Shown here: positions 1 through 64,000 of the stretch, one piece after another | Layout: every line of letters starts with the position of its first letter | Numbering within the stretch: position 1 is the stretch's first letter | IMG/VR virus record: IMGVR_UViG_3300031884_000002 | Location: 62,001 to 126,000 of that record | Direction: 5' to 3' (one strand) | DNA length: 64,000 bases | The notes under the pieces: generated by a model | Told to the model about the DNA's origin: nothing | Database searches by the model: none | What the model saw: the letters and a program-made list of their open reading frames with translations, nothing else | Program-made: the position numbers and the translations under genes

Positions 1-500
1 TCTATAGATAAAATCTAAATTGTCAATCATTATCGCCGCTATAATAGGCTTTCTGTTTTTTGATTATGTTAATTGGATACACACATTTCGGACAAGTTAT
101 TAAAGGTGTGTTTGACTCTACATCCCATGCTAAAATAGTCCATTTACTATAATGAATATCTTTAGCATCCATAAAACTCATTGCTTTATTACAGATATCA
201 CATTTAAGATGCCAATGATTAGCCATTATTAACTTGTTTTTCTAAATTATGATGAAACTTAAATGCTTCTTGTAATAATACAATCAAATGAAGAGTTTCA
301 TCCGATGTAAATTTAAGTTCAATTTCATCAAATCCTTCTCCAACTTTAAGTTTTATGCCGCCATTATATTTAATTTCTTTAAGATTTATAGCATCATATC
401 TATATTTTATATTGTGATTTTACTTCTATAGTAGATACGAGAAACATTACAGTTCCGGCAACAGACCACACTAACAACAATGCAATAATTATAAATTCTA

Positions 501-1115
501 TCATATTTTACATCCTTTATACATTTTCATTTCGTTAAGATTATAATGAAAACTAAAATCTGGTAATGATTTTTCTTTTATTCTATTTAAATACTTAGAA
601 ATTGTGTCAGCGGTGCCACCATCCTTTAAAGTTTCTTTATCTCCAAACGTCATTGCCAGAATATAATGAGACATTGACACGTTAGTATTTCTATTTTTAA
701 ACCCATGAACCACCGTAACATCGGCACCTTTATCTATTGCTTGTTGTATCTCTTTAATAGAGTTTTGTTTAGTTTCTTTTTCAAATTGACTATGATACCA
801 GTTTGCAGTATCCGCAACTGTTCCAAAATCACTATAATTATCTATATAAGTTCCATTCTCATATTCACACGGAAGAAATAATTTAAGATTAGGCATTCTA
901 TTATTAAGATATAATCTTACTGCTATCGAATCTGCGCCAGCCGCACCACCCGATACAAGCGTATTAAGTGGATATTTTTCTTTTAAATTTATATAATCTA
1001 TAAGTTTGTCTGCTACTCTATACATTTCATTATATAAATCAAGTGATAATTTATCATAATCATTATGACGAAATGCCGTTCCAACAATCGCAAGTGAATT
1101 TTCATCTTTTATCAT
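501..1115 (-). CDS. SLOG-superfamily (DprA/YspA-like) nucleotide-binding protein
   Basis: VSGGAAGAD, RN and DGGT motifs typical of SLOG folds. Confidence 0.65.
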   Translation of the reverse strand: MIKDENSLAIVGTAFRHNDYDKLSLDLYNEMYRVADKLIDYINLKEKYPLNTLVSGGAAGADSIAVRLYLNNRMPNLKLFLPCEYENGTYIDNYSDFGTVADTANWYHSQFEKETKQNSIKEIQQAIDKGADVTVVHGFKNRNTNVSMSHYILAMTFGDKETLKDGGTADTISKYLNRIKEKSLPDFSFHYNLNEMKMYKGCKI

Positions 1116-1123
1116 ACTTCAAT

Positions 1124-1151
1124 AGTATATCAGAACATTTAGAAATGTCAA
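1124..1151 (-). promoter_or_regulatory. sigma70-type promoter TTGACA-N16-TATACT (representative of about 22 such sites)
   Basis: Minus strand TTGACA tttctaaatgttctga TATACT, 8 nt before the ATG at 1115. Confidence 0.8.
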
Positions 1152-1211
1152 TTGTTTTTATTCCAATTATAAATATGTTGTTATTTTTTGATTAAAATCA
1201 CTATATCTCTA

Positions 1212-1219
1212 TATTTATA
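1212..1219 (+). promoter_or_regulatory. TATTTATA putative late-promoter motif (representative)
   Basis: The same octamer precedes starts at 11616, 22919, 31217, 41324, 43376, 52730, 58520 and 63133 (+), and 19611 and 24512 (-). Confidence 0.7.
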
Positions 1220-1223
1220 ATGT

Positions 1224-2030
1224 ATGAAGACATCAAATATAAATTATAACGAACAACAAACTATCATTTCATATAGTAATAATGGAATGCTAGTAAATGA
1301 TATAGCAAATAAATTAAATAGAAATGAAAAATCTATAAGAAACATTCTTAATAAAAATAAAATTCCAATACACTTCAATGACAAAAGAATTAAAAAATGG
1401 AGCGAACAAAATATAACGACTCTTAAAAATATGGTCCAATCTAATATATCTCATAAACAAATAGCCATAAAATTAAATAGAGGGGTGGCTGCAATATCAA
1501 AAAAATTAAAAGAATTAAATTTAAATTCCAATTTTCTTTTAAAAATAGAAGAAAATAAATGTTTAAAGTCCCAAGGAAAGAAAAAATGTAATGAATGCCA
1601 ACAAATAAAGAATATAAAAGAATTTAAACATTGGTGTAGAAAATGTGAAAATTGCCGAAATTTAATATTACAAAATAGAATTGAAAAAATGTCTAAAAAT
1701 AATGATTTAAAATATATTTTGATGGAAAAATTAAAATGGAATAGATATAGAGTTAAAAAATATAAATTTGAATGTGACATTGACTTACAATTTTTAATAG
1801 AATTATATAATAAACAAAATGGAAAATGTTATTATTCAAATAGAGTAATGTCATTATCTACACATAATGAAAATTCTATTTCGATTGATAGAATAGATTC
1901 TACACAAGGTTATACTAAAAATAATGTTGTATTATGTTGTAATAGAGTAAATTTAATTAAAAACGATATGACAATAGAAAACTTTAAAAATATTATAATA
2001 GATTTATATAATAATATAAATAATTTTTAG
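1224..2030 (+). CDS. HNH-like homing endonuclease with N-terminal HTH repeats
   Basis: CYYS...SIDRIDSTQGYTKNNVVLCC..VN..K C-terminal nuclease motif; CxxC pairs. Confidence 0.75.
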   Translation: MKTSNINYNEQQTIISYSNNGMLVNDIANKLNRNEKSIRNILNKNKIPIHFNDKRIKKWSEQNITTLKNMVQSNISHKQIAIKLNRGVAAISKKLKELNLNSNFLLKIEENKCLKSQGKKKCNECQQIKNIKEFKHWCRKCENCRNLILQNRIEKMSKNNDLKYILMEKLKWNRYRVKKYKFECDIDLQFLIELYNKQNGKCYYSNRVMSLSTHNENSISIDRIDSTQGYTKNNVVLCCNRVNLIKNDMTIENFKNIIIDLYNNINNF

Positions 2031-2044
2031 ATGGAAGTCAATGG

Positions 2045-2287
2045 TTATTTTTTAAACCAGTTACAAATAGAAGGGAATATGATATTGTATATTGGAGTTA
2101 TAATATACAATGTAAAAAGACACACCAAATATACAAAAAATACTATAGGACCAAGTATTAAACATAACAATGCTAATTTAAACTTATTTTTTACATTATC
2201 AGTTATATTTTCCCAAAATATTATGGCAATAACAAGTCCAATTATCATCCATAATGATAAAAAGTCAGATATAATAAAAGGTAACAT
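2045..2287 (-). CDS. small membrane protein
   Basis: Two hydrophobic segments. Confidence 0.5.
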   Translation of the reverse strand: MLPFIISDFLSLWMIIGLVIAIIFWENITDNVKNKFKLALLCLILGPIVFFVYLVCLFTLYIITPIYNIIFPSICNWFKK

Positions 2288-2295
2288 ATCAATAT

Positions 2296-3744
2296 TTAGT
2301 TAGCATTAAAAATATGAGTAGTATAACCAGCACGATAGCCAGCAATATATAATACATGATTATCACTATCGGCGGCATCAACATCACCTTCAAGGTATCG
2401 AGCCGGATTATTATCAATCATATCATTGGCACCGGCTACAAATCCTTCAACAAAATGATTATTATTACTATTTGGAACTCGTTGTAACACCATCTGCTGA
2501 ATAATATAACTAACCACTTGAGCGAAAGTTAATTCTTTATTATTTTCTACTTTTTCGGCTTCTGAATCAGAAATATCAATCTGAAATATTTCTTCCATTG
2601 CCATAAGTAATTCAACGCCATCCAATGAGTCAAGTCCGCATGAATGAATCTTATCAGTTAATTTAATTTCAGGATTAACTCCTAAATCTCCATATAACTG
2701 TTCATGTGTCAAATCCCTAATTTGAGACCATATATTTTCAATAAACAATAAAGGTCTCTTTTCCACCTTGGAAATATGTGCTTCAACGGGAATTGGAGAT
2801 TCAATCGGAAAATTAGTTGTTAATGCATCAATTTCTTCATTGGCTTTCTTTTCAATTTCACAAATACATTCATTGTCTATATTGATAGGAGAAGCACACT
2901 TGCTACAATGACAATTTTCCATTACAGAACCACATCCATCACAATAATCATCTCCAACTGGAGTAGAAGGAACCGTAGTGTTTTCATTATTAAATACCAA
3001 TGGAAGATAATTCTCCAATTCTCCAATTACTTTATATTTACAAATACGATGTTTTTGAAACTCACAGTCCCTTGGAACTGTAACAAAATCTACGGGGTCA
3101 ATTTCAACCAGAATGACTCGTTTTCCATATTCTCTGGCATATTCCAAAGAACCGGCGTGAAGTCCGGGACCACATTCAGTTAAATAATTGTCACATACAG
3201 ATGAACGTTCAACTTCAATCGTGGAGCCAATAGTATTAAGAATACGTCCCTTTTCATCCACTTTACCTTGTAAAACTACAGTTTCGAGATTTCCAGTAAT
3301 AGACCAATAATCTTCATTAACCCCCTTATATGCAATTACAAATCCAGCATCCGTCAAAGTCAATCCCAAATGTTCCATAAATTTATAAGATTCTTCGATT
3401 GCCCTTTGCGATGGATTTTTACGAAGACGTTCAATATAATTGGCAATTGGTTGATAAGGAAATCCCGATTTAAGAAATGCCATAACCCGTTGAGCATCAA
3501 ATGTATTAATATGCCGACCATTATAAGTTACACCGGCAGTATTAACTGAAAGTTTTCCATTTGAATATTCCTCAACAACAGTTTTCATAGAAATCAATCG
3601 TTCAAGCAATTCCTTATTTCCAGCCTTGAATGCGTCTCGCAATTCATTCCATTTTGGATGGTCTGATTTTGCCGTTAGAATCTGTTTCCCATTATCAATA
3701 ATGAGAGTCAATGTTTCGTTAATTAAACTGGATGCGGTAATCAT
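2296..3744 (-). CDS. rIIB: rIIB-like protein fused to a Cys-rich linker and an acyl carrier protein domain
   Basis: rIIB motifs AYKGV, CGPGLHAGSLEYA and VEIDPVDFVTVPRDC..K.R.CKY; ACP motif GLDSLDGVELLMAMEEIFQIDISDSEAE; lies downstream of rIIA. Confidence 0.85.
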   Translation of the reverse strand: MITASSLINETLTLIIDNGKQILTAKSDHPKWNELRDAFKAGNKELLERLISMKTVVEEYSNGKLSVNTAGVTYNGRHINTFDAQRVMAFLKSGFPYQPIANYIERLRKNPSQRAIEESYKFMEHLGLTLTDAGFVIAYKGVNEDYWSITGNLETVVLQGKVDEKGRILNTIGSTIEVERSSVCDNYLTECGPGLHAGSLEYAREYGKRVILVEIDPVDFVTVPRDCEFQKHRICKYKVIGELENYLPLVFNNENTTVPSTPVGDDYCDGCGSVMENCHCSKCASPINIDNECICEIEKKANEEIDALTTNFPIESPIPVEAHISKVEKRPLLFIENIWSQIRDLTHEQLYGDLGVNPEIKLTDKIHSCGLDSLDGVELLMAMEEIFQIDISDSEAEKVENNKELTFAQVVSYIIQQMVLQRVPNSNNNHFVEGFVAGANDMIDNNPARYLEGDVDAADSDNHVLYIAGYRAGYTTHIFNAN

Positions 3745-3768
3745 ATTTTTGTTTTAAGTTTTCAAAGT

Positions 3769-4065
3769 ATATAGGTTATAGATTAAATGTCAAGTATCTT
3801 ATTTAGGTATAACGGTTGCAGTATTGGCATCAGTATCAAACTCTATAGTAATATATTCACCATATCTTACCCATTTATCAGCAAACTCTTCAAGTTCATG
3901 TCTAACATCATCATATGCTTGATGACGCTCTTCATCATCGACAATATTTTGAGTAGCAGAACCAGCAGCATCAATCGCTGATTGATATACTGCATCCGGA
4001 CTTTTGAATGTAACTTTAAACTTCATATGTTCGTATGATATAGGTTATAGATTAAATGTCAAGTA
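3769..4065. repeat. 28-bp direct repeat of promoter sequence flanking the 75-aa gene
   Basis: atataggttatagattaaatgtcaagta at 3769-3796 and 4038-4065. Confidence 0.9.
3799..4026 (-). CDS. hypothetical phage protein
   Basis: ORF with its own promoter at 4035-4062. Confidence 0.7.
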   Translation of the reverse strand: MKFKVTFKSPDAVYQSAIDAAGSATQNIVDDEERHQAYDDVRHELEEFADKWVRYGEYITIEFDTDANTATVIPK

Positions 4066-4286
4066 GGAATTACTTTCACTCTGCATAATTTGGAATCGGG
4101 AAAATAAGTTTTCATATAAAACTCAGGAGTTACTTCATTTTTATAGTTGTCAAGTTTAGTATAAAACTTATCCCTTCCAAAATGATGAAAATCATATCTA
4201 CAATCTTTGTTATATTCTGTCAATGGATGAATAATCATCCATCCTTCAATATGTTCATCAGTATTCATAATTATAGTTTCTAAACA

Positions 4287-6665
4287 TTAAGCCGTAACTA
4301 ATTCTTCCGGTTGAATATCAACTAAATCAACTACATCGGTTTTAACTGTTTCCGTATATTCATTATATAAATCAATCGACTTGATATATTTTACAAAATT
4401 ATTACGACTAATTTCATTATTGAGTGAACCATTTCTCATATTATGCCAATTAATATAAGGATAGATTTTAATGATTTCATTTTTAATATCTTCAATATTA
4501 ACCGTTGGTTTAATTCCTTTAACAAAATTACACCAAATATAAAGTTGTTGAATAGCATCAATAAATCCAGTTGTATCTTTATTTTTATTAAGAGAAAAAG
4601 AAGTATTAAACAATTTAATCAATACATGATTATCACCTAATTCTTTAGTTAGAAGTTCAGCCTCTTCAATGTTAATAACCGAAGTATCGGCATATTGATT
4701 AACCAAATCTTGAGGATTAATATTGGATGATATACTTTCTACAATAAACTTATCCAGCGGCAACCAAGTTTTATTTTCAATAGCATTCTCAAACCATTTG
4801 GCACCAGCGGTAATACTATCAATAATATAAACCCTCTCAATATCCAAGTTCAATTTATCATTGATAGTTTTAATATATCCCATCACATCACTAACATAGA
4901 TTTCATTATCATTAAACTTGATTTTATTTCCACGAAAATAATTCTTACGTCCACGTTTACTTGGTGCTTTATATAGAAAATAAACGTCTTCATCAATATC
5001 TTTAAATGCAACATCGGACTCTTCAACCTCTTCCGATACAAAATCCATATATTCCATCTTACGAATAACCGAAGTCCAACTACCACCCGAACGAGTTCCT
5101 TTATTAGCAGAATACCAAACCTTGGCATCGGCCAACAAATCGGATAGATTTAGAGTCGGCACAGTATCAAAATTATATTCTTTATAGAATGCAGATTTAA
5201 TATTATTGGTTTCAAAGTTCAATACATGAATAATCTTATATTGATAATTTTTAGAAAATAACAAATACCGCATAACCATAGCCATTCCGCTTCTCTTATT
5301 GGTATCGTTAATAACAACTCCAACCTTATCGGATGCTGTAATTCCATTATAAACATTAGATTTGCATTTAAAAGTTTTAATCCGGTTCTTCTTGGGACGA
5401 TAAGTAGTCATTACTGGAGCATATGGATTATAATCTTTTCCATCAAGGTTGTCCGAAGATAATGCATTATCAAATCGATTAATATGTCTAAAAGAAGCAT
5501 CTGTAATTGGAATACCATTCCAAATAAGTTGTCCCTTCAACGTATCTTCCAATTTAGATAAATTACCAGCCAAGATTTTAATATTATCAATGGCAATACT
5601 GCCATCTTCCGTTTCAATCGGCAAACCACTTCCGAAAATAGAATTATATATTTTCTTTGCTTCCCAGATATTAAAAGCATTGGAAAACTTTTCCTGCACT
5701 GATTCCTTGATTTTGACAATAATATCTTCAATTTTAGAAATTAAAGCCTCCAATGTCAATTTGGAATATTCTAATGCCTCTCTCGAAGGAACAAATTCCA
5801 AATCACCCATTTTATATTTTAAAACTAAATCATTAGAATGAAGCAAATCCAATAAAGCACGGCTCTTACTATCAATCGGCAATTGGTTGGAAATTTTATT
5901 AAAATCCAAGGGGTAAGAAACGTTTCCCATGTAAGCCACCGCAACCGCAGCATATCCAGATTTGGGACGAATTTCCCAACCATCACCTTTCAAGGTGGCT
6001 GGAGTAGTCCTGAATTTATCAATTTGTAATTGATATTCATCATTCAGATTAACGAGTTGAGGAAGCATTTCCCAATATTTAAAATAATTAGCGGCTTCCT
6101 GATGAATATCATACATCATTTCACTTTTAATAGGAATACAAACTTCAATGCCGGTAGGTTCATCAGAAACAATACGAGCCATTTCATAAATTTGAGGAAG
6201 TTTAGTTTTATCTCCCTTAATAATTTGATAAATTGCCTTTTCTCCTTTATTCCAAGAAGTAACTGTCATAGAATCACTTACACATTGAAAAGATTTTGAT
6301 CCAAATCCCCACGAACCATTAAAATCATTGGAATTTCTACGTGTAGATGTTCCCATATTACAATAAATTTTAACAATTTCCTCGGCATTCAATCCAGCAC
6401 CAAAATCTCGGAATTTAAGTGTCAAATCATTATATACAGGCAATGTAACTATAAAATCAGAAATTGGCTTCTTGGCTTCAATATGAGCGTCAAAAGCATT
6501 GTTAGCATATTCCCTCACAACTGCCAATTCTTTCTTGGAATACATTTTATCAGATAGACAATCCATAATTCTGGCTCTCTCAGCAGCATCAAAATCAACT
6601 TGTCCAATAAGTTTTACACCGGAACCATTCGTTTCAATCGTCTGTTGTGTTTCGTTGGATATCAT
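4287..6665 (-). CDS. rIIA: rIIA-like protein (N-terminal GHKL/Hsp90-like ATPase)
   Basis: REYANNAFDAH, RDFGAGL, STRRNSNDFNGSWGFGSKS and PSREALEY motifs; paired with rIIB. Confidence 0.88.
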   Translation of the reverse strand: MISNETQQTIETNGSGVKLIGQVDFDAAERARIMDCLSDKMYSKKELAVVREYANNAFDAHIEAKKPISDFIVTLPVYNDLTLKFRDFGAGLNAEEIVKIYCNMGTSTRRNSNDFNGSWGFGSKSFQCVSDSMTVTSWNKGEKAIYQIIKGDKTKLPQIYEMARIVSDEPTGIEVCIPIKSEMMYDIHQEAANYFKYWEMLPQLVNLNDEYQLQIDKFRTTPATLKGDGWEIRPKSGYAAVAVAYMGNVSYPLDFNKISNQLPIDSKSRALLDLLHSNDLVLKYKMGDLEFVPSREALEYSKLTLEALISKIEDIIVKIKESVQEKFSNAFNIWEAKKIYNSIFGSGLPIETEDGSIAIDNIKILAGNLSKLEDTLKGQLIWNGIPITDASFRHINRFDNALSSDNLDGKDYNPYAPVMTTYRPKKNRIKTFKCKSNVYNGITASDKVGVVINDTNKRSGMAMVMRYLLFSKNYQYKIIHVLNFETNNIKSAFYKEYNFDTVPTLNLSDLLADAKVWYSANKGTRSGGSWTSVIRKMEYMDFVSEEVEESDVAFKDIDEDVYFLYKAPSKRGRKNYFRGNKIKFNDNEIYVSDVMGYIKTINDKLNLDIERVYIIDSITAGAKWFENAIENKTWLPLDKFIVESISSNINPQDLVNQYADTSVINIEEAELLTKELGDNHVLIKLFNTSFSLNKNKDTTGFIDAIQQLYIWCNFVKGIKPTVNIEDIKNEIIKIYPYINWHNMRNGSLNNEISRNNFVKYIKSIDLYNEYTETVKTDVVDLVDIQPEELVTA

Positions 6666-6748
6666 AATTTAATAATTTGTTATGCTCCAAGAATATAGAT
6701 TTTAGATTAAAAGTCAATGAAAATATTTTCGATTTTTGTAATGTTACG

Positions 6749-7270
6749 TTTATTTATTTTGACTACCTTAATTAAGAATATTAACGAAGACATCGCCAAT
6801 CCCCCGAAATACTCAAAATATCCTTTATTTATTTTGACAGCGGCAATCGCAGAGCAACTGAATACCGATGGAGTCCCCGAAATACTAAAAATATCCTTTA
6901 TTTATTTTGACTCAATTGAAGAACTTGGTAATCCATAAAGATTTACACCCCGAAATACTCAAAATATCATTTATTTATTTTGACATTCGATATTTAAGGT
7001 CCTCAATATCAAGGTCATACCCGAAATACTCAAAATATCCTTTATTTATTTTGACATGATATGGGAGATTAAAAGTAATCTGGCTCCAGTTCCCGAAATA
7101 CTCAAAATATCCTTTATTTATTTTGACTTTATATTCCAGCCTAATGATTTTAATCGATCAATCCCGAAATACTCAAAATATCCTTTATTTATTTTGACCA
7201 ATTGCTCCATTCATATATTAATAAGGGAGTAGTACCCGAAATACTCAAAATATCCTTTATTTATTTTGAC
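6749..7270. CRISPR. CRISPR array 1: 7 full 36-bp repeats plus 1 partial, 7 spacers of 35-39 bp
   Basis: CCCGAAATACTCAAAATATCCTTTATTTATTTTGAC at 6803, 6876, 6949, 7020, 7092, 7163 and 7235 (two copies with single substitutions); partial copy at 6749-6763; internal stem TCAAAATA/TATTTTGA; unique spacers. Confidence 0.98.
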
Positions 7271-7459
7271 AGCCTTCCCGTAAAGGGTTTATTGTCAACT
7301 ATTTAAAAGGCTTTCCACGAGCGGCTATATCAGAAAAGATATAACCTAACTCATGCTAGGCATGTCGGATGCCTAAATATTTGTCAAAGAACAACTTACA
7401 TCTTGCGAGCGGTTATGCGTAACTATCTCATCACCACACCGCTCGCAAGAAAAATTAAA
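7271..7459. promoter_or_regulatory. CRISPR leader / possible scaffold RNA region
   Basis: Non-coding; 13-bp perfect inverted repeat TCTTGCGAGCGGT (7401-7413)/(7438-7450); third CGAGCGG copy at 7318-7324; 7-bp hairpin at 7357-7375. Confidence 0.7.
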
Positions 7460-7639
7460 TTACCATCCTCTACGTTTATTTTGACTACAAAGTTTTTTAT
7501 AATTCAACTCTTCTTCATTGGTTAATCTCCAATATGTAGCCCCCTCTATTCGTTTTTCTCGATGTTTTTTTTCAACAAAGGAATGAGCGTCTCTAAGAAT
7601 ATTATTTTTTATTTCTGTTTTATTTCTTCTGTGTCGCAT
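7460..7639 (-). CDS. 59-aa basic ORF overlapping the effector 3' end (below the ORF-track cutoff)
   Basis: Hand translation MRHRRNKTEIKNNILRDAHSFVEKKHREKRIEGATYWRLTNEEELNYKKLCSQNKRRGW*. Confidence 0.5.
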   Translation of the reverse strand: MRHRRNKTEIKNNILRDAHSFVEKKHREKRIEGATYWRLTNEEELNYKKLCSQNKRRGW

Positions 7640-8973
7640 AATGTAAACACCATACCTCGTGATTCAATGTTATTTTTTAAAGTAGATTTAAACTTGAACC
7701 AAGGGAATTCACCGGCTAATTTAAATCCTTTTGTTGTGTTTAGTACAATTTCATTACAACAAGTTCTTTCGGCGTGTTTACATAACATAGCTACAGTTTG
7801 TTTAATAAAAGCATCGGTTCTTTTTTCAAAATTGTTAGCGACAACTGCTGATTTGCTATTAAAACACGAAACATTCCCAGAACGACGTTCACATTTTCTA
7901 TCCTGTGAAAACCTATCAATATATTCTCTTCTTTTTTCTGACAAATGAACTCCATAATCCTCAGATAAAATTGATTGGAGTTCTTTTAATTTATTTTCTG
8001 GAATATGAGGATATAATTCTTTAACTGTATTAGCATCTAATACTTTGGATAATAATATCTTTTCCTCGGCTACCCATCTGTTAATATTATCTGCGTTATA
8101 CACTTGGAACTTTCTACCACCAACCCACATAGCAAGAAAAGTATCAGGGGCAGTAAATAACATCATTGTTCTATTATTTTTTTTGTCTAAAAGAGAACGT
8201 GGTTGTTTTACTACAATTTTAACTTTATAAGCAGCTTTTTGTTTGTTCCCATTATCATCTCGTTGAGTGATAGTATGATGATGAACTCCTCCTACTCGTT
8301 CACGAACAATCGCACAACTTCCCCATTTAGCATTTCCTTCCATTATTGCTTTCAAGTTTCCATGCTCTCTGCCAAAATTATCACCTCCCGCCAATCTTAA
8401 TTGAATTCTATTATTTATTCTTCCGCATCCAATTACAAATTCTATTACATAAGCAATAGACCCACAAGTATTTAACACTTTTATATCACAAGCCACAGAA
8501 GGTATTTCTAATGGTTGTCCTTCTTTATAGAAGGGTTGATTTTCCCGCCCAAGAAACACAAGCAACTTCTTTTTATTAAATAATTTAGTAATTTTATTCT
8601 GAAGAGTCGATGCGATTACTGATGATGGAATTAAAGGAAATAATTTCCGTGCTTCATTATAAATTTTCTTTTGTAGGGCATTATATTTTTCCTTAGATGG
8701 AGAAACATATTTTTCATCCAATCCACTTTTAACTGGTTCGCTCTTAAACAAGGATGATAACGCCCAATTATGAAACAAATCGTTTTGCTTAAATAATTCA
8801 TCTAATCGAGAATCAACTTCTTTCCATTCCATATTAAGAGGTTCTGCAATAGGTAGGGTAATGGAAAATACATTACTTACAGTATCCGCTGTAAACGCAT
8901 ATGGCTTGGGTTCCTGCCATAGCCAACCATCTCGAAGTTCGAGCAACCCTTTTTTATTTACTTCAAATTTCAT
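7609..8973 (-). CDS. Cas12f/TnpB-like type V effector, predicted nuclease-dead
   Basis: Adjacent to the array. YNEARKLFPLIPSS resembles the in-window TnpB segment YKIKELFPTLPSQ. GRENQPFYKEGQPLEIP and IMEGNAKWGSCAI resemble Cas12f WED/REC segments. RuvC-I position reads MLFTAPD (no IDLG) and RuvC-II reads IVLNTT (no E). FPWFKFKSTLKNNIESRG is followed by the stop, with no Zn finger or RuvC-III. Confidence 0.75.
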   Translation of the reverse strand: MKFEVNKKGLLELRDGWLWQEPKPYAFTADTVSNVFSITLPIAEPLNMEWKEVDSRLDELFKQNDLFHNWALSSLFKSEPVKSGLDEKYVSPSKEKYNALQKKIYNEARKLFPLIPSSVIASTLQNKITKLFNKKKLLVFLGRENQPFYKEGQPLEIPSVACDIKVLNTCGSIAYVIEFVIGCGRINNRIQLRLAGGDNFGREHGNLKAIMEGNAKWGSCAIVRERVGGVHHHTITQRDDNGNKQKAAYKVKIVVKQPRSLLDKKNNRTMMLFTAPDTFLAMWVGGRKFQVYNADNINRWVAEEKILLSKVLDANTVKELYPHIPENKLKELQSILSEDYGVHLSEKRREYIDRFSQDRKCERRSGNVSCFNSKSAVVANNFEKRTDAFIKQTVAMLCKHAERTCCNEIVLNTTKGFKLAGEFPWFKFKSTLKNNIESRGMVFTLCDTEEIKQK

Positions 8974-9860
8974 AACATTAAGGATTTAAGACCTTTATCG
9001 ATTTTATCCAATGGAATATAATCAACCGGACTACTATTAAAATTTACAATTGTTCCATTCGTAATATGATAAACATCAACTTGACTTAAATTTTTATAAG
9101 TTGAAATATATGCAAATCCGTGTTGCCATGCATTGGCACGCCCACCTTTAGTAGCAAATTCCGGAGAAAGATTACATAAACATCCAATCGACCACGACCA
9201 CATAATATCTTTATCTCCCGCTTCATTGATACGATTTCGTTTACTAAAATCTTTATAAGTAATAGCATGACTATCCGCATGAACAACTCTATGATTTTGC
9301 ATCATATATTGAGTTTCACTAAGTCCATTGCCATGCATAACATAGACATCTCCAACTTCATATATTGGACGAATAGAGCCTCCATTCCAAGGAATATAAG
9401 TTATATTAAGTTCTTTCCATATGGAACATTTACGAATACTTATACCATCTCCAAAACTTCGAAGCAAATCATTTTTTCTTAATTCAAATTCGGAACGATA
9501 TTCGTGATTACCTTCGATAAAAATAATTTCAGCATTGGGCACAAACTTACGAATAACACGGAGAAATTCTTTTCCCATATTAAGAGTTTCTTTCCACGCA
9601 GAAAAATGATATTCTCCATCGTCAGTCATAATCAATCCTCCCTTATTTATTTTAGCAGTCCATCCAGAGCACTGTTGATTATCAAACATATCTCCCATAA
9701 TAATAACTCTATCAGCACCATATTTTTTAATAATCTGCATCAATGGAGACAATGCAACTGGATCATGACGGCAATCTGGCAATTTAACCTTTCCATCTAC
9801 TAACAATGCTGCTTGAAGATGTAAATCTGGAATTGTAATTGTTGTCTCTAATTTATTCAT
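8970..9860 (-). CDS. calcineurin-like metallophosphoesterase
   Basis: PDLH, GDMFD and EGNHE motifs; ATGA overlap with the effector start. Confidence 0.85.
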   Translation of the reverse strand: MNKLETTITIPDLHLQAALLVDGKVKLPDCRHDPVALSPLMQIIKKYGADRVIIMGDMFDNQQCSGWTAKINKGGLIMTDDGEYHFSAWKETLNMGKEFLRVIRKFVPNAEIIFIEGNHEYRSEFELRKNDLLRSFGDGISIRKCSIWKELNITYIPWNGGSIRPIYEVGDVYVMHGNGLSETQYMMQNHRVVHADSHAITYKDFSKRNRINEAGDKDIMWSWSIGCLCNLSPEFATKGGRANAWQHGFAYISTYKNLSQVDVYHITNGTIVNFNSSPVDYIPLDKIDKGLKSLML

Positions 9861-9869
9861 TATTGAAGG

Positions 9870-9898
9870 AGTATATCAGGTTAATAAAAAAATGTCAA
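9870..9898 (-). promoter_or_regulatory. promoter of the phosphoesterase-effector operon (TTGACA-N17-TATACT)
   Basis: Near-consensus hexamers 9 nt before the ATG at 9860. Confidence 0.8.
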
Positions 9899-10456
9899 TA
9901 ATTTATTCGGGCACTATTTTAACGGTGACTTTTCCCGGTTGGGTAAGAAAACCTTCATTATGAAGATAATAAATAAAATCGGCACAGAACTCTTTTCGCT
10001 CATATCCTTCAAGTCCTAACATAGTCCAAGGATGATTACCATATATCGTAATTGCATTTCCATCTATTTTGAACTTTATATTGCGTAAGTTCATTTATAT
10101 CTTAACAATATCCTCATAATGATTATTACATTCGGCCTCTTTAATATAACGTTTAGCGGTTCGGTGTCGAGATTCATCTGGAAACTTTCTAATTACAGAA
10201 TACAATAATTCATTATAATTGTCAAGTAAGTTTTTAACGCAACGATGACACATCCAATATTCTGTTTTATTAGGTTCTCCTAAGTTTAAACAACCTACAG
10301 TAGTCCATTTGCATACAGAACAAGTTGGATTTGTTTTATTACAGACTTCATTTATTAAATCAGTCGGTGTAACTTTATTCATATTTTTAAAGAAACGTTT
10401 AAAATCATCAACCTCTTCATCAATTGCATTGTTATCCAAATCGTTATATTTATAAT

Positions 10457-10849
10457 TCATAATTTATTTTTTCTATCTTCTAAAATTGAATTAATAGCAG
10501 TTTTATAGATTTCTCCTAATTTTGGCTGTTTTAATATCATTTCCAAATGTTCGGTTTCACATTTACTGACTAATACATATTTAAATGGTCCATTACCATC
10601 TTTACCATATGTTCCCCACACTAATTTATTTTTAATAGTTTCTAATGAGTCGGTATCAGATAAGTTCCATTCTTCATATAATGAAGTATGTAAATCACCA
10701 CAACGACGAATATAAGAACAGCCACCGTCTGCTGCTATACTGGCACCATTGGCAAATGTATAAGAAACATAATCATGAGTATTACGAGAAAGGATAAAAA
10801 TATCCTCGTTTGGTTTCTCTAAAATCTTTATTGCATTTTGTATAATCAT
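10457..10849 (-). CDS. conserved phage hypothetical protein
   Basis: DGG..YIRR and WGTYGKDG motifs seen in phage proteins. Confidence 0.55.
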   Translation of the reverse strand: MIIQNAIKILEKPNEDIFILSRNTHDYVSYTFANGASIAADGGCSYIRRCGDLHTSLYEEWNLSDTDSLETIKNKLVWGTYGKDGNGPFKYVLVSKCETEHLEMILKQPKLGEIYKTAINSILEDRKNKL

Positions 10850-11073
10850 AATTTATTTATAAGTTTTCCATATAATTGGAAAACAAGGTATAAAACATAG
10901 ATACCAAGTGGTTTCCGTGGCATTTAATTCTACGATTTCGGTAAATGAATGATTGCTAGAATAACCGTGATTTTTTAACAAATCTCCACAATGGCAAGTT
11001 GGTTCGGATTTAACAGTTTTCCAGTATAATCCAATCCAACAATCCTGTTTAACAAATTGCATTTTCATATTTC

Positions 11074-11532
11074 TTAATTCCAATAAGAATATAGTAACCA
11101 CTTGGGTTCTTCGGTGTATTTAATATTATATTTTTTACAAAAATCGGTAATTATAGTTGGGTCTTGTTTAGTTATTTCTTGCAATTCCAACGGATATCCA
11201 CGATTTGCCGTTTGTTCAGTTCCTCTAATTCCTATAATATACATAGGACATTCGTGATGACAATGAGTAAACACTTCAACCGGACATTTATTATTTTTTA
11301 CAATTTCACGTTGCTCGTCAAAATATTTATCAATTATTTCTTGGGAAGGACGAATACCATTTAAATATTCTCCATTTTCATCATAAATTTCGAAGGATGG
11401 TTTAAATTTCGAAACTTCACGTAAATACCATTCTTCAAAATCCCCATCAAAGGGTTCATTGTCCCACGGAAATTCAGTTCCTTCCTCAAAGGGAATTCCA
11501 TAACAAATATTAGCATCAGTTGATTGTCCCAT
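11074..11532 (-). CDS. hypothetical protein
   Basis: 152-aa ORF behind the promoter at 11542-11569. Confidence 0.7.
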   Translation of the reverse strand: MGQSTDANICYGIPFEEGTEFPWDNEPFDGDFEEWYLREVSKFKPSFEIYDENGEYLNGIRPSQEIIDKYFDEQREIVKNNKCPVEVFTHCHHECPMYIIGIRGTEQTANRGYPLELQEITKQDPTIITDFCKKYNIKYTEEPKWLLYSYWN

Positions 11533-11627
11533 AATTTTAAAAGTATATCAGAGTTTAGATTAAAGTCAATCAAAAAATATTTTCATTTTGTCTGACGTTT
11601 TTTGCTTTGACGTTATATTTATAGTGT

Positions 11628-12812
11628 ATGAATGATGCATCAAAATTAAACCAAAGTCAAGAGAAAGAAGTTATATGGGAAGAAAGAAATTATACAGAAC
11701 CAGAGAAGAATTACTTGAACAGCAACGTGCCAGAGCAAAACGATATTACAACAAAAACAAACAAAGAATATCCGCTGTCAGAATGGCCAATTACTATAAA
11801 GCCAATAAAAAGCGGAATATACAAAATAATAAATAAAATTAATAATAAATATTATGTAGGAAGTGCTAAAAATATAAGAAACAGATGGAAAAAGCACTTT
11901 ACTGATCTAAATACAAATCGACATCCCAACTATCATTTGCAGAGCGCATATAATAAATATGGAAAAGATAGTTTTATTTTTACATTTATAGAAGAAGTCG
12001 AATCTAATAAAAAACTGTTATATAAAGTAGAATATAAATATTTAAGAATTGCTAAAAAAGAAAAACCAAATGTATATAATTTAAGGTTTAAACCGGCTGG
12101 AGGACCAACCGATACATATGGGCGATGGAAAATATCAGAATATAACAAAACAAGAGTATTTACGAAAGAAACAAGAGCAAAAATGTCGGCGGCATTAAAA
12201 AGAAGAAAAGTAACAAACGAAACACGACAAAAACTAAGTGATACTAATAAATTATATTATTCTATACCTGAAAACAGACAAAAACTCATAGAAATGAGTA
12301 AAAAAGTAAATCGGCAGAAAATAGGAATTAAAAATAGAGACAAAACTATATATAAATTTATAAATGTAAATACAGGAGAAATATTCGAAGGAATTAGATA
12401 TGATTTTAGAACAAAATATAACTTAAGGAAAAGCAGTGTTAATGGAGTTATTAAAAAACGAAGAAAGACAGTTAGTGGCTGGAGATTATTTGATAATTCA
12501 TATGTTCCAATTGTCGGAAAAAATAACAAATATAAAAATAAAGAAGAATCAAATTTTTCCAAACGCAAAATTAAAAATAGACCTTCAAAAGAGGAACTTC
12601 TCACAATGATATGGAATAAATCCACAATTCAAATAAGTAATGAGTTTTGCGTGAGCAAAGGAGCAATTAGAAAATGGTGTATAGGATACAATATACCACT
12701 TCCTCCTGTTGGTTATTGGATTAAATTAAAATATGGATATAAAGATGAATGTCTTAAAATAAAAGAAGAACAATTTAAAAAATTTAATCTTGTTTGTAAT
12801 TTTGATTTATAA
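11628..12812 (+). CDS. GIY-YIG homing endonuclease with NUMOD-type repeats
   Basis: SGIYKIINKINNKYYVGSAKNIRNRW and LQSAYNKYG. Confidence 0.92.
   Translation: MNDASKLNQSQEKEVIWEERNYTEPEKNYLNSNVPEQNDITTKTNKEYPLSEWPITIKPIKSGIYKIINKINNKYYVGSAKNIRNRWKKHFTDLNTNRHPNYHLQSAYNKYGKDSFIFTFIEEVESNKKLLYKVEYKYLRIAKKEKPNVYNLRFKPAGGPTDTYGRWKISEYNKTRVFTKETRAKMSAALKRRKVTNETRQKLSDTNKLYYSIPENRQKLIEMSKKVNRQKIGIKNRDKTIYKFINVNTGEIFEGIRYDFRTKYNLRKSSVNGVIKKRRKTVSGWRLFDNSYVPIVGKNNKYKNKEESNFSKRKIKNRPSKEELLTMIWNKSTIQISNEFCVSKGAIRKWCIGYNIPLPPVGYWIKLKYGYKDECLKIKEEQFKKFNLVCNFDL
11675..11836 (+). CDS. overlapping basic peptide MGRKK-1 (53 aa)
   Basis: MGRKKLYRTREELLEQQRARAKRYY...; first 20 aa identical to the paralog at 58580, differing only by synonymous changes. 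Confidence 0.75.
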   Translation: MGRKKLYRTREELLEQQRARAKRYYNKNKQRISAVRMANYYKANKKRNIQNNK

Positions 12813-13779
12813 TTTTCAAAGACCACGATTTTCCAATGCTATTAGAGTAAAATGGAATTATAGGACTTACAACAATTCCTTCGGCTGGTTTATTGTTGGG
12901 ATATAATTGTTTATCGGCGATTTGTCTAAAATATTCTACTGTATGAATGTTTTTATCAAAAACAAACCGGTCAATGAGCGGAACAATAGGAATGTTCAAT
13001 GTATTGCATAAAGTATTTAACTCATCCCAAGTATATAAATTACGAGTATCCAAATCTTTTGCTCTGAATATTCTAAGTTGCCGATCCTTTAATTCTAATC
13101 TGTTTCCATTCAATCCGGTGCCGATAGACTCTGCTTGAATAGCAATATTTTTATTTAATTGAATTAGTTTAGATTTAATATCATATTTATCAACCATTTG
13201 ATATGGAAATCCTTCTCCTTCTTTTAACTTCAGGCGACGACTACAAGCGTCAAATTCGGAATTATTGTAGATAAAAGTAGTGCTACTACCATCCATCTTT
13301 TGGGTTATAACTACTTCTTTACCATCTAATTCCAATAATGCTTCAGGATAACTTAATAAATTGAGTTCATCACTAATGGAAATTAGCGAAGATGGAAATC
13401 CACCTTTAGTTTCTCCATTATTTATAAAAGTCTCCGGTTTTTCATATTTCAATACTCCCAATATAGAAGTAACATCATCCCCAATATTATATTCTCCATT
13501 CGGGAGAATAGACAATGGTTGAACTAACCCGCTTGATGGAGTACCTTTGAACCGAGCATTCCAAACACGATATTTCTGCTTTTCCATGAATTTGAAATTT
13601 TCTGTTGGTGGCACAATACTATCAATCTCAATAAAAACTACCTTATCTCCATTTTTAAATTGTCCCTTGGACACCACAACCGGCCATTCTTTAATTTTAG
13701 CACATTCAAGGCGCAAAACTTCCGGATTTGGATGTGGTGTTATAGAGTGTATAGTTTCTATGTATGCTAATTTACTCAT
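12784..13779 (-). CDS. ATP-dependent RNA ligase, DRB0094-like family
   Basis: N-terminal OB-like segment GDKVVFIEIDS; motif I KMDGSS; EGIVV; KIIN..Y. Confidence 0.88.
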   Translation of the reverse strand: MSKLAYIETIHSITPHPNPEVLRLECAKIKEWPVVVSKGQFKNGDKVVFIEIDSIVPPTENFKFMEKQKYRVWNARFKGTPSSGLVQPLSILPNGEYNIGDDVTSILGVLKYEKPETFINNGETKGGFPSSLISISDELNLLSYPEALLELDGKEVVITQKMDGSSTTFIYNNSEFDACSRRLKLKEGEGFPYQMVDKYDIKSKLIQLNKNIAIQAESIGTGLNGNRLELKDRQLRIFRAKDLDTRNLYTWDELNTLCNTLNIPIVPLIDRFVFDKNIHTVEYFRQIADKQLYPNNKPAEGIVVSPIIPFYSNSIGKSWSLKIINQNYKQD

Positions 13780-14349
13780 AATGGTTAAAGTATATAGGTA
13801 AAATCTAAAATGTCAAGGTCTATTTATTTTGAATATATAAATAGAAACTATCGGTGAAAACATTATAAAGTCGCAATAAGCTCTGGTTTAGTTCTAAAAA
13901 TACGAATCCCTAATTCCGACTCATAAAACCCACGATGATTAGAGTTTATAGTATAATCTATAATAAGCATTGGATGATTTGTGTTTTTTACAACATCTAT
14001 ATAATAATGAATTTGTATATCATGTATAGAGAATTTTTCTGGTTTATTATTTAACATCATCCAGATAGTATCTCCGATATTTAATTTAGTTTCAAATGTC
14101 ATATAGTTTATTCATACGGTCTATTATCTTTTAAATCTTCAGTTAAATAATCATATACTCTGTCTTTAAATACGGTGTCGCTCAATCCCCACTGTTCCGC
14201 TATGAACTTTATATCGATTGGAAGTGTATTATATATTTTATCCAATTGATTGTCAGTAGGTTCAGTATCATTGTTATGAGCGGTCAACGCATCAATAATA
14301 ACATCGTTGAATGCGTCTTGGTCTGATTCTGAATATTCTTTATATTTTT

Positions 14350-15537
14350 TCATGATAATCCAATAGATTTAAAAAAGTTTTCCCTATGTAAAATGGAAAA
14401 TAATTCTAATTGTTTAGCATCTTTATTTTGTAAATCATAAATCGGTTGACCTTTTTCATTTTTAATTAAAACAATCTTACCATGTCCAGTATCTTCAATA
14501 GATTTCATTAAACTTCTAACTTTTTGATTATTATTGAATTGAGATTTTAGGCGTCTATTAACATCGGACCAGTTATTCTGATATCTTTCTAATAAACGCC
14601 GAATTAATTCATCGGTAGATGTATCTACAACAATCACATTATTATTACATAGATAATGCATATTACAATCTATAAGCAATGCTCCATTTAGAATAATAAG
14701 TCCTGTTTTACCAGCAATTTGCTTTCTAATTTCTCTAATCATTATAGGCTTATATAAATCTTGTATTTTTTTATTAAAAAAACAATCATTAAATATTGCT
14801 TCCTGTAAATCTAATTTTATAATTTTAAAATATTCAGTCTTATTTTTATCGGATAACATTTCCATCACGGTTTTACGCATATCCATTACTTCAATATTTT
14901 CCTTAAATGTATCGCCATATGTTAAATTATATGCAATTTTATCCATATCTATATGAGTAACTGGTAAATTAGAATACCCATCAATCAATAACTGAGTTAT
15001 ATAAGATTTACCACAACCAATGGTGCCGGTAACTCCGATAATATATTGTTGATTTATTTTAATTTCCAATAATTGCTTGGCCGATAAAGAAACATAATCC
15101 CTAACATCGCCATTGTATTTAATCAATTCTTTGGCGGCTGATGAACTAATTTTAGCATCAATCGGATTAGAAAATAAAACACAAGTATCAACTCCGTTTT
15201 CCTGTGCCACCGTTACTTCGTGTAACATTCGTTCATATTCCGTATCTTTAATATCCCGAATACCTTTAATAATAGTAACAATACCTTTGGAACGAGCATA
15301 ATCGCTAACTAATTGATTATCAGGGAGAACATCAACTTCAAACTCGGTTGATAATAAAGAAGGCAGAGCACTATAAATAAGTCCAATCCGTTCTTCAATA
15401 TTAAATGTATATTTTTTAGCAGGATTATTCGCCACTAAAACAACCACCTTGTCAAACATTTTTAGTGCTCGCTTAACAATGTTGGCGTGTCCCTCGTGAA
15501 AACAATCAAAACTTCCAGCGTAAATACAAGATTTCAT
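14350..15537 (-). CDS. coaD: bifunctional phosphopantetheine adenylyltransferase / dephospho-CoA kinase (CoaD-CoaE fusion)
   Basis: YAGSFDCFHEGH, KGIR...EYE and ISSSAAKEL, followed by a P-loop IIGVTGTIGCGKS and IDMDKIA. Confidence 0.85.
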   Translation of the reverse strand: MKSCIYAGSFDCFHEGHANIVKRALKMFDKVVVLVANNPAKKYTFNIEERIGLIYSALPSLLSTEFEVDVLPDNQLVSDYARSKGIVTIIKGIRDIKDTEYERMLHEVTVAQENGVDTCVLFSNPIDAKISSSAAKELIKYNGDVRDYVSLSAKQLLEIKINQQYIIGVTGTIGCGKSYITQLLIDGYSNLPVTHIDMDKIAYNLTYGDTFKENIEVMDMRKTVMEMLSDKNKTEYFKIIKLDLQEAIFNDCFFNKKIQDLYKPIMIREIRKQIAGKTGLIILNGALLIDCNMHYLCNNNVIVVDTSTDELIRRLLERYQNNWSDVNRRLKSQFNNNQKVRSLMKSIEDTGHGKIVLIKNEKGQPIYDLQNKDAKQLELFSILHRENFFKSIGLS

Positions 15538-15690
15538 AAATTTACAATTATTCCATTTTTACTTTTAACAAATGATATCAATGTTTCTTTGGAACCAGTC
15601 GATACAAAAGAATAAAATATAAACCAAGATTGGCGATATAATAGGTATATATCATGTACTTCATCATATGCTTTAATTTTATATTTCATA

Positions 15691-16173
15691 TTATTTAATT
15701 GTAGATTTATACCAATAATAAATATTGGTCTTAGTTAATTCATTTCCATATACAGTCATGCTATATTCAAGTAATTTATGAAAAAAATCAACCGCAATAT
15801 AATTCATATCAAATAGGTTACAAGACTCAATAAAACGAGTCATTCTTTTATGGTTATGATTTCCTGCCGTTGCCCAAAAACGTGGTCCAGCAATCATGGG
15901 TTGATTAACATCCCAAAACTCCACCATCAATTTAATAGCATTATTAAATCGAAGAGAAAAATCCTCCCTACTTGCTAAGTAATCTACTGTATAGTCATCC
16001 AATACAGGAGAACCTTCAACACACTGACTTGGTGTATATGTTGGAAAAATCCATTGGATATAATCATGAGTATTTTCCAATTCTCCATTGGACATTAACA
16101 TAATATCTCCAAATGTTTTACCAGAATTATTAGTTCCGTTGCCTATATAAAATTCAATTAAAGCATTATTCAT
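15691..16173 (-). CDS. opioid growth factor receptor (OGFr) conserved-domain protein
   Basis: LENTHDYIQWIFP and NHNHKRMTR; start placed at MNNAL because of an ATGA overlap with the upstream gene. Confidence 0.8.
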   Translation of the reverse strand: MNNALIEFYIGNGTNNSGKTFGDIMLMSNGELENTHDYIQWIFPTYTPSQCVEGSPVLDDYTVDYLASREDFSLRFNNAIKLMVEFWDVNQPMIAGPRFWATAGNHNHKRMTRFIESCNLFDMNYIAVDFFHKLLEYSMTVYGNELTKTNIYYWYKSTIK

Positions 16174-16613
16174 AAATATTTTAAAGCAAAGTAATTTATA
16201 GTTAAATGTAATAAGTTGTCGGTGATAATATAGAGCCAAATGGTTATACAGAATAATCTACGTTGTTGTAATACATTATCAAAATAAACTTCACCTTTCT
16301 TAGAATTGATTGGACTGTCATCAAAATACCCAGTCGTATCACAATTTCCGAATGAAGGATATTGAAACTTGGGATTGATATGATTTTTTAACCAGATAAG
16401 TCTTCTAACTATAATGGGAAATCTATCAATAATAAAATGGGTGCCGCCAATAACCAACAATGCTTTCCAAGAAAAAGTTAAAAACAAGAATAAAGAAGTA
16501 TAAATCAAAACATGAACCAAGCATGGCATAGTCTTTTTAGACTTATTCATTGCCATCCAATCCGATTGTCCGATTATATAATCTCCAAAGCCGTGTATAA
16601 TTAGTTGTAACAT
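16170..16613 (-). CDS. DUF3307-like membrane protein
   Basis: HGFGDY..Q..WMA..K, HFIID and DNLLH. Confidence 0.75.
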   Translation of the reverse strand: MLQLIIHGFGDYIIGQSDWMAMNKSKKTMPCLVHVLIYTSLFLFLTFSWKALLVIGGTHFIIDRFPIIVRRLIWLKNHINPKFQYPSFGNCDTTGYFDDSPINSKKGEVYFDNVLQQRRLFCITIWLYIITDNLLHLTINYFALKYL

Positions 16614-16630
16614 AGTATGAATATATCAGA

Positions 16631-17125
16631 TTATATCAAATTTGTCAATCTAAATTTTGTGGCTTCATCATAACAATAATTATGATCCCAATGACATGCA
16701 TTATTCTCATGAAGAACTAATAATTCACATTGAGATAACCCATATGATATTGATAATATCGTTCCATCAATATCATTCTGAGTAATGCAGATTACATCAT
16801 CATTCATAAGACATATTATTTCAACTCTATCCATTATACTATTAAATTTGACTTTAGAATAATCAAATTTATTATTGTGAATTCGATTTGCTCGTTTGAT
16901 AAATTCATCAACTGATAATTTAAGTTTATTATATCCACATCTGGGACAATTCGTTCCGGCTAAATGTGAATTCGGAGTCTGTTTAAATGTTCCGTGTAGA
17001 GGACATATTATAATTCCTTTTATAGATGATTTAATATAAATAAATTTTGAATAGTCATATTTATCATTATGAACTTTATTTGCTTTAATAACAAAGTTAG
17101 AAGTATTTGTTACTTTATTTTTCAT
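16631..17125 (-). CDS. DUF723-repeat protein, probably a homing endonuclease lacking its nuclease domain
   Basis: HNDKYDYSK...CPLHGTFKQTPNSHL..CPRC repeat; no recognisable nuclease C-terminus. Confidence 0.65.
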   Translation of the reverse strand: MKNKVTNTSNFVIKANKVHNDKYDYSKFIYIKSSIKGIIICPLHGTFKQTPNSHLAGTNCPRCGYNKLKLSVDEFIKRANRIHNNKFDYSKVKFNSIMDRVEIICLMNDDVICITQNDIDGTILSISYGLSQCELLVLHENNACHWDHNYCYDEATKFRLTNLI

Positions 17126-17126
17126 A

Positions 17127-17216
17127 CTATCTGTGCCTTTAATTAAAAAACAAGCAAATGTATTCTATACCGTTTAGACTATTGTTGGCACAGATAGGGG
17201 TATGTAGCGAATACAT
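17127..17216 (-). promoter_or_regulatory. structured 5'-UTR (pseudoknot or switch) abutting the ATG at 17125
   Basis: ATGTATTC/GAATACAT plus ATACC/GGTAT stem whose loop CTATCTGTGCC is complementary to GGCACAGATAG just before the ATG. Confidence 0.65.
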
Positions 17217-17229
17217 ATAATGAAATCAT

Positions 17230-17682
17230 TCAATTTATATCAAAAAAATCAAACTTTTCTCTCGGCACTTTATAAAAATATTCTCCATATTTCACAAATT
17301 TATTACTTGACTCTTTTAAATGTTCGTCTCCCATATATTTACTAACTATTTTACCTTTAATAATACCAATTCGAGAGTAGTTTTTTGATAATATCACATA
17401 ATCAGTTTTTCCATCTAATAGAAACTTTTTTTTGCGTTCGGCTATATTGACTAATTCGTAGTCAAACTCAACACTTTTCCATGCTAATCTATGTTCCACC
17501 TCTACACTATACTTTCCACATTTGGATATTAAATCCACGCCATACCGTGATTTATTATCTTCCAAAATAATACCTAATTTGTCTTTATAATATTCTTTAA
17601 CGACTTCTCGTGATTTTGGGTCATGGGCGGCATGTAATGCTTTACTGAACTTTTTTTGTTTTCCGAATGTAGTTTTTTCCAT
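17230..17682 (-). CDS. putative PD-(D/E)XK-fold nuclease
   Basis: YGVDL...VEVEH motif spacing. Confidence 0.45.
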   Translation of the reverse strand: MEKTTFGKQKKFSKALHAAHDPKSREVVKEYYKDKLGIILEDNKSRYGVDLISKCGKYSVEVEHRLAWKSVEFDYELVNIAERKKKFLLDGKTDYVILSKNYSRIGIIKGKIVSKYMGDEHLKESSNKFVKYGEYFYKVPREKFDFFDIN

Positions 17683-18485
17683 ATTTTATATATCTTTTCC
17701 TTCTATGATTTTGAACTTGTTTTTCTTTAACTCTTTCAATGCTGAATTGTGAGTTCCGCCATATTCATAATAATCAGTGTCGGGAACCTTTATGAATTTA
17801 GAGGGGATTGGTCCATTATATAATCGATACCAATATATATTAGACATTCCATAAAACTTTTCTCGATTATGAATAATTGCTATTCTTACAATATCAGTTG
17901 AAAAATTACATTCGTGCCATTTATTATTAGGTTCTTTTTTACATATAGAACACAATGAATCAGGTAAACGTTTATATATACAATCGTGCTCGTATAATTT
18001 ATTTGTCTTCACTCCGCACATCGGACAGTAATAAACATATTTTGGAGTTTTGCATTTATGCTTAGGAACTAATTTATGAGTTTCTCCACAATCGGGGCAA
18101 GTTGGATTTCCAATTATTATAGTTTTACATTTATGGTCGCTACAATAGTTAAAATCTTCTCCACACTTATCACAATAATTAGTAAATGAACCAGTCATAT
18201 GTAATTTAGGCTTTATTTAACTTTGCATTAGGATAACATTTTTGACACATAAATATTTTTTTCTGTTTGTTATCAACTCCGATATAACCTTTACCAAAAC
18301 ATTTCTTACAATTATTCTTGGGAGCATGAGGAACATTAACTTTAATATCCTTAGTTCCAATTACTAATGGTGGCATAATTTTACCGGCTGCTGTTGATTT
18401 TAATTCATAAACAGGCTTAGGTACATTTTGGTTAGGTTGGGCTGGTTTAGGTATGTATTCAATTGGTTCGCTCATATAAATCAAA

Positions 18486-18521
18486 AATCGCTAATATACT
18501 TTATATTATATATTAGCGATT
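18486..18521. other. 13-bp perfect inverted repeat (hairpin)
   Basis: aatcgctaatata-N10-tatattagcgatt in the intergenic gap. Confidence 0.7.
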
Positions 18522-19007
18522 GACAAAAGACAACTTTTTATATTTGTTATTTAAACTTTACATATTTTAATTCTTCATTAGTAAGTTTGGAAGTTATCAA
18601 TTTCCTCATTTCTTCTTTTTTTAATTTCAAAACGTCTCGTTTAAGTTTATTATTTTCTTTTTCTTTTTGTTCGTCCAATTTAAACTGTTGAACTTTACGT
18701 TTAAACTCTTCTTCATAATCTTCCCAGAGCCATCTAATAGGTATTTCATATCTATATGGTTCAGGTAGTTTAAACTCTCCACTAAATCTAATATAATCAT
18801 ATTCATTATATTTTTTAGGGTCAAACCAACCATCTCCTCCCATATCACCCGAATCAGCACAATTATCATAATCCCACCATTTTAATTTGATAGAAATATA
18901 TCTAAGTATATCTCCAAATCTATCAGATACAATACGGATAATAGCATCATATTCACGTTCAGTAATATCATCAGACCGCAATAACAAATATTGTTCTTTA
19001 GTAATTT

Positions 19008-19607
19008 TCATAATTTTTTATTATAATATTTTCGTCTATCATTTAATAAAACTTCCGATTCGTTATACCGATCTTTACAAAATAAAACTACTTTTTTACA
19101 AATAGAAACAAAATACTTTTCATCAAATATATTTTTAATTCTATTAACATCTTTATGTATCCACTGAATATTATTAGCAGTATAATCTTTATTGGAGTCA
19201 ATTCTATCTAATGATGCAGTCCATTCTTTATCTGTTCCATAAGCAGGAAATCTAATATCCATACCCGTTAAATTACACTTTTTCCCCTGTTTAATAAATA
19301 TTTCATATGCTAATTTTTTACTTATATTTAATTTTAAATTTCGTTTAGTGGCTCCGGTTTTAATTCTATTCCATACTTGGTCTGGCAAACCATCTGGGTA
19401 AATATCTTTTTTATGGCGGGCACAATATCCACACTGTTTACTATAACCTTTTGTTAAATAACAGGTAGGAACAGAAGAAGTTCTTCCACACTTACATTCA
19501 CATAACCAATATCTATCATGACTTCTTTTTTTATTAGTATTTAATTTTAAAACCTTCCAATTATTAAAAATTTTTCCAGTTAATTCATATTTTGGTGTTA
19601 ATTTCAT
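19008..19607 (-). CDS. HNH-like homing endonuclease
   Basis: WLCECKCG and CNLTG...ASLDRIDSNKDY..NNIQWIHKDVN..K; TATTTATA 3 nt before the ATG at 19607. Confidence 0.8.
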   Translation of the reverse strand: MKLTPKYELTGKIFNNWKVLKLNTNKKRSHDRYWLCECKCGRTSSVPTCYLTKGYSKQCGYCARHKKDIYPDGLPDQVWNRIKTGATKRNLKLNISKKLAYEIFIKQGKKCNLTGMDIRFPAYGTDKEWTASLDRIDSNKDYTANNIQWIHKDVNRIKNIFDEKYFVSICKKVVLFCKDRYNESEVLLNDRRKYYNKKL

Positions 19608-19667
19608 ATCTATAAATATAAACTCATTATACAAAAAAACATAATTTTAAATGTATAATGACATATA

Positions 19668-20309
19668 TTAATGATGATCAGCTTTAAATATTTGTTTTTT
19701 ATCGGCACACTTTTCAATTTCTCTAAACGAAATTGGAGTAGCCCATACATCCCATCCACAATCAATTTGCTTCATTCGCAAATCAGTCGGCAAAGTTAAA
19801 TCACAATTTCCGTGGCTATGTGATACTAATGATACGGCACCATTTGACATTTTATCAAATACATAATAAGGATAATGATTACATATAAACAATTTTCCAT
19901 TCCATATTAAATTGATATAATCACCTAAATATAAAATTTTATTTAACCATTCATATCCTACTACTTCATATCCAAATTTCTCAATACAATGATTATAATA
20001 TTCCTTTTCCCATGAATTATTATGATTACCTCGAATAAACCATAATTTAGGATTTATTCTTCCTATTAAATTATAAAATTTATCAATAGGAGTATTTAGA
20101 CAAAAATCTCCTAATATTAAAAGAGTATCCATAGGCTTACATGTAGTGTTTATTTTATCCAAAATGCCAGAAGTCATTTCATCTGCGGAATTATATCCCC
20201 GAGATTTCCAAATTGGAACTTCCCATCTTGGATCGTGGTTTAAATGAGGACAACCAGTAACGAATAAATTGCCATCATCTCCATCTTTAAATGTTAATGT
20301 TTTAATCAT
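19668..20309 (-). CDS. calcineurin-like phosphoesterase
   Basis: PHLNH, LGDF, RGNH, NHYP and SHSHG. Confidence 0.8.
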   Translation of the reverse strand: MIKTLTFKDGDDGNLFVTGCPHLNHDPRWEVPIWKSRGYNSADEMTSGILDKINTTCKPMDTLLILGDFCLNTPIDKFYNLIGRINPKLWFIRGNHNNSWEKEYYNHCIEKFGYEVVGYEWLNKILYLGDYINLIWNGKLFICNHYPYYVFDKMSNGAVSLVSHSHGNCDLTLPTDLRMKQIDCGWDVWATPISFREIEKCADKKQIFKADHH

Positions 20310-20944
20310 ATCTCTTTAATTATTGTATCCATTATGATACGCTTTATGCTTATATCGGTCTTTGTTTTTATTAAAAGGATTATTATAACCCCTGTTTAAT
20401 CGTTTATCATTCATTCCCTTACTCCACGCCTTACAAATCGCTTCTGATTCTTTACTCATAATTGATGTTTAATCTCGTCACGAATGGCATCAGAAACATT
20501 ATAATCATATGGATGTTCATGATGTTTAACAATTTTTAATGTTTCTTTTTTACATGCATCCCATGCCGTTTCCCAAATATATTTTGAGTCCATATTATAT
20601 GTAGGATTATCTAATTTGATTATCCATTTAGAATATGCTTTATCTAATTTTGATTTTTTCATATTATTTAGTATGTTTTATATTTCCACACATTTCACAT
20701 TGTAAATAGTAACGAGTTCCTTTTACTCTATCCATCACATCTACAAGATTAGTAATTTCAATTATTTTCCATTTGTGCTCGCATATATGCCAATTACCAG
20801 TAAATAAAAACTTTAATATTCTATACATAACATTATTCTAAATAATCATCTCGAAACTTAAGTAATTCTTCCAATGAGTTAATTTCTACAATATTTTCAC
20901 TATTATATCTATCTGATGCTTTGTTAATTATAAACTTCATAATA

Positions 20945-21262
20945 TTATTCTTTAATATGGTTATATACCCCGTTTGCCTTCTTTTTCCATTTTCGTTTTT
21001 TATTTATTTCCAGTTTTTGAATACAAAACTCAAGTAAATCATCCATCGTCCAACCTTTTCTCCAAGCGGCATCTAATAACAATAACATACAATCCGCCCA
21101 TTCCATTGTATCGGCTGGATTTTCGATTAATTCCACCACTTCTTCTTGTAAGTGTAGTAATGGAGCAATACAAGTCCTTTCTGATGGAGTGCCAAATGTT
21201 TCATTAGAAAACTTGGTTCTATCTTCTATAAACTTATTAAACTTTTTTAAATCGGTTAACAT
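20945..21262 (-). CDS. DUF550 / dATP-dGTP diphosphohydrolase-like (MazG fold)
   Basis: HLQEEVVEL...EWADCMLLLLDAAWRKG...KLEINKKR.W. Confidence 0.75.
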   Translation of the reverse strand: MLTDLKKFNKFIEDRTKFSNETFGTPSERTCIAPLLHLQEEVVELIENPADTMEWADCMLLLLDAAWRKGWTMDDLLEFCIQKLEINKKRKWKKKANGVYNHIKE

Positions 21263-22379
21263 ATTTTAATCAAACGTTTTATGAATTATACAATAAAATA
21301 TTCCAAGTAACATAGAAACAAATCCTGCCGCTTCTATTGCTTCTGTAGATTTCATTCTGATCGAAACTGCTCCACATACTATCCAAATTATAGTAATAAT
21401 AAACAACCAAGGATTAGTTAAAAATAAGTTCATAATTTATTACAGTAGTTATTACTTCCAAATAGTTTATCAAATAAACCAGTTTTTCCAAACACATCAT
21501 CGAATATAGGTAAAATATTATCTTTAAGTAAAATTGGTTTCACTACAGAACATTTTAAATTACAAAATGGACAAGTAAGATTGACTTTATCACTAATAGA
21601 ATAATATTCAGTGCGTGTCAAGTTTAAAAAACTTAAATCTTTTGATTCTAATTGAAATATGCATTGACAATTAGGACACCTGAATTGGTTGGTAGTCCAC
21701 CAAGTTTCAAGTTCTGATTTTGGATTTTTGGCAATTCCATCTTTAATAATTTTCATAATTTATTTTTCTATCATTTTCAAAATATCTTCTTTTAAATAAG
21801 AAATATCTTCATGCTGCCAATCTCCTTTAAATATATTATCCCTATATCTAATAAGTCCAAGAACCGATAAGCAAGCGGCATTCCAAGCATCTTTTACTTC
21901 GGGAGTATCTGAATAATAGTTCTCATAATATTTATCCTTCCATTTCTCATATTTCGATTTTTTCATAATTTATTTTTCTATCAAGTTTTCAATGTTATAT
22001 TCAATTATATCTAAATCTTCATGTTGAGGAAATCCTCGACATACTTTCATTACAGATTTAATCTCTTTTAACGCAGCTTCTATGGCAGCGTTCCAAGCAT
22101 ATTGGGATACGGGTAAATCTTGGGTATGTCCCAAGGGAGTAGTGAAAAATTTTTCACTCCATTTCTTATATTTCGACTGTTTCATAATTATTTAGCATAT
22201 TCCGAAAGAATATCGGATATTTGTTGACTAATTTCGTTTGGCACTTCATCTTCTAATTTCAAATCAGGAAAAGTGTCATTTACTATTAACAACATATATT
22301 CTGGATATACATCGTCTAATTCAAGATATATCTGGTCTATTAACGTCATATCCAAAGTATATCAGGAATAGATTAAATG

Positions 22380-22838
22380 TCAAGCTTTTACATACCACGA
22401 TGGAATATTACCAGATTTCCACTTAGCAAACGTCTTATCTTTAATATAAAACGTTTGATATGCAGTAACATAATCATTGTGTTTATATTCATCTGGCATA
22501 CATTGGAAATGAGAAGTTTGTGGTAAATTAGGTAAATTTATGGCTGAATAATTATTCAATATCCATGCCAATACTGCTTGTGATTTATGTATTCTATTAT
22601 ATCGTTTAGAATATTCATTAAATATTTCTCTACAATGTTCTATCAACCAATCATAATTTTTAATAGTTTCTCTTGTCCATTTAGAACAGGGATGATTATA
22701 ATGAGTTCTTTTATATGGAGCCACATCAAATGCATTACATAACATTTGACACGATTCCATTCCCATTTTAACTATATGTTTATCACATAGTTCTTGTGCC
22801 GCAATAATCGGAGATACGTTTACCGCAAATATATTCAT
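22380..22838 (-). CDS. pyrimidine-dimer glycosylase-like phage protein
   Basis: MNIF...CDKHIVKM..E..QML, YKRTHYNHPC..W and H.S. Confidence 0.75.
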   Translation of the reverse strand: MNIFAVNVSPIIAAQELCDKHIVKMGMESCQMLCNAFDVAPYKRTHYNHPCSKWTRETIKNYDWLIEHCREIFNEYSKRYNRIHKSQAVLAWILNNYSAINLPNLPQTSHFQCMPDEYKHNDYVTAYQTFYIKDKTFAKWKSGNIPSWYVKA

Positions 22839-22932
22839 TTTTCAAATTTTAACAGTTATACTCATAAAGTCAAGTAAATATTTTTGGAGTTTTTTCGGTG
22901 TTTTATTATTTTCAATGATATTTATAATGTAT

Positions 22933-23076
22933 ATGGGAAGAAAAAAAATATACATTACAGAGTCCGATAAGATTGCCGCTGCCAGAAAATGGAGAATGAA
23001 TTATTATTGGAAAAACCAAAAAAAAGAGCAAAAACGAAATCTTAAAAACTATTATGAAAGAAAAAGAACCAACTAA
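22933..23076 (+). CDS. basic peptide MGRKK-3 (47 aa) overlapping the HNH start
   Basis: MGRKKIYITESDKIAAARKWRMNYYWKN...; immediately after TATTTATA. Confidence 0.7.
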   Translation: MGRKKIYITESDKIAAARKWRMNYYWKNQKKEQKRNLKNYYERKRTN

Positions 23077-23851
23077 TTATTATAAAAGTTGTCCTAAATG
23101 TAATAAAATAATTTATTATAAACATCCTCAAACGTTACAAAATTCAATACAACATAATTGGAATTGTAGGAAATGTGTATTATTGGAAAGACGAGGACTA
23201 TACACAGAACAAGAAGAACAATTTTTAATAGATAATTATTCTAAACTGGGAAGAGACGAATGTGCTAAACGATTAAACAGAACTACATTTTCAATAGGAG
23301 TAAAAACCAGTAAAATGGGACTTATTATGACCCCACAGCCAAAAGATCCAATAAATAACCAAATATGTGGAAGATGTAATGTAGAATTAAACAAATCACA
23401 TTTTACAAAAGATAAACGACGAATAAATAAAATAGGTATTATGTGTAAAAAATGCATGTGGAAAGATAGACAACGACCCGATAAAAAATTAAACAAAAAG
23501 AAATATGATTTTAAATATAAACACATTAAAAAGAAAAGTCCAATTTTTAAATTAAGATGTAAAGTCAAAAAACGAATAATGGCAGCAATAAAATCCTCAA
23601 AACTTAAAAAGAGACATTCGATCATAGAATTATTGGGATGTTCTATTATAGATTTCCAAAAATATTTACAATCACAATTTAACTCAGGTATGACGTGGGA
23701 AAATTATGGTTTTCGAGGATGGCATATGGATCATAAAATACCATTATCATCCGCAAAAACACAAGAGGAACTCGAAAAACTATTTCATTATACAAATATA
23801 CAACCTCTATGGTGGTATGATAATTTAAGTAAAAAAAATAAAATATTATAA
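23054..23851 (+). CDS. HNH homing endonuclease
   Basis: LLGCS...MTWENYG..GWHMDHKIPL...HYTNIQPLW..DNLSK. Confidence 0.88.
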   Translation: MKEKEPTNYYKSCPKCNKIIYYKHPQTLQNSIQHNWNCRKCVLLERRGLYTEQEEQFLIDNYSKLGRDECAKRLNRTTFSIGVKTSKMGLIMTPQPKDPINNQICGRCNVELNKSHFTKDKRRINKIGIMCKKCMWKDRQRPDKKLNKKKYDFKYKHIKKKSPIFKLRCKVKKRIMAAIKSSKLKKRHSIIELLGCSIIDFQKYLQSQFNSGMTWENYGFRGWHMDHKIPLSSAKTQEELEKLFHYTNIQPLWWYDNLSKKNKIL

Positions 23852-24229
23852 ATTATTCTTAAAATTAAGAAGTGTGCAGTGAAACCCCCAAAAATTAGTA
23901 TCTATAATTTTCATCATATTTTTAATTTCCATTGCCTCTTCACATTTAACATTCATCCATACATTCTTTTTAGAAATAGTAATATTAGTAGGGTCATACT
24001 CAAACTCTATTCGTTTACCTTCCAAGTGTTTAATAGGGGAGATATCAATGTTTTTACCATGAATGTCAGGTAGATAAATAGAAATGTGTGCGCCATGCGC
24101 CGGAAGCTGAGATTTAACAGTATTCCAATTATACAGTTGAAATAATCGTTGATAATAACGAACAATGTCGTAAGAACAAATTATTCTTACGCCTTTCTCA
24201 ATCTGTAGTTTTCCTATGGATTTAAACAC
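23846..24229 (-). CDS. 2H phosphoesterase-like protein
   Basis: Two HxS/T motifs (AHISI and FHCTL) about 70 aa apart. Confidence 0.65.
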   Translation of the reverse strand: MFKSIGKLQIEKGVRIICSYDIVRYYQRLFQLYNWNTVKSQLPAHGAHISIYLPDIHGKNIDISPIKHLEGKRIEFEYDPTNITISKKNVWMNVKCEEAMEIKNMMKIIDTNFWGFHCTLLNFKNNL

Positions 24230-24269
24230 AATCTAAGTATATCGAAGTATATTTAGAAGTCAATAAAAA

Positions 24270-24510
24270 TTGAATGATGGTTAGCCGATATTCTATAATT
24301 ATGACTGACATTTATCTCATTATTGCTAATGGAAGTGTGCTAACAACTTCTGCTCCAACCTGTCCGCATAAGGAAACCGGCACCTTTGGACTTTTAGGAT
24401 TGCTACTTCCGTGGTATTGGCGAGTAATCTCTCCCACGTTAGGTTTGGTAGTATCGAACTTCTTCTAATTGAAGGCTTTACTTCAACCAGCGTCAATCTC
24501 CATCATTCAA
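24270..24510 (-). ncRNA. rnpB: RNase P RNA, minimal (241 nt)
   Basis: P1 UUGAAUGAUGG/CCAUCAUUCAA; P2 GAUUGAC/GUCAGUC; P3 10-bp hairpin; P4 AGU[U]CGAUA/UAUCGGCU with the bulged U; P5 ending in GGAGCA; P7 AACCU/AGGUU; P15 GAAGU/ACUUC; P18 CAUUA-GCAA-UAAUG; J18/2 AGAUAAAU; AUAGAA before P4 3'; TATTTATA immediately upstream and a U-tract downstream. Confidence 0.9.
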
Positions 24511-25515
24511 CTATAAATATATCATTTTTTATAGTAAATGTCAAGTGCTTTTGTGGCAAATCCAATTGCTTCTATTTTTGACATCCAACCGGCTTCAAAT
24601 GTTGTTCCATAATCTTCAATATAATTAAATAATCTCGTATTTGAAAAGTTTAAATTATCAAAATAATCAGTTTCATTATTCCATACTCCCATAGACCATG
24701 AAGACCCTCTGGCTCTAAAATAATACCATTTTCCATCCTTCAATGTTCCTTCTATTTGAACGGGACAATAACCTTGAGGCATTTCTAATTTATAAGGATT
24801 TTGAAACTTCCATACAAACCAAGTTTTCCATCTATCTATATAATTATTCAATTTTTTCATATGTTCCACTTGATATTTCTTTTTTAATAGAACGTCCAAA
24901 TAAATATCTAATCCAATAAGTTCCATTGGAAGTTTCAACTTTATAAACTCTTGCATTTTCTATAATCCAATAAGGACCAGTACAAACAGTTCTATATTCA
25001 ATAGAATTGATACTTATTTTATTATTTTCGGCCCATTTATGAATATCGGTATTATCACCATAATAGATAACAACAACCCAAATGATACATAACACAATAA
25101 AAGATACTAGTATAAATCCAGATTTCATTTATTCATTTCCTTCTCTGGATCACGTTACCAATTCCAAAACTCACAATTTTTCATAGGAACATAATTATAA
25201 ATCATATCAAATATTAGTTTGGCATCATCTATTGCTTTTCTTTTTTTAATAGAATCTCCATAAATAATATCTTCCAATAAACTTTTCAGTTCATCTCGTT
25301 CTTGTCTCAATTCAGATATAATCCGGTCCTTTGATGGTAATTCAATTTCTTTCATATTAAGTAAATAAATATTTTAAATGCGTGAATATTTGATATGTTA
25401 AAGCAGCCATCATTATCAACATTGCCAATGAAACTATACATAACATAGGAATCAATACTAAATAAACAAAACATTTCATAATCATACTTCAACTATATAG
25501 ATTACATTCTATTTG

Positions 25516-25971
25516 TCAAGTGTTTTTAACAAAACGTTTTACTCTTGCCTTTTGCCACCATTTTAAAACCTTACCGGCATATTTTGGTTCACTGCTACTG
25601 GCAGATTGAGGAATAACATTTTTAACTTTTAATGTATCCTCAACTTGTTGAAAATCCAAATATCCTAATTTTACAAATAAAGTAGGCTCTAATAACCATC
25701 CTTCATTCGTCACATTTACATCAAAAACTCCTTCTGGTTTTGATGCCATTACTTGTTCTTTTGTTTTATAAACTGTAAATACTTCTCCCAGTGCATAGGG
25801 AACAGCCGTAATACATTGTTCTATGGTTGGAGACACACATATTCTGGCTCCTAATGGTTCAGATGGAGTTCTATTAAATCCAGCTTCAAAATCTCTTGGT
25901 ATTAGAAGTTCTTCTTCTTTTTCAAGAGTAGTTGAAATATGATACCAATGCCGCTTTTTTGAATATAGCAT
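25516..25971 (-). CDS. possible ADP-ribosyltransferase-fold protein
   Basis: WYHIS...RICVSPTIEQC...TNEGW (H-S-E spacing). Confidence 0.35.
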   Translation of the reverse strand: MLYSKKRHWYHISTTLEKEEELLIPRDFEAGFNRTPSEPLGARICVSPTIEQCITAVPYALGEVFTVYKTKEQVMASKPEGVFDVNVTNEGWLLEPTLFVKLGYLDFQQVEDTLKVKNVIPQSASSSEPKYAGKVLKWWQKARVKRFVKNT

Positions 25972-27055
25972 AATTCATATTAACCCGCATTAAATGATTT
26001 TAATACAACTCCAGATTTAGCATCTGGCATAGCAGTTCCAATTAAAGTTGCTTTAATATTATTAGGAGTAGTCCAACTCCAACGTATCACGCTATGATAG
26101 GTTATTTCTATTTTTTTAGCATCCTCTTCATTTTCTGCAATTACAACTGTGGCATCATAATCATCATAACTCCATTTATCAGTTCGTTCAAGTAAATATA
26201 TATTCATAGTTTTACATTTTATATACTTCTAATTTCTTTTTAGATTTTATCACTTTTTGTATTTCTTTAATATTGGAAAATATCCAGTTTTTAGAATTAA
26301 CAGCATACTCCACTGAAGGATATACTCTATTCAAACTTCCTTCTAACCATTGACAATATATTTGTAATGCGTGTTTAGCCTTGTTACCAGTAACATTCCA
26401 ATCCACTTTTCCATTTAGTTGAACTAAACACATATTAGTTATCTGGGTAGGTGTCTGCTGTAACTCAACGTCAACTCCACCACTTCGACAATGTAAGTTC
26501 ATACTCATAATTTATTTTCCAATTTTAGAAGTTTCTTTAACAATCAAACCTCCAATAGAATTACATATGATATTATCCGGTATATTATTATTTTTAGCAT
26601 CGTTTAATATGACTAATAAATCACATACCAATGATAATCTTCCGACTTTATAACCTTCGTCATATCCAATTTCATATTTGGAACGGTTATCTTGCCAATC
26701 TGCTCCTCCTGATGGATTACTCATAATTGTTTATTAAATACTTTATCTATTTCATCAGATGCTTCTTTTAAGAGAATTATTGCTGCACTAACATAAGAAG
26801 TCACGCCATCTCTATTAGAAGGATGACATATTTGTTCGTTACACAGCATTTTGGCAATCATATACACTTCATATGGACTTGGTTTATTTGTTTGTTCTAT
26901 ATTATGGATTTGATTATTCATAATTGTTTTTTAACTATAATATTTGGAATCTCACATCCGGCCTCAATTCTATGTCTAATTTCTTTTACCATAGCATCAA
27001 AAAACTCAAGCCGAAGCCTAATTTTTTCTTTTTTAGATAATTTACGATTCATATA

Positions 27056-29002
27056 TTACAACATTTTCAACAACTCGTTCTGATCAATAATTTTTATACC
27101 ATTCTTCTTGGCTTTAATTGTTTTGGATGATTGACTATTTGGATCGGCTACTACCAAATAATCGATAGATTTAGAAAACGTGTCCGAATATCCATTTCCC
27201 GATTGTTCAATCAATTTATGATAATATTCTTTTTTCTCTGGGAAAGTTCCAGACAAAACAAAAATCAATGCTCCATCTTTAAGGGTAGATTTAGTGCTGG
27301 CAGAAATACTCAATCCATTCTTAATGAAACGAAGAATGTAATCTTTTTTCTTGATTAGTTCATCATTTATATTGGATGCTACATTTGGAAGAGATGATTC
27401 ATTAGCATATTTAATCAACGTGACGCCATCCAACCAATTAGTTAAAGAATCCATTTTACCCTTTAGGGATTCAATAACAATCGCTACACGCCTCTTTCCA
27501 AGAGAAGTTATTCCTAAACTTCCTAAAAATTCATTCAATGGAAGTTTTCTTTTTTTCTCAATTTCTTCAATCAATTTCACAGCACGTTTTTCTCCAAATC
27601 GGGTTCCTTTATCAAGGATTAAATCGGCCAATTCATTTTCTTTATTTTTCAATAAATATAAATCTGCTGCCGATTCAATAAGTTTATTCTTTAATAATGC
27701 TTCAATTACCGATGTCCCAATTCCTTGGATATCCGTCGATTTTACAAACTTTTCCACTTTGCCAACAATCTGTGCGTCACAATCTGAATTTACACAATAA
27801 ATATTGACACTATCATCCCCATTTACATTAGACCTTTTTTCTAATTTTCCATTACAAATGGGACAATGTGTAGGAGTTATAATTTTAATTCTATTTTTTG
27901 CCGGTTTTAAAACTTGACTTATATTTGGAATGATATCATTACATTTTATAATTTCAATTTCATCATTGATATATAAATCAAGACGTTCAATTTCATCATA
28001 ATTATGAAGAGTTGGACTTTCAATAGTAGCTCCACCAATTTGACAAGGAGCAATGGTTGCTACAGGACAAATCTGACCTGAAGCCCCCACTTGAACCTTT
28101 ACGGCTAAAAGTTTAGATGTTGCTTTTTCTGCTTTAAACTTTATAGCAATAGAAGATTTTGGTCTGTTGTTAGAATCTCCTAATTTAGATTGAAGTTCAA
28201 TTGAATTAGCACAACAAATAATACCATCCAACCAATAATTTATTTTAGGTCTAATAATTGCTGTTTTTTCATACCACTCCCACACTTCATCCAAAGTTCC
28301 GACAAAATGTTCTACGACATTAAATCCTAGTTCTTTTAATTTTTTAAAAGCCTCTTCTTCGGTATTTCCGATGGGATTTCCATTTATATCATATAATTTA
28401 AAAGCATAAAAAGTCAAATGTTCGGAATCTTCTCCCGATTTTCGTCGAGCAAGGGAAGTCAAATTACGAGGATTCGACGATTTATTAGAATCAACCTTAT
28501 CCCAATCATCAACATTCAATACAATTTCTCCACGAACAAACCCACTAAAATTATGATTCGTAGATTTAGGAATACCTTTAAACAACAATGCGTTTTGAAA
28601 TAACCGTTCTCCAATTATTCCATCTCCTCTGCTTACGGCATCTACCAATTTATCATTTTTAAAAGTAAGACTTATAGACATTCCATCCATTTTATGGCTT
28701 GCTATAAACTTTTCATTTTTAGAAACTCCGGATTTTAATAAATTATTTTTAATCCAATTATCAAACTCTACACGGTCAACTGCCTTATCCTGTGAACCCA
28801 TTGGTATTTCATGTTTTACTTTTGATAAAATCGTGCCGCCAACATCAAATCCAACTCTTTTCAAGCGAATATCATTGGGATTTAATTTTTTTAATTCATC
28901 AATCCATCCATCATATACACTATCATCTACGATTGCTACACCAATCGTATAATAGGCGTAAGCCGCCTTATCTATTTTCTTCTGTAATTCTAACAATGTC
29001 AT
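27056..29002 (-). CDS. ligA: NAD-dependent DNA ligase
   Basis: KMDG adenylation motif, SRGDG, VRGE, NPRN, DGI, AIKF, Zn finger and C-terminal BRCT. Confidence 0.96.
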   Translation of the reverse strand: MTLLELQKKIDKAAYAYYTIGVAIVDDSVYDGWIDELKKLNPNDIRLKRVGFDVGGTILSKVKHEIPMGSQDKAVDRVEFDNWIKNNLLKSGVSKNEKFIASHKMDGMSISLTFKNDKLVDAVSRGDGIIGERLFQNALLFKGIPKSTNHNFSGFVRGEIVLNVDDWDKVDSNKSSNPRNLTSLARRKSGEDSEHLTFYAFKLYDINGNPIGNTEEEAFKKLKELGFNVVEHFVGTLDEVWEWYEKTAIIRPKINYWLDGIICCANSIELQSKLGDSNNRPKSSIAIKFKAEKATSKLLAVKVQVGASGQICPVATIAPCQIGGATIESPTLHNYDEIERLDLYINDEIEIIKCNDIIPNISQVLKPAKNRIKIITPTHCPICNGKLEKRSNVNGDDSVNIYCVNSDCDAQIVGKVEKFVKSTDIQGIGTSVIEALLKNKLIESAADLYLLKNKENELADLILDKGTRFGEKRAVKLIEEIEKKRKLPLNEFLGSLGITSLGKRRVAIVIESLKGKMDSLTNWLDGVTLIKYANESSLPNVASNINDELIKKKDYILRFIKNGLSISASTKSTLKDGALIFVLSGTFPEKKEYYHKLIEQSGNGYSDTFSKSIDYLVVADPNSQSSKTIKAKKNGIKIIDQNELLKML

Positions 29003-29237
29003 AATGCTATGAGTATAGCGATATAGTTTTAAAAGTCAAGAGTTAAAAATATTGTCACTTTTTTGTTCTTTTTTAATTTCCATACATTATGATAAATGTA
29101 AATAAAAATGATTTCATATTATTATTTTTTATATTCTAAAACTTCTACATTAGCATTTTCAAAATTTTCAAAATACCCATGCCAAGTTCCAGTATAAACA
29201 TCTTCGATTATTCCGCTTGATAATTTAACTTTTATAA

Positions 29238-30242
29238 TGTTATTATAAAATTAAAGAATTATTTCCAACTCTCCCATCTCAATTTATTATAAAAATGGAG
29301 CAAGATGTTATTTCAACGTATAAATCCATAAAATCTAATAAACATAAACTGGAGTTTCCGGCTATTAAAAAATCATTATCCATTCAACTTGACAAGCGTA
29401 TCTATAAGTGGATAGACAGGAACCATATAAAAATCACCACTCTAAATAAACAAGCAATCTGTTCTTTTAATGCTTATAATAAATTAAAAGAGATGGACTT
29501 TTCTAAATTAAAAGACCCAAAATTGTTTTATAAAAATAAACAATTTTACTTGTCCTTGATATTTGATGATAATAAACAATTTACTGATAATAACAAAGTA
29601 TTAGGAATTGACTTAGGATTAAAACGAATAGCAACATTAAGCAATGGAATTATATTCAAAGGAAACGAGTTTAACAAACATAAACGTAAAATTAGATGGA
29701 ATAAACGTAAATTACAATCCAAGAAAAATAATTCTCATTCTGCTCGTAAAAAATTAAAATCATTAAGAAGAAAAGAAACCAATTTTAGTAAAAATTACAT
29801 ACATAATTTAACAAAAAATATAATTATAAATAATAAAGAAAATATTTTAGTAATCGAAGATTTAAGTAAAATTAAAGTTAAGAACAAAGGAAAGAGATTT
29901 AACAATCGGTTAAGTCAATTACCATTTTTTAATTTTAGAACCATACTAACATACAAGGCACAACTATATGGAAAAATAGTTGAAACGGTTAACCCTGCTT
30001 ACACCAGTCAAATAGACCATAGAGGATTGACAAGTGGAACACGTAGAGGATGTAGATATTATGGTTCAGACGGAACAATGTTAGATGCCGATGTAAATGC
30101 GGCACTAAATATTGGAAATCGGTATAAAGATAATAAATCTTTAACCAAACACTCCATTTCGTGCTGTAAAGTACTTGATGGACAGGTGAACGTCAACTCA
30201 CCAATCGTCTCTATCAGTCAGAGGCAAGCACCGACCCTTTAG
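29238..30242 (+). pseudogene. tnpB: 5'-truncated TnpB (IS200/IS605 family)
   Basis: GIDLG, IEDL, YTSQ and DADVNAALNI. Homology to the 46660 TnpB extends upstream of the ATG at 29295 (CYYKIKELFPTLPSQ) to a TAA at 29235, so about 45 N-terminal aa are missing. Confidence 0.8.
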
Positions 30243-30259
30243 GGTCGTGTGTTATTGAC
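30224..30259 (+). mobile_element. IS200/IS605 right end (hairpin + TGAC)
   Basis: CAAG-caccgaccctttagggtcgtgtg-ttatTGAC, similar to the end at 46644. Confidence 0.8.
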
Positions 30260-31228
30260 CAAATAGTTATATGTTTTAATGTTAGATATTTTCATGTTTA
30301 ATATATTACTTTCATCTGTATCCAATCGGGTGCCGTATCAAACCAATCTTTATTATTAGTTATCATAATATCTTCTTGATTGTCTCCCCAGTGAATATTA
30401 TTATCTATAATTTTAATTTCAGAAGGAAACTTTAATTTACTATTATATTCCTTAACCAATGGTAAAATGTCAGTAACCCTGTAATAACGAGAATACCACA
30501 AAGCATCGCCGTCACCTCCAGCCGAAGCACATTCATTATATAATAAATCAATGAGTTTCATCAAATGTTCTCGACTACTCATTTTATTTATATCACAATA
30601 ATTTTGTTTAATTTCCATATTTTGTTAAGTCATCATCGAACGTCATATCATATAACAGTTCTTCAAGTTTGTCAATCCTCTTTTTTAGAGGTAATTTCTT
30701 CAATGCTTTTAAATACGATTTCTTATGTTCTGATTTTTGTTTATTTTCACATAAGCCACATTTACCATTATAATGAGCGGTGATTTGCTTACAACTATTA
30801 CAATGTGATTCGTCGTATAACATATAATTTAATCATATATAGTGCTTAGTATATATCTATCTATTTTATCCAATTTTGGAGTTACTTGAAGTTTATGAAA
30901 ATAATTTTGAGTTTTATATTTAGTTGCTTTCTCTCCTTTAATTACCACAAACCCTAAGTTTTTCCATTCATCCCAAGTATGCCAATCTTTAAAATTGGAA
31001 TTATCAGGAGTTGCAATTTTGCCTGTAGTATAATACATATTACTATATCGCAACCTCATATTTGATTGGATTGCTACACTTATAATTTGTGGCTTTACCG
31101 ATATATTTAATTGCATTCATAATTTTATTCTCAATTATACCAAATATCCGACAAACCTCAACTTTTTATATTTTAGCACCATGTCATTTTTTATTTCATT
31201 TGTAATTTCTGAATACTATTTATATAGT

Positions 31229-31930
31229 ATGAGAACAAAAATTATAGGAATTTATAAATTAACATCACCATCAGGAAAAAGTTATATTGGTCAAAGTAGA
31301 GATATTATCATGCGGTTTCGTGGTCATAAATCAGACACGAAAAGAAAACATCAAAAATTATACTATGGTATTAGAAAATATGGATATGAAAATTTTACCA
31401 AAGAAATTTTAGAAGAATGTTCAATGGATGTATTGGATAAAAGAGAAGTTTACTGGATTGATTATTACGACTCCATTAATAATGGTTACAATTGTGATGT
31501 TGGTGGACAAATTCATAAAGCATTTAGTGCGGAACACATAGAAAAAATAAGACAAGCAGCCATAAAGCAAAATGCCGAAGGTAGGGGAGCACCAACTATA
31601 GAATTTTACATTGATGATGTCCTTTACAAATCTATAAGTGATGCTAGTAAAAAATTAGGTATACCTCATAAAACAGTTCATAACAGATTAAATTCTCCAA
31701 ATTTAAAATATGCTAATTATAGATATGCCGATGTAAGTAAAATACCAAATAGGGAACTTCGGGTGTGGCAATCAAAAACAGCAATGGTAAACGGTATAAT
31801 ATATAATTCTGCTTCTGATGCGTCCATAAAAACCGGAATAAATTTTTGCACATTATGCAGATGGCTACGAAATAATACCAATAATTGTTATTATATTGCA
31901 ACCGGAGCAGTTAAAACAGGACCACTTTGA
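31229..31930 (+). CDS. GIY-YIG homing endonuclease with NUMOD1-like repeats
   Basis: GIYKLTSPSGKSYIGQS; start at MRTK after TATTTATA. Confidence 0.9.
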   Translation: MRTKIIGIYKLTSPSGKSYIGQSRDIIMRFRGHKSDTKRKHQKLYYGIRKYGYENFTKEILEECSMDVLDKREVYWIDYYDSINNGYNCDVGGQIHKAFSAEHIEKIRQAAIKQNAEGRGAPTIEFYIDDVLYKSISDASKKLGIPHKTVHNRLNSPNLKYANYRYADVSKIPNRELRVWQSKTAMVNGIIYNSASDASIKTGINFCTLCRWLRNNTNNCYYIATGAVKTGPL

Positions 31931-32760
31931 TAATTGATAAGTTCTGTATCAACATATTCCCAATCAAATATAGAAGTGAATTTCTCGGTTTTTATAGTTG
32001 GCAATTTATAAATAGGGCGAGTTAGCAATTCTCTTACTTGAGTTAAATGATTTGCATATAAATGAACATCCCACAAAAATCCAACTAGTTTACCTTCTTT
32101 TAAGCTGGATTCTTTTGCAAGTAAGTGTAAGAGAAGACCATAGCTGCTTGCGTTTGCGGGAAAACCCAAAAAAGTATCCACCGAACGTTGTGTCCAAGCA
32201 AGATTTAATTCACCATCAATTACAGATAATCTAAATCCATCGTGACACGGCGGCAAACTCATATAGTTTAATGCCAATGGATTCCACGCAGATACAATCA
32301 TTCTTCTATCCATTGGATTTTTCTTTAATGTATCAACAACATTTTGCAACTGGTCAATTCCATTCTCCATGCTCCAATCAGAATGGGGGTCATGAAAATC
32401 CCTCCACTGGGTTCCATATATTAATCCCAAATCATCTTCTGCCGCCATCTTCACTTTGGTTGCGTCATCATTACCATATGGAACTCGGCTCGGGTTGCAC
32501 CATCCATCCCAATAATGACATCCCCTGTCTTGGAGCCATTTTTTACTTCTTAATCCTTTGATGAAGAATTCCAGTTCTACTTTAGTAGATTTGAATGGTA
32601 ATTTCCGACTCGTCAATAAAGGAAACCCCTCAGCCATATCATGCTCGAACATAAACCCCGCAATGGTAAGACAATCAACTCCTGTGCGATTGCCTTTCCA
32701 TTTACCTTCGGTTAGTATCTTATTTAATAATCTAAAATATTCTTTATCTGTATTATTCAT
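31891..32760 (-). CDS. thyA: thymidylate synthase
   Basis: RTG, FPLLT, YGTQWR, DRRMIVSAWNP, LPPCH, QRSVD and HLYANH. Confidence 0.98.
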   Translation of the reverse strand: MNNTDKEYFRLLNKILTEGKWKGNRTGVDCLTIAGFMFEHDMAEGFPLLTSRKLPFKSTKVELEFFIKGLRSKKWLQDRGCHYWDGWCNPSRVPYGNDDATKVKMAAEDDLGLIYGTQWRDFHDPHSDWSMENGIDQLQNVVDTLKKNPMDRRMIVSAWNPLALNYMSLPPCHDGFRLSVIDGELNLAWTQRSVDTFLGFPANASSYGLLLHLLAKESSLKEGKLVGFLWDVHLYANHLTQVRELLTRPIYKLPTIKTEKFTSIFDWEYVDTELINYQSGPVLTAPVAI

Positions 32761-32772
32761 AGTTTTTATTTT

Positions 32773-33249
32773 TTAATGTAATTCTCTTTCATAATATCTT
32801 ATAACTTTAGCATTGTCAAACTCTTTTATTATTTCTTGTTTATTAAATAAATGTTCGAACTCAAACATAAATGTATCTCCTTCATATTCTTTATCTATCA
32901 GAGTAACATAAAACTCTTTAATATCAGGCATACATAACTTATATGTATCTCTGCCACCGGCTACAATAGAATCTTGAGGTATAATATTCAGTTTAGAAGT
33001 AGGAATGTAATGATACATAGTAGAAGTTTCACATATAGCACCGGCACCTTCTTTTATAGAGTTGGATAATACCCATATAGTTCTATTTTTTAGAGCCGGA
33101 AGTTTCTCATATGTTTTTCTTCCAATTACAATAGATTTATTTAAAGTAAACTCTTTAAACCATTTAAAATCTTCTTTTATTGGACTCCATGGTAATTTTC
33201 CATCTTTACCTATACACCGATTTTTAGACATCGCCATTATCGCTAACAT
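32773..33249 (-). CDS. folA: dihydrofolate reductase
   Basis: IGKDGKLPW, DFKWFKEFT, GRKT, L.NR, AGG and GDTF. Confidence 0.96.
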   Translation of the reverse strand: MLAIMAMSKNRCIGKDGKLPWSPIKEDFKWFKEFTLNKSIVIGRKTYEKLPALKNRTIWVLSNSIKEGAGAICETSTMYHYIPTSKLNIIPQDSIVAGGRDTYKLCMPDIKEFYVTLIDKEYEGDTFMFEFEHLFNKQEIIKEFDNAKVIRYYERELH

Positions 33250-34441
33250 AAATTATTTAAAACTTTCTTCTAATCCACTAATTTCATCCGTTGCATAATG
33301 ACTATCTAATTCTTGTAAATAATTATATTTAGGAGTATTATGTATTTCATCAGTTATTTGATTTCTAATATTAACTGCTTCTTTTAAGACGGAATCTATA
33401 AAGTGTTGGTCGGGAGGTTGTCCTATCCAGCAAGTTCTTACATTGCGTCTTCCTAAAATCTGATTTCGAGCACAATAACTCGATGATAAAAACCAATGAA
33501 TATAACCATCATTGGAATTAAAATCTCTATCTATATATGGACTTATATTATAAAACATAACCACTTTATCAGTATGACCGGCATTAACTCCTTGTATATA
33601 TTTCCATGCTTTGGCTAATGCTTCTTTGGCAGTGTAATATTTATTATCATTCATAATTTTTATATTTAGATATATTCATTAAGTGACGTTTTCTGTTCTT
33701 TAGTTAACGGTTTCATTACACAATTTTTTTCGTGGTCTGGTTCTGAACTCTTAATTACATTTTTTCCACACCAGTAACACTCATATTCGGTTACTTTTTG
33801 CGCTTCAATTAGACGTTGTTTTAATTTATCAAGGTTTATAGGCATAAATTATTTTTAGGTGTTAAGTCTATATAAACGTGTTTTTCTTCAGTATAATGTG
33901 AATTATCACACCACCAAATCCAAGGATTATCCATATCTTGGGTCATTTGTTGAAAACACAAAGGACAATATTGTTGATTATCCATTTTTCAAATAGGGAT
34001 AAATTGCTTTTTGCTGTATATCTCCACCGGTTTCTTCGATTGGATAAAATTTATCTTTCTCTAAGGTTATAGTTTGGTCTCTGTCAGTCATTATACCAAG
34101 TTTTCCATTCCGTTCAACTAATTTTATTTCGACTATGCCAACGCTTAATAAGGTATTCCATATTTTTCGTAATTCTTCATCAACTGGCATATAAGGAGGA
34201 GAATACCATAATTCTTCCATATGAGGTTTTTCTATATGATTATCCAATTCATCAAATAATCCCGTATTACTCCGTTTTTTAATACGAGCAGCATCGTCCG
34301 AAGTAAATGGCTCTATAAAAACTAAATCTTTTTTATCTTTAAAGTTAAAATTAGATGAAGTTCCATCAAATAATCCTGTCTTACTCCATTTTTTAATTAA
34401 TCGTATGGATAATTCTTCGTTAGTTTCATTATTATTTTCGT

Positions 34442-34909
34442 TCATAAATGGTTATATTTACATAATTCCGTGCCAGTTCTAAGAAATACAAATTGGTTAT
34501 AAAATGTTGGATATTTATCAAATGAAACATATATACAATAGATATGTTTTCTATTTAAAGTAAAACGTGCATATTTAACACAGTTATCAACAAACTCTTC
34601 ATTGAAGTTAGATTTATCAATAGTATCTATTCTGCCGCACAATTCTCTATTAAAACTAGCCTTAACAACTTGAGGAATATCATTCACTCCCATATAATTA
34701 ACATATCGTCTATGTGTCATATTGTATTTATTAACAATGTCTATAGATGGAAATATTTCCAACGTAGTATCTTTTAAAATTGTGCCGTGATGATTAAATC
34801 CTTTTTCATACCAGTGATACTCGGATGGAATTACAGGATTAGAATAAGTTGATACTACAGTTCCAATTATTCCTAATCCTAACAGTTTCGTAAATGTTCT
34901 TCTATTCAT
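34442..34909 (-). CDS. protein with a twin-arginine-like signal peptide
   Basis: MNRRTFTKLLGLGIIG. Confidence 0.55.
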   Translation of the reverse strand: MNRRTFTKLLGLGIIGTVVSTYSNPVIPSEYHWYEKGFNHHGTILKDTTLEIFPSIDIVNKYNMTHRRYVNYMGVNDIPQVVKASFNRELCGRIDTIDKSNFNEEFVDNCVKYARFTLNRKHIYCIYVSFDKYPTFYNQFVFLRTGTELCKYNHL

Positions 34910-35132
34910 AAAGTTCCGTTCCATGTTCTATCTTCCATTTTAAACATACGTAATAATTCATTAGCATATTTTTTTGCATTTTTAATATCTTTTAATTTCC
35001 ATTTAATTCTATTAAATCTAATTGTGCCGCCTTTTAATATGGAAATATAAGCACCTTCTTGTAAGAATTGTAATTCTTTATTACTCAATTTACTCTTGGA
35101 TATTTGAGCGTCATAATTTTCATTTTCAATTT

Positions 35133-35851
35133 CTAACCGACACCAAAAGTTTTTCCATTCAATCGATATAACATATCCTCTGGTTTCAAATTTTGATTAT
35201 CAAATAATTGACTATAAATTTTATCTCTAAAATGGTCTAATATTTTAGTTTCATTATCTTTTACAATTTTAAATGCTATATGATATGCTTCTGTTTTTAA
35301 TAATTGTCGTTTTAACTTTTTTCTAATGGGAGACATATCAATAAACTCACTCATTCTTGGAGATTTATATTTAAAATCACATTCCTCATTTCCATTGGAA
35401 TATTCTTCTTCAAACTGCCATCCGTTATTTTCAAACTCTTCAATAACTTTAATTTGGGACGGAGTAAATTTAAAACAGTTAAACACAGTTTTCATTATAT
35501 GATATTTTTAATATCTTCAGCCTTTAACGCCGGATTATCAAGTGCTTGTTTATAAAATTTATCTCTATAATATTTCAATATATACTCTTCATTGGAATTA
35601 ACAAAATCAAAAGCAAACGCCCAAGCCTCTCCTTCTAATAACTGATGTGCTCCTTTAAACTGATCTCCATATGACATATATAAAGTTTTAAACTTTTTCA
35701 TTCTTGGAGATTTATATTTAAAATCACATTCCTCATTTCCATTATGATGATTGGTCGAATATTCTTCTTCAAATACCCATCCTCTATCATCGAACTTTTT
35801 TAAAATCTTAAGTTGTTTAGGTGTAAATACAAAGTAATTAAAGTTAATCAT
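35133..35851 (-). repeat. tandem paralogous genes (35133-35495 and 35495-35851) sharing an identical 46-bp block
   Basis: Block at 35351-35396 and 35698-35743 encoding NGNEECDFKYKSPRM. Confidence 0.9.
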
Positions 35852-38065
35852 ATTCTATTTCTCCATTATCTTTTAGTTTAAACGATATTGTATTATGTTT
35901 AGGTTTAAATCCAAGTATTTCTTCTCCGGTCTCCGGGTCAATTCCATATTTAGGCCAATGTTTTTTATATTTATCGGCTTCTTTATTCAATTCTTCATCA
36001 ATATTTAATCCATTAACTTTAGCCCATAAACCTGTCAAAATAAGACCCGATACATCATCACCGTGGCAAAATAATTTAAATCTATTCCGTATATCTTTAC
36101 TCAATGGAGTATCTTGTTCCCACAACGACCAATTATTCCGTAAATACATCCCCATTGTAAAATGAACTCCACTCTGATTTTCTGCTTTAATATATTCAAT
36201 ATCTTTAGTCTCTAATAAACTATATAGATAATCAATGGCTTCATTTAATGTTACCGGAACAAAATCTTCATTTATAGGTTTCATATTTTAAAAATTATCA
36301 GTAGTTTTCCATAAATCTTCAAACTTCAATGGTGGTGTTTTAGATATTATTTCATCATAGTCCTCTTGCGTTATTTTAACAACATTGTCTTGTGAAAATG
36401 ATTTATAATCATTGAAAATACCATATTCCGCCCAAATAGACAATTCGTAAATACATACCGTTCGTTCATCTTTAAGATAAGGTGGTTCATAATCATAATC
36501 TTCCCCATACGAAGACCAACCATGTGCTCCACCCGAAACATAAGTTCCAGTTTTTACATATTTTTTAGATACTACTCTGCCGACCTTATTTAATAATTCC
36601 GGTTCAAGTTTAGTATGAATTGTTCTTTCTCTGCCGCCCCATCCTTTGGCTCTTAATAATAATCGAGCAAATGACATTTCAAGTTCAGATACATCCTTTT
36701 CTTTACCTGTTAAAAAATAACTTTTAACGGTATTAAATCCGGCAGATATTATCAATTCATTTAATAATTTACGTTGTTCTGGTGTAATGTGATTATCTAA
36801 AATATCTTGAGTAGTAAGCGGATATCCAGCCCTAATAAATGTTTCTGGGTTGAGTATTTCTACATAATCACCAACTCTAATAACTTCATTTTTAGGTTTT
36901 TTTACTTTAACCAATTCCCACGGACTTGGACTTTTTTCACATTTACACTTCTTTAAAATCATATCAACAATTGACTTACAACGTCGGCATTTCCATATTT
37001 GATTATTCATAATCTTTGGGTATCATTCCTCTAATTTCGGTTTGAGTTTCGGTTATTCTTCCATCAAACCATCCGTCTTGCCAATGAGAATATTCAGATG
37101 AAAATGGAGTGTATGGATTAACGCTACTATCATAATTATGCCAAGCGGCTTTCCAGCCTTCATTATATATTTCATTTCTAGGTTTCATTTTAGTTTAATC
37201 CAATCCCTTCCATAATTCAGGATCGGGATGTAGTTCTTTACAACGATCAACGAATGCTTTTCGGTTTGGTAAATGACTTTTACCTGCTAATGTAGCAGTC
37301 ACAATTCCAAGTTTAATATCCAAATCAATAATACAATCGGGATTGGTCCATACAAAAAACATATTATTCAACAACCACCAATCACCCACCGTCATCAAAT
37401 CATCAATAAGGTTCCATATCGAATCGAGTTGAGAATCGGTCATTATATTAGATTTCATAATCTCGAATTTATTTCACTACATTTTTTTAAGATTTCAGAT
37501 TTATTATACGTTATATCAGTTTCATTACACATATACCCATGATCGTAATTTGTAGTTGTAAGTTTCATTCCCCGAAATTCTTTAGTTCTGGCTTTTAATC
37601 TATCTGGTCGTTTAATACCATATCTATAATGAATTTTATTATCCGTCCACCATTTTTCTTGTTCTATTCTCCATATTTCCATTTTTACAGGTAAATAATA
37701 TGAATTAGGATGCTGAGTTCCGGCATATCGAACAGTCAGTCCATAGATCCATACTTCATCTCCCAAATTAAATTTAGTTTTCATTTTTTATTTTCGATAG
37801 ATTTTCTTGTTTAATATCTTCTAATTTTCTAAATTGACGAGAATCAAATGCGGTTTCTGTTCCGGTTGGGATATAGATTACAGGACATCCTATAAGTTGT
37901 AATCCCGCATATCCAGTATCAGTGTTATACACCACATTTTTAATTACATACACTGCATTTTCAATAGGAAATCCATCAGGATATGAAAATATAGTTGTAT
38001 CTATATATCCATAATTAGGCAAGTTTTGCCCTGTATTTGCTATACATACTACTTTATCAGATATA

Positions 38066-39178
38066 TTAAACATTCTTATTCCTCAATTCAGTCGATGATA
38101 TCGGCATATTAAAATTAGCCGCTTCATCTGATTTAATCATTAAATGACTGTATCTATCATCAATTTTAATCCCATTACGACCAAATACTAAAAACTTAAC
38201 ATTTTTACGAGTAAAAAAGTATTCTAAATCATCAACTGGAATGCCATATTTATCATCAAACACTCTAATAAACGTATCGGCACCCATTACAAATGTTATT
38301 TCACATTTAGGATTGTGTTTTTTAATTATATTTATTTTATCTATAACCAAAGAAGCATTAGTAATAATATATGTATTATCAGCAATAGAGTCCAATCTAT
38401 TTTTTATGTCAATTAAATCTATCGTTCCTTTATCTGCGTTTTTAATAGATAATTCAAGTAATACTGGATAATTTAATATTTTTTCAGATAATTCCTTAAT
38501 TTTACGATGCCCTTCGTGATAAGGATTAAAACTTCCTCCAAAAACAGCAATTCTTTCAATGTTGGATATTGATATATTGGAATAATAACCAATCTCTCCT
38601 TTAACTAATGAATATAATTTACCAGCATGTGCTATCTTTAATTCTCCAGTCATGCCCTTATCATCCACATAATTATATTCCCAAATATAATCATCTCCAC
38701 TCATAGAGTCAACAACTTTATTTAACAAATACAATATTCTATCGGATATGTATAAATCTTCTTCTACTCTTGTCATTACACCATACGGAATTGTAATTTT
38801 AAGACATACCGTAAAATAACTGATATGTATGGCAATATTAACTTTATGTAGTCGTCCAACTCGTTCTCCGTCAAAAGCAATAGAACTGGCGGCACCAATA
38901 CCAATAGATTTATCGATATCAATACCGGCAATACGACACTGCTGATATGATGCCAATGCTAATTTACGAGCGGCTAATGGACTGGAATATTCATCTATTT
39001 TAGTTCCTATAAAATTATCAAATATAGTTCTATCATACGGAACAATACATCCAACTATAGTTTTGGATGCTCCGCTAATTTTACAGTAATCCGCAATAAA
39101 TGATTGTCCTCCACCTGATATAGCAACAAATGCCTTGTAAGGAGAGTCGTTAATTTTATTTACAATTCCTTTATCCAT
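38066..39178 (-). CDS. CinA/PncC-like domain fused to a NadD-like nucleotidyltransferase
   Basis: N-terminal SGGG...GASK; C-terminal GGSFNPYHEGH, MGADT and ISSTELR. Confidence 0.7.
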   Translation of the reverse strand: MDKGIVNKINDSPYKAFVAISGGGQSFIADYCKISGASKTIVGCIVPYDRTIFDNFIGTKIDEYSSPLAARKLALASYQQCRIAGIDIDKSIGIGAASSIAFDGERVGRLHKVNIAIHISYFTVCLKITIPYGVMTRVEEDLYISDRILYLLNKVVDSMSGDDYIWEYNYVDDKGMTGELKIAHAGKLYSLVKGEIGYYSNISISNIERIAVFGGSFNPYHEGHRKIKELSEKILNYPVLLELSIKNADKGTIDLIDIKNRLDSIADNTYIITNASLVIDKINIIKKHNPKCEITFVMGADTFIRVFDDKYGIPVDDLEYFFTRKNVKFLVFGRNGIKIDDRYSHLMIKSDEAANFNMPISSTELRNKNV

Positions 39179-39428
39179 AATTTTATAATAAACTTTCGAC
39201 TAATTCTTTTTTAGAGTTGAAAATCTCCGATTCTTTATAAGAATCATTTCCAATTTTATATTCAACACTACAAAGTATTTTTGGTTTATTACTATACTCC
39301 TCTAATTTAGCATTATACATAAATGCTGGATAATAAACAACTACGATTTTTTCTATTTGGGCCGATGATGGTGTATTATTTTTCATATACCATACAAAAT
39401 TGCCAATTTTATATTTTGTTTTCATATA

Positions 39429-40097
39429 TCAATTTAAACTGGTAACTGTATATTCCGGTCTAATACCTTTATTCATATCAACAGACCCATCGGAATTGAG
39501 CCTAACATATCCAATATCATTTTTCATTTTAATGAATTGTTTAATAGCAATCTTCTCTCCCAATGTAGAAGCAGCCGATTGAACCAATTGTCCAATAGTA
39601 ATCTTATCATCCTTGACAAACTTTTGATTCATCAGACAATAATCAGATATATATTTTCCAATTTTACCCTCTATAATTTTATCAATAATATTTCCCGGTT
39701 TATTTTTATTAGTGGAAAATACATCCTGTTTAATATGGTTAATTTCTTCCGGTTTAATTTCATCTTTACTTATAGAAGTAGGAGTAATTGGAGTGGAACA
39801 TATATGCATACAAATGTCCTTGGCTAAATTGACAAATGTTTCATTTTTTGCCACGAAATCAGTTTGACAAGCCAATACAATCATTGCGCCAACTTTGTGA
39901 TTATGAATGTAAGAATATACAATGCCAGCATTGGCTACTCGGTTTGCCATATCAGTAGTATCGGTTTGCTTTTCTTTAATTAGAAAATCTATTGCTTTTT
40001 CTACATCTCCACCGGAGGTTTCCAATGCAACATTGATTTTATTATAAGGAGACATTGTAATGTCTCGGATATGTTTAATTTTTTCTGGTTGTGTCAT
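39429..40097 (-). CDS. tsf: translation elongation factor Ts (short form)
   Basis: UBA-like N-terminus, GIVYSYIH, CQTDFVAKN, KPGNIIDKIIEGK and QKFVKD. Confidence 0.93.
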   Translation of the reverse strand: MTQPEKIKHIRDITMSPYNKINVALETSGGDVEKAIDFLIKEKQTDTTDMANRVANAGIVYSYIHNHKVGAMIVLACQTDFVAKNETFVNLAKDICMHICSTPITPTSISKDEIKPEEINHIKQDVFSTNKNKPGNIIDKIIEGKIGKYISDYCLMNQKFVKDDKITIGQLVQSAASTLGEKIAIKQFIKMKNDIGYVRLNSDGSVDMNKGIRPEYTVTSLN

Positions 40098-40412
40098 AAA
40101 TCGTTAATATTCTGAGTTAATGCCCATTGTATGGAATCTTTGGTATTTAATACCATTCTCCAACCGGTTTTAGTTTTACATAAATGGGTATTCTTAACAA
40201 ATACTGGAGGAAGTATATCAGATTTTTTCTTCAAGTCAAGATATTCCGATTCTAAAAAATTGATATAGGCATTAAACTTTGCTTCTCTGTCTAATTTGGA
40301 TATTTTCTCACAATTTCCATTGGCACATTTAGATTCTGTATCATCTATATCTTTAAACAAAACAGTTCTATTATTACAATGTTCGCATACCAACCATAAT
40401 ATGAATGGTATT

Positions 40413-41255
40413 TTATTTTTCATTTAATTTATATTCCATTTCGACAATTTCATTGACTCGTTTAACTATATCTTTCTTATTAGTTTGATATAGACCAGCC
40501 GATGAAAATGAAGTTAATTCTAAAAGCCAACAGTTGCCATCGGCATCTTCTGCGATATCAATGCAAAATATAGAGTCGGGATAATATCCAACTTTTAATA
40601 TTTCTTTACATTTTTCAGTTGCTTTGGGCGGCACACTTGGAATATAAGTTCGCTTTCCTTGATATTGGTAAGTCGATGCCGCAATTATTTCTCCTCCATT
40701 GTATTTACTACATACTAAACGATATTCCCCTGTAATTTGTTTAGGTGTAGATATAATCATTATATCGTTATCAATTGCACTGCTGGCAATAGAGTTTTCC
40801 CAGAATCTATCAAAATCCTGCATATCTATTAGTTGAGCCTGAAATGTTTTTTCGCCACTATCAGGCCGGATAAAAATCAATGCTTCTTTTCCAAATGTTC
40901 TATAGAAATAGAACTTATCTTCCTTTAAGTTTTTAAGAGTAGTAAACGCATTCGTATCATTGAATAAATGTTTTTGAAAATACGGATAGTATTTACTACA
41001 TAAATAATTATTCCAATTATTATAAGCAATAGGAAAACAACCTCTGGGTAAACGACTCGCTATATTTTTAGTCATTTGAATTGAACCTTGAACTATAACA
41101 CAATCATTCTCTTCAAATCCAGCCGGATTAAAGTCAAAATGATTATGCCGTCCAATGACAAAACAATATCGTCCAGATTCTTTAATAGCAGAAATTAAAT
41201 CATTATAATCTTCGCTATCAGTAAAGTTTTCTATAATATATTTCACTTTTTTCAT
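40413..41255 (-). CDS. ATP-grasp domain protein (R2K/DUF4343-like)
   Basis: FIRPDSGEKTF, EYRL and CIDIA...LLE..FSSAGLY. Confidence 0.75.
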   Translation of the reverse strand: MKKVKYIIENFTDSEDYNDLISAIKESGRYCFVIGRHNHFDFNPAGFEENDCVIVQGSIQMTKNIASRLPRGCFPIAYNNWNNYLCSKYYPYFQKHLFNDTNAFTTLKNLKEDKFYFYRTFGKEALIFIRPDSGEKTFQAQLIDMQDFDRFWENSIASSAIDNDIMIISTPKQITGEYRLVCSKYNGGEIIAASTYQYQGKRTYIPSVPPKATEKCKEILKVGYYPDSIFCIDIAEDADGNCWLLELTSFSSAGLYQTNKKDIVKRVNEIVEMEYKLNEK

Positions 41256-41337
41256 TATTATTAGTGTAATAAAAAATATGATACAAGTCAAGTAAAATTA
41301 TCAATACTTCCTATTTTGTTTTATATTTATATAATAT

Positions 41338-41973
41338 ATGAAAATATGTAAATTATGTCAAGTAAACCAACTCAAATCCAATTTTTACAAAGGACATTTA
41401 AAATGTAAATCTTGTTGTATTAAAACCCAGAAAATATGGGCCAATTCTCATAGAGATTTAACAAGAAAATATTTTAAAAAATTTAAAACAAACAATCCAA
41501 TTAGATATAAAAAACAACAACAAAAATATATAAATAAAAATAGAAAAATATTATCAGAAAAAAGTTGTATATGGAGAAAAAATAATAGACCTCGGTGGAA
41601 TAAATATATAAAACAATATAAAAAAGAAAATATAAATTATAGATTAAGCGAATTATTAAGAAGTAGAATATATAGTGCTCTTAAAGGAATAACAAAATCA
41701 AAGTCAACTATCCAGTTACTTGGTTGTACGTATGATGAATTCAAACATCATTTAGAATCTAAATTTTTAGACGGTATGAATTGGGATAATTATGGTAAAT
41801 GGCATATAGATCATATAAAACCATGTGCTTTGTTTAATTTATCTAAAAAAGAAGAACAATTAAAATGTTTTAATTATAAAAATTTACAACCACTATGGGC
41901 TAAAGATAATTTAAAAAAACATACAAAATATACACCACAAATGTTTAATCATAACCAATATCCATGTTCATAA
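41338..41973 (+). CDS. HNH homing endonuclease
   Basis: MNWDNYGKWHIDHIKPC...NLQPLWAKDNLKK. Confidence 0.88.
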   Translation: MKICKLCQVNQLKSNFYKGHLKCKSCCIKTQKIWANSHRDLTRKYFKKFKTNNPIRYKKQQQKYINKNRKILSEKSCIWRKNNRPRWNKYIKQYKKENINYRLSELLRSRIYSALKGITKSKSTIQLLGCTYDEFKHHLESKFLDGMNWDNYGKWHIDHIKPCALFNLSKKEEQLKCFNYKNLQPLWAKDNLKKHTKYTPQMFNHNQYPCS

Positions 41974-42118
41974 TGGGCAGCATCATTACAAGCATAAATC
42001 CATCCACAACTCCAAGTATCATATCCAACATTCATATTCTTCAGTTTCGTATGTATATGGATTTTCTGTAGAAGTAAGTCCACAACAATATGAGTTATAT
42101 CCATCCTCAAATATAGAA

Positions 42119-42730
42119 TCATCGTTCATTTAATTTCTTTTTTAAATCTTCGACAGTATATAGATGTTTGTCTTGTTTGTCAATCCATTTCACAGATTCA
42201 GTTAAAGTTTTCTCCAACTTTTTACCATCCGTTTTAACTTGCTTATTAGTAAATCCCCAGAATGTTAATTCGTATAATATTTCTGCCACTTGACCTTCCA
42301 GTGACAGATTTTTTACTTTATTTATAATGGGAGTATCAATATATTTATTCCAATCTGCCGGTCCAATTGAAAAAAACTTATTATATTTATCTAAATTACA
42401 ATTATAATGTCCTTGAGGAAGTGGCTCTCCACCCCACGGTTTCAATCCTTTATTTGGTTTCTCATAATTATGATTTAATAGACATACTTCAATATAATTT
42501 TCATAAGTTCCAAATGATTTAGCCGATTTAACGCATATTGACATTTCATCGGGTTTATTATGTTTAAGCGTAAGTAATTCATTAACTACTTTACTATATG
42601 CGGAAGTAATCTGTTTTAGTGTATGTCGGTCACATTTATAAGCATAACTTTTTTCTTTTTTATAAAGATATTCATATACTCCATTTTTTCCATTTAAATG
42701 GACTATTTTAAATAAATCTCTCAGAGTCAT
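42119..42730 (-). CDS. hypothetical protein
   Basis: 203-aa ORF with an ILYELTFWGF motif. Confidence 0.6.
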   Translation of the reverse strand: MTLRDLFKIVHLNGKNGVYEYLYKKEKSYAYKCDRHTLKQITSAYSKVVNELLTLKHNKPDEMSICVKSAKSFGTYENYIEVCLLNHNYEKPNKGLKPWGGEPLPQGHYNCNLDKYNKFFSIGPADWNKYIDTPIINKVKNLSLEGQVAEILYELTFWGFTNKQVKTDGKKLEKTLTESVKWIDKQDKHLYTVEDLKKKLNER

Positions 42731-43386
42731 ATATTTACCTCCGGTGCAATTTCTAAATATTCATAGTTAATATGGTCGGGTTCCATACGAGCAAACCTTC
42801 GATTACAATATTTACCAAAGTTCACCAATGCATCTTTTTCATGTTTTCCATGAATCAGACATGAAACTCCCTCTTGGGAGTATCCTGATATACCTCGAAC
42901 TTTAACGCTAACTTTTGCTTTAATATAGAATAACATAATTTTAATTTAAGACATTGTGGTTGATGGAATTAACTCTGCGATTTTTCTAAGATTTTCCAAA
43001 CTTACATTTTTACTGTTCCTGCCATATTCAAATGATTTCCAAATAACACTACATAATTTAGCTGATTCTACTTCATCCAACCATTCTTGTTCGGATGCGT
43101 ATAACACATAATCCACACAATAATCAGTCTTTTGACTCCAATTTTCTAATATGTATTGAGTTTCAAACACATACTGTCCCCGTGTTTCAGCCGTGAAATA
43201 TTTATTACCCACTTTGGTAACTACTACGGGAGTAAGAACTTGTGGAGAATTTCGGGCGGCATTTCCGGTATTCAATCGGAATAATTGCTGTCCTATGACT
43301 GGTTTTGGTCTCATATTTCAAAAGTATATCAGGTTATATCTGATTGTCAAGGTATTCTTTCGAATTGGTAAGTTATATTTATAAAT

Positions 43387-43989
43387 ATGATAAAAGAACA
43401 TCACATAGTTAATATGGATATGGATAAAGCTTTCGATATTTTTCAGAAAAGTTATACCAAATCAACCGGAAAAAGTTGGGATAAAGATAAGTTTATCGAT
43501 AGAGCTATAGACTGGGAGTTTTATGGTGATGATAATGGATTTGTAGCACTCCGAAAACAAAAAAGTGATTTGGTTAAATTAGTTGGTGCCGCTGGAAGTT
43601 TAAAATCTGTATATAAAGGTATGCAAGATATTAAACATTTATATAGTAGTAAAATGGTATGGGGACTCGTATCAAGAGATATTAGCAGTCAATTGGAAAA
43701 ACTTGGATTTTATGTATTTAGATTAAAAGGAGGGCTGTCTGATAAAATGATGATATTTTTTATAAAAAATACAATTCCATCATCCGTACTGGGCGGGGCA
43801 ACTATCAATGGTATTGATAAAGATGGAAGTCTTAATTTAACATATGGTGATGTGGGGTCAGTTGATAAAGTATTGATTGGAAATAAAGGATATTTTCAAT
43901 TCCTCATTAACAGTATTCAAAACAACGGCAAAATCCCAGATATGATTAAAAACAAATTAATTGCCGCAATCAATAATATAATTCAATAA
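43387..43989 (+). CDS. hypothetical protein (late-promoter class)
   Basis: ORF following TATTTATA at 43376. Confidence 0.7.
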   Translation: MIKEHHIVNMDMDKAFDIFQKSYTKSTGKSWDKDKFIDRAIDWEFYGDDNGFVALRKQKSDLVKLVGAAGSLKSVYKGMQDIKHLYSSKMVWGLVSRDISSQLEKLGFYVFRLKGGLSDKMMIFFIKNTIPSSVLGGATINGIDKDGSLNLTYGDVGSVDKVLIGNKGYFQFLINSIQNNGKIPDMIKNKLIAAINNIIQ

Positions 43990-43992
43990 TCT

Positions 43993-46614
43993 ATGATTAA
44001 GCTAATTGACCTTATAGTTGAAAGAAGAAGTCATCCCAAGTTAAATCCGAAAACCTCAGTGGCGTCTCAAATATTAGAGTTTTCAAAACAAGACGATTTG
44101 TTTGTATCATTTACTGCAATTGCCAAAATCGGAATAAATCCAAAAAGTAACTATGATACTCCTCTTGGACTGTATTGTTATCCACTTAAAACCGCATCGA
44201 ACTATTATACTAAAAATAATAAATTAGGAATTGATTTTCCATTTGCATCGGAACATCCATATCTATATGTTCTTAAAAAAAATGAAGGCATTCGAGAACT
44301 TAATATAACTACATATACCAAAGAACAAGGAAATCAAGACATAGATAAATTAATAAGTGTATATTCACATTTTTTTGAGCCGGATGCATTACAAATCCTT
44401 AAAGCTTCATGTAGTCGAAATACGAAATTTTCCAGAGAGCAGATTGGAGAGTTTTGGTATTTTTGTAAAAAACTGTCGGAAATGATTGCTCAAATTAAAA
44501 ATACAAAACCGACCATTATATGGAACATATTATTATATAAGAATCTTGGATATGATTTGGTTATAGATGAAGGAAGAGGAGTTATACATGGAAATGAAAA
44601 ATGTCAAGCATTCTTTACAAATAAAAGAGCATTCAGCGTTTATAGAGTGTTGGATAATCCATATTCCGAAGAAAAATCAGTAAGACGTAAACATATTAAT
44701 TACCAAGCATTAACTAAAAATATTAAAAATCTTAAACAATATATAGAATATAAAAAAGACGAATTAAGTTATAATGATATTACAAATATACTACACTGTG
44801 TTCAAAACTCTCCTCAAGTTGTACATTATTTAGCCGCAAATATCCCATTAACAGAATCTAATATAGATAGTCTTTTTAATAGAACTCAAGATAAACAGGG
44901 ACTTATTGATATTTTACTTAATCGAGATATTCCGCTTACAGATTATAATATAACTGTATTATTATCCAATTCTCCAGACCTAGAAAAAACGCTGGAAATA
45001 TTATTAAATAAAAATATTCAATTTGATGATGATATTGTAGAACGTCTATTGCGGGCTGCAACTGATAAAATAAAAATGGTTAATATTTTATTTGATAAAA
45101 ATATTCAATTAACTAGTAATATAGTGGGGTCGATGCTTACTATAGTTCCAGATAAGAAATATATAGTTCATATGTTATTAAATAAAGATATTCCTCTGGA
45201 TGATATTACCATTCATAATTTATTATCACACTCCCCCGATAAAAAAGATGTAGCAGAGTTTTTATTAAACGTAAAAGGAGTTTTACCAAATGCTATATTT
45301 ACTTCTGACAATATAGAATATATGTTAAAAACGGTAATGGATAAACAACAAGTTGTAGATTATTTATTAAGTAAAAATATAGAATTAGATATGGAAAGTA
45401 TAATAAAATTAATTATAAATGCTCCAAATAAACAACAGATAGGAGATTATATAACAAATAAAGATATTATATTATCACAGTATTGCATACAATCCTCAAT
45501 ATATGATTCGGATGATAAAGAATCAGTAATCAATATGTTTCTGAAATGTGGAATGCCGCAAGATAAAATATTTACAAACGATGTGATAAACCATATTATA
45601 ATCACAGCAAATAATAAAAAACATTCAATTGATTGGTTGTTAAGTCATAATATTGGATTGGATGAAAGTAATATTATTAATATTTTAAGATATTCGGTTA
45701 ATAAACAAGCATCGATTGAGTATATATTAAACAATTATGAAATGACAAAGACGGTAATAGATTATTTATTAGTAGAATCTCCCAACCAATTGGATACGCT
45801 TGATGCTTTACTTAGTAAGAATATTCAATTATCTCCAACTTCTATAAATATTATTTATCAAGCATCAAACGATAAAATAAAAACATTAGAAAATCTATTG
45901 AGTAGAAATGTTCCACTAAAACCTGATAATATATACTATCTATTACATAATTTTCCCAATTCTATGCAAATTTCAGATTATATAATAAATAATGTTACAT
46001 TGAATGGTGAAATTATAAGTTCAATAATTAAATATACTCCGAATAAACTTAAAACGATAGAGACATTACGAAATAAAGGAATTGATATAAATAAATTATC
46101 AACCCCAATAGACACAAATATATTTATAACGGCTGTAAATAAACAAGAAAACCTAGACGCATTATTAAAATCGGGAATGTCAATAAATACTATATTTAGC
46201 GATGAAAACGTAGAAGAATTATTAAATAATTCATATAATAGGGATGATTTGGTTGAATTTTTATTAAACAATAATGTACCTCTAACTTCTAACAATGTTA
46301 GTAACTTAATCAGGTATTCCTCTCATAGTCAAAAACCAAAAACAGTCTATATTTTACTTAATCGAGATATTCCACTTGAAGACCCTAAAGTTGTAAGTTA
46401 TATAGTAAACCATGCCCCAAATAAAGTAAAAACGTTAGACATGTTATTAGACAAAAATATAAAAATATCAAAAGACCAAATAGACGACTTATTTGCATAT
46501 TCGACTTGCTCAGAAACTAACGAGCTTATAAAGTATTTTAAATTTAATGATTTACCTCTTCCAACCGGATATATAGACGAACGACTCCATATATATAAAG
46601 AATATTATAGTTGA
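43993..46614 (+). CDS. 873-aa protein with an N-terminal globular domain and ~29-aa helical repeats
   Basis: Recurring LLN(K/R)(D/N)I.L...I..LL..SPDK units from about aa 260 to the end. Confidence 0.75.
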   Translation: MIKLIDLIVERRSHPKLNPKTSVASQILEFSKQDDLFVSFTAIAKIGINPKSNYDTPLGLYCYPLKTASNYYTKNNKLGIDFPFASEHPYLYVLKKNEGIRELNITTYTKEQGNQDIDKLISVYSHFFEPDALQILKASCSRNTKFSREQIGEFWYFCKKLSEMIAQIKNTKPTIIWNILLYKNLGYDLVIDEGRGVIHGNEKCQAFFTNKRAFSVYRVLDNPYSEEKSVRRKHINYQALTKNIKNLKQYIEYKKDELSYNDITNILHCVQNSPQVVHYLAANIPLTESNIDSLFNRTQDKQGLIDILLNRDIPLTDYNITVLLSNSPDLEKTLEILLNKNIQFDDDIVERLLRAATDKIKMVNILFDKNIQLTSNIVGSMLTIVPDKKYIVHMLLNKDIPLDDITIHNLLSHSPDKKDVAEFLLNVKGVLPNAIFTSDNIEYMLKTVMDKQQVVDYLLSKNIELDMESIIKLIINAPNKQQIGDYITNKDIILSQYCIQSSIYDSDDKESVINMFLKCGMPQDKIFTNDVINHIIITANNKKHSIDWLLSHNIGLDESNIINILRYSVNKQASIEYILNNYEMTKTVIDYLLVESPNQLDTLDALLSKNIQLSPTSINIIYQASNDKIKTLENLLSRNVPLKPDNIYYLLHNFPNSMQISDYIINNVTLNGEIISSIIKYTPNKLKTIETLRNKGIDINKLSTPIDTNIFITAVNKQENLDALLKSGMSINTIFSDENVEELLNNSYNRDDLVEFLLNNNVPLTSNNVSNLIRYSSHSQKPKTVYILLNRDIPLEDPKVVSYIVNHAPNKVKTLDMLLDKNIKISKDQIDDLFAYSTCSETNELIKYFKFNDLPLPTGYIDERLHIYKEYYS

Positions 46615-46659
46615 TTGTCAAGGTATTCTTTAATTGTCTCTAAGTCAACAACACCTACC

Positions 46660-47799
46660 CTAAAGGGATAGGTGCTTGAACGGCCCCGAGGAGCGGGACT
46701 TATATTCGTATGGCGTATTGACTGACGCCTGCCCATAAGTCAGATTTGTGGTCTGTGATACGGGATGTTTGGACATTTTTCCAATGTTGATAGCAGCATT
46801 GATGTCCGAGTCATATATCATTCCATTTACTTTAGAGTAAAATCTACAACCTCTTCTTTCACCTTCGACTTTACCCGTTACCGAGTCTCGTTGTGATGTA
46901 TAGGAAGGGCAAACAAACAGAACAGTTTTACCTTGGTTCTGTGCCTTATAGGTTATTACTCTACGGAGTTCAAACATTGGAACTTGTGATATACTTCTTT
47001 TATTTTGGTATTTGTGTTTCTTTCTTTTTATGCTCTTGAGGTTTTCAAGACAAATTGTATCGGCTTCCGTTCGGAGAACGGCATTGGAAATTAGATGGGT
47101 TTGGTTCTTGTTCTTGTTTCGTTCTTTTCTTCGTAACGAATAACGAAGTTTCCTACGGGCACTCTTCGTTCCCTTGGATTTGAGTTTGTCTTTCAAGTAT
47201 CTCAATCTTCGTTTTTCACCGTTGAACTTCTTATCAATAATAAGTCGCCCATCCGAACAAGCAGCACTCCTACGGATGCCGATGTCCACTCCTAATGCCA
47301 ATCGTTGTTTGAGTTTTTCAACTTTGTTTTCAAAAGAGAAAGCGATACATACTTTATCATTATCCACATATATTAGAGGGTCTTGGTATGCGTATTTTTC
47401 CATCAACTCTTTCAGTCGTGGATAGACAACAAACTTGAAGGTCTGTCGTTTTCCTGTGGTCGTGATGCGAATAGAAAACTTATCTGGGATTGAGTAAAGT
47501 CGTTTATCCAATCTCATTGAGAGGTTCTTTTTTACAATGAGAGTTTTCTTATGCTTATTGGATTTCGCAGACCGATAGGAAGCAAGAACTTCTTGTTCTG
47601 CTTTGATTATTACTTGGGATGGGATTTCTGGATTTGACTTACGAACATTTTTATACACTTTGGAGTGAAGAACTACAAGAGAGTTCTTTGTTTCTGGTAG
47701 TTGTTCCTTGGAAGCAAGGTTGAATACAAACCTTTCGTATTCAAGCAACTTTTTCAGTTCTTGACAATCTCCTAAAAGTGTGGTATTGTAACTCAACAT
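46660..47799 (-). CDS. tnpB: TnpB RNA-guided nuclease (Zn-finger-less)
   Basis: GVDIG, LENL, YTSQ and DSDINAAINI. Confidence 0.92.
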   Translation of the reverse strand: MLSYNTTLLGDCQELKKLLEYERFVFNLASKEQLPETKNSLVVLHSKVYKNVRKSNPEIPSQVIIKAEQEVLASYRSAKSNKHKKTLIVKKNLSMRLDKRLYSIPDKFSIRITTTGKRQTFKFVVYPRLKELMEKYAYQDPLIYVDNDKVCIAFSFENKVEKLKQRLALGVDIGIRRSAACSDGRLIIDKKFNGEKRRLRYLKDKLKSKGTKSARRKLRYSLRRKERNKNKNQTHLISNAVLRTEADTICLENLKSIKRKKHKYQNKRSISQVPMFELRRVITYKAQNQGKTVLFVCPSYTSQRDSVTGKVEGERRGCRFYSKVNGMIYDSDINAAINIGKMSKHPVSQTTNLTYGQASVNTPYEYKSRSSGPFKHLSL

Positions 47800-48278
47800 A
47801 GTTTTAGATTTTTGGATATTTTTTGTATTCGTGAAAGGAATTCGTTATCATCAAAATATGATTTTAACATATTACATCCCTTACAGCAAACTACACAGTT
47901 TTCTTTTGTATAACCAATTTTATTATTTTTCCTATCTAAATTATAAGCACAGGTGGCACCTACCTTTCGATATGGTTCCCATTTAACTAATTCCCCACAA
48001 TAATGACAATTGGAAATTTTTGTTAATTCAAGAAATTCATCAAAAGTTAAATCTACAATAATATTTTTCGTTCTATGTTTTTGAGAATTTAGAAGAAAAT
48101 TATATAAGGAACGAAAGGGAGGCAAATGCCGTTGTTTATTTCTCATTGTTTCTCTTGTTTTTTCGGTCAATATTTCAATTTCTCCGTTTTTATAAAGAAT
48201 ACAAAAACAATCACGACACCAATTAGACCGCACGTCTTTTTCTTTTCCACATTTACAAAAATTTCTCTTGTGTTTCAT
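47793..48278 (-). CDS. HNH-like endonuclease inside the IS
   Basis: CHYCG...LDRKNNKIGYTKENCVVCC..CN..K. Confidence 0.75.
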   Translation of the reverse strand: MKHKRNFCKCGKEKDVRSNWCRDCFCILYKNGEIEILTEKTRETMRNKQRHLPPFRSLYNFLLNSQKHRTKNIIVDLTFDEFLELTKISNCHYCGELVKWEPYRKVGATCAYNLDRKNNKIGYTKENCVVCCKGCNMLKSYFDDNEFLSRIQKISKNLKLC

Positions 48279-48302
48279 ATTAGTCTTCTATATATATACA
48301 AG

Positions 48303-48482
48303 ATGAAAACAAAAACACCAAATTATATTAAGAAATCTCAAAAAATGTGGATAGAACGAAAATTGAAAGATGGTTGGAAAAGATTCTCGGTTATTCAACC
48401 ACCCGAAATAATTGAAAAACTGAAACGATATCAAAAAGAACTATATGCCGAGTATAAAATAAATAAACTCGATTATCTTTGA
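48303..48482 (+). CDS. small basic protein
   Basis: MKTKTPNY...DGWKRFSV; this ATG is preferred over the longer ORF-track call. Confidence 0.5.
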   Translation: MKTKTPNYIKKSQKMWIERKLKDGWKRFSVIQPPEIIEKLKRYQKELYAEYKINKLDYL

Positions 48483-48514
48483 CATTTTTATTTTTCGTGT
48501 TATACTTCTCCATT

Positions 48515-48889
48515 ATGAGTGATTTCAAAGTAATAGAAAAAGCGTTTCCGAGCAGAGAACCTGAAAGTGGTATTCCACCAGAAACAAGATGGATTATTGT
48601 TGATGCCAACGACAAACTTTTGGATGATGCTGGTGGTTATGGATACAAAACCAAACAGAATGCTTTGAAAGCGGGTTGGTATAAGTTTCAAGGTGGTAAA
48701 AACAAGATTGACGAAATCAAATCGTGGTGGAAACAGAATAAAGCATTCTCACGAAGATTGAATAGATTTCAGGAAGATAACTTCAAAGAGATTGCTTACA
48801 ACCAAATCAACTTTGAAGAAGAGACAGTCAAAATTGCCAAAGAAATGAACATTGACGGGTTTGAAGTAAAGTTTTTGAAGTATTTATGA
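48515..48889 (+). CDS. hypothetical passenger protein coupled to tnpA
   Basis: Promoter at 48479-48506; LDDAGGYGYKT motif; ATGA overlap with tnpA. Confidence 0.7.
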   Translation: MSDFKVIEKAFPSREPESGIPPETRWIIVDANDKLLDDAGGYGYKTKQNALKAGWYKFQGGKNKIDEIKSWWKQNKAFSRRLNRFQEDNFKEIAYNQINFEEETVKIAKEMNIDGFEVKFLKYL

Positions 48890-49269
48890 GCCATAGCAAG
48901 TATCTGCTCCAATTCCATTTAGTTTTTTCAACTAAATATCGTAAAAAGATATTGTCGGGAGCATTGAGTGATGACTTGAAGCAGATTATGTATGATATTG
49001 CTAATGAGAAGGATATTATCATCAAAGCAATGGAGACGGACGATGACCACATACACCTAATGGTTGACTATCCTCCTACAAAGTCGGTATTAGAAATGAT
49101 GAATAACTTCAAGTCCATTTCAACATTTAGAATATACAAAAAACATAGAGCATTTCTCAAAGGGCATTATTGGAAGGAAAATACTCTATTCTCTGATGGA
49201 TACTTCGTTTGTTCCATTGGGGAAGCATCTCCAGAAACAATCAAAAAATACATACAAACTCAGGGATAA
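48886..49269 (+). CDS. tnpA: IS200-family Y1 HUH transposase
   Basis: HLVFSTKYR, DHIHL and YFVCSIG...IKKYIQTQ. Confidence 0.96.
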   Translation: MSHSKYLLQFHLVFSTKYRKKILSGALSDDLKQIMYDIANEKDIIIKAMETDDDHIHLMVDYPPTKSVLEMMNNFKSISTFRIYKKHRAFLKGHYWKENTLFSDGYFVCSIGEASPETIKKYIQTQG

Positions 49270-49938
49270 GTTATCGTTGCTCCTCCCCTACCCTAAAGGG
49301 ATAGGGGTTTCCGCAACGATAGATAATATGAAATGTACTAAAGTTTTAGGGTTGACAAATAGAAAATAATCTATAAACTGTGGCAATATGAAAGATAAAG
49401 AACCAATTTACATGAAGTATTTTACGTATAACTTTTTACTTATGTTGTTAGAAAAAGAATTGGAAGACGCACACAAGTTATATTTAAAAGCACATGATAT
49501 GATTGGAGAACTTGAAGTTAAAGAAGATTTATATGGATTTCCAGTAACTCGAACTTATGACCCTCATAAAGATAAACGAGCAAGCGACCAATTATATATA
49601 TCATTTCAAGCCAGAACAAAGGTTATAAATGATATGAAAAAACAATTAGGGTTTGCATATTCAAAAGCGGCACATCCTAATATGATTAAAGAGAAAGGAT
49701 TTTTTCCTACTTATGAATAAGCGACGAATATTTAGCGACGAATATATTGATAAAGAAATTGCTAAAATTGATGCCATACATGAACGTTCTAATGTAATTT
49801 GTAATTACCCTAACTGCTTAATAGATGGTCTTCTTTCTTTTCAGAAAAAAGAAATAGATGAATATATTAAACATAGAGTTGATGTTTCGTATGTTGATGG
49901 ATTTTGGGCTGGATGGTCTTTGAGAGACGGATATAAAT

Positions 49939-50424
49939 ATGAATAATTATAGCGATAAAATATTAGAAATAGCGACGAAAGCGCACGACGGTCAATATAG
50001 AAAATATGGATGTCGTTTACCATATATAACTCATCCGATTGCAGTTGCAAATATTTCAGAGGAAATCTTAAAAAACGAACTTAAAAGTTCAATTATGCTG
50101 GAATCTGAAATAAATGAAAATATTGAAATTATTCGCAGTATTGCATATCTTCACGATACAATTGAAGACACGAATCTTACAGAATTAGAATTGATTCGTG
50201 ATATTCAGCCGCTTACTTCACATTATCAATTTATAGTTAATAATGTAATGTATTTAACAAAATCAAATAAAGATTTTGATTTATTTATTTATTTGGATAA
50301 TATTAAATCTAACCTATTTTCCAGAATAGTTAAACTGGCGGATTTACAACATAATATGTCCGATTTGAAAGTTCAAAAGAAATTAGATTATTATAAACTT
50401 GTTAGATTTTATTTAAATAATTAA
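49939..50424 (+). CDS. HD-domain small alarmone hydrolase-like (RelA/SpoT hydrolase family)
   Basis: AHDGQYRK...PYITHP..VA, LHDTIED and VKLADLQHN. Confidence 0.85.
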   Translation: MNNYSDKILEIATKAHDGQYRKYGCRLPYITHPIAVANISEEILKNELKSSIMLESEINENIEIIRSIAYLHDTIEDTNLTELELIRDIQPLTSHYQFIVNNVMYLTKSNKDFDLFIYLDNIKSNLFSRIVKLADLQHNMSDLKVQKKLDYYKLVRFYLNN

Positions 50425-50429
50425 AATGA

Positions 50430-50681
50430 ATGTGATTAAATCCACATTTGCTTCTTTAATGACACACCAGTGATGGAGTAATATATACGATGAAGGGTGA
50501 AGTGTTAGATGATAAACAAATTATTATTTAATGACACAAATATGGTTTATATGTAAGTCCATAATTATCAAATGTGTTAGATGATAAACAAATTATTATT
50601 TAATGACACAACGTAAACGGAACCGTCAGGCGACAGCAACACCGAGTGTTAGATGATAAACAAATTATTATTTAATGACAC
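50430..50681. CRISPR. CRISPR array 2 (orphan): 3 identical 36-bp repeats plus 1 degenerate, three 36-bp spacers
   Basis: GTGTTAGATGATAAACAAATTATTATTTAATGACAC at 50502, 50574 and 50646; 23/36-identical copy at 50430. Confidence 0.93.
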
Positions 50682-51429
50682 AAAGAGAAGTGTGATTTTG
50701 ATATTGACAATCAATCAGATTAGGATATAATGTTAAACATTATGAATATACATCTCCTTATAGGACAACGAAAAGAAAAATATGACGGAGAATATGCTCC
50801 TGAAGTATTGGAAGCGATGGATGAATATGGGTATAATGAAAATCCATTTTGTTGGTTAAATGAAAAATTAAAAGAATACCAAGATACTAATGAGTTTGAA
50901 GCAGTTAAAATCATAACTATTATGGTGCCGCATTCGGAAATTATGAAACAACTAATACCAAATGACAAACCAATTACTGCGGCAATAGTTAATCCTTGAC
51001 ATTTTATAAAACTCCTATATACTTCTATTACTATGAAAAAACTAAGTGCGATTATTTACTCTATATTCTGTATAGCCGTGGCAATGGTAGGTTATAACAT
51101 TAACGTTGCGGCAAATAGTAACTGGCCATTATTCTGGTCGATTATGGATTATATTTTCACTCCTATTACTATTGCTAAATGGATGATTTGTCAACAACTC
51201 AACATATCCATAATCAAACATACCTTTGCGTTTTTCTTCAATTAAACTTCTCCTTGACTTCAATTCTATAATCACTATAATGTGGTTATGACAAAAAAAA
51301 TAAAATTAAAGTTTAAAGGAAATAGATTTTCACAAGCATTTGAGTTTTTACGCAATTCATTACAAATCCTTTTTACTGGTAAAACTTCAATTGAAGTTAA
51401 CTTAGAATTAACAAAAAATATATAATACT

Positions 51430-52704
51430 ATGAGTAACTTAATTAAAGAAGCGAGATTGATCTTTTTGGAGCAAAACGACGAAACTAATTCGTATAAATG
51501 GTGGAATGCTCAACTATATGATGATGGAAAAGTAAAAATTCAATATGCGAGGGTCGGTGCGGAGCACCCTCAAAGCGGAGAATGGGATGGTGGCGAGAAA
51601 TATTTTAACAAGAAAGTGTCTGAAAAATTAAAAAAAGGCTATGTAGAACAAAAAACCATTGGGTCGGCAACTGCTTCATCCACTCCATCAGTTACGGTGA
51701 AAAACTCCGATTTATTAGAAATTGCCAAGAAACAAATTATTAAAACTTCCAATCCAATTCTTGAGCGTTTAATTAAACGCTTGGTAGATTCTAATATTCA
51801 TAAGATTACCAGTAGCACTCAAATTACATATAATTCAACTACTGGATTATTTAGTACACCACTCGGATTAATCGATAAATATGGAATAGATGAGGCCCGT
51901 TTAATATTAGCCGACATATCAACTTTAGTAAATCAAAACAGGTTTAATAATGAATTTAATAAACTAGTATTTAAATATCTTACTATAATACCTCAAAGTT
52001 TAGGTATGAAAAAAATCCAGCCAATAACTATAATTCCTAATAATGAGGCTTTACAAGAACAATTAGACATCTTAGATTCTTTAAGTGCGTCATATCAAGC
52101 ACTTCAACCAACTTCTCAATCTTTACCGCAAAATCAGACAACAGAGGAAGTATTTAAAGTTAATTTAGATATATTAAATGATAATAATGAAAGATCTAGG
52201 CTTAATAATTTTTTTGAAAAATCAAAGAAGTCAATGCATGGATATGATAATATTAGAGTAAAGGAAATGTATAAAGTTGATATTAACACAATGACTTCAA
52301 ACTTTTTACACACTGATCCAAACATAGTGGAAACCTTCCACGGAAGTTCAATGGCAAACGTTCTTTCAATATTGAAAAGTGGATTAAAAATTAATCCTCC
52401 ATCTACAGCAGCCATAGCCGGAAAATTATTCGATAATGGAATTTATGGGTCGGTTAATAGTACAAAAAGTTTAGGATATTGTTTAAACAAATGGTCTCAA
52501 GGTGGAGTAGGTGATGCAGCATTTTTATTTATATGCTCATTCGCAATGGGTAAAACATATACCACTACGGCATATGGATGTAAACGTCCGACTAATTATG
52601 ATAGTATTTGGGCCAAGGCTTCTTCAAATAGATTGAAAAACGATGAATTAATTGTTTATTCTGAAAATAGAGTAAAAATCAATTATTTATTAGAGTGTAA
52701 ATAA
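51430..52704 (+). CDS. poly(ADP-ribose) polymerase-like protein (WGR + helical + catalytic domains)
   Basis: WGR-like YARVG; YLTIIP helical domain; FHGS, GKLFDNGIY, KSLGY and NDELIVY (H-Y-E triad). Confidence 0.88.
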   Translation: MSNLIKEARLIFLEQNDETNSYKWWNAQLYDDGKVKIQYARVGAEHPQSGEWDGGEKYFNKKVSEKLKKGYVEQKTIGSATASSTPSVTVKNSDLLEIAKKQIIKTSNPILERLIKRLVDSNIHKITSSTQITYNSTTGLFSTPLGLIDKYGIDEARLILADISTLVNQNRFNNEFNKLVFKYLTIIPQSLGMKKIQPITIIPNNEALQEQLDILDSLSASYQALQPTSQSLPQNQTTEEVFKVNLDILNDNNERSRLNNFFEKSKKSMHGYDNIRVKEMYKVDINTMTSNFLHTDPNIVETFHGSSMANVLSILKSGLKINPPSTAAIAGKLFDNGIYGSVNSTKSLGYCLNKWSQGGVGDAAFLFICSFAMGKTYTTTAYGCKRPTNYDSIWAKASSNRLKNDELIVYSENRVKINYLLECK

Positions 52705-52753
52705 TTAGAATTATTCGTCAAGTGTTAGATATTTATAGTTAGAATATTAACCA

Positions 52754-53614
52754 TTGAAGGATATGAATAAAAAACAATTTACTAAAGATACATCACCATT
52801 TCCATTATTAAATAATAAAGAATGGCTATATCAGAAATATTTAGTTGAAAAATTAAATACAGAAAAAATTGCCAAGTTAGTAGGCTGTGCGAACGGAGCA
52901 ACGATTAGTAGAAATCTTAAAAAATTTAATATTCCGATGCGAAGTTATAGTGAACGTAAACGCAATGCTAATGTTAATTATTTAAAACTAAATATGCCAG
53001 TAATCAATGGATCTCTTCTAGGAGATGCGTTTATTACTAAACAACGTATAAAAAATGGAAGTTGTGGAATATCCAAACGAAATATCCATTATAATCATCT
53101 ATTATATTTTGCCTCTAAAATATTGACAAAAATCCCAGAATCAAGAATTTTTGGTCCATATGAATCTTCTACAAACCTAACTCCAAATGGAAAGCCAGTA
53201 TATTTTCTAAATACATTTAAATTACCAGAAATAGCCGAATTGCGAAATAAATGGTATCCGAATGGAATCAAGATTATACCGAAAGATATTGTTTTAACAA
53301 AGGAAAGTTTATTACATTGGTTTTTGGATGATGGATATTCATATTTTTACAAACAGCGGTACAAAACAACCGAGTATAAATATACACGAGTATTTTTTTG
53401 CACAAATAATTTTACAAAAAAAGATTTAGAATGGTTATGTGTAAAATTAAAGAACGAATTTAATCTTAAATTTACACTATCAAAGAAAGGAATTCGAAAA
53501 GATGGAACTCAGTCATATTTATTAAAACTAAGTGATACTCAAGTAGAAGAATTTTTTAAACTTATAGGGAAATGTCCCGTAAAAGAGTTAGAATATAAAT
53601 GGAAAATTGTTTAA
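52754..53614 (+). CDS. LAGLIDADG homing endonuclease
   Basis: GSLLGDA and HWFLDDG; WYPNG.K..P; CTNNF. Confidence 0.88.
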   Translation: MKDMNKKQFTKDTSPFPLLNNKEWLYQKYLVEKLNTEKIAKLVGCANGATISRNLKKFNIPMRSYSERKRNANVNYLKLNMPVINGSLLGDAFITKQRIKNGSCGISKRNIHYNHLLYFASKILTKIPESRIFGPYESSTNLTPNGKPVYFLNTFKLPEIAELRNKWYPNGIKIIPKDIVLTKESLLHWFLDDGYSYFYKQRYKTTEYKYTRVFFCTNNFTKKDLEWLCVKLKNEFNLKFTLSKKGIRKDGTQSYLLKLSDTQVEEFFKLIGKCPVKELEYKWKIV

Positions 53615-54977
53615 TACTTGACTTTTTATAAATCTTCGATATACTCATAAGATGAAAATACAAGTTACTCGAACATTTGAGCCGATTACTAAAATAGTAG
53701 AGGATTGTCACGAATGTCCCTATTTTTGGAAAGATAATGACGGACAAATGACACTGCAAATGTGCGCCCATCCTAAGTTTGGAACGGGTGGATATGATAA
53801 TGTTATTCCGGACCTTAGAAGGCAATGGGAGAAAGATTATAAAAATAAAATATCAAATAGATGTCCGTATCGAATACTTCAATCTACACTAATGATAGCA
53901 AGTTAAAATTATGAAATCTATTTATGATAAACTATATCGTGGACCTATCTTTAAAAGATGGTTCCGCAATTGGTATGTTTTAGAAAAGGGAAAGGGATAT
54001 AGTACCAATTATACATATGGTAATTGGTATGATGCTACTTTTAATGAGGGCTGTGTATTTGGTCCTTTTTGGAGTGAAAATAGTGTAAAATGTGCCGCAA
54101 TGGAAGCAAATAACCAAAATTATCACAGTATGTTTTCATAATTATGAAATGTTTATTTGGACATAAATTAGGAAAAATAGACGGCGACTTCCAATATTGT
54201 ATTAAATGTGGAGAAAAAAGAGTAAAATGGATATGAAATCATTCAATGAATATTTTAAGGGTAAAATCGATATTTATTTCGACGAGGCTATTATAAATGA
54301 AGAAATATATAATAAACTTCGTGCTGAGTTTATATCACAAGGAATATCAATGGCAGCATCAACGGTTGCTTTAAGTGGATTGGAGTTTCCATATGCTATT
54401 CGTGACGCATTACAATTAGAAATAAATGAGTTAAAAAACAAATTATGAGTACAAGTTATAATACTTATGTTGGACCTTATATCAAAATATATAATCCTGA
54501 GTTATACACCACGATTGTTATTAAAGGATGTGCTTGGAATAAATGTGAAAAATATAAAATATTGTCACATAGCAATTATTGTTCTATGTGTGGAAATCCT
54601 ATCATTGAAGTGGAAGTTCCATCTATAACAAAAAAGATTAAACTTAATGTATATACCGAATTAAATGAAAAACTATATAATCCATATACAGAATATTCTC
54701 CTAAACATTTAAAAGATTATGATATTTATATTCCAAATATCAAAGGATATGGATACCATCCTACAGACGAAACTTATGAGTTTGAAATGATTGATGGTGA
54801 TATTCATAATGTATTATGTAATTTTAATATGTCAATGGAAGATGAAATCATCATATTAAAAAAGAAGTTTGGAATACCAAATGTCAAAACTCAATATGGC
54901 GTACTTGGATATTTAACTTGACTTCCAATCTATCATCTATATACTTCTTAACGTAACAATTAACAAATAATAAAATT

Positions 54978-55592
54978 ATGTGTGATAAAAACTCAAATCT
55001 AAACAAGGCAATCTTGACTCAAGTTCAAGAGTTTGCCAATAACTCAACCACGTTCTCAATCCACGATACTACTGTGGCATTGCGAAATAAGGCAAATGCT
55101 GGCAATCTTAATCTGCCAGAGTTTGAAAATCAAATTGGACAATATAAATATAACATTCCTCATAAGTCGGTGAAAACTGCATTTTTGGAATTGTTGTCCG
55201 ATGGCATTTTCGCCGAAATTGGACTTGATGTTAGTAGCCAATACAACGGAGTATATAATGAATACACCGCTACTGTGACTACTCCTACCCAACCTCCAGT
55301 CTCCATCGTAAGTTCGCCTGTGGCAAATGTTACAATTACAAATCCTCCTTTTACACCTACATCTCAATCGGTTACGGTAAATAAGAAATCCAAACAAGAA
55401 GTAGAATCTAAGGTGTCTAATTATTTGGATAGTCATACAGGGAAACAAGTTTCTATCGAACAAATCCGTGCCGCCATCAAATGTAATGGCTGGACTTGTG
55501 CCGAAATCTTGGATATTGTTAAAACTCAATATCCTAATAATACCCAACTCGGAACGAATTATTATCCTTCTAAGGAATTGGTTGTTGCTTAA
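54978..55592 (+). CDS. hypothetical two-domain protein with a Pro/Thr linker
   Basis: ORF behind the promoter at 54918-54945. Confidence 0.65.
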   Translation: MCDKNSNLNKAILTQVQEFANNSTTFSIHDTTVALRNKANAGNLNLPEFENQIGQYKYNIPHKSVKTAFLELLSDGIFAEIGLDVSSQYNGVYNEYTATVTTPTQPPVSIVSSPVANVTITNPPFTPTSQSVTVNKKSKQEVESKVSNYLDSHTGKQVSIEQIRAAIKCNGWTCAEILDIVKTQYPNNTQLGTNYYPSKELVVA

Positions 55593-55774
55593 TATGGAAA
55601 ACTCCACATTAAAAGACATAGCCATCATCGTCCCAGCAGAGTTTATTGATGATTTCTATAAAGTAATTGAAAGTGGGCTTGAACGAGCCAAACTTACAGG
55701 AGATGTTAGGAAGTCATTAAAAGAATGGTGGGAAGTTGAACGATGTTTCATTAAATAACAAAAGAAAAGAGGCT

Positions 55775-57042
55775 GTGAATGCTCCCAACCTCTAAAGAGG
55801 TTGGGCTTCTATCCTAACTTGCGTTAGAAAAAGAGTCCATTCCGACTCTTAAAATATTTCTTGCAGCATTCAAATCCCTACCAATGTTAAGATTACAAAT
55901 AGGACATTTGTGTTGTCTTTCTGACAACTCTTTCTTAACAATGGTTCCGCATCCCGAGCATATTTGGGTCGTGTATCGTGGGTCAACATTTACTACTTCA
56001 CAGCCAGCTTCTACCGCTTTACTATGGAGCATTTGTCTAAATGCTGCCCAACCCGAGTCCAATATGCTTCTATTCAACGCTCGCCAATTGTCATTCAACA
56101 TTTGGCTTGGTCGAATATCTTCCACACAAATATGAGAATACTCGTTCACTAGTTTCTTGCTCAACTTGTGTAGGAAATCTTTTCGTTGGTTCTTCACTCT
56201 ACAATGGAGTTTAACCAATTCTCTCTTGGTCTTTATCTTCGTCTTGTCATCCTTCGGTTTAAGTTTCAGTTTGGAATACTTACCTTGGACTTTGGAAAGT
56301 TTCTCCTGTGATTGTTTAAGAAAATGAGGATTAGGAATAGTGGTTCCATCCGAACAGGTCACAAAGTCAATACATCCAACATCAATCCCAACTGCTCGTT
56401 TCCATTTTCGTTTTTCAATCTTCACTTCAACTTCACACGAGAAAATAGCATACCAATGTGTGCCTTCACGCTTAATGGTCAAGGTCTTTACCTTGCCTTC
56501 CATTGGTCGGTGGAAGTTAATACGAACGTCTCCAATCTTGGACATCCACATTTTCTTCTTTCCTATCTTAAATCCTGTCTGTGGAAAGGTGAAGGAGTCA
56601 TACCGGTCATAGGACTTAAAGCGTGGGAAACCTGCTTTTCCACTCTTATCCTTCAATCTGCGGAAGAACCCAAGATAGGCAAGGTCAAGTCGGGCAGATA
56701 CGTTTTGGAGGACTTGCGAATGGACTGGAGTTTTCAGTTCCATATCCTTAATTATTTTACAACAATCAAAGTGAGTTAAAGTTTTCTTGGTCTTCTTGTA
56801 GTGGTCGTTTCGCTTCTCAAGGAGTTGGTTATAAACGTAGCGACAAGTATTCAGCGTCTCTTGGAGACGGATAGCACTGCCTCCTTTGGGAGACAATTTG
56901 AACTTGTAATTGCGTTTTACTTTCATTCTATAACATACATATCATCCACTTTAAGGAAAATGTTATTTTATTTCTGTTTCCTTAATATGGTCGTCATTCA
57001 TCCCCTTGGCTAAAGCCGAAGGGGCTTTCTGACTCCAAAAAT
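55775..57042 (-). mobile_element. IS1341-like element (tnpB only)
   Basis: Minus-strand left end TTAC|...AAAG-hairpin ccccttcggctttagccaagggg; right end GAAG-hairpin cccaacctctttagaggttggg...TCAC. Confidence 0.88.
55814..56926 (-). CDS. tnpB: canonical TnpB with HTH and Zn ribbon
   Basis: YKFKLSP, GFPRFK, GIDVG, VEDI, CSGC...CPIC and RDLNAARNI. Confidence 0.96.
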   Translation of the reverse strand: MKVKRNYKFKLSPKGGSAIRLQETLNTCRYVYNQLLEKRNDHYKKTKKTLTHFDCCKIIKDMELKTPVHSQVLQNVSARLDLAYLGFFRRLKDKSGKAGFPRFKSYDRYDSFTFPQTGFKIGKKKMWMSKIGDVRINFHRPMEGKVKTLTIKREGTHWYAIFSCEVEVKIEKRKWKRAVGIDVGCIDFVTCSDGTTIPNPHFLKQSQEKLSKVQGKYSKLKLKPKDDKTKIKTKRELVKLHCRVKNQRKDFLHKLSKKLVNEYSHICVEDIRPSQMLNDNWRALNRSILDSGWAAFRQMLHSKAVEAGCEVVNVDPRYTTQICSGCGTIVKKELSERQHKCPICNLNIGRDLNAARNILRVGMDSFSNAS

Positions 57043-58532
57043 GTAAATACTATGGCTTGAGAATATTTATGTTAATAATTTATTCAACAAACTTATCAAC
57101 AAAGGTTAAACATTTATTTTTCCATTCTTCTACATCGGAAAAATCTGGCCCAAACCGTGCTCCATATGATATACTCGTAGGTTCATTGTATAATTCTACA
57201 TTATCTTTCTGAATAATAAGCCTTCCGCTATATCCATCTCCTTCCGAGATAACCATAATATCATATTTATTATCTATTTTATTTTTCCAAATTGTATTCA
57301 TAATCTATTTTACAATTCCATATTCACGTTCAATTCTATTAATTGTAGAATCACATCCACGATTAATTGCTTCAAATGCCCAATATTCTAAAACCTCATC
57401 TGGTAATACGGGATATAACACCGATAATCTTTTTTCTATATCATCTAATGTAGATTTAAGAACAGTATCTCTAATTTTATTATATTCATTAACCTGATAT
57501 TGAAGTTTTAACTTCCATTCATCTCTTAATGATGGAGAGGTTCTGGCTACAATAGTGCCTTCCGTATATTTAGCAATACTCAATAGTATATCATCACTTG
57601 ATATAAAAATATTCTGCTTATCACATACTCTTCTATTTTTTACAATAACATTTCCATCTATTACTATATCAGAAATGCTATGTAATGTTTTATCAGATGC
57701 GGCTTCATTGTGAATTTTTGGATCGTAATTATAATTATGTATAAAATAAAATGTATTCATATTTAATCTCCATCAACTATAGTAGTTTGTTGTTTTGCTT
57801 TAAATCCTACACATTTTCCAGTATCATCAATTTTACAAAGAGAAGGGACCGAACACTTCAATTCTTTATTGAAGAAGCATCCGGTTGCCCTACAGTCAAT
57901 CTCTTCATAATCTCTACTCACCCAAGGATGATGGTAAGAATTATCTCCCTGTCTTCCCATTAAATGGCAAGTATCCATAATAATTAAAACTGTTTACCAT
58001 TGATTGGAATGGTTTGAACTGACTCCTTAGTGCGAATTTTTATTCCGTGTTCCTTTAGTGATTTGGGCTTAATTAATTGAAACAATTCTCCAAGATTAGT
58101 AATTTTATTTTTCTTTTTCTTAGTTAATTCATTCTGAGTTTTAGCCGCATCTCTAAGTCTCTGAAGAACCGTTTCTGCCGGAGTTCCCTCTTTATAGGTT
58201 ACAACAAAGGCATCAAATTCATCTTTAATCTTACCTTCTGGATCGTTAATAAATACAAGATGATTATAGAGTAACTTAGGCAATTTATTAGCTTCTTTTT
58301 CCTCTGCTTCCTCAACAGCTACCGCTTCAAGGTCTTTAATAATTGCTAATATAGTAGGTTCATCTACATTGCGTTCAGTTAATGTTAATTTAATTTGTTC
58401 TATGTCGAATTTTGCCATATATTTTTATTAATTTTTAATTATGTTAAAGTATAACAGAAATATTAAAAATGTCAATAAAAATATTTTCATTTTATATGAC
58501 GTTTTTTAATATGACATTATATTTATACTCGT

Positions 58533-59483
58533 ATGAATGATACATCAAAATTAAACCAAAGTCAAGAGAAAGAAAAAATATGGGAAGAAAAAAGTTATAT
58601 AGAACCAGAGAAGAATTACTCGAACAGCAACGTGCCAGAGGAAATAGATACTATAATAAACACAAAAGAAAAATCAATATTAAAAATATGCGACGATACT
58701 ATAACAAAAAAAAGTGGAATATACAAAATAATAAATAAAACAAATAACAAATACTATATAGGAAGTGCTAAAAATATTAGAATTAGAATTAAATATGGTC
58801 ATTTATGGGCACTAAAATCTAAAAAACACAGAAACAGACATCTTCAAAGAGCATGGAACAAATTTGGAGAAGATAATTTTTATATAATGATTATAGAATA
58901 TGTTCCTATAGAATTATTAAAAATTGTAGAACAAAGATATTTAGATATAGCAAAATCAGAAATAGATAATGTATATAACATACAGTTTATAGCCGATAGA
59001 TTAGAAGTAACTGATTATATGCGAGAATGTGTTAGAGCATCAAATAAAAACAGAGTATGGACAAAGGAATCTCGTAAAAAATTAAGCAAAGTTCATACTG
59101 GGTATAGACATACAGATGAAGCCAAACAAAAAATGAGCGATGCCAATAGAGGTAAAATTATTTCTTTGGAACATAGATTAGCAGTTGGAATTGCGACAAG
59201 AGAACGGATCAAAAAATATGGATCTCCAATGAAAGGAACTCACATGTCCAAGGAAACAAAACAAAAACTTAGTAAATCAAGAACTGGAAAATATAGAGGG
59301 AAGGAAAATCACGCATTTGATAATACTATTTATAATTTTATCCATAACAAAACTGGCGAAATATTTGTAGGAACTAGACACGAATTAAAATTAAAAGCAA
59401 ATCTTTGTATTGATAGTTTATATAAACTAATAAATAATAAAATATTTACTTCCAAAGGTTGGGCATTAATATATCCTATTTAA
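58533..59483 (+). CDS. GIY-YIG homing endonuclease with NUMOD3 repeats
   Basis: SGIYKIINKTNNKYYIGSA; HTDEAKQKMS; N-terminus paralogous to the 11628 gene. Confidence 0.92.
   Translation: MNDTSKLNQSQEKEKIWEEKSYIEPEKNYSNSNVPEEIDTIINTKEKSILKICDDTITKKSGIYKIINKTNNKYYIGSAKNIRIRIKYGHLWALKSKKHRNRHLQRAWNKFGEDNFYIMIIEYVPIELLKIVEQRYLDIAKSEIDNVYNIQFIADRLEVTDYMRECVRASNKNRVWTKESRKKLSKVHTGYRHTDEAKQKMSDANRGKIISLEHRLAVGIATRERIKKYGSPMKGTHMSKETKQKLSKSRTGKYRGKENHAFDNTIYNFIHNKTGEIFVGTRHELKLKANLCIDSLYKLINNKIFTSKGWALIYPI
58580..58738 (+). CDS. overlapping basic peptide MGRKK-2 (52 aa)
   Basis: Same 47-nt offset from the endonuclease ATG as the peptide at 11675. Confidence 0.75.
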   Translation: MGRKKLYRTREELLEQQRARGNRYYNKHKRKINIKNMRRYYNKKKWNIQNNK

Positions 59484-59901
59484 TATTCATCTGTATTAGT
59501 TCAATGTTCCATTCTTTAGCAAGTTGCTTGGTAAGTTCATTGGGGTATTTTTCCATCTCTTCACAATAATATACTTTCGATATTTGTTTATAACCAATAA
59601 TTTTAATACATTCGGGACAAGGTAAATGAGTAACTGCTAAAAACTCAACTTCATATGGTAATATTCTATTTAATACATTGGCTTCTCCGTGAACTACTCG
59701 TTTTCTTCGTTCATCTCTATCTGACCAATCTATATCATGTTTAGGTAATGCTCCATTATATCCCAATGCAAAATCATTTCCATTCTTTTTTAAAGCACAT
59801 GCACCTACTTGAACGTAAGGGTCTTCACTTCTATATTTGGCAATATCATATGCCAGACGCAGACAAGTTTCTTCCCAAGATAATCGGGGTCTTCCATTCA
59901 T
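59476..59901 (-). CDS. dCMP deaminase
   Basis: RSEDP..QVGAC, GYNG, HGEAN and PCPEC. Confidence 0.92.
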   Translation of the reverse strand: MNGRPRLSWEETCLRLAYDIAKYRSEDPYVQVGACALKKNGNDFALGYNGALPKHDIDWSDRDERRKRVVHGEANVLNRILPYEVEFLAVTHLPCPECIKIIGYKQISKVYYCEEMEKYPNELTKQLAKEWNIELIQMNIK

Positions 59902-62900
59902 ATAATTTCTTCAATAGTAATTTTATATTTTTTAGTCGTATTAAAAGGTAGTAATCCATAATATTTCATTTCCACAAATCCTTTTTCTCCATACCCAGAA
60001 ATTAAAGTATTAGGACTATGTACAATATCAAAATAATATAACCCCGTATAAAAAAAAGGTTCTTCAGTAGAAGGTATATTATGAGAAACTGAAGTTAGCA
60101 TAATGTCAAATGATACTGGTTTAAACACAATAGGATGTTCTATTGGTATTTCTTTATACATTGGTTCTAATTTAGATATAACTTTATCATATGGAACATA
60201 TTCTATAGTATTAACATTAGAAATAACATTTACCAAAAAATGTTTATTATCATTTCCGGTATTAGTATCGCCTATAATTCCTTTGCGTTTTATACCCAAA
60301 ATACTATTGTATTCTATACTATCGTTTATTTTTAATTCATTTATTTTCATAATATTGTCAAGTCCAGAGTATATTCCTATGAGTTACTAACCAAATCATG
60401 TATTCAGTATCAGTATCATATATCAATTTTTCCAGCCGATTGGTTTCTCCATATAATTCTTCATATTTTTTCTTGGCGTCATCAGGATTATTATATTGAA
60501 GAGGAAATCCTTTGGATATATCAAATGGAGGATATGAGTCATCTAATTTTTTCTGCATTTCGGCTCTGCCGGTTTTAGCCCAATTATATATTTTAATAAT
60601 TGCTTCTTTTTCAGATTTAAGATTATCCCATCCTATTACATTTAAAGCATCTTCGCCTTCAATATAATCAATTATACCGGCAAATAAAACATTCTCATAA
60701 ATTGTGTCAAGATCTAACCATCTATTACTTATTGACTTCTTAACCCACTTATTTCTAGGGTTAAGCCAACACCTAATTCCATATGATATATCTCGATAGA
60801 AATAAGGACATAAAATAGTATATTTATCTTGTAATTTATTCCAGAGTTTCATTTTAATCGTTTCAGTAATTCTTGTTTTAATTCTAATACTTTATTATCA
60901 TATATTCTAAATCCACCTGAATTATTACAGGCATCTTTCGCAGAATAATCTACCCATCTTGTATATAAATCTAATAATTGTTCGTTAGTTACCAATTCGT
61001 TGACTACCCGCTTTATACCATTATAACCCATGGATTTTTGGAATATTCTATCACTTTTAATCTTTTTCTGTCTTTTTAAGTTTTCTAATGCCAAATCCTT
61101 CATCACTTCAATTGGAAGTTCGTATTTTTTACATCGGTGAGGAGCATCATTATCATTTACTAAAATCCATTTAGTTTTATATTTTCCCCATCGGACATGA
61201 GTAGTTCCACATCCTTTACATTTAGGATTTTCAATATAGTGGGGATATGAATAATAATCATCAACCCACATACTATCTGCGTCCATATCGGCTATATCAC
61301 CCATTTTTTAAGTTTAACATATTTGACTCAAATGTCAATTTAATTTGACATGTAGATTAAACCTGCTATATTGAGAATATGAAATTAACCGGCAAACTTT
61401 TAGAAAAATATTTGGAGAATCCAAATGGAATGGACGAAGAAGTGAGAGAAGCATTGAAATTGCCAGATAATAGATATTATTCCATTGTTACATGGAGTAT
61501 AAATGAAGCATCAATTGGAAATGTATATGTGTCTAGGGTAGAACGAGTTGTTAAAAATAAAAAAGTTTCAAAATCAGACCAGAAAAGTAATCCTTGACTT
61601 ACAATCTTAAAACTGTATAATATGTGGCTATGTGGAAAAGAATAATAACCGATATGCCGCCTGAAAATACAAGAATTATTATATCAGATGGAGCAACCAT
61701 TGCCATTTGCCGTTATATATTGGGAAATGAGTGTATTCATTGGTTGTTTGATTCTGAATCATTTTCAGACATTAAAATAATTTATTGGATGGAATTGCCA
61801 AAACTTCCACCTGAAATTAAACAAATATCGGCGGAAATATAATTTATGTATAACCTAATTAGCACTACTAAACCAAATGCAAAAAAAGAATATGATTGTA
61901 TTTGGTGTTCTGAAAAAATCCTAAAAGGAGAACAACACGTAAAAGAAGTCGGTGAATATCAAGGAGATTTTCAAAGTAATCGCTGGCACCAAGAATGTCA
62001 TAACGCCGCTCAATTATATTTCGAGGAAAGTAATGAAAATGAGTTCACTCCACATAATAATGAACGTGGTTCAAAAAAAGAAAAAATCCTAGATGTAAAA
62101 CCAGTATATATAAATAAAATGATAGATAGATTGACTAAAATCGTATCATTTGAAATGAATCCTAATGAATCTAAAAGATATTTCAATTTAGTAGATAGAC
62201 ATAGAGCAGTTTGTAACGCATATTCATTTAAAATATTATTCTCACCAAATGGAATAGGAACCGGAGTTCAAATTATTTGTGGAACTTGTGATGTTAAATG
62301 GGATATAACCGATTATGATAGTTGGTAATTTATGAATATTGAAACCATAAAAATAAGCGATGACGTTTCAATTGAAATATGTCATGGACACTGGACCAAA
62401 ATAATATACGAAATACCAGAAGATTACGAAGACCAAAGTTGTGAGTTTCCAATTTCAATTGAAGAACTTAGAATTTTAAAAAAATATTTAAACTCCAGAA
62501 CCGATTTATGAAATTAGTATTAACATACGATATATCGGACCACTGTACTTATTCATATCCAAATCATATTCCATTTGAATATGAATCAAAAGAAAAGGCG
62601 GAATATGATTTATATGAAGAGTGGCAACGAATTGGAAGAGAATTAGTCATGTATTCCAAATGGGAAGAAAAGTGTCCCAGCACATCTTCTAAACAAGAAA
62701 AATGGAAAGCGTGGGATAAAATGAAACCCAACGTTAATTTAAATATTAAATTGGGAACAATTAAAGAATTGGACGTTAATGATTTTACAATATATCAATC
62801 TTTGTCCAATAAACCACGAGAATACAATGAGCCAAAAATCATGACCTTGGATGAATGGTTTAATTATTATAAAGAATAATATGACAGAAAAAGATACAAA

Positions 62901-63147
62901 CTCGGTAATTGAATTATTACAAATGGCAATATGTCCTAATTGCGATGGTAATGGAATTATCCAAACTCAATCTCGACAATATGTAACACGAGAGATGGCA
63001 CTAGATTGCGGATGTCCCGATATGGAAGGTTCAGTATTTAATGATAATGAATACGACCAATGCCAATGGTGCGATGAACGTAGGATGTTAATAAACAAAT
63101 ATAAAATATGAATTATTTTAGATTTGATCCTATATTTATAAAACTAT

Positions 63148-63546
63148 ATGAAGAAAAAAATTAATTTATTTTTAGATGATGAACGTCTTCCAAGACATGT
63201 ATATTGGATAGAATTACCATTGGTGGAATGGACCATTGTTAGAACTTATAATGAGTTTGTAAATGCTGTTTTAAATAACAATATTAATATCGTTAGTTTT
63301 GATCATGACCTTTGTATGGAACATTATCAAGAATATCATAGAGCCAATGATACTGATAAAAATATAAATTATAATAACATTAAAGAAAAAACCGGATATC
63401 ATGCCGCTATATTTATGGCAGAATATTGTATTGAAAACAAATTAAAATTACCAGAATATTATATTCATAGTATGAATTATATGGGAAAACAAAATATTCT
63501 ATCCGTTTTAACTTCGGCTCAAAAAGTCATTGACAATAATCTATAA
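63148..63546 (+). CDS. cyclic-phosphate-processing receiver-like domain protein
   Basis: LFLDDER, SFDHDL, TGY and IHSMN. Confidence 0.75.
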   Translation: MKKKINLFLDDERLPRHVYWIELPLVEWTIVRTYNEFVNAVLNNNINIVSFDHDLCMEHYQEYHRANDTDKNINYNNIKEKTGYHAAIFMAEYCIENKLKLPEYYIHSMNYMGKQNILSVLTSAQKVIDNNL

Positions 63547-63827
63547 CCTGATATACTCCGTTCATTATGAAATTACGAATTATGCTTAGTGCAATAACTG
63601 TGTTTTTATCTTTAACACTTGATAAAACAATTAACTTCTTCTATTCTCCTATTACTGGACTTGCCACTGCTAATAGTTTAAATGATAGCGTAGGTAATTA
63701 TGGATGGGCTAAGTTTGTCCGTGATGGTGAAATTAACGATTTAATCTGGTGGTCTTGTGCTGTGATTTTATCTATTATTTGGATACAATTTATGATTAAA
63801 TATAATAAACAAAATAATTAACAATTT

Positions 63828-64000
63828 ATGAAAAAACAACTACTCATCGGGCTGCTTGCTATTGGCATTGCAGCGACACTAACTGGATGTGGACCTGCTA
63901 AAGTTCAAACTCCTAAAGAAATTAAACCAAATGAAACTTGCTGGGTAATTCCACTTGATACATTGAGTCAATCAGGACAAGCAAAGTTTAATTCGGTTGA
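63828..64000 (+). CDS. lipoprotein (partial, runs off the window)
   Basis: MKKQLLIGLLAIGIAATLTGC lipobox. Confidence 0.65.
   Translation, partial: MKKQLLIGLLAIGIAATLTGCGPAKVQTPKEIKPNETCWVIPLDTLSQSGQAKFNSV

What the first reader, a model, noticed from the sequence alone, without database searches (positions are those of the whole stretch)
2296..3744. rIIB fused to an acyl carrier protein domain
Seen: an rIIB core, a Cys-rich linker (CDGC...CHCSKC...CIC), then an ACP with an intact DSL serine (about 2490-2740) and a short C-terminal domain. Known: the DSL serine is the phosphopantetheine attachment site, and T4 RIIA/RIIB are membrane-associated and counter Rex exclusion. Inference: acylation-dependent anchoring or regulation of the rII complex, or an ACP decoy for host ACP-binding proteins. 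I do not know of this fusion being described.
Basis: partly seen in the sequence, partly recalled or inferred. Interest (0 to 1): 0.75.

Follow-up and report, generated by a model that had tools for sequence, protein, structure and literature searches.

The report
rIIB protein carrying an ACP cassette
A 354-kb uncultured lake-water phage encodes a real, recurrent version of the classic rIIB counter-defence protein that carries an acyl-carrier-protein domain plus a conserved short tail, which gives a new experimental handle on the 70-year-old question of what rII proteins bind.

Summary
Window 2296..3744 (minus strand) is one intact 482-aa gene with four parts:
- rIIB core, aa 1-245
- acidic Cys-rich linker
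- AcpP-like ACP, aa 333-422, with Ser373 in GLDSLD
- conserved two-helix tail, aa 423-482

It is not a chimera: independent assemblies from other studies span it without differences. 84 of the 120 closest relatives, from four data sources, have the same order of parts.

New here: ACP+tail is a portable cassette. It also occurs on proteins without an rIIB core. It was gained or lost at least 16 times on the rIIB tree. 19% of copies lack the serine, mostly replaced by Glu or Asp. The complete phage genome has no PPTase and no acyl-loading or acyl-using enzyme. A nearby CoaD-CoaE gene showed no association with ACPs (0 of 34 records).

Best reading (inferred, confidence 0.4): an AcpP-mimicking adaptor, probably made holo by the host AcpS, that docks rIIB onto an ACP-recognising partner rather than carrying acyl groups for synthesis. 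I found no paper describing it, and no cultured phage has it. It is a new variant of a known kind.

Side finding: between rIIA and an orphan 454-aa ORF lies a genuine-looking CRISPR array. Relatives of that ORF carry arrays too, with spacer turnover at one end. It deserves its own follow-up.

The parts
2296..3744 (-). Whole rIIB-ACP gene, 482 aa plus stop codon at 2296-2298
   Evidence: The ORF is. It is identical to P0001, which is seen on 16 contigs. Independent contigs span it.
3010..3744 (-). rIIB core, aa 1-245, including a conserved Cys/His cluster (C191, H196, C227, C235)
   Evidence: PHROG 609 E=1.6e-48. PF26926. BFVD rIIB matches with E down to 1e-21. Invariant columns are listed.
2749..3009 (-). 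Acidic linker, aa 246-332, pI 4.4, disordered in the metal-free model
   Evidence: pLDDT is below 50 for aa 247-264, 281-304 and 306-331.
2860..2943 (-). Cys cluster, aa 268-295: one canonical CxxC-x6-CxC unit (C268, C271, C278, C280) plus C283, C293 and C295. It is probably a zinc knuckle.
   Evidence: The unit recurs 0-4 times, with a period of 16 aa, in relatives. The consensus is D-x-C-x-x-C-G-x5-C-x-C. Metal binding is inferred.
2479..2748 (-). AcpP-like acyl carrier protein domain, aa 333-422
   Evidence: Pfam PP-binding is above the gathering score. The best curated model is AcpP TIGR00517, 46.9 bits, below the equivalog cut-off of 70.45.
2626..2628 (-). Codon of Ser373, the predicted 4'-phosphopantetheine attachment site at the start of helix II
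   Evidence: Translation gives CGLDSLDGV. Helix II spans aa 373-387 in the model. The column is Ser in 68 of 84 relatives.
2299..2478 (-). Conserved C-terminal tail, aa 423-482: two helices with the motifs GxxxG...PKYLxGDxxGADSxxHAxYIxGYxxGY. It has no known family.
   Evidence: It is present in 114 of 120 relatives, with or without the ACP. pLDDT is 83-90. There is no Pfam, Atlas or PDB match.
3766..3793 (-). Promoter-like site TTGACA-N16-TATACT, 24 nt upstream of the ATG
   Evidence: It matches 11 of 12 consensus positions. A near-identical 28-nt copy lies about 9 kb away in the same contig (table 8). This is a consensus match only.
4287..6665 (-). rIIA, 792 aa, the upstream partner gene of the operon
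   Evidence: PHROG 612 E=8e-80. rIIA lies directly upstream of rIIB in 72 of 78 related loci.
3799..4026 (-). Conserved 75-aa ORF between rIIA and rIIB, function unknown
   Evidence: A clear homologue of 77 aa sits at the same place in the closest relative, L003. It matches no family.
2045..2287 (-). 80-aa hydrophobic ORF starting 8 nt after the rIIB stop codon, probably co-transcribed. It is a possible membrane partner.
   Evidence: Sequence. It has no detectable homology to the small membrane ORF downstream of rIIB in L003, so the link is weak.

Best explanation
This is a genuine, modular rIIB of an uncultured 354-kb freshwater jumbo phage. A portable two-part cassette sits behind the rIIB core on a flexible, probably zinc-stiffened, acidic linker. 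The cassette is an ACP derived from the housekeeping AcpP type plus a conserved 50-60-aa helical tail.

I propose that the cassette works as an interaction adaptor, not as a biosynthetic carrier. The steps would be:
1. The host AcpS recognises the AcpP-like helix II.
2. AcpS uses host or phage-boosted CoA to convert Ser373 to the holo form.
3. The acidic helix-II face with its phosphodiester, together with the tail, docks rIIB, and through it the rIIA/rIIB counter-defence module, onto a protein that normally recognises ACP. That partner could be a membrane-proximal lipid-synthesis enzyme or a defence component.

Shown: the architecture, the fold, the conservation pattern, the mobility of the cassette, and the absence of phage PPTase and acyl enzymes.
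Inferred: the modification by host AcpS, the docking, and the identity of the partner.
For: - The gene is real and recurrent. The order core, ACP, tail holds in 75 of 76 cases.
- The ACP is AcpP-like over the whole domain. Its best PDB and NCBIfam matches are AcpP and mitochondrial ACP. The family consensus LGxDSLDxVELxMALEEEFxxEIPDEDAEK reproduces the helix II-III recognition surface seen in the H. pylori AcpP alignment.
- Conservation across 84 copies: D372 79, L374 78, D375 79, E378 79, Ser373 68. The recognition residues are under stronger constraint than the attachment site.
- 11 of the 16 serine replacements are Glu or Asp, and serine was lost at least 9 separate times. By the genetic code Ser to Glu or Asp needs at least 2 base changes. 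That argues for selection for a negative charge where the phosphodiester would sit.
- The complete genome (CheckV 100%) has a single PP-binding domain, no PPTase, no adenylating enzyme, no PlsC-type acyltransferase and no ketosynthase.
- ACP+tail also occurs on complete proteins without an rIIB core: P0125 (DUF6980-ACP-tail), P0126, P0143, P0160 and P0170, plus P0130, P0132, P0135 and P0162, which keep only the first 40 aa or so of rIIB.
- Divergent rII modules are experimentally shown to be counter-defence modules against RexAB (PMC11879866).
Against: - There is no direct evidence of phosphopantetheinylation or of any partner.
- The host is unknown: the repeat-based host search failed.
- The cassette was gained or lost at least 16 times, and 36 of 120 relatives lack the ACP, so it is dispensable for core rIIB function.
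- The controlled complex prediction of rIIA with ACP+tail gave no answer.
- pTM of ACP+tail is only 0.62, so a fixed joint surface is not established.
- Ser is still kept in 81% of copies, which a pure surface-mimic model does not require and which a true carrier model also explains.
Confidence: 0.4

Rival explanations
1. True acyl carrier. Ser373 is phosphopantetheinylated and acylated by host enzymes. The acyl group anchors or regulates the rII complex at the membrane, or is delivered to a lipid target.
For: - Ser is kept in 68 of 84 copies despite only 30-38% identity across the domain.
- It is AcpP-like, so host FAS enzymes could load it.
- The phage encodes an intact CoaD-CoaE 10.6 kb away, and CoA is the phosphopantetheine donor.
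- Niemi et al. 2026 suggest envelope-related roles for ACP modules of freshwater Flavobacterium jumbophages (PMC13573597).
Against: - The phage has no loading or transfer enzyme.
- 19% of copies lack the serine.
- By established knowledge AcpP-type ACPs sequester the acyl chain inside the bundle rather than exposing it as a membrane anchor.
- CoaD/CoaDE shows no association with ACPs: 0 of 34 CoaD-encoding virus records have a PP-binding domain or a PPTase. G009 has CoaDE with an ACP-less rIIB.
Confidence: 0.2
2. Modification-independent decoy. The domain mimics apo or holo AcpP only by its surface. It sequesters or blocks a host protein that binds ACP, for example a defence or toxin component, with no need for the prosthetic group.
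For: - Recognition-helix residues (94%) are more conserved than the serine (81%), and serine was lost at least 9 independent times.
- The cassette is reused on unrelated N-termini in neighbourhoods rich in HD, Macro, NUDIX and PP2C genes, which are typical of host takeover or counter-defence.
- The domain is strongly acidic, pI 4.25.
Against: - A serine kept in 81% of copies, and the bias of its replacements to Glu or Asp, suggest the phosphorylated state matters.
- No candidate target is known.
- A decoy would not obviously need to be tethered to rIIB or to the tail.
Confidence: 0.2
3. Passenger or spacer. The ACP is a stable, soluble helical module that was picked up by recombination. It serves only as a spacer or solubility tag between the linker and the functionally important tail.
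For: - Gain and loss are frequent (at least 16 events).
- The tail occurs without the ACP in 30 relatives.
- Close relatives such as L003 (68% identical core) carry entirely different C-termini.
Against: - The AcpP surface motif is kept nearly invariant across 84 diverged copies.
- The ACP always sits immediately before the tail.
- The pair travels together onto other proteins.
Confidence: 0.1
4. Assembly chimera or mis-called ORF.
For: None was found.
Against: - Contigs from four runs, including other studies, span all junctions with 0 differences.
- At least 18 runs hold the stretch.
- 84 relatives from ENA, JGI, Logan and NCBI share the architecture.
Confidence: 0.01

Closest known systems
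T4 RIIB / Pfam Phage_T4_rIIB (PF26926), PHROG 609
   Same: The core at aa 1-245 matches by profile and by fold. It lies directly downstream of rIIA, as in most rII modules. The family is shown to counter RexAB even at under 40% identity (PMC11879866).
   Different: Cultured-phage rIIB proteins match only the first 50-57% of this protein. None has the Cys-knuckle linker, the ACP or the tail.
RB43-type RIIA-RIIB single polypeptide
   Same: It is another natural fusion within the rII module, which shows that rII parts are recombined as domains.
   Different: That fusion joins the two rII partners. This one adds a domain of cellular lipid metabolism to the C-terminus of rIIB.
Bacterial housekeeping AcpP (type II fatty-acid synthesis ACP)
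   Same: It is a four-helix bundle with DSL(D) at the start of helix II and acidic helices II-III. It is 30-36% identical to AcpP, and the best curated model is TIGR00517 over positions 4-73 of 77.
   Different: It scores below the equivalog cut-off (46.9 against 70.45). It is embedded in a 482-aa phage protein. 19% of family members lack the serine. No partner enzymes are encoded in the genome.
Stand-alone ACPs of cultured jumbo phages (GAP32, phiRSL1, fHe-Yen9-04, BCSR5, pf16) and the 'Host-interface island' ACPs of Flavobacterium jumbophages (Niemi et al. 2026)
   Same: They are phage-encoded ACPs of unknown role and are common in large phages. The island combines ACPs with an HD phosphohydrolase, and the stand-alone ACP+tail genes P0125 and P0130 also sit beside HD genes.
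   Different: The cultured-phage ACPs match only the ACP part, not the tail. None is fused to rIIB. I could not check whether the Flavobacterium phage ACPs carry the tail, because those genomes are not in the collection.
Mitochondrial ACP as a structural subunit (complex I, ISD11/LYR complexes) and AcpP bound to MukB
   Same: These are precedents for an AcpP-type ACP used as a protein-interaction module rather than as a carrier in synthesis. Such entries are among the closest sequence and fold matches.
   Different: This is a functional analogy only. No LYR-type partner was detected here.
Carrier domain followed by a C-terminal docking domain in NRPS/PKS subunits (for example PDB 7b2b)
   Same: A carrier domain is followed by a short helical extension that mediates non-covalent docking. 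7b2b aligned over model residues 3-138, Z 8.9.
   Different: The match is weak and carried mostly by the carrier fold. There are no synthetase domains anywhere in the genome.

Membership tests
Phage_T4_rIIB (PF26926 / PHROG 609) | Significant profile match to the rIIB core | tested here: met
   phrog_609 E=1.6e-48 over aa 11-245, plus four further rIIB PHROGs. PF26926 is precomputed for P0001 and is named.
Phage_T4_rIIB (PF26926 / PHROG 609) | Same fold as known rIIB proteins | tested here: met
   The top 31 BFVD matches are rIIB proteins, E 1e-21 to 1e-6. Examples are phage ME3 RIIB (TMt 0.71, rmsd 3.3 A over 254 columns) and the RB43 RIIA-RIIB.
Phage_T4_rIIB (PF26926 / PHROG 609) | Encoded next to rIIA in one operon | tested here: met
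   rIIA (phrog_612, 8e-80) lies at 4287..6665 on the same strand. rIIA is directly upstream of rIIB in 72 of 78 related loci.
Phage_T4_rIIB (PF26926 / PHROG 609) | Protects against Rex-type exclusion | not testable with these tools
   This needs infection or heterologous assays. Divergent rII pairs do so in E. coli (PMC11879866).
Acyl carrier protein / PP-binding (PF00550) | Profile match above Pfam's gathering score | tested here: met
   29.2 bits against 20.8. 30.7 bits in the genome scan.
Acyl carrier protein / PP-binding (PF00550) | Four-helix carrier fold | tested here: met
   pLDDT is about 93. TM 0.75-0.83 and rmsd about 2.2 A to solved ACPs. Z 9-11 over 73-83 residues.
Acyl carrier protein / PP-binding (PF00550) | Serine of the D-S-L motif at the N-terminus of helix II | tested here: met
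   Ser373 in GLDSLDGV. Helix II spans aa 373-387. The family-wide figure is 68 of 84.
Acyl carrier protein / PP-binding (PF00550) | Covalent 4'-phosphopantetheine on that serine | not testable with these tools
   This needs mass spectrometry after AcpS or Sfp treatment, or from infected cells.
Housekeeping AcpP equivalog (TIGR00517) | Score above the curated equivalog cut-off | tested here: not met
   46.9 bits against 70.45 for the window's copy, and 53-64 bits for four relatives. Only P0121 reaches the subfamily model NF002148 (71.5 against 71). It is AcpP-derived, not an AcpP.
Self-contained phage acyl or polyketide pathway | Cognate PPTase and loading or condensing enzymes in the same genome | tested here: not met
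   PF01648, PF00501, PF01553 and PF00109 are all absent above cut-off in the complete genome. The weak ACPS hit lies in an unrelated 133-aa ORF. Three other fusion-bearing records have none either, but they are incomplete.

The most novel reading that the evidence does not exclude
The ACP+tail cassette is a previously unrecognised phage adaptor that plugs counter-defence proteins into the host's ACP interaction network. The proteins concerned are rIIB in most cases, and DUF6980 or other N-termini elsewhere. On this reading rII-type protection in these phages works by sensing or blocking an ACP-dependent, membrane-proximal host process. The holo phosphodiester, mimicked by Glu or Asp in some lineages, would be the recognition element. 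This would give the first molecular partner class for an rII protein.
Probability: 0.2. Interest if true: 0.8.

Novelty: new variant of a known kind. Interest (0 to 1): 0.55.

Why it matters
rIIA and rIIB have been genetic classics since Benzer, yet their biochemical partners are still unknown. A natural, repeatedly selected fusion works as a Rosetta stone. It says that in a large clade of environmental jumbo phages rIIB works side by side with an AcpP look-alike and a conserved docking-like tail.

That turns a vague question into concrete experiments:
- Is Ser373 modified?
- What binds the cassette?
- Does deleting it change protection against abortive-infection systems?

It also defines ACP+tail as a mobile phage module, which may explain the many unexplained ACP genes in large phages.

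Tried and rejected
1. Phage-encoded PPTase. The only ACPS signal (12.5 bits) lies in a 133-aa ORF at 33253..33654 beside ThyA and DHFR, without AcpS motifs. I rejected it as chance.
2. CoaD-CoaE (14350..15537) as a dedicated supplier for the ACP. I rejected it as a specific link: 0 of 34 CoaD-encoding virus records have a PP-binding domain or a PPTase, and two CoaDE phages have ACP-less rIIB.
3. rIIA docking of ACP+tail. The complex prediction scored 0.00 and gave no answer, so it is not used as evidence either way.
4. Identity of the tail. There is no Pfam, PHROG or NCBIfam hit. The ESM Atlas scored 0.62 or less. Structure searches matched only the ACP part.
5. Conserved small membrane ORF downstream of rIIB as a partner. 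It has no homology to the ORF at the same place in L003.
6. Host identification through the CRISPR-like repeat gave three single chance hits and no arrays. There are no tRNAs in the window.
7. AlphaFold DB Swiss-Prot search for the core returned only ACPs. BFVD was needed.
8. My first single-sequence labelling missed six divergent ACPs. I corrected it with the family profile. The IQ-TREE counts (at least 14 forced changes) used the old labels. The FastTree recount with corrected labels gives at least 16.
9. For the side finding: Rfam, a self-genome spacer search, a viral-contig repeat search, one metagenome protospacer search, PDB sequence search, and the Pfam TnpB profiles on the 454-aa ORF all came back empty.
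Full report
**1. What is there**

Window 2296..3744 on the minus strand is one uninterrupted ORF of 482 aa. It has four parts.

- rIIB core. Residues 11-245 match rIIB families (phrog_609 E=1.6e-48). The protein carries Pfam's Phage_T4_rIIB (PF26926) in the precomputed tables. In the viral structure library the 31 best matches of the predicted model are rIIB proteins (E 1e-21 to 1e-6), including the RB43 RIIA-RIIB protein and the ME3 RIIB (TMt 0.71, rmsd 3.3 A).
- Linker. Residues 246-332 are acidic (pI 4.4).
- ACP. Residues 333-422 are an acyl carrier protein.
  - Pfam PP-binding scores 29.2 bits against a gathering score of 20.8.
  - The model shows a four-helix bundle with pLDDT about 93.
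  - TM is 0.75-0.83 and rmsd about 2.2 A to solved AcpP-type ACPs at 30-36% identity, and Z is 9-11 in an independent aligner.
  - Ser373 sits in GLDSLDGV at the start of helix II, nt 2626-2628.
- Tail. Residues 423-482 form a confident two-helix tail (pLDDT 83-90).

The gene has its own promoter-like site, TTGACA-N16-TATACT, 24 nt upstream. It follows rIIA (792 aa, phrog_612 8e-80) and two small ORFs.

**2. It is not an artefact**

- The stretch is held by at least 18 lake or freshwater metagenome runs.
- A 1697-nt contig from a different study spans 2145-3841 with no difference. Another contig spans 2225-3495, and two 19.7-kb contigs span the whole region.
- The genome is a 353,772-bp virus record judged 100% complete.

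**3. It is a family, and the family is modular**

A search of 5.8 billion proteins found 177 relatives, of which the best 120 were listed. With a profile of the C-terminal region:

| Architecture | Relatives (of 120) |
|---|---|
| ACP + tail | 84 |
| Tail only | 30 |
| Neither | 6 |

- The order core, ACP, tail holds in 75 of 76 cases.
- The linker holds 0-4 copies of a 16-aa CxxC-x6-CxC unit. That looks like a variable string of zinc knuckles. Metal binding is inferred.
- On a tree of the rIIB core, presence of the ACP needs at least 16 changes, against a shuffled mean of 31. The earlier IQ-TREE run with cruder labels forced at least 14.
- Close relatives differ. L003 has a 68% identical core, no ACP and an unrelated repeat-bearing C-terminus.
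- An exhaustive profile search of 1.84 billion representatives showed that ACP+tail also occurs on complete, Met-started proteins without an rIIB core.
  - Some carry unrelated N-termini: P0125 (DUF6980-ACP-tail, on a 312-kb contig among HD, Macro, NUDIX and PP2C genes), P0126, P0143, P0160 and P0170.
  - Others keep only the first 40 aa or so of rIIB: P0130, P0132, P0135 and P0162.

So ACP+tail is a mobile cassette, and rIIB is its most frequent carrier.

**4. What kind of ACP**

- The best sequence matches among solved structures are bacterial AcpP (H. pylori, E. coli and others) and mitochondrial ACPs.
- The best curated model in all five members tested is the housekeeping AcpP (TIGR00517/PRK00982), covered almost end to end. 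It scores below the equivalog cut-off: 46.9 against 70.45 for the window's copy.
- The family consensus of helices II-III, LGxDSLDxVELxMALEEEFxxEIPDEDAEK, is the AcpP recognition surface.

It is therefore AcpP-derived. It is not an AcpP equivalog, and it is not a PKS/NRPS-type carrier.

**5. Evidence bearing on mechanism**

- (a) The complete genome has no PPTase, no adenylating enzyme, no PlsC-type acyltransferase, no ketosynthase and no second carrier domain. Any modification must come from the host, and there is no phage pathway for the domain to serve.
- (b) Conservation across the 84 ACPs:

| Position | Conserved copies (of 84) |
|---|---|
| D372 | 79 |
| L374 | 78 |
| D375 | 79 |
| E378 | 79 |
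| Ser373 | 68 |

  - The other 16 copies have Glu (9), Asp (2), Met (3, one degenerate clade), Leu (1) and Tyr (1). Serine was lost at least 9 separate times.
  - Among 19 further cassette proteins, 16 keep Ser, 2 have Glu and 1 has Ile (sequences).
  - Ser to Glu or Asp needs at least two base changes by the genetic code. The acidic bias therefore suggests selection for a negative charge where the phosphodiester of the prosthetic group would sit.
  - The pattern fits a module whose job is recognition by a partner: the surface is more constrained than the site, the site is usually kept, and it is otherwise replaced by a charge mimic. It does not fit thioester chemistry in every lineage.
- (c) A fused CoaD-CoaE with intact HxGH, ISST and P-loop motifs lies 10.6 kb away at 14350..15537.
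  - This looked like a supplier of the phosphopantetheine donor, but the association failed the test.
  - None of 34 CoaD-encoding virus records has a PP-binding domain or a PPTase.
  - Two CoaDE-bearing relatives have ACP-less rIIB.
- (d) A controlled complex prediction of rIIA with ACP+tail gave no answer. I do not count it either way.
- (e) The tail has no detectable relatives outside this cassette.

**6. Explanation and rivals**

I commit, at 0.4, to an adaptor model. The host AcpS makes the domain holo. The acidic helix-II face plus the tail dock rIIB onto an ACP-recognising partner, as part of the rII counter-defence function. That function is experimentally established for divergent rII pairs (PMC11879866).

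The rivals are:

| Rival | Confidence | Main point |
|---|---|---|
| True acyl carrier or anchor | 0.2 | Favoured by serine retention. Disfavoured by missing enzymes, serine-less members and the buried acyl chain of AcpP-type ACPs. |
| Modification-independent decoy | 0.2 | Fits the surface conservation and repeated serine loss. |
| Passenger or spacer | 0.1 | Fits frequent gain and loss. |
| Chimera | 0.01 | Refuted. |

**7. Comparison with what is known, and novelty**

- No record among 50,697 cultured-phage genomes covers more than 57% of the protein.
- The cassette finds only stand-alone ACPs there, never the tail.
- No BFVD model matches both parts.
- Full-text searches found no description of an rIIB-ACP fusion.
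- The closest published observation is the 'Host-interface island' of freshwater Flavobacterium jumbophages, with duplicated ACPs and an HD phosphohydrolase (PMC13573597). P0125 and P0130 also sit next to HD genes.
- The architecture is visible in automatic annotations, so it is unrecognised rather than unseen.

I rate it a new variant of a known kind, with interest 0.55.

**8. Noticed outside the finding**

The 467-nt stretch 6803-7270, between rIIA and an orphan 454-aa ORF (7609..8973), is a CRISPR-type array. It has seven 36-nt repeats with at most one mismatch, where shuffles give none, and six unique 35-37-nt spacers.

- The ORF family has only five members. All three relatives whose DNA could be read carry a downstream array of 36-nt repeats.
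- The repeats differ in their internal hairpin and share the 3' end TTCGGG.
- All are preceded by the same metallophosphoesterase gene.
- Two samples with the identical protein share the four distal spacers and differ in all proximal ones. That is the signature of polarised spacer acquisition.
- The ORF resembles TnpB/Cas12f only at the level of language-model features (0.96). Pfam TnpB profiles, NCBIfam and PDB sequences do not hit it.

This may be an undescribed compact phage CRISPR effector and deserves a separate evaluation.

Noticed in passing
window 6803-7270 (array); 7609..8973 (-) 454-aa ORF; 8970..9860 (-) 296-aa metallophosphoesterase; relatives L126, L127, L129: A CRISPR-type array has seven 36-nt repeats, GTCAAAATAAATAAAGGATATTTTGAGTATTTCGGG on the gene strand, and six unique 35-37-nt spacers. 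It lies directly downstream of an orphan 454-aa ORF. The gene order metallophosphoesterase, ORF, array is conserved in all three relatives with readable DNA: repeats are 36 nt, end in TTCGGG, and have different hairpins. Two samples with the identical protein share 4 distal spacers and differ in all proximal ones, which indicates polarised acquisition. The ORF has no Pfam, NCBIfam or PDB sequence match. ESM Atlas features point to TnpB/Cas12f (0.96), which is unverified. No cas1 or cas2 was seen, and no protospacer was found. It may be a new compact phage CRISPR effector.
   Followed up: partly
window 14350..15537 (-): A 395-aa bifunctional CoaD-CoaE covers the last two steps of coenzyme A synthesis and has intact catalytic motifs. 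Fused homologues occur in about a dozen IMG/VR contigs, many of them jumbo-sized. It shows no association with ACP or PPTase genes (0 of 34 records).
   Followed up: yes
genome G000; domain hits in the window at about 29577-30113 (+), 46783-47331 (-) and 55853-56443 (-): The phage genome holds six canonical TnpB-like ORFs of 334-442 aa (OrfB_IS605 plus Cas12f1-like_TNB), three of them inside the window. That is an unusual load of IS605/OMEGA-type elements for a phage.
   Followed up: no
window 3010-3744 (-), rIIB core residues C191, H196, C227, C235: A Cys/His cluster (C191-x4-H196 ... C227 ... C235, with extra Cys at 229 and 234 in relatives) and the GLHAGS motif are invariant or nearly so across 60 relatives. 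This suggests a metal site or active site in the rIIB core itself.
   Followed up: no
window 1224..2030 (+) and 11628..12812 (+): Two homing-endonuclease-like genes lie on the opposite strand to their neighbours. One is an HNH/endonuclease VII-like ORF right after the rIIB operon. The other is a GIY-YIG group I intron-type endonuclease beside an RNA ligase at 12784..13779.
   Followed up: no
window 3766-3793 (-) and a second copy about 9 kb away, outside the window: The 28-nt promoter-like sequence upstream of rIIB recurs with 2 differences elsewhere in the same contig. Similar TTGACA-N16 sites precede the 75-aa ORF (4062-4035). This is probably a shared phage promoter motif.
   Followed up: partly
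L003:6001-7098 (+), the closest IMG/VR relative: This rIIB has a 68% identical core and lacks both ACP and tail. Instead it ends in two copies of a motif SKFANDSH-x-KRD-x-G-x-FIK of unknown nature. This illustrates rapid swapping of rIIB C-termini.
   Followed up: no
window 501..1115 (-), 31891..32760 (-), 32773..33249 (-): The window also holds a SLOG/DprA-like 204-aa ORF next to the rII region, and a thymidylate synthase and dihydrofolate reductase pair. These are ordinary jumbo-phage nucleotide-metabolism genes.
   Followed up: no

Follow-up and report, generated by a model that had tools for sequence, protein, structure and literature searches.

A 354-kb lake-water phage genome (353,772 bp; 100% complete according to CheckV) carries a small CRISPR module, located on the minus strand at positions 6728-9898 of the window, by which we mean the whole 64-kb stretch of this genome that was analysed (Table 1). 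In the direction of transcription, the module consists of a promoter, a metallophosphoesterase (MPE) gene, a gene for a 454-aa effector, a 59-aa ORF, a scaffold RNA and the array. The promoter sequence is the best site within 6600-10200 and lies 10 nt upstream of the MPE gene, while the total number of promoter-like sites in the region is no higher than in shuffled sequences. Repeat, ORF and promoter analyses all agree with the original prediction of a 7-spacer array beside a 454-aa ORF in an operon, and the reported lack of cas1, cas2 and cas4 in the 64 kb could be extended, as no Cas1, Cas2 or Cas4 was found in the complete 353,772-bp genome. No match to a sigma factor or HTH gene was obtained among the module neighbours (MPE, 59-aa ORF and rIIA), no transposase or transposon ends were seen at the module, and a megablast search of the phage region against GenBank phages returned no match.

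Table 1. Features of the CRISPR module and their coordinates in the window
Feature	Position	Strand	Details
Sigma-70-like promoter	9870..9898	-	TTGACA-17-TATACT with TG; 11/12 positions matched; consensus match only
Calcineurin-like MPE	8970..9860	-	296 aa; first module gene; Pfam PF00149 Metallophos, E 7.8e-6; phrog_221, 6e-17
Cas12f-fold effector (predicted)	7609..8973	-	454 aa; without TNB zinc finger and RuvC-III; N412 at RuvC-II glutamate position
Basic ORF	7460..7639	-	59 aa; overlaps effector 3' end by 31 nt
Scaffold RNA, tracrRNA/omega-RNA-like	7271..7448	-	~180 nt; runs directly into first repeat
Anti-repeat	7293..7298	-	UUGACA; predicted to pair with first repeat nucleotides, 7266-7271
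CRISPR array	6728..7270	-	7 intact 36-nt repeats, 1 degenerate distal repeat, 7 spacers
Intact repeats (starts)	7270, 7198, 7127, 7055, 6984, 6911, 6838	-	spacing 71-73 nt
Degenerate eighth repeat	6763-6728	-	first 15 nt only preserved
Spacers 1-7	7234-7199, 7162-7128, 7091-7056, 7019-6985, 6948-6912, 6875-6839, 6802-6764	-	35-39 nt each
Spacer 4	6985..7019	-	protospacer on 645-nt contig, lake run X2; 35 nt, 2 mismatches
Spacer 7	6764..6802	-	protospacer on same 645-nt contig, opposite strand; 37 nt aligned, 5 mismatches

The array shows the regular, near-identical direct repeats and the unique spacers of similar length by which CRISPR arrays are recognised. Its intact repeat (GTCAAAATAAATAAAGGATATTTTGAGTATTTCGGG) varies by at most one mismatch among the seven copies, all seven spacers are unique, and the array received TRF scores of 279 and 375. 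The degenerate repeat is found at the array end far from the effector. The repeat is located 5' of the spacer, which is the order of type V systems. Between lineages the repeat sequence varies, with a hairpin and a 3' UUCGGG tail retained in each. Spacer content also differs between relatives: L001 and L002 have distal spacers in common and differ in the effector-proximal ones, and L006 and L009 have no common spacer. Spacer turnover is thereby combined with foreign-derived spacers (spacers 4 and 7, discussed below), as in a CRISPR array. Irregular short spacers were also noticed in some relatives.

Between the 59-aa ORF and the array, where a leader had been proposed, we instead found that ~7271-7448 is a structured RNA, supported by covariation and fused to the first repeat. 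All lineages keep this scaffold, with a column identity of 69-79% compared with effector identities down to 46%. RNAalifold and pair counts gave 45 scaffold pairs with 94% of cells paired, compared with 35-41% in slid controls; 19 of these pairs have compensatory changes, the folding z-score is -6.9, and the G-U pairs are consistent with the effector-sense strand only. The anti-repeat, which is contiguous with repeat 1 as part of the scaffold, is predicted to form a covarying 6-bp helix with the 5' end of the repeat; in the 7 loci compared, 6/6 of its pairs vary on both sides, with 97.6% of cells paired. An Rfam scan of 6500-10000 matched no family, and the scaffold motif was absent from GTDB genomes; therefore no host or prophage was identified. 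The position of the scaffold is TnpB-like, since it is overlapped by the effector ORF in L008 and by a small ORF in L026. Instead of the single guide and transposon context of TnpB and its omega-RNA, a full repeat and an array follow the scaffold here. Extra scaffold-repeat units occur elsewhere in the genomes of relatives.

The AF2 model of the effector (pLDDT 85.5, replacing an earlier model from 5 sequences with pLDDT 61) and structure comparison support the proposed Cas12f/TnpB-like fold with WED, REC and a RuvC core. The best structural and profile matches are type V-F Cas12f proteins (AsCas12f 7wju/8j12, OsCas12f 9nzq, Un1Cas12f 7c7l), and the WED/REC segment aligns to Cas12f. The REC helix that had been likened to an in-window TnpB is indeed present in both proteins, as LFPLIPSS in the effector and LFPTLPSQ in the TnpB at 29238-30242. 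A phmmer search of the PDB with the single effector sequence had no match and only a 120-sequence profile succeeded (OsCas12f 1.8e-19, Fta dCas12f 1e-12); by E-values alone, which do not imply a common clade, the effector is no closer to Fta dCas12f than to active Cas12f.

Towards the C-terminus, the effector alignment to AsCas12f ends near residue 371-373 of ~422, and that to the phage's own TnpBs breaks off immediately ahead of the zinc finger and DADxNAA motif of these TnpBs. At the position of the catalytic glutamate in Cas12f and in the TnpBs of this phage, the effector has N412, so the asparagine at this position and the end of the protein before the zinc finger and RuvC-III both stand as originally described. 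No Pfam family matched the effector, and PF07282 (zinc finger) matches six other genes of the genome, not the effector. RuvC-I is without a GxDxG motif, T274 ending strand beta1 and D277 following three residues later; in hhalign comparisons with a single TnpB or a profile of 6 TnpBs, the alignment was limited to the REC helix or the RuvC-II region, and RuvC-I therefore could not be mapped. The complete RuvC D-E-D triad is thus absent. From sequence and model, the effector is predicted to be unable to cut DNA with its own RuvC site, because the zinc finger and RuvC-III are lost and asparagine replaces the RuvC-II glutamate. Some residual or unconventional catalysis may be possible, with RuvC-I unaligned, D277 placed after beta1, and position 412 being D in two lineages (L008/P0004 and L026) and N or D among close lineages.

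The module is found in six lineages with 46-79% effector identity, in which the order MPE, effector, scaffold and array is retained. These lineages have only the module in common: their flanks are unrelated, and tblastx of 6 kb of window flank on each side against the other lineage loci detected no similarity. All three module proteins are under purifying selection (dN/dS 0.08-0.3). An array lies beside every homolog whose downstream sequence was readable, and the MPE is next to the effector in 6/6 lineages. Neither a fold lacking WED, REC and RuvC nor homologs without arrays, the computable observations that would speak against the original prediction, were encountered.

The MPE is a strictly co-inherited part of the module. 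It lies directly upstream of the effector in 6/6 lineages, its stop codon overlapping the effector start (ATGA) in the window and either overlapping it or leaving a gap of at most 8 nt across lineages. Its Pfam score is 26.9 bits against a cut-off of 21.5, and the metal-binding motifs D12-x-H14, G56-D57, G117-N118-H119, H176 and H198, which correspond to the DxH, GD, GNH(E/D), H and H of PF00149, do not vary in 4 lineages. A search of 5.8 billion proteins placed 8 of them in the MPE clade, the six closest of which all adjoin an effector; the dN/dS of the MPE is ~0.3. Weak family matches were to PdeM (3.5e-6) and an SbcD-related family (8e-4); a solved relative was not found by sequence. On the other hand, the MPEs of phages belong to a very common family that could act on many substrates, the identities of MPE and effector do not run in parallel (MPE 71% where the effector has 53%, 44% where it has 79%), and the distant effector relatives P0007, P0008, P0013 and P0044 have no MPE neighbour. 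Adjacency through mere phage synteny was rejected because the flanks are unrelated between loci, and a 298-aa gene upstream of P0008 was rejected as an MPE as it shows no similarity. The MPE may supply cleavage in trans.

The protein encoded by the 59-aa ORF is conserved in 4/6 lineages (window, L006, L009, L026) at 52-59 aa with a dN/dS of 0.16-0.27, is absent in L001 and L008, and had no family match. We considered it as the missing effector C-terminus, through a frameshift or split gene, and rejected this: it has one cysteine, no DxDxNAA-like motif and an unconserved D.

As for the targets, a low-abundance contig sampled in the phage's own lake carries matches to spacers 4 and 7. The spacer 4 match ends exactly at the spacer borders and the contig is without the repeat; the two protospacers lie ~350 nt apart, within open reading frames on one contig strand. 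Since the two spacers match an ORF of a same-lake contig, we consider the target to be foreign DNA. Their position on opposite strands of one ORF fits DNA rather than RNA targeting and, with n = 2, agrees no less well with destruction or a block of replication than with a block of transcription. No match was found for the five other spacers in the databases searched, nor for the spacers in the phage's own 354-kb genome, GenBank phages or PLSDB plasmids. In IMG/VR, window spacers 1 and 2 had no match and the first spacers of L001 and L002 had no target, the L001 pattern matching its own array only. Similarly, the two known flanks of the target contig had no match in IMG/VR, its wobble-tolerant pattern had none in JGI metagenomes or GTDB genomes, and its two peptide fragments had no homolog in the phage.

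With modest confidence, we take the module to be most likely an RNA-guided binder of foreign DNA that blocks a competing element. It would be a miniature type V CRISPR module, self-contained and lacking adaptation genes, in a jumbo phage; a single promoter would drive the MPE, the 454-aa Cas12f-fold protein and the 59-aa basic protein, with the scaffold and 7-spacer array downstream on the same strand. The WED, REC and RuvC core of the effector would hold guide RNA and target DNA, the guide presumably being composed of scaffold, repeat-derived handle and spacer, an arrangement supported by covariation and probably reached by processing of the transcript. The complex would then bind complementary dsDNA of a foreign element from the phage's lake and interfere through site occupancy, presumably blocking transcription or replication in the manner of Cas12m, TldR and dCas12f, with the MPE as a co-inherited accessory and with spacers presumably acquired through host machinery. 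As regards the original prediction of an RNA-guided, silencing DNA binder, it is supported in part: the fold, the lost catalysis, the array linkage and the foreign-ORF spacers speak for it, while silencing by binding is what we infer.

One observation is at odds with a pure binder, which would not need a conserved partner enzyme: the MPE, with intact metal-binding motifs, is there in 6/6 lineages. We therefore also weighed, as a possible if somewhat doubtful explanation, a two-component interference in which the dead Cas12f-like protein finds the target and the MPE, recruited to the R-loop, degrades the DNA; Cascade recruits Cas3 in a parallel way. Several properties of the MPE are in line with such a role, namely its place as first gene in every lineage despite unrelated flanks, its overlap or near-contact with the effector start, its small, effector-bound clade, its invariant metal-binding residues, its low dN/dS, and its weak matches to nuclease types, with a distant relation to SbcD/Mre11-type enzymes; protospacers on both strands of one gene fit as well. 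Against it stand the uncoupled identities of MPE and effector, the four distant relatives lacking the MPE, the commonness and many possible substrates of phage MPEs, and the failure to find a solved relative by sequence. At its widest, this explanation becomes a proposal that we put forward only tentatively: a two-part type V system, with a dead Cas12f derivative for targeting, the MPE as trans nuclease, and a guide RNA that would preserve a stage midway from a single omega-RNA to a split tracrRNA plus array, as suggested by the fusion of the scaffold with repeat 1 and by the additional scaffold-repeat units in the genomes of relatives.

The remaining explanations seem to us improbable to differing degrees. 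A gene regulator resembling TldR or dCas12f-sigmaE, guided to host or phage promoters during infection, would agree with the role as transcription factors of the nearest truncated relatives that have been characterised (PMC13472631, PMC10705468), and omega-RNA-type relatives without arrays are found on other mobile elements. We nonetheless judge it unlikely: the phage's own 354-kb genome contains no spacer match, spacer turnover between close relatives is not what fixed regulatory guides would show, both matched protospacers are inside an ORF of a low-abundance contig rather than a promoter, and there is no adjacent sigma factor or HTH gene. More unlikely still is that the effector has remained a nuclease, working through a non-canonical active site or on RNA. 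Candidate residues would be D277, D295, D358 and E362, and D295, D358, K360, E362 and R364 are indeed at least 90% conserved across 120 family members; moreover, TnpB and Cas12 include known examples in which the RuvC site is rearranged yet active (PMC10691335). However, the entire C-terminal segment with RuvC-III and the zinc finger is missing, position 412 varies between N and D among close lineages, and the structurally equivalent dCas12f has been described as nuclease-dead (PMC13472631). Least probable of all is a remnant in decay, or a decoy that titrates host crRNAs without a targeting function of its own; the absent adaptation genes and the irregular short spacers of some relatives would be in keeping with it, but the three genes are under strong purifying selection, compensatory changes maintain the RNA structure, spacer sets differ between relatives and two spacers match a co-occurring element.

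The favoured reading, a binder of foreign DNA, can be set against systems already described. Dead Cas12f homologs with a truncated C-terminus have been reported, among them a cluster that adjoins CRISPR arrays and has covarying ncRNAs upstream (PMC10691335, PMC13472631), and truncated dCas12f binds DNA under RNA guidance (PMC13472631). The suggestion of an undescribed type V variant was consequently overstated, since such homologs were reported in 2023 and 2026; what we did not find for dead Cas12f in the literature searched are a phage context, a link to an MPE and a scaffold fused to the array. With dCas12f (PDB 9n9c/9n9m; Hoffmann et al. 2026, PMC13472631; Altae-Tran et al. 2023, PMC10691335) the effector shares a truncated Cas12f-like fold: residues 29-446 of the model align to the entire chain 9n9c_A (1-365), and, as in this inactivated Cas12f-derived clade, a C-terminal truncation removes RuvC-III. 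In contrast, dCas12f has an operonic rpoE (ECF sigma) and/or HTH partner, both lacking in the phage module, which for its part resides in jumbo phages, is strictly linked to an MPE, encodes the 52-59-aa protein in 4/6 lineages and has a full array of 35-39-nt spacers. Type V-F Cas12f is similar in having a miniature WED-REC-RuvC effector beside an array and a multi-stem scaffold RNA with a putative anti-repeat, but here the effector is without the zinc finger (TNB) and RuvC-III, has N for the RuvC-II glutamate, and the scaffold continues into the first repeat and does not form a tracrRNA gene apart from it. Like Cas12m (type V-M), the phage effector would be carried by a mobile element and interfere by binding without cutting, the mode proposed here, while the fold, size and retained RuvC and zinc finger of Cas12m are not those of our effector. 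TldR is a truncated, RuvC-dead TnpB-type protein whose scaffold-plus-guide RNA starts at the 3' end of its own gene region or inside that end; it differs in its one fixed omega-RNA guide, direct TnpB origin and host-gene regulation (PMC10705468), compared with an array with spacer turnover and a Cas12f-like fold in the phage module. Some TldRs are prophage-encoded. CasPhi/Cas12j and CasLambda also occur in huge phages, without adaptation genes and with short arrays presumed to act against competitors (PMC11656645).

If the effector binds without cutting, it would be a naturally evolved programmable DNA binder of 454 aa, carried by a phage together with its scaffold RNA and array, and thus both a useful compact targeting module and evidence for phage use of dead CRISPR effectors against rivals. 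We know of no earlier class 2 system that leaves recognition to a dead Cas12 and degradation to an unrelated nuclease recruited to the target; if the MPE is in fact the executor, this would be the first such split known to us. The locus also bears on the debated step from omega-RNA to tracrRNA plus CRISPR and makes this transition directly testable, because the scaffold has a single-guide form in distant relatives (L010, L011), while here it is predicted to pair with, and is fused to, repeat 1 of a real array.

The source of the module is a jumbo phage, represented by a single record of 353,772 bp (30% GC, 100% complete according to CheckV) that was detected in about 20 lake-water metagenome runs; the window corresponds to its bases 62001-126000. 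The original prediction of a promoter, a metallophosphoesterase (MPE), an effector, a small ORF and a CRISPR array proved accurate, coordinates included, and the absence of cas1, cas2 and cas4 reported with it holds for the whole genome, where no Cas1, Cas2 or Cas4 was found and the effector gene occurs once. The array's repeat is GTCAAAATAAATAAAGGATATTTTGAGTATTTCGGG, with at most one mismatch in each of the seven intact copies. Outside the window, a 33-nt stretch of the phage genome (G000:C1:230294-230326) shares 27 of its positions with the 3' part of the repeat (E 0.06), which at this GC content is probably chance. The homing endonuclease lies about 1.7 kb upstream of the module promoter on the opposite strand. 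Of the genome's six canonical TnpB genes, three fall in the window; their D-E-D motifs are conserved in alignment, and they are probably IS elements proliferating in the jumbo phage.

Features of the module and its surroundings in the window
Feature	Position	Strand	Remarks
rIIA homolog	4287-6665	-	
CRISPR array	ends 6728	-	seven 36-nt repeats, a degenerate eighth, 7 unique spacers of 35-39 nt
Non-coding stretch (scaffold RNA)	~7448-7271	-	
ORF, 59 aa	7639-7460	-	31-nt overlap with the 454-aa ORF
Effector ORF, 454 aa	8973-7609	-	start overlaps MPE stop
Calcineurin-like MPE, 296 aa	9860-8970	-	
Promoter-like site TTGACA-17-TATACT with extended TG	9898-9870	-	11/12 matches
GIY-YIG/HNH-type homing endonuclease, 394 aa	11628-12812	+	phrog_314, 4e-28
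Canonical TnpB with TNB zinc ribbon	29238-30242	+	
Canonical TnpB with TNB zinc ribbon	46660-47844	-	
Canonical TnpB with TNB zinc ribbon	55814-56941	-	

The effector had no match in Pfam, NCBIfam or PHROGs, and PADLOC assigned its residues 40-225 to Cas12u3 and Cas12f (E ~1e-9). A word-indexed search of 5.8 billion proteins returned only four relatives (79, 73, 53 and 46% identity), with a sixth lineage (56%) reached later through its MPE. Searching 1.8 billion cluster representatives with a profile yielded 617 relatives at E < 1e-3, mostly 380-460 aa long, about 20-25% identical and without a Pfam domain. From an alignment of 120 of these family sequences, AlphaFold2 produced a confident model (pLDDT 85.5, pTM 0.79) for which Foldseek ranked AsCas12f first (E 5e-19), bearing out the Cas12f/TnpB-like fold that had been proposed. 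The family profile also aligned with Cas12f sequences of the PDB over two blocks, one covering WED/REC and the other RuvC-II (best E 1.8e-19).

In the RuvC-II block, V-x-Y-D-D of the family aligns with I-Q-M-E-D of Cas12f and places N412 of the window effector on the catalytic glutamate; four close lineages have N at this position and two have D. The same register emerged when the profile was compared with one of the six canonical TnpBs encoded by the phage, an alignment that reaches the final residues of the effector and breaks off just short of the TnpB zinc finger and D-A-D-x-N-A-A. Structural alignments to AsCas12f stop near residue 371-373 of ~422. Sequence comparison gave no alignment of RuvC-I. 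The model's strand beta1 (268-273) ends in T274, threonine being the commonest residue there in the family, and D277 follows three residues later. The earlier motif statements were correct. With the RuvC-II glutamate replaced and both RuvC-III and the zinc finger missing, the effector very probably has no active RuvC site of its own. The protein is functional, given strong purifying selection (dN/dS 0.08-0.20). Conserved motifs are also present outside the canonical RuvC positions, namely N-A-D-H-V-R-R-W (residues 293-300) and D-x-K-x-E-x-R (358-364), with D295, D358, K360, E362 and R364 each at least 90% conserved among the 120 family members.

What separates the protein genes from the first repeat, previously taken for a leader, is instead a structured scaffold RNA. 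It is kept in every lineage at 69-79% column identity, while effector identity falls to 46%, and RNAalifold predicts seven helices in it. Across seven loci, 94% of cells are paired, a share that falls to 35-41% if the partners are shifted by 1-3 columns; a direct count gives compensatory changes on both sides in 19 of 45 pairs, and none of 500 shuffles matched any observed pairing measure. The window copy folds far better than its shuffles (z = -6.9), and its many G-U pairs are compatible with the effector-sense strand only. Rfam held no matching family.

The array has the effector's direction of transcription and is fused to the scaffold. Scaffold UUGACA (7298-7293) pairs with UGUCAA (7271-7266), which comprises the last scaffold nucleotide and the first five of the repeat; in all six pairs of this helix both partners vary between lineages (UUGACC/GGUCGA, UUGAGG/CCUCGA, GUCAGG/CCUGAC), with 97.6% of cells paired, and the UUGACA segment is a probable anti-repeat. 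Repeats vary in sequence between lineages, each retaining a 5-8-bp hairpin and a 3' tail that ends in UUCGGG next to the spacer. This invariant tail could form a pseudoknot with the CCGAC loop of the second hairpin, which is likewise invariant. In L008, one of the relatives' loci, the effector ORF runs at its end into the first scaffold stem, as in TnpB omega-RNAs, and in L026, another, the small ORF does so.

The MPE gene lies directly upstream of the effector in all six lineages, overlapping or at most 8 nt apart, and on every contig long enough to show them, scaffold and array come directly after the effector. The 6 kb on each side of the window module show no tblastx similarity (E < 1e-4) to the other lineages' loci, so ordinary phage synteny does not explain the linkage. 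The module is a unit of inheritance to which the MPE belongs. Its clade has eight members in 5.8 billion proteins, the six closest all beside an effector, and at its edge E drops from 5e-57 to 2e-20 into a large phage MPE family. The module's MPE, strictly co-inherited, has invariant metal-binding motifs and a dN/dS of ~0.3 and is apparently active. The nearest relative outside the module (32% identity; L028:5001-7713) sits on a 191-kb contig with no effector; its neighbours are an HNH homing-endonuclease-like ORF and a sigma factor of ECF type. The 59-aa basic ORF has no detectable family and is kept in four of the six lineages (dN/dS 0.16-0.27).

Contigs of four lake runs were compared with the array. 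A 645-nt contig of lake-water run X2, at depth 3.8 versus ~35 for the phage, matches spacer 4 over exactly its full length (35 nt, 2 mismatches) and, ~350 nt away on the opposite strand, 37 nt of spacer 7 (5 mismatches); it lacks the repeat sequence. Judged with their 3' flanks, both protospacers lie in open frames on one strand of the contig, and therefore one guide is sense and the other antisense to a single putative gene, which argues that the module recognises DNA rather than RNA and targets a co-occurring foreign element. The contig was not recovered from IMG/VR, JGI metagenomes or GTDB genomes, and no spacer matches the phage's own genome. Among relatives' loci, L001 and L002 have distal spacers in common and differ in the effector-proximal ones, and in L006 and L009 scaffold and repeat are almost the same but the spacers differ entirely; arrays thus acquire spacers, presumably with host enzymes. 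Irregular short spacers of 17-27 nt occur at L001:10117-10247, L002:2841-3004 and L009:2769-2826, among them an 18-nt spacer present in two to three copies, which suggests repeat-repeat recombination or imprecise acquisition.

We infer that the effector, probably dimeric as in published Cas12f structures, would assemble on the scaffold, a repeat-derived handle and a spacer, bind complementary DNA next to a PAM and interfere with a competing element. On balance we lean towards interference by occupancy, as for Cas12m, TldR and dCas12f, as the most likely reading. Its main rival, that the MPE degrades DNA at the site bound by the effector, arises because a pure binder would need no conserved enzyme partner; however, MPE and effector identities are not congruent across lineages and distant effector family members lack the MPE, and we consider it possible but doubtful.

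The other explanations carry less weight: regulation of host genes by the effector is unlikely, a non-canonical nuclease is quite improbable, and that the module is a relic or decoy would be very surprising.

The proposal of an undescribed type V variant went too far, since the kind of system is already known. A Cas12f-derived clade with RuvC-III lost has been described together with V-U groups, several in number, whose catalytic sites are altered (Altae-Tran et al., PMC10691335). A truncated dCas12f acting with sigma-E has been characterised by Hoffmann et al. (PMC13472631), who also mention a separate dCas12f cluster, possibly repressors, beside CRISPR arrays with a covarying ncRNA upstream of the array. 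In the literature searched, no paper joined metallophosphoesterase, type V, CRISPR and TnpB. Nor did we find there the jumbo-phage lineage, the obligatory MPE, the small protein, a scaffold fused to repeat 1 with a covarying anti-repeat, or extra scaffold-repeat units elsewhere in relatives' genomes, each of which may have been described earlier. The module is well supported, mechanistically suggestive and directly testable, but not categorically new.

A covariance model of the scaffold 3' domain also matches directly downstream of two distant effector genes (~23% identity), on the same strand: L010:6310-6416 (E 4.6e-4), on a phage contig that ends 13 nt past the match, and L011:7254-7359 (E 7e-3), in a Verrucomicrobiales MAG beside TraG and without an array. 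In L011 the closing helix is, by eye, immediately followed by a presumptive guide. Both appear to be omega-RNA-type relatives. The phage lineage would thus be the branch that carries arrays, within a larger family of truncated Cas12f/TnpB-like proteins with single guides that occur on phages and conjugative elements.

Extra guide units were observed as well. On the 1.4-kb contig L018, a further scaffold variant (1280-1459, 96.5 bits) runs into a repeat start, with nothing resembling an effector or MPE upstream. At L015:5880-6175 (also L016, L017 and L020-L022), an orphan unit without an adjacent effector consists of a different P1-like hairpin, scaffold from GUUGUUCUUUGA on (100% identical to L001), one repeat and then flank. 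Positions 1-1456 of L015 and L001 are 99.9% identical, reversed; extrapolating from this overlap, with no contig spanning both, the distance between the unit and the effector locus of the same phage type would be ~10-12 kb. In L002, a second array (7643-8062) starts ~4.5 kb further downstream than the first; it comes directly behind a DNA methylase gene and is preceded by the scaffold 3' half only (covariance model 75.5 bits).

What the first reader, a model, noticed from the sequence alone, without database searches (positions are those of the whole stretch)
7271..7488. Leader and possible anti-repeat give conflicting clues to array orientation
Seen: (a) a tripartite CGAGCGG motif (13-bp inverted repeat at 7401-7450 plus a copy at 7318) on the right of the array, while the degenerate repeat is on the left, suggesting spacers are added on the right. 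(b) The plus-strand repeat ends in a 3' hairpin and TTGAC, the same pentamer that ends two TnpB right ends in this window just before their guides, suggesting plus-strand crRNA. (c) 7465-7485 (atcct-ctacg-tttattttgac) resembles the repeat 3' half, so a minus-strand read-through from the effector gene would carry an 11+5 bp anti-repeat. tacgtttattttgactac (7471-7488) also nearly duplicates the terminal partial repeat (6745-6766). Inference: a tracrRNA-like RNA derived from a terminal repeat, and a leader used by host Cas1-Cas2.
Basis: partly seen in the sequence, partly recalled or inferred. Interest (0 to 1): 0.7.

Follow-up and report, generated by a model that had tools for sequence, protein, structure and literature searches.

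The report
Phage dead-Cas12f guide scaffold and array

Summary

- **Scaffold.** Window 7271-7459 is a conserved, roughly 190-nt structured RNA. Across nine related sequences, 96.6% of cells pair, against 32-43% in slid controls, and 18 pairs carry compensatory changes. It runs straight into repeat 1.
- **Strand.** G-U pairs number 18 on the minus strand and 2 on the plus strand. All flanking genes are on the minus strand, and the repeat end next to the spacer (TTCGGG) is invariant. All three favour minus-strand scaffold and crRNA, not plus-strand crRNA.
- **Polarity.** Two contigs encoding an identical effector share their distal spacers and differ in their proximal ones. The phage has no cas1 or cas2.
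- **Anti-repeat.** The element that covaries with the repeat is a loop, TTGACA, at 7293-7298. It pairs with the last scaffold base plus the first five repeat bases (7266-7271).
7465-7485 lies in the last codons of a conserved 59-aa ORF and is not repeat-like in any relative.
- **Effector.** The 454-aa protein is Cas12f-like but ends before the zinc finger and RuvC-III. It always follows an intact Mre11/SbcD-type phosphoesterase gene.

This is a new variant of the known phage and dead-Cas12f CRISPR systems.

The parts
8970..9860 (-). Metallophosphoesterase gene (296 aa, Mre11/SbcD/PdeM-like). It overlaps the start of the effector gene.
   Evidence: Pfam Metallophos at E 7.8e-6, with weak PdeM and SbcD-related hits. 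A homologous gene sits directly upstream of the effector in L008, L021 and L022, and the DxH, GD, GNH[DE], H and H motifs are invariant across them.
7609..8973 (-). Effector P0001, 454 aa: a Cas12f-like protein that ends just after the fifth RuvC strand. It has no zinc-finger (TNB) domain and no RuvC-III, and it carries Asn at the RuvC-II Glu position.
   Evidence: The AF2 model (pLDDT 79) matches Cas12f structures at E 2e-17. PADLOC Cas12f and Cas12u3 HMMs hit at E 1e-8 to 4e-9. The family profile hits solved Cas12f chains at E 7.6e-18, and the family's 'ydd' aligns to the catalytic 'MED'. The alignments show where the protein ends.
7460..7639 (-). Small basic ORF of 59 aa, in a different frame from the effector and overlapping its stop codon.
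   Evidence: Translation. It is conserved as protein in L008, L020, L010 and L022, at 34-59% identity, with an AH.FVEKKHREKR...YWR motif. It has no Pfam, NCBIfam or PADLOC hit.
7271..7459 (-). Conserved structured scaffold RNA (tracrRNA/omegaRNA-like), which is also the leader side of the array.
   Evidence: Alignment A3 of nine sequences, RNAalifold and pair counts: 96.6% of cells paired against 32-43% for slid partners, and 18 of 39 pairs with compensatory changes. G-U cells number 18 on this strand against 2 on the other.
7293..7298 (-). Scaffold loop TTGACA. This is the anti-repeat supported by covariation (5' side of helix H5).
   Evidence: It pairs with 7266-7271 in 9 of 9 sequences, and 4 of 6 pairs show compensatory changes (TTGAC/GTCAA, GGTCAG/CTGACC, TTGAGG/CCTCGA). 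It crosses H4 outer, so the two form a pseudoknot.
7266..7271 (-). The last scaffold base plus the first five bases of repeat 1 (T+GTCAA): the 3' side of helix H5.
7364..7368 (-). H2 loop CCGAC, invariant in all nine sequences. It is a candidate partner of the invariant repeat 3' end (U)UCGG(G). This is an inference only.
   Evidence: The loop is invariant and the repeat end TTCGGG is invariant. The analogy is with the pseudoknot between the tracrRNA and the repeat 3' end reported for Cas12 and TnpB guide RNAs (preprint 10.1101/2025.01.20.633832).
6803..7270 (-). CRISPR array of seven 36-nt repeats (minus-strand reading GTCAAAATAAATAAAGGATATTTTGAGTATTTCGGG) separated by six spacers of 35-37 nt; about 36 nt of further sequence separates the seventh repeat from the partial eighth copy.
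   Evidence: The repeat forms a hairpin. Relatives have different 36-nt repeats with the same plan, and every one ends in TTCGGG.
6746..6763 (-). Partial, degenerate eighth repeat at the old end of the array. It shares a 14-nt exact match (6753-6766) with 7475-7488.
7465..7488 (-). Repeat-like stretch inside the small ORF. It is not conserved in relatives and is not interpreted here as an anti-repeat.

Best explanation
The locus is a phage-borne type V-F-like CRISPR module read entirely on the minus strand. Its order is metallophosphoesterase gene, truncated Cas12f-like gene, small basic ORF, a roughly 190-nt structured scaffold RNA, and the array.

The scaffold (7271-7459) appears to do two jobs. 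As DNA it is the leader side, where new spacers enter. As RNA it is the tracrRNA/omegaRNA-like body of the guide.

The scaffold is physically joined to repeat 1, so the first unit is a natural single-guide RNA. Its internal loop UUGACA (7293-7298) pairs with the 5' end of the repeat (GUCAA) and forms a pseudoknot with helix H4. Later repeat-spacer units would use the same contact in trans. Probably a second contact forms between the invariant H2 loop CCGAC and the invariant repeat 3' end UCGG, next to the guide.

The guide lies 3' of the repeat, as in all Cas12 and TnpB RNAs. The protein lacks RuvC-III and the zinc finger, so it most likely binds DNA without cutting it. Cutting, if any occurs, would fall to another protein.

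The repeat-like 7465-7488 is coding sequence of the small ORF. Together with the partial repeat at 6746-6766, it is best read as a trace of past recombination at the edges of the array, not as a functional anti-repeat.

Shown by the data: the anatomy, conservation, covariation, spacer polarity, fold and truncation. Inferred: the transcription direction, tracr function in trans, use of host Cas1-Cas2, and binding without cleavage.
For: - **Same plan in relatives.** Six related metagenomic lineages have the same layout.
- **Scaffold covariation.** 39 pairs, 96.6% of cells paired against 32-43% in slid controls, and 0 of 500 shuffles reached the observed score.
- **Helix H5 to the repeat start.** 100% paired, with 4 of 6 pairs compensatory.
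- **Strand.** 18 G-U cells on the minus strand against 2 on the plus strand, giving 96.6% against 92.0% paired. One H3 pair alternates between U-G (6 sequences) and C-G (3 sequences). Repeat hairpins fold better in the effector direction in 4 of 5 repeat types. All ORFs from 4059 to 11573 are on the minus strand.
- **Polarity.** L022 and L023 encode the identical effector. They share most of their distal spacers and differ in all of their 4-5 scaffold-proximal spacers. Degenerate repeats sit at the distal end in the window, L008, L020, L010 and L023.
- **Orphan units.** A scaffold with a single repeat (L026, L027) and a second array behind a truncated scaffold (L023) fit a scaffold-repeat-guide transcript and a scaffold acting in trans.
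- **Effector.** Cas12f-like by fold and by sequence profile, with C-terminal truncation.
- **No adaptation genes.** The complete 354-kb phage has no cas1 or cas2.
Against: - No RNA data: no RNA run was listed, so transcription direction, RNA ends and processing are all inferred.
- The covariation rests on only about six independent lineages.
- Helix H5 is shown only for the scaffold-adjacent repeat, that is, in cis. Pairing in trans is assumed.
- The scaffold's TTGAC region also resembles the repeat's own 3' hairpin arm. Shared ancestry or gene conversion, rather than selection for pairing, could therefore contribute to the co-variation.
- The H2-loop contact involves only invariant bases, so it has no covariation support.
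- No protospacer was found, so the PAM side could not be used as an independent orientation test.
- The residue at the RuvC-I position could not be aligned with confidence.
Confidence: 0.65

Rival explanations
1. crRNAs come from the plus strand (repeat ending in a hairpin plus TTGAC, then the spacer). A minus-strand read-through from the effector gene carries 7465-7485 as an anti-repeat and forms a tracrRNA-like duplex.
For: The plus-strand repeat does end in a hairpin plus TTGAC. This resembles the 3' ends of the phage's own TnpB RNAs. The repeat-like stretch and its 14-nt twin at the far end of the array are beyond chance, at about 1 in 1000.
Against: - The stretch lies in the last codons of a protein-conserved ORF.
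- It has no repeat-like counterpart in L008, L020, L010 or L022.
- The plus-strand TTGAC end is not conserved among relatives, whereas the minus-strand TTCGGG end is.
- G-U pairs favour the minus strand.
- The leader end and every neighbouring gene point the other way.
- A plus-strand crRNA would place the orphan scaffold of L026/L027 downstream of its guide, which does not fit Cas12 or TnpB guide architecture.
Confidence: 0.05
2. The effector uses short crRNAs alone (repeat hairpin plus guide, as Cas12a or Cas12m do). Under this reading the conserved 7271-7459 RNA is only a structured leader transcript, serving for example in processing, stability or attenuation of read-through from the effector operon. 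It would not be part of the RNP.
For: Every repeat type has its own hairpin followed by a conserved tail next to the spacer. This is the usual crRNA-only layout. Helix H5 competes with that hairpin. Arrays of 7-11 units keep well-conserved repeats.
Against: - A protein of 454 aa or less in the Cas12f/TnpB fold normally needs a large RNA scaffold (established knowledge of Cas12f and TnpB structures; see the hits).
- The scaffold sits where omegaRNAs and Cas12f tracrRNAs sit. In L021 it starts inside the 3' end of the effector gene.
- Orphan scaffold-plus-one-repeat units exist.
- The scaffold covaries with the repeat.
Confidence: 0.2
3. The covarying inverted repeats act at the DNA level, for example as recognition sites for the integrase or host factors at the leader-repeat junction. 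On this view there is no functional structured RNA.
For: The 3' part of the scaffold (H3 3' side, H4, TTGAC loop) always lies immediately upstream of an array, including the second array of L023, which lacks the 5' part. Leaders are known to carry integration signals.
Against: Seven helices with compensatory changes, and a clear excess of G-U over A-C, point to selection on RNA pairing on one strand. No known leader has such an architecture (own knowledge).
Confidence: 0.07

Closest known systems
CRISPR-associated nuclease-dead Cas12f (dCas12f) cluster, described beside the dCas12f-sigmaE systems (Nature 2026, PMC13472631)
   Same: A Cas12f-like fold with a C-terminal truncation that removes part of the RuvC site. 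It is encoded beside CRISPR arrays. A covarying putative guide RNA lies in the intergenic region just upstream of the array. The guide is at the 3' end of an omegaRNA-like stem-loop scaffold.
   Different: The known examples are bacterial (one is a Chitinophagaceae MAG) and are proposed to repress efflux operons. Here the system sits in a 354-kb lake phage and in related uncultured phage contigs only; it was not found in 185,579 reference genomes. It has no sigma or HTH neighbour detected. It always follows a metallophosphoesterase gene. Its sequence matches the solved dCas12f only weakly (E 7e-6, N-terminal part).
Type V-F CRISPR-Cas12f (Cas14) with tracrRNA
   Same: A miniature effector of the same fold, 36-nt repeats, and a long structured RNA encoded between the effector gene and the array that contacts the repeat.
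   Different: No RuvC-III or zinc finger, and Asn at the RuvC-II Glu position. No cas1, cas2 or cas4. The scaffold is contiguous with repeat 1 rather than a separate tracrRNA gene. The demonstrated scaffold-repeat pairing is only 6 bp, and it involves the repeat's 5' end.
Phage-encoded CRISPR systems of huge phages, including a 'dCas14' (Nature 2020, PMC7162821)
   Same: Huge phages carry compact arrays and new V-F and V-U variants. Almost all lack Cas1, Cas2 and Cas4. One Cas14 lacking a catalytic residue was proposed to repress a host gene.
   Different: That paper, as far as it was read, describes no scaffold RNA, array orientation or phosphoesterase partner. Whether its proteins are related to P0001 was not tested.
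TnpB-omegaRNA, TldR (nuclease-dead TnpB repressors) and TranC intermediates
   Same: An RNA scaffold abuts or overlaps the 3' end of the protein gene, with the guide at the RNA 3' end and a pseudoknotted scaffold. TldR likewise lost RuvC function through C-terminal truncation (bioRxiv 10.1101/2023.11.30.569447).
   Different: Those systems carry one fixed guide and no spacer turnover. Here there is a multi-spacer array with polarised gain of spacers. The phage's own six TnpB genes match P0001 only over a short N-terminal motif.

Membership tests
CRISPR array | Three or more near-identical direct repeats of 23-50 nt separated by unique spacers of similar length | tested here: met
   Seven 36-nt repeats and unique spacers of 35-37 nt.
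CRISPR array | Polarised spacer turnover: new spacers at the leader end, with shared old spacers and degenerate repeats at the other end | tested here: met
   Shown in relatives. L022 and L023 have the identical effector, share most of their distal spacers and have different proximal spacers. Degenerate repeats are distal in five arrays. For the window's own array, only the degenerate-repeat criterion could be checked.
Type V-F effector (Cas12f) | WED-REC-RuvC architecture similar to solved Cas12f | tested here: met
   Foldseek E 2e-17 to AsCas12f. PADLOC Cas12f HMM at E 1.6e-8. Family profile against PDB Cas12f at E 7.6e-18.
Type V-F effector (Cas12f) | Complete RuvC catalytic triad (D, E, D) | tested here: not met
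   The protein ends about 35 residues after the RuvC-II strand, so the RuvC-III helix is absent. Asn413 stands at the position aligned to the catalytic Glu. The RuvC-I position is unresolved.
Type V-F effector (Cas12f) | Zinc-finger target-nucleic-acid-binding domain inserted in RuvC | tested here: not met
   No Cas12f1-like_TNB hit for P0001, although the phage's six TnpB genes do hit it. The chain ends before that point.
Type V-F locus | Adaptation genes cas1, cas2 and cas4 in the locus | tested here: not met
   No Cas1 or Cas2 match anywhere in the complete 353,772-bp phage record. cas4 was not searched.
tracrRNA | An RNA encoded near the array with an anti-repeat complementary to the repeat | tested here: inconclusive
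A 6-bp helix with covariation joins scaffold loop 7293-7298 to the start of repeat 1. It was seen only in cis, and no RNA data exist.
tracrRNA | Expressed as a stable small RNA that co-purifies with the effector | not testable with these tools
   No RNA run was listed.
dCas12f (exapted Cas12f homologs) | Cas12f-like fold with a C-terminal truncation that removes part of the RuvC site | tested here: met
   The definition comes from PMC13472631.
dCas12f-sigmaE subgroup | Operonic rpoE (sigmaE) or HTH partner | tested here: not met
   The neighbours are a metallophosphoesterase and small ORFs with no sigma or HTH hit.
TnpB / omegaRNA (IS200/IS605) | A single omegaRNA whose guide is the DNA flanking the transposon end, with no repeat-spacer array | tested here: not met
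   An array is present. The profile comparison to the phage's TnpBs aligns only 35 residues. The orphan one-repeat units in L026 and L027 resemble this layout.

The most novel reading that the evidence does not exclude
The truncated Cas12f-like protein, guided by a scaffold-plus-crRNA, is only the targeting half of a two-part interference module. Its invariably co-encoded Mre11/SbcD-like metallophosphoesterase, with intact motifs, would supply the nuclease. Possibly the conserved small basic protein helps. That would be a type V system in which cleavage has been handed to an unrelated nuclease. The phage would use it against competing phages or the host, loading it with spacers through the host's adaptation machinery.
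Probability: 0.2. Interest if true: 0.8.

Novelty: new variant of a known kind. Interest (0 to 1): 0.55.

Why it matters
The orientation puzzle is largely settled by comparative evidence, without any experiment, although RNA data are still needed to confirm it. The analysis also shows what the 'leader' is: a guide-RNA scaffold fused to the first repeat of an array that still gains spacers.

Recent work proposes that RNA-guided systems moved between transposon single-guide omegaRNAs, split tracrRNA/crRNA pairs and chimeric single guides. This locus has the layout expected of an intermediate in that history.

It also adds a phage lineage of nuclease-dead miniature Cas12f-like proteins with a conserved phosphoesterase partner. 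If the two proteins work together, that would be a new interference mode and a very compact programmable DNA binder with a defined natural guide.

Tried and rejected
- **RNA evidence.** No RNA run was listed for 6740-7640.
- **Laying metagenome contigs on 6400-7900**. Contigs break at every repeat, so they gave no information on spacer variants or on excision between the 14-nt twins.
- **Protospacers.**
  - No W spacer matched elsewhere in the phage genome; only 14-15-nt chance matches appeared.
  - Three spacer cores gave no exact hit in viral contigs.
  - Three whole spacers gave no hit in the phage collection.
  - One L022 spacer matches 27 nt of L028, but only its repeat-distal part, so it was not used for PAM inference.
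- **Searches for relatives.**
  - A short scaffold pattern in viral contigs gave six chance hits with no relation.
  - The protein search in viral contigs found nothing, and the wide alignment was too diverse to scan with.
  - Genome contigs gave nothing by scaffold pattern or by protein.
- **Other copies.** There is no other scaffold or array copy in the phage genome.
- **hhalign of the family against the phage's TnpBs** aligned only a 35-residue N-terminal motif, so the RuvC-I residue could not be placed.
- **Co-folding of P0001 with the phosphoesterase** returned 'no answer', which is neither support nor evidence against.
- **Rfam** found no family in the window.
- **Possible link to TnpB RNA ends.** The invariant scaffold linker GTTGTTCTTTGA might be related to the TnpB RNA 3' end GTTGTTGAC. 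This was rejected as unsupported, because loosely similar strings are common in this AT-rich genome.
- **Intrinsic terminator.** The 13-bp inverted repeat has no U-tract after it on either strand, so this reading was rejected.
- **Wider family.** The 284 proteins of about 400-450 aa, mostly from GC-rich phage-like contigs, carry an N-terminal zinc ribbon that P0001 lacks. The two contexts whose DNA could be read (L012, L013) list no CRISPR-associated genes; their DNA was not scanned for repeats. They were not pursued further.

Full report
**Setting.** The window is bases 62001-126000 of a 353,772-bp virus record rated complete, with 30% G+C, recovered from lake water. The finding lies in a block of minus-strand genes running from 4059 to 11573. 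That block includes rIIA at 4287-6665. The phage also carries six TnpB genes, three of them in the window.

**Checking the observation.**
- There are seven 36-nt repeats at 6803-7270, with spacers of 35-37 nt. Point-mutated copies and a partial eighth copy lie at the left end.
- A perfect 13-bp inverted repeat sits at 7401-7413/7438-7450, with folding z-score about -7. A third CGAGCGG lies at 7318-7324.
- On the plus strand the repeat ends in an 8-bp hairpin plus TTGAC.
- The phage's TnpB 3' regions end in ...CCCTTTAGGG...TTGAC, and similarity between copies stops right after TTGAC.
- 7465-7485 resembles the repeat. The 14-mer at 7475-7488 is identical to 6753-6766, a match reached by 3 of 3000 shuffles and 3 of 3000 random genomic windows.

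**The effector.** The 454-aa ORF at 7609-8973(-), called P0001, has no Pfam, PHROG or direct PDB sequence hit. An exhaustive search found 284 relatives of about 400-450 aa.
- An AlphaFold model built on their alignment (pLDDT 79) matches Cas12f structures at E 2e-17. It also matches a solved nuclease-deactivated Cas12f and TnpB.
- PADLOC Cas12f and Cas12u3 models hit the N-terminal half.
- The family profile hits solved Cas12f chains by sequence at E 7.6e-18.

In that last alignment the family's 'v-v-y-d-d' lies on the Cas12f 'I-Q-M-E-D' RuvC-II motif, and P0001 has Asn there. The protein stops about 35 residues later, after one helix and one strand. The zinc-finger domain and the RuvC-III helix are therefore absent. 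I conclude that it is a Cas12f homolog that is very probably nuclease-dead. The RuvC-I residue could not be placed.

**Related loci.** Close relatives of P0001 exist only on uncultured contigs: P0003 (79% identity), P0153 (73%), P0154 (53-54%), P0155 (46%) and a fragment, P0004. None was found in IMG/VR by protein or in 185,579 reference genomes.

The contigs that extend far enough show the same order:
1. A metallophosphoesterase gene, overlapping or lying just upstream of the effector start.
2. The effector.
3. A small ORF overlapping the effector stop in another frame. It is absent in L021.
4. A conserved non-coding stretch of 150-190 nt.
5. Immediately after that, an array of 36-nt repeats that differ between lineages but always end in TTCGGG in the effector direction.

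A DNA pattern drawn from the non-coding stretch recovered further copies. One follows a different gene (L024). Others are 'orphan' units in which the stretch precedes a single repeat (L026, L027) or three repeats (L028), with the same distal flank in each. L023 has a second array 4.5 kb downstream, preceded by only the 3' part of the stretch.

**The non-coding stretch is a structured RNA.** Nine sequences from about six independent lineages align well. RNAalifold and explicit pair counting give seven helices with 39 pairs. Of the cells, 96.6% pair, against 32-43% when partners are slid by 1-3 columns. Eighteen pairs carry compensatory changes, and 0 of 500 shuffles reach the observed covariation score.

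The third CGAGCGG is the 3' strand of helix H3.

One helix, H5, joins a loop inside H4 (TTGACA, window 7293-7298) to the last scaffold base plus the first five bases of repeat 1 (7266-7271). It pairs in all nine sequences, and four of its six pairs change on both sides. The observed forms are TTGAC/GTCAA, GGTCAG/CTGACC and TTGAGG/CCTCGA, with a G-U in the L008 group. H5 crosses the outer stem of H4, so the two form a pseudoknot. This loop is the element that actually co-varies with the repeat.

**Strand.** For the same pair list there are 18 G-U cells on the effector (minus) strand. Only 2 positions would be G-U on the other strand, which gives 96.6% against 92.0% paired. One H3 pair is U-G in six sequences and C-G in three. 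Repeat hairpins fold better in the effector direction in four of five repeat types.

Two further points agree. The gene context is uniformly minus-strand. The orphan scaffold-repeat units make sense only as scaffold, then repeat, then guide. Together these favour minus-strand scaffold and crRNA, with the guide 3' of the repeat as in all Cas12 and TnpB RNAs.

In relatives it becomes TCGAC, GTCAG or TCGAG, in step with the scaffold loop. The minus-strand end next to the spacer, TTCGGG, never changes.

By analogy with the pseudoknot between the tracrRNA and the repeat 3' end described for Cas12 and TnpB guides, the invariant H2 loop CCGAC (7364-7368) is a candidate partner for UCGG. Both sides are invariant, so this remains an inference.

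**Polarity of the array.** L022 and L023 encode the identical effector and scaffold. Most of their distal spacers are the same, including decayed short ones. Their five and four scaffold-proximal spacers are entirely different. This is the classical signature of gain at the scaffold end.

Two other comparisons fit but could also arise by deletion. L010 has one more proximal spacer than L011, and L028 has three repeats against one in L026. Degenerate repeats sit at the distal end in five arrays.

The phage has no cas1 or cas2, which agrees with what is reported for almost all huge-phage CRISPR loci (PMC7162821). Use of host adaptation proteins is plausible but untested.

**The proposed anti-repeat.** 7465-7488 lies within the last eight or so codons of a 59-aa ORF at 7460-7639(-). 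That ORF is conserved as protein in five loci, at 34-59% identity, with a VEKKHREKR...YWR motif. The corresponding DNA in L008, L020, L010 and L022 bears no resemblance to the repeats of those loci.

On the minus strand the stretch is same-sense to the repeat, so it cannot pair with minus-strand crRNA. Its exact 14-nt twin at the old end of the array, including bases outside the repeat on both sides, suggests an old recombination or duplication event at the array borders. I found no evidence for any function.

**Comparison with known systems.** Three groups are relevant.
- Nuclease-dead, C-terminally truncated Cas12f homologs are known. Most work with sigmaE, but a distinct cluster lies beside CRISPR arrays, with a covarying putative guide RNA just upstream of the array (PMC13472631).
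- Huge phages are known to carry V-F variants, including a 'dCas14', and to lack adaptation genes.
- TldR proteins are nuclease-dead TnpB repressors.

The present locus fits this kind. It differs in being phage-borne and having an array with spacer turnover. Its scaffold is contiguous with, and base-paired to, repeat 1. It also has two conserved partners: a small basic protein, and a metallophosphoesterase whose catalytic motifs are invariant. I found no description of a Cas12-phosphoesterase pairing in the papers read. A co-folding job returned no verdict.

**Verdict.** The locus is a new variant of a known kind. The main uncertainty is the complete absence of RNA and target data.

Noticed in passing
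window 7460-7639 (-): A 59-aa basic ORF overlaps the effector's stop codon in another frame. It is conserved as protein in five loci and absent in L021. It has no family hit. It could be an RNA-binding accessory protein or a translationally coupled partner.
   Followed up: partly
window 8970-9860 (-); L008 705-1625; L021 1188-2111; L022 5105-6001: A metallophosphoesterase gene with all catalytic motifs intact always lies immediately upstream of the dead Cas12f-like gene. This holds even between phages of very different G+C content and only 46% effector identity.
   Followed up: partly
window 29295-30242 (+), 46660-47799 (-), 55814-56926 (-); three more elsewhere in the genome: The phage carries six TnpB genes. 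Several have omegaRNA-like 3' ends (a CCCTTTAGGG hairpin followed by ...TTGAC), and similarity between copies stops right after TTGAC.
   Followed up: partly
L026 1999-2221 (-), L027, L028 6653-6875 (-): These are orphan scaffold units not preceded by an effector gene. H1 is replaced by a different hairpin. They are followed by one repeat (L026, L027) or three repeats (L028) and then the same flanking sequence. Either a one-repeat unit grew into an array, or an array collapsed.
   Followed up: partly
L023 about 7700-8100: A second array lies 4.5 kb downstream of the first. It is preceded only by the 3' part of the scaffold (H3 inner stem onward) and shares two short spacers with the first array.
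   Followed up: no
L022 spacer 4 against L028 7345-7371: One spacer of the L022 array matches 27 consecutive bases of a contig from the same sample, but only over its repeat-distal part. It may be a diverged protospacer in a related phage.
   Followed up: partly
window 7438-7450 and 7316-7325: The 5' arm of H1 (CGAGCGG) could pair with the 3' strand of H3 (CCGCTCG) instead of with its own 3' arm. In L010 the two change together (CGAGA/TCTCG). This may be an alternative fold or a switch.
   Followed up: no
window 2296-3744 (-), 11628-12812 (+), 12784-13779 (-): Neighbouring genes include a 482-aa protein with a phosphopantetheine-attachment (PP-binding) domain, which is unusual in a phage. There is also a GIY-YIG/NUMOD3 homing endonuclease and an RNA ligase.
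   Followed up: no
run X2, record 22 (645 nt, depth 3.8), laid on window 6764-6800 and 6985-7019: A low-depth contig matches two spacer-flanking pieces of the array on opposite strands with several differences, and otherwise carries unrelated sequence. It may be a variant array or an assembly chimera.
   Followed up: no
proteins P0005-P0152; loci L012, L013: P0001 belongs to a wider family of several hundred truncated Cas12f-like proteins of 400-450 aa. They come mostly from GC-rich, phage-like or ArsR-rich contexts and carry an N-terminal CxxC...CxxC ribbon that P0001 lacks. The gene lists of the contexts seen show no CRISPR-associated genes; the DNA was not scanned for arrays.
   Followed up: partly

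Follow-up and report, generated by a model that had tools for sequence, protein, structure and literature searches.

A calcineurin-type metallophosphoesterase gene coupled to a predicted nuclease-dead Cas12f-like effector in a phage CRISPR module: a possible catalytic partner in trans

Hoffmann et al. (Nature 2026; PMC13472631, section 5 and Extended Data Fig. 1a,b) described a CRISPR-associated cluster of nuclease-dead Cas12f (dCas12f) proteins without rpoE, with RND efflux operons as a kind of target. The same work proposes distant bacterial dCas12f proteins as repressors, and reports a dCas12f-sigmaE RNA-guided transcription system (structure 9n9c) in which the dead Cas12f recruits a sigma factor. 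Also, Altae-Tran et al. (Science 2023; PMC10910872, section 12) reported multicomponent Cas12 systems, namely Cas12m-Cas3, Cas12 with IscB, and Cas12a2 with TPR-DUF3800. Neither "phosphoesterase" nor "phosphatase" occurs in the first of these papers, while the main text of the second holds neither "phosphoesterase" nor "calcineurin" and a single "phosphatase", which concerns vWA-linked loci. The wider CRISPR-linked dCas12f cluster is thus already published; a metallophosphoesterase (MPE) partner is not mentioned in the literature searched, where we found nothing relevant on a Cas12 protein with a metallophosphoesterase, phosphoesterase or Mre11-like partner.

Here we describe a locus that pairs these two proteins. 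It lies in a stretch of 64,000 nucleotides analysed as a whole (the window; positions 62,001 to 126,000 of IMG/VR record IMGVR_UViG_3300031884_000002), and the host of the module is a 354-kb lake phage. In the order of reading, the features are:

9870..9898, minus strand: sigma-70-like promoter-like site TTGACA-17-TATACT with a TG extension (consensus match, 11/12)
8970..9860, minus strand: MPE, P0001, 296 aa (Pfam and phrog matches, metal motifs, fold, dN/dS, tree)
9267..9281, minus strand: HADSH codons of the MPE, residues 194-198, variant motif V (sequence and alignment)
8970..8973, minus strand: ATGA overlap of the MPE stop TGA (8972-8970) and the effector start ATG (8973-8971)
7609..8973, minus strand: predicted nuclease-dead Cas12f-like protein (dCas12f), P0002, 454 aa, C-terminally truncated
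7930..8061, minus strand: 44-residue insertion, effector residues 305-348 (alignment A5)
7460..7639, minus strand: small basic ORF, P0016, 59 aa, overlapping the effector 3' end by 31 nt
7271..7452, minus strand: conserved structured non-coding RNA, abutting the first repeat
6728..7270, minus strand: CRISPR array of 7 intact 36-nt repeats (GTCAAA...TTTCGGG) and a degenerate terminal repeat

We consider that the MPE and dCas12f are, quite probably, functionally linked partners. The reading we tentatively prefer, with confidence somewhat short of even, is that the phage nuclease-dead Cas12f CRISPR module has in the MPE an enzyme dedicated to it, and no bystander.

The effector keeps the core of Cas12f. 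WED/REC and RuvC-I/II homology, 36-nt repeats and a long scaffold RNA are common to the window and active Cas12f (type V-F; PDB 9nzq, 8j12, 7wju), the PADLOC matches being Cas12u3 (3.6e-9) and Cas12f (1.6e-8), and the Cas12f structure 9nzq being matched at 2.3e-8 with the clade profile and at E 1.6e-17 with the family profile (alignment A5). Unlike the active enzymes, the protein lacks an intact RuvC D-E-D triad, the TNB zinc finger and the RuvC-III segment: in the alignment F takes the place of the RuvC-I Asp and N that of the RuvC-II Glu, and the chain terminates right after the RuvC-II strand and helix. Throughout the phage effector clade the RuvC-I position is F, the RuvC-II position is N or D, and no CxxC pairs occur. 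The first-pass annotation had called the effector dead, and the replaced residues together with the early end of the protein bear this out; judged from its sequence, it is nuclease-dead, the RuvC site being both mutated and truncated.

A profile search ties the window effector to about 650 CRISPR-linked dCas12f proteins, to which the phage effector clade is only 22-25% identical. The locus has all the features by which that cluster is defined, and resembles it in the C-terminal truncation removing part of RuvC, the adjacent array and the putative guide RNA with covariation that directly precedes it (PMC13472631). However, the phage clade differs from the published cluster in that it has no N-terminal Cys4 ribbon, carries the 44-residue insertion (absent from 39 bacterial relatives in alignment A5), resides in phages, has arrays that turn over and is always coupled to an MPE. 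Speculatively, residues 305-348 are a candidate partner-docking surface; the AF2 model of the effector (pLDDT 49) is too poor for use. The dCas12f-sigmaE system is like the proposed module in its use of a dead Cas12f as RNA-guided DNA binder with a separately encoded partner from the same operon, but that partner is an ECF sigma factor whereas the one in the window is an MPE, and most sigmaE-linked loci have no array whereas the window does. No Sigma70 domain was found in the eight neighbouring proteins scanned, and the locus does not qualify as an rpoE operon. Nor does it belong with TldR proteins (TnpB-derived, with a single omega-RNA-like guide and no array), because it has an array of seven intact repeats, arrays vary between relatives and the closest profiles are those of Cas12f.

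Upstream of the effector, ORF 8970-9860 encodes an intact calcineurin-type MPE, which matches Pfam Metallophos (PF00149; E 7.8e-6, 26.9 bits against a cut-off of 21.5) and phrog_221 metallo-phosphoesterase (E 6e-17) and contains the GCLCNLxPE block of the phage phosphoesterase family. The five motifs of PF00149 (DxH, GD, GNH(D/E), H and GHxH) are all recognised, as D12xH14, GD57, GNH119 (GNHE120), H176 and ADSH198, motif V being a variant. It reads HADSH rather than GHxH, as the first-pass annotation had noticed: its first His is Asp, and ADSH aligns with GHTH or GDSH of relatives. Within the MPE clade motif V alternates between ADSH, GHTH and GDSH, H198 is invariant, and the remaining metal motifs are intact and do not vary across the clade; dN/dS of 0.07-0.08 in close pairs denotes purifying selection. 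Inactivation by the His-to-Asp change was considered and rejected, since Asp can act as a metal ligand, alternates with His in the clade and stands in a gene under purifying selection. On this comparison, HADSH is a conservative variant with no mark of inactivation.

The alpha/beta sandwich fold of MPEs is recovered in both the AF2 model (pTM 0.77) and the Atlas model (pTM 0.85). By structural comparison (VIA), the protein reaches Z 8-10 against many MPE structures over ~180-190 residues, the best matches being the PolD DP1 exonuclease, Mre11 and SbcD (Z 9-10), with LpxH, purple acid phosphatases and other non-nucleases at Z of at least 8, no more than about 2 units from the top nucleases and with no clear gap. 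Foldseek of the model against the PDB returned generic MPE matches only (E ~2e-3), and in a profile search no PDB sequence matched at E<=1. Fold and metal motifs are thus common to the window MPE, phage phrog_221 phosphoesterases and the Mre11/SbcD/PolD-DP1 nucleases, but insertions following motifs I and II, a C-terminal tail and an obligatory DNA-binder neighbour are peculiar to the window clade. In sequence, capping domain and Rad50/SbcC partner the MPE falls outside Mre11/SbcD; unlike these, it has no adjacent SbcC/Rad50 partner and no sequence match to solved structures, and the adjoining genes, dCas12f and a 63-aa ORF, do not encode an SMC-like ATPase.

The two genes are apparently arranged for joint expression. 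From the end of the -10 box of the promoter-like site to the MPE start codon there are 9 nt, and therefore the mRNA would be nearly leaderless. A scan of the MPE-effector interval found no promoter-like site above 9/12 and no terminator-like site. Both the 4-bp ATGA overlap and a shared promoter had been pointed out in the first-pass annotation; the overlap is there in the sequence, and the promoter stands as a consensus match only. The additional remark that no other promoter had a 17-nt spacer was wrong, as CTGACA-17-TATAAT (14256-14228, 11/12) and TTGACA-17-TATTCT (10225-10197) occur within 5 kb. A spacer of 17 nt is canonical and therefore says nothing on the acquisition of the module as a unit, which had been read into it. 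The scan gave 54 promoter-like sites in total, within the shuffle expectation of 46.6 (sd 7.2).

We found the MPE directly upstream of the effector in all six known lineages of the phage effector clade (the window, L002/L003, L004, L005, L006/L007 and L008-L010; effector identity 46-79%). The junctions in relatives are a 4-nt overlap, an 8-nt gap, a 1-nt overlap and a 17-nt overlap. Within up to 8 kb of flanks, MPE and effector are the only ORFs common to lineage groups; the flanks being unrelated, inherited synteny does not explain the pairing and was rejected. A general lack of this neighbour among effector homologs, which would have spoken against the link, is seen in the distant bacterial dCas12f loci with similar arrays (MPE absent in 9/9) and is not seen within the phage clade. 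Tblastn-confirmed scans of viral and metagenome contigs yielded no further lineage, and megablast of the locus against GenBank phages no match. In the tree the MPE clade is monophyletic (100% SH-aLRT), with a long branch between it and 25 other phage MPEs, and more distant MPEs (26-28% identity) occur in phage contigs that have no such effector. The trees of the two proteins disagree: between the window and L002 identity is 79% for the effector and 44% for the MPE, and dS between L002 and L004 is 0.13 for the MPE vs 0.54 for the effector; therefore there is no tight co-evolution signal.

The link could still be a loose one, with the MPE as a general-purpose early enzyme of the phage, under the same promoter as dCas12f but working independently of it, for instance in breaking down host DNA, in nucleotide metabolism or in anti-defence. 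Calcineurin-like phosphoesterases related to it are common as stand-alone phage genes, and the mycobacteriophage MPE-like protein Gp48 is reported to disrupt host genomic DNA integrity on its own (PMC12287305). Recombination has shuffled the two genes relative to each other, and the wider dCas12f family does without an MPE. Against this stand the pairing in six of six lineages with non-homologous flanks, the tight coupling of the junction in every one, the monophyly and private insertions of the MPE clade, and the candidate DNA-binding partner that adjoins all clade MPEs with enough downstream sequence. An incidental link, which the first-pass annotation had allowed for, is fairly unlikely on this evidence.

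The partner need not be dCas12f. Two sister MPEs of the clade (P0171 and P0172) are followed, 13 nt and 1 nt downstream, by a Cys-rich three-repeat protein that matches the repeat region of the phrog_374 "HNH endonuclease" (E 6e-52) and lacks any Pfam nuclease domain; it is a nuclease-less form of the zinc-finger repeat type found in HNH homing endonucleases. No CRISPR array was seen at these loci. Taken with the dCas12f pairing, and with a candidate DNA-binding partner next to every clade MPE whose sequence extends a few hundred bases or more downstream, this suggests that the partner is always a DNA-targeting module without a catalytic site of its own. The sister pairing fits the MPE as candidate catalytic partner of such a module.

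Coming back to the MPE as a dedicated component, the proposed module would be one operon of MPE, dCas12f, small basic protein, structured scaffold RNA and CRISPR array. With the scaffold RNA and a crRNA, dCas12f would find complementary DNA but, its RuvC site being both mutated and truncated, could not cut it. Cleavage of phosphodiester bonds at or near the bound target would fall to the binuclear-metal MPE, which would be to dCas12f, by analogy, what Cas3 is to Cascade. That the MPE is a nuclease acting in trans is possible, at a confidence that stays below even. The sister pairing, the Mre11, SbcD and PolD-DP1 folds and the metal ligands conserved under purifying selection support it indirectly, the reported effect of Gp48 on host DNA is in line with it, while the functional breadth of the MPE superfamily and the non-nucleases near the top Z scores count against it. 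The full two-component RNA-guided nuclease, in which the dead Cas12f recognises the target and an Mre11-like MPE cleaves it, we regard as a tentative possibility, less likely than not. A physical interaction of MPE and dCas12f, a DNA substrate and an interference outcome are what we infer; complex prediction from custom alignments scored 0.00, which counts neither for nor against binding. Since bacterial dCas12f proteins without an MPE are proposed repressors (PMC13472631), dCas12f can presumably work without a nuclease. The multicomponent Cas12 systems and Cas3 recruitment in type I likewise join a non-cleaving RNA-guided module to a separate nuclease; however, those Cas12 systems are bacterial and use other enzyme families, whereas the window has a calcineurin-type MPE in a phage.

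The structured RNA, a putative guide scaffold or tracrRNA-like RNA, has 42 predicted pairs, 17 of them with compensatory changes across the six lineages; an Rfam search of the locus gave no match, and that of L027, where a sister MPE adjoins the three-repeat zinc-finger protein, nothing significant. The window array has 7 spacers of about 35-39 nt, and related arrays occur in L002, L004, L006, L007 and L008, with 7 to 11 or more repeats in the phage clade. L006 and L007 have a common effector and different scaffold-proximal spacers, that is, array turnover, which is easier to reconcile with targeting than with a fixed regulatory role. Low-depth variant array contigs are present in the lake runs; 18 runs contain most of the stretch, and no RNA run contains it. 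No protospacers were found in the genome of the phage itself or any of the fetched loci, in GenBank phages with the whole array as query, or in IMG/VR with exact 24-mers of spacers 1, 3 and 6.

Some Cas12 enzymes (Cas12c, Cas12j) process pre-crRNA through the RuvC site, and MPEs that act on RNA include Dbr1 and the phosphatase domain of Clostridium thermocellum Pnkp. With the effector RuvC dead, the MPE could be an RNA-processing or end-healing enzyme that matures guide RNAs or trims their ends. The operon is apparently one long transcript with scaffold RNA and pre-crRNA, the scaffold beginning directly after the small ORF without a strong promoter of its own. Nevertheless, bacterial dCas12f relatives have arrays and scaffold without an MPE, the sister MPEs pair with a zinc-finger protein where no array is seen, and the MPE fold gives no pointer to RNA, all of which makes this role quite unlikely. 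Very unlikely is a service in adaptation or DNA-end processing, such as trimming prespacers or ends made elsewhere, instead of interference: although the arrays of relatives turn over (L006/L007 spacers, the variant contigs of the lake runs) with no Cas1 found in the 354-kb genome, and the MPE fold resembles Mre11, SbcD and DP1, the MPE would have no integrase to assist, no array was seen beside the zinc-finger-paired sisters, and no precedent was found in the literature searched.

If the two-component reading is true, this would be the first class 2 CRISPR system that uses an MPE for interference. Should target cleavage be the work of the MPE, it and dCas12f (296 + 454 aa) would constitute a new and very compact interference mechanism, with a nuclease chemistry unlike RuvC or HNH and wielded by phages, not by hosts. 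An enzyme as second, unrelated class of partner would also show the truncated Cas12f to be a general RNA-guided docking platform. As the MPE clade is paired with a zinc-finger repeat recognition partner as well, it would then be a portable nuclease cartridge of phages against hosts or rival elements, and the zinc-finger-paired sisters offer a natural comparison for how the enzyme is targeted.

Among the nine fetched bacterial dCas12f loci, L017 lies behind an RND efflux operon. The small basic protein P0016 gave no family match. It was considered as the missing RuvC-III/zinc finger and rejected in that role, having a single Cys and no acidic motif and being absent from two lineages. Homologues in four of the six lineages have the motif AHSxVExKHRxKRI..ATYWR in common, with R(R)GW at the C-terminus of the copies in the window and L008.

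In the phage genome studied here (an IMG/VR virus record of 353,772 bp, rated 100% complete, whose bases 62001-126000 form the window; GC 30.5%), a metallophosphoesterase (MPE) is encoded directly upstream of a dead Cas12f-like effector (dCas12f), a locus found in no fewer than 18 metagenome runs from lakes or fresh water.

Features of the dCas12f module and its surroundings
9898-9870, minus strand: promoter-like site TTGACA-17-TATACT with TG extension, its -10 box ending 9 nt before the MPE start codon
8970-9860, minus strand: MPE, 296 aa, above the Pfam Metallophos threshold, with a match to phrog_221 (metallo-phosphoesterase)
7609-8973, minus strand: effector P0002, 454 aa, with PADLOC Cas12u3 and Cas12f matches across its N-terminal half
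7460-7639, minus strand: small basic protein after the effector (52-59 aa among its copies, which include L008:10257-10415 and L002:2956-3132 in relatives)
7271-7452, minus strand: non-coding stretch of 180 nt downstream of effector and small ORF (putative scaffold RNA, called scaffold RNA below)
Adjoining the scaffold RNA: CRISPR array of seven intact 36-nt repeats and one degenerate
4287-6665: rIIA, near the module
2296-3744, minus strand: rIIB, near the module

The first-pass annotation, which described an MPE coupled to a dead effector, was essentially right in its observation. The ATGA overlap is borne out, the MPE stop TGA lying over the ATG of the effector ORF, and since a promoter/terminator scan found no terminator-like site and no promoter-like site above 9 of 12 between the two genes, it seems reasonable that they share a transcript. 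The promoter-like site had also been taken as the only one with a 17-nt spacer, which is wrong, as two more good sites within 5 kb have such spacers; the count of promoter-like sites is not above that in shuffles. At two strong promoter-like sites (9870-9860 and 13789-13779, minus strand) the -10 box lies 9 nt from the ATG with no Shine-Dalgarno visible, suggesting that early mRNAs of this phage may be nearly leaderless. The HADSH motif was found at MPE residues 194-198; ADSH aligns at the GHxH position with Asp replacing the first His, relatives have ADSH, GDSH or GHTH, and the remaining metal ligands are invariant throughout the clade.

Regarding the effector, its family profile matched solved Cas12f structures (9nzq, E 1.6e-17; 9n9c, a nuclease-deactivated Cas12f, E 8e-10). 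P0002 and all its relatives end right behind the RuvC-II strand and the next helix and strand (FPWFK...GIxF), and the TNB zinc finger and RuvC-III are absent from all of them. In the 9nzq alignment the RuvC-I Asp is F in the phage clade and R in distant relatives, and the RuvC-II Glu is N, or D in some lineages. Judged by its sequence, the neighbour of the MPE is a dead Cas12f. ORF 7460-7639 was considered as its missing C-terminal part and rejected, being a small basic protein with no family match.

The alternative that the adjacency is incidental is unlikely. That effector homologs generally lack this neighbour is true for the distant ones and false inside the phage clade, where a homologous MPE of 298-307 aa lies directly upstream of the effector in every relative lineage, so that the arrangement holds in 6/6 lineages with otherwise unshared flanks. 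A word-based search reached only four effector relatives (79, 73, 53 and 46% identity) and a fifth (56%) was reached via its MPE homologue; scanning viral and metagenome contigs brought in no others (n = 6). In the relatives, the two genes overlap by 4 nt at two junctions, by 1 nt and by 17 nt at one each, and lie 8 nt apart at another. When ORFs in flanks of up to 8 kb were compared all-vs-all, only MPE and effector (and their antisense shadows) were common between lineage groups; therefore, the two genes, their RNA and the array persist as a unit across genomic contexts. The histories of both genes are discordant (window and L002 effectors are 79% identical, their MPEs 44%; between L002 and L004, dS is 0.13 for the MPE and 0.54 for the effector), and therefore recombination exchanged parts, which shows that the pairing is maintained and carries no signal of co-evolution.

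In a quick tree search, the MPEs of the effector loci and two others formed one clade (100% SH-aLRT) on a long branch, to the exclusion of the 25 other phage MPEs included. The shorter stand-alone phage MPEs lack the C-terminal tail of this clade and its insertions, one of which reads KGG while others follow motifs I and II; a GCLCNLxPE block is common to the entire phage family. Two stand-alone relatives (26-28% identity) lie on phage contigs without any effector. MPE dN/dS is 0.07-0.08 in two close pairs. A protein language-model search grouped the MPE with clusters of viral calcineurin-like phosphoesterases. Its top structural matches are the PolD DP1 exonuclease, Mre11 and SbcD (Z 9-10). 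Z is still >=8 for LpxH, purple acid phosphatase and others, and because these non-nuclease folds score so close behind, assignment as a nuclease by fold alone is weak.

The other two members of the clade, P0172 and, on a phage contig of 191 kb, P0171, retain the clade insertions and have no dCas12f downstream. Instead, the next gene, after gaps of 13 nt and 1 nt, codes for a Cys-rich protein with three repeats of ~64 residues each (GxxFGxLxV ... C.C.CG ... SCGC) at locus L027 and two repeats seen at L028, where the contig end cuts it. Three stretches of this protein match the repeats of phrog_374 'HNH endonuclease' (E 6e-52), and it has no Pfam domain of any kind, hence no HNH domain. From this homing-endonuclease profile we infer that it may serve as a DNA-recognition module that has no catalytic domain. 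One MPE clade thus has two kinds of partner, a nuclease-dead RNA-guided DNA binder or a putative protein DNA binder without nuclease; this gives the strongest indirect support to the MPE as catalytic partner. That it supplies catalysis in trans for the dead effector is the best available hypothesis. At L027 (8613-9713), the MPE and its Cys-rich partner are followed by a 456-nt non-coding gap, GC-richer than its surroundings (fold z -2.4) and without Rfam match, and then by a gene of the sigma-70 family (regions 2 and 4), which curiously recalls dCas12f-sigmaE systems and may be coincidence.

When 1.84 billion representatives were searched with a profile, 650 effector matches came out at E<=1e-3 (359 at E<=1e-10), most of 380-470 aa and C-terminally truncated like the window effector. 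For CRISPR-linked dCas12f, transcriptional repression was proposed, with efflux promoters among predicted targets (Hoffmann et al., 2026; PMC13472631). Nine bacterial MAG loci were fetched, with similar arrays in at least three, an RND efflux operon ahead of one of the nine, and no MPE in any. The phage clade differs from these bacterial relatives by the loss of an N-terminal Cys4 ribbon, an insertion of 44 residues (effector residues 305-348) and the acquisition of the MPE. The system is a phage-carried form of the published kind, defined by its obligatory MPE partner; the limited set of literature searched holds no description of such a partner, which does not prove novelty.

The small basic protein, kept in four of six lineages (missing from L005 and L006/L007), may be a third module protein; its copies have a common motif AHSxVExKHRxKRI..ATYWR, with an R(R)GW C-terminus in window and L008, and no Pfam or PHROG match. 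The non-coding stretch is far more conserved than the module proteins in all lineages. The consensus fold of the scaffold RNA comprises 42 pairs, of which 17 show compensatory changes, and Rfam holds no match to it. Scaffold RNA and array, with repeats ending TTCGGG, occur at every locus with enough downstream DNA. The phage genome holds neither Cas1 nor a second copy of this repeat, and no protospacers were found in its own genome and the fetched loci, in GenBank phages, or in IMG/VR (exact 24-mers of spacers 1, 3 and 6). Spacers turn over: L006 and L007 have the same effector and distal spacers and different scaffold-proximal ones. L007 also carries a second scaffold-RNA tail and array (L007:7700-8100) ~4.5 kb downstream of the first, with an 807-aa gene and a DNA methylase in between. 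MPE and effector sequences were identical in 4/4 lake runs compared; low-depth contigs (~3.8) in lake runs link the repeats to other spacers (window 6764-7019), which hints at array polymorphism within the phage population.

With a GIY-YIG homing endonuclease and an RNA ligase also nearby, the surroundings are typical for a large T4-like phage. Unusually, the rIIB-like protein is fused to an acyl carrier protein (phosphopantetheine-attachment) domain, which spans its residues 354-396 (Pfam E 1e-6, with a match to phrog acyl carrier protein as well). Elsewhere in the window, a second CRISPR-like mini-array (50502-50683, plus strand) has three identical repeats of ~36-38 nt (GTGTTAGATGATAAAC...TTTAATGACAC) at 72-nt spacing, with one more, partial, just upstream; this repeat bears no relation to that of the dCas12f array. 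About 3 kb away, a separate and apparently complete gene of RNA-guided-nuclease type (46660-47799, minus strand) encodes a TnpB/Cas12f1-like protein of 379 aa, whose TNB domain is intact (PF07282, E 8e-13) and which matches OrfB_IS605 weakly. The mini-array is neighboured by an HD-domain ORF (49939-50424) and by ORF 51430-52704 (plus strand), a phage-encoded protein with PARP catalytic and regulatory domains (E 8e-21), followed by a LAGLIDADG homing endonuclease (52754-53614, plus strand).
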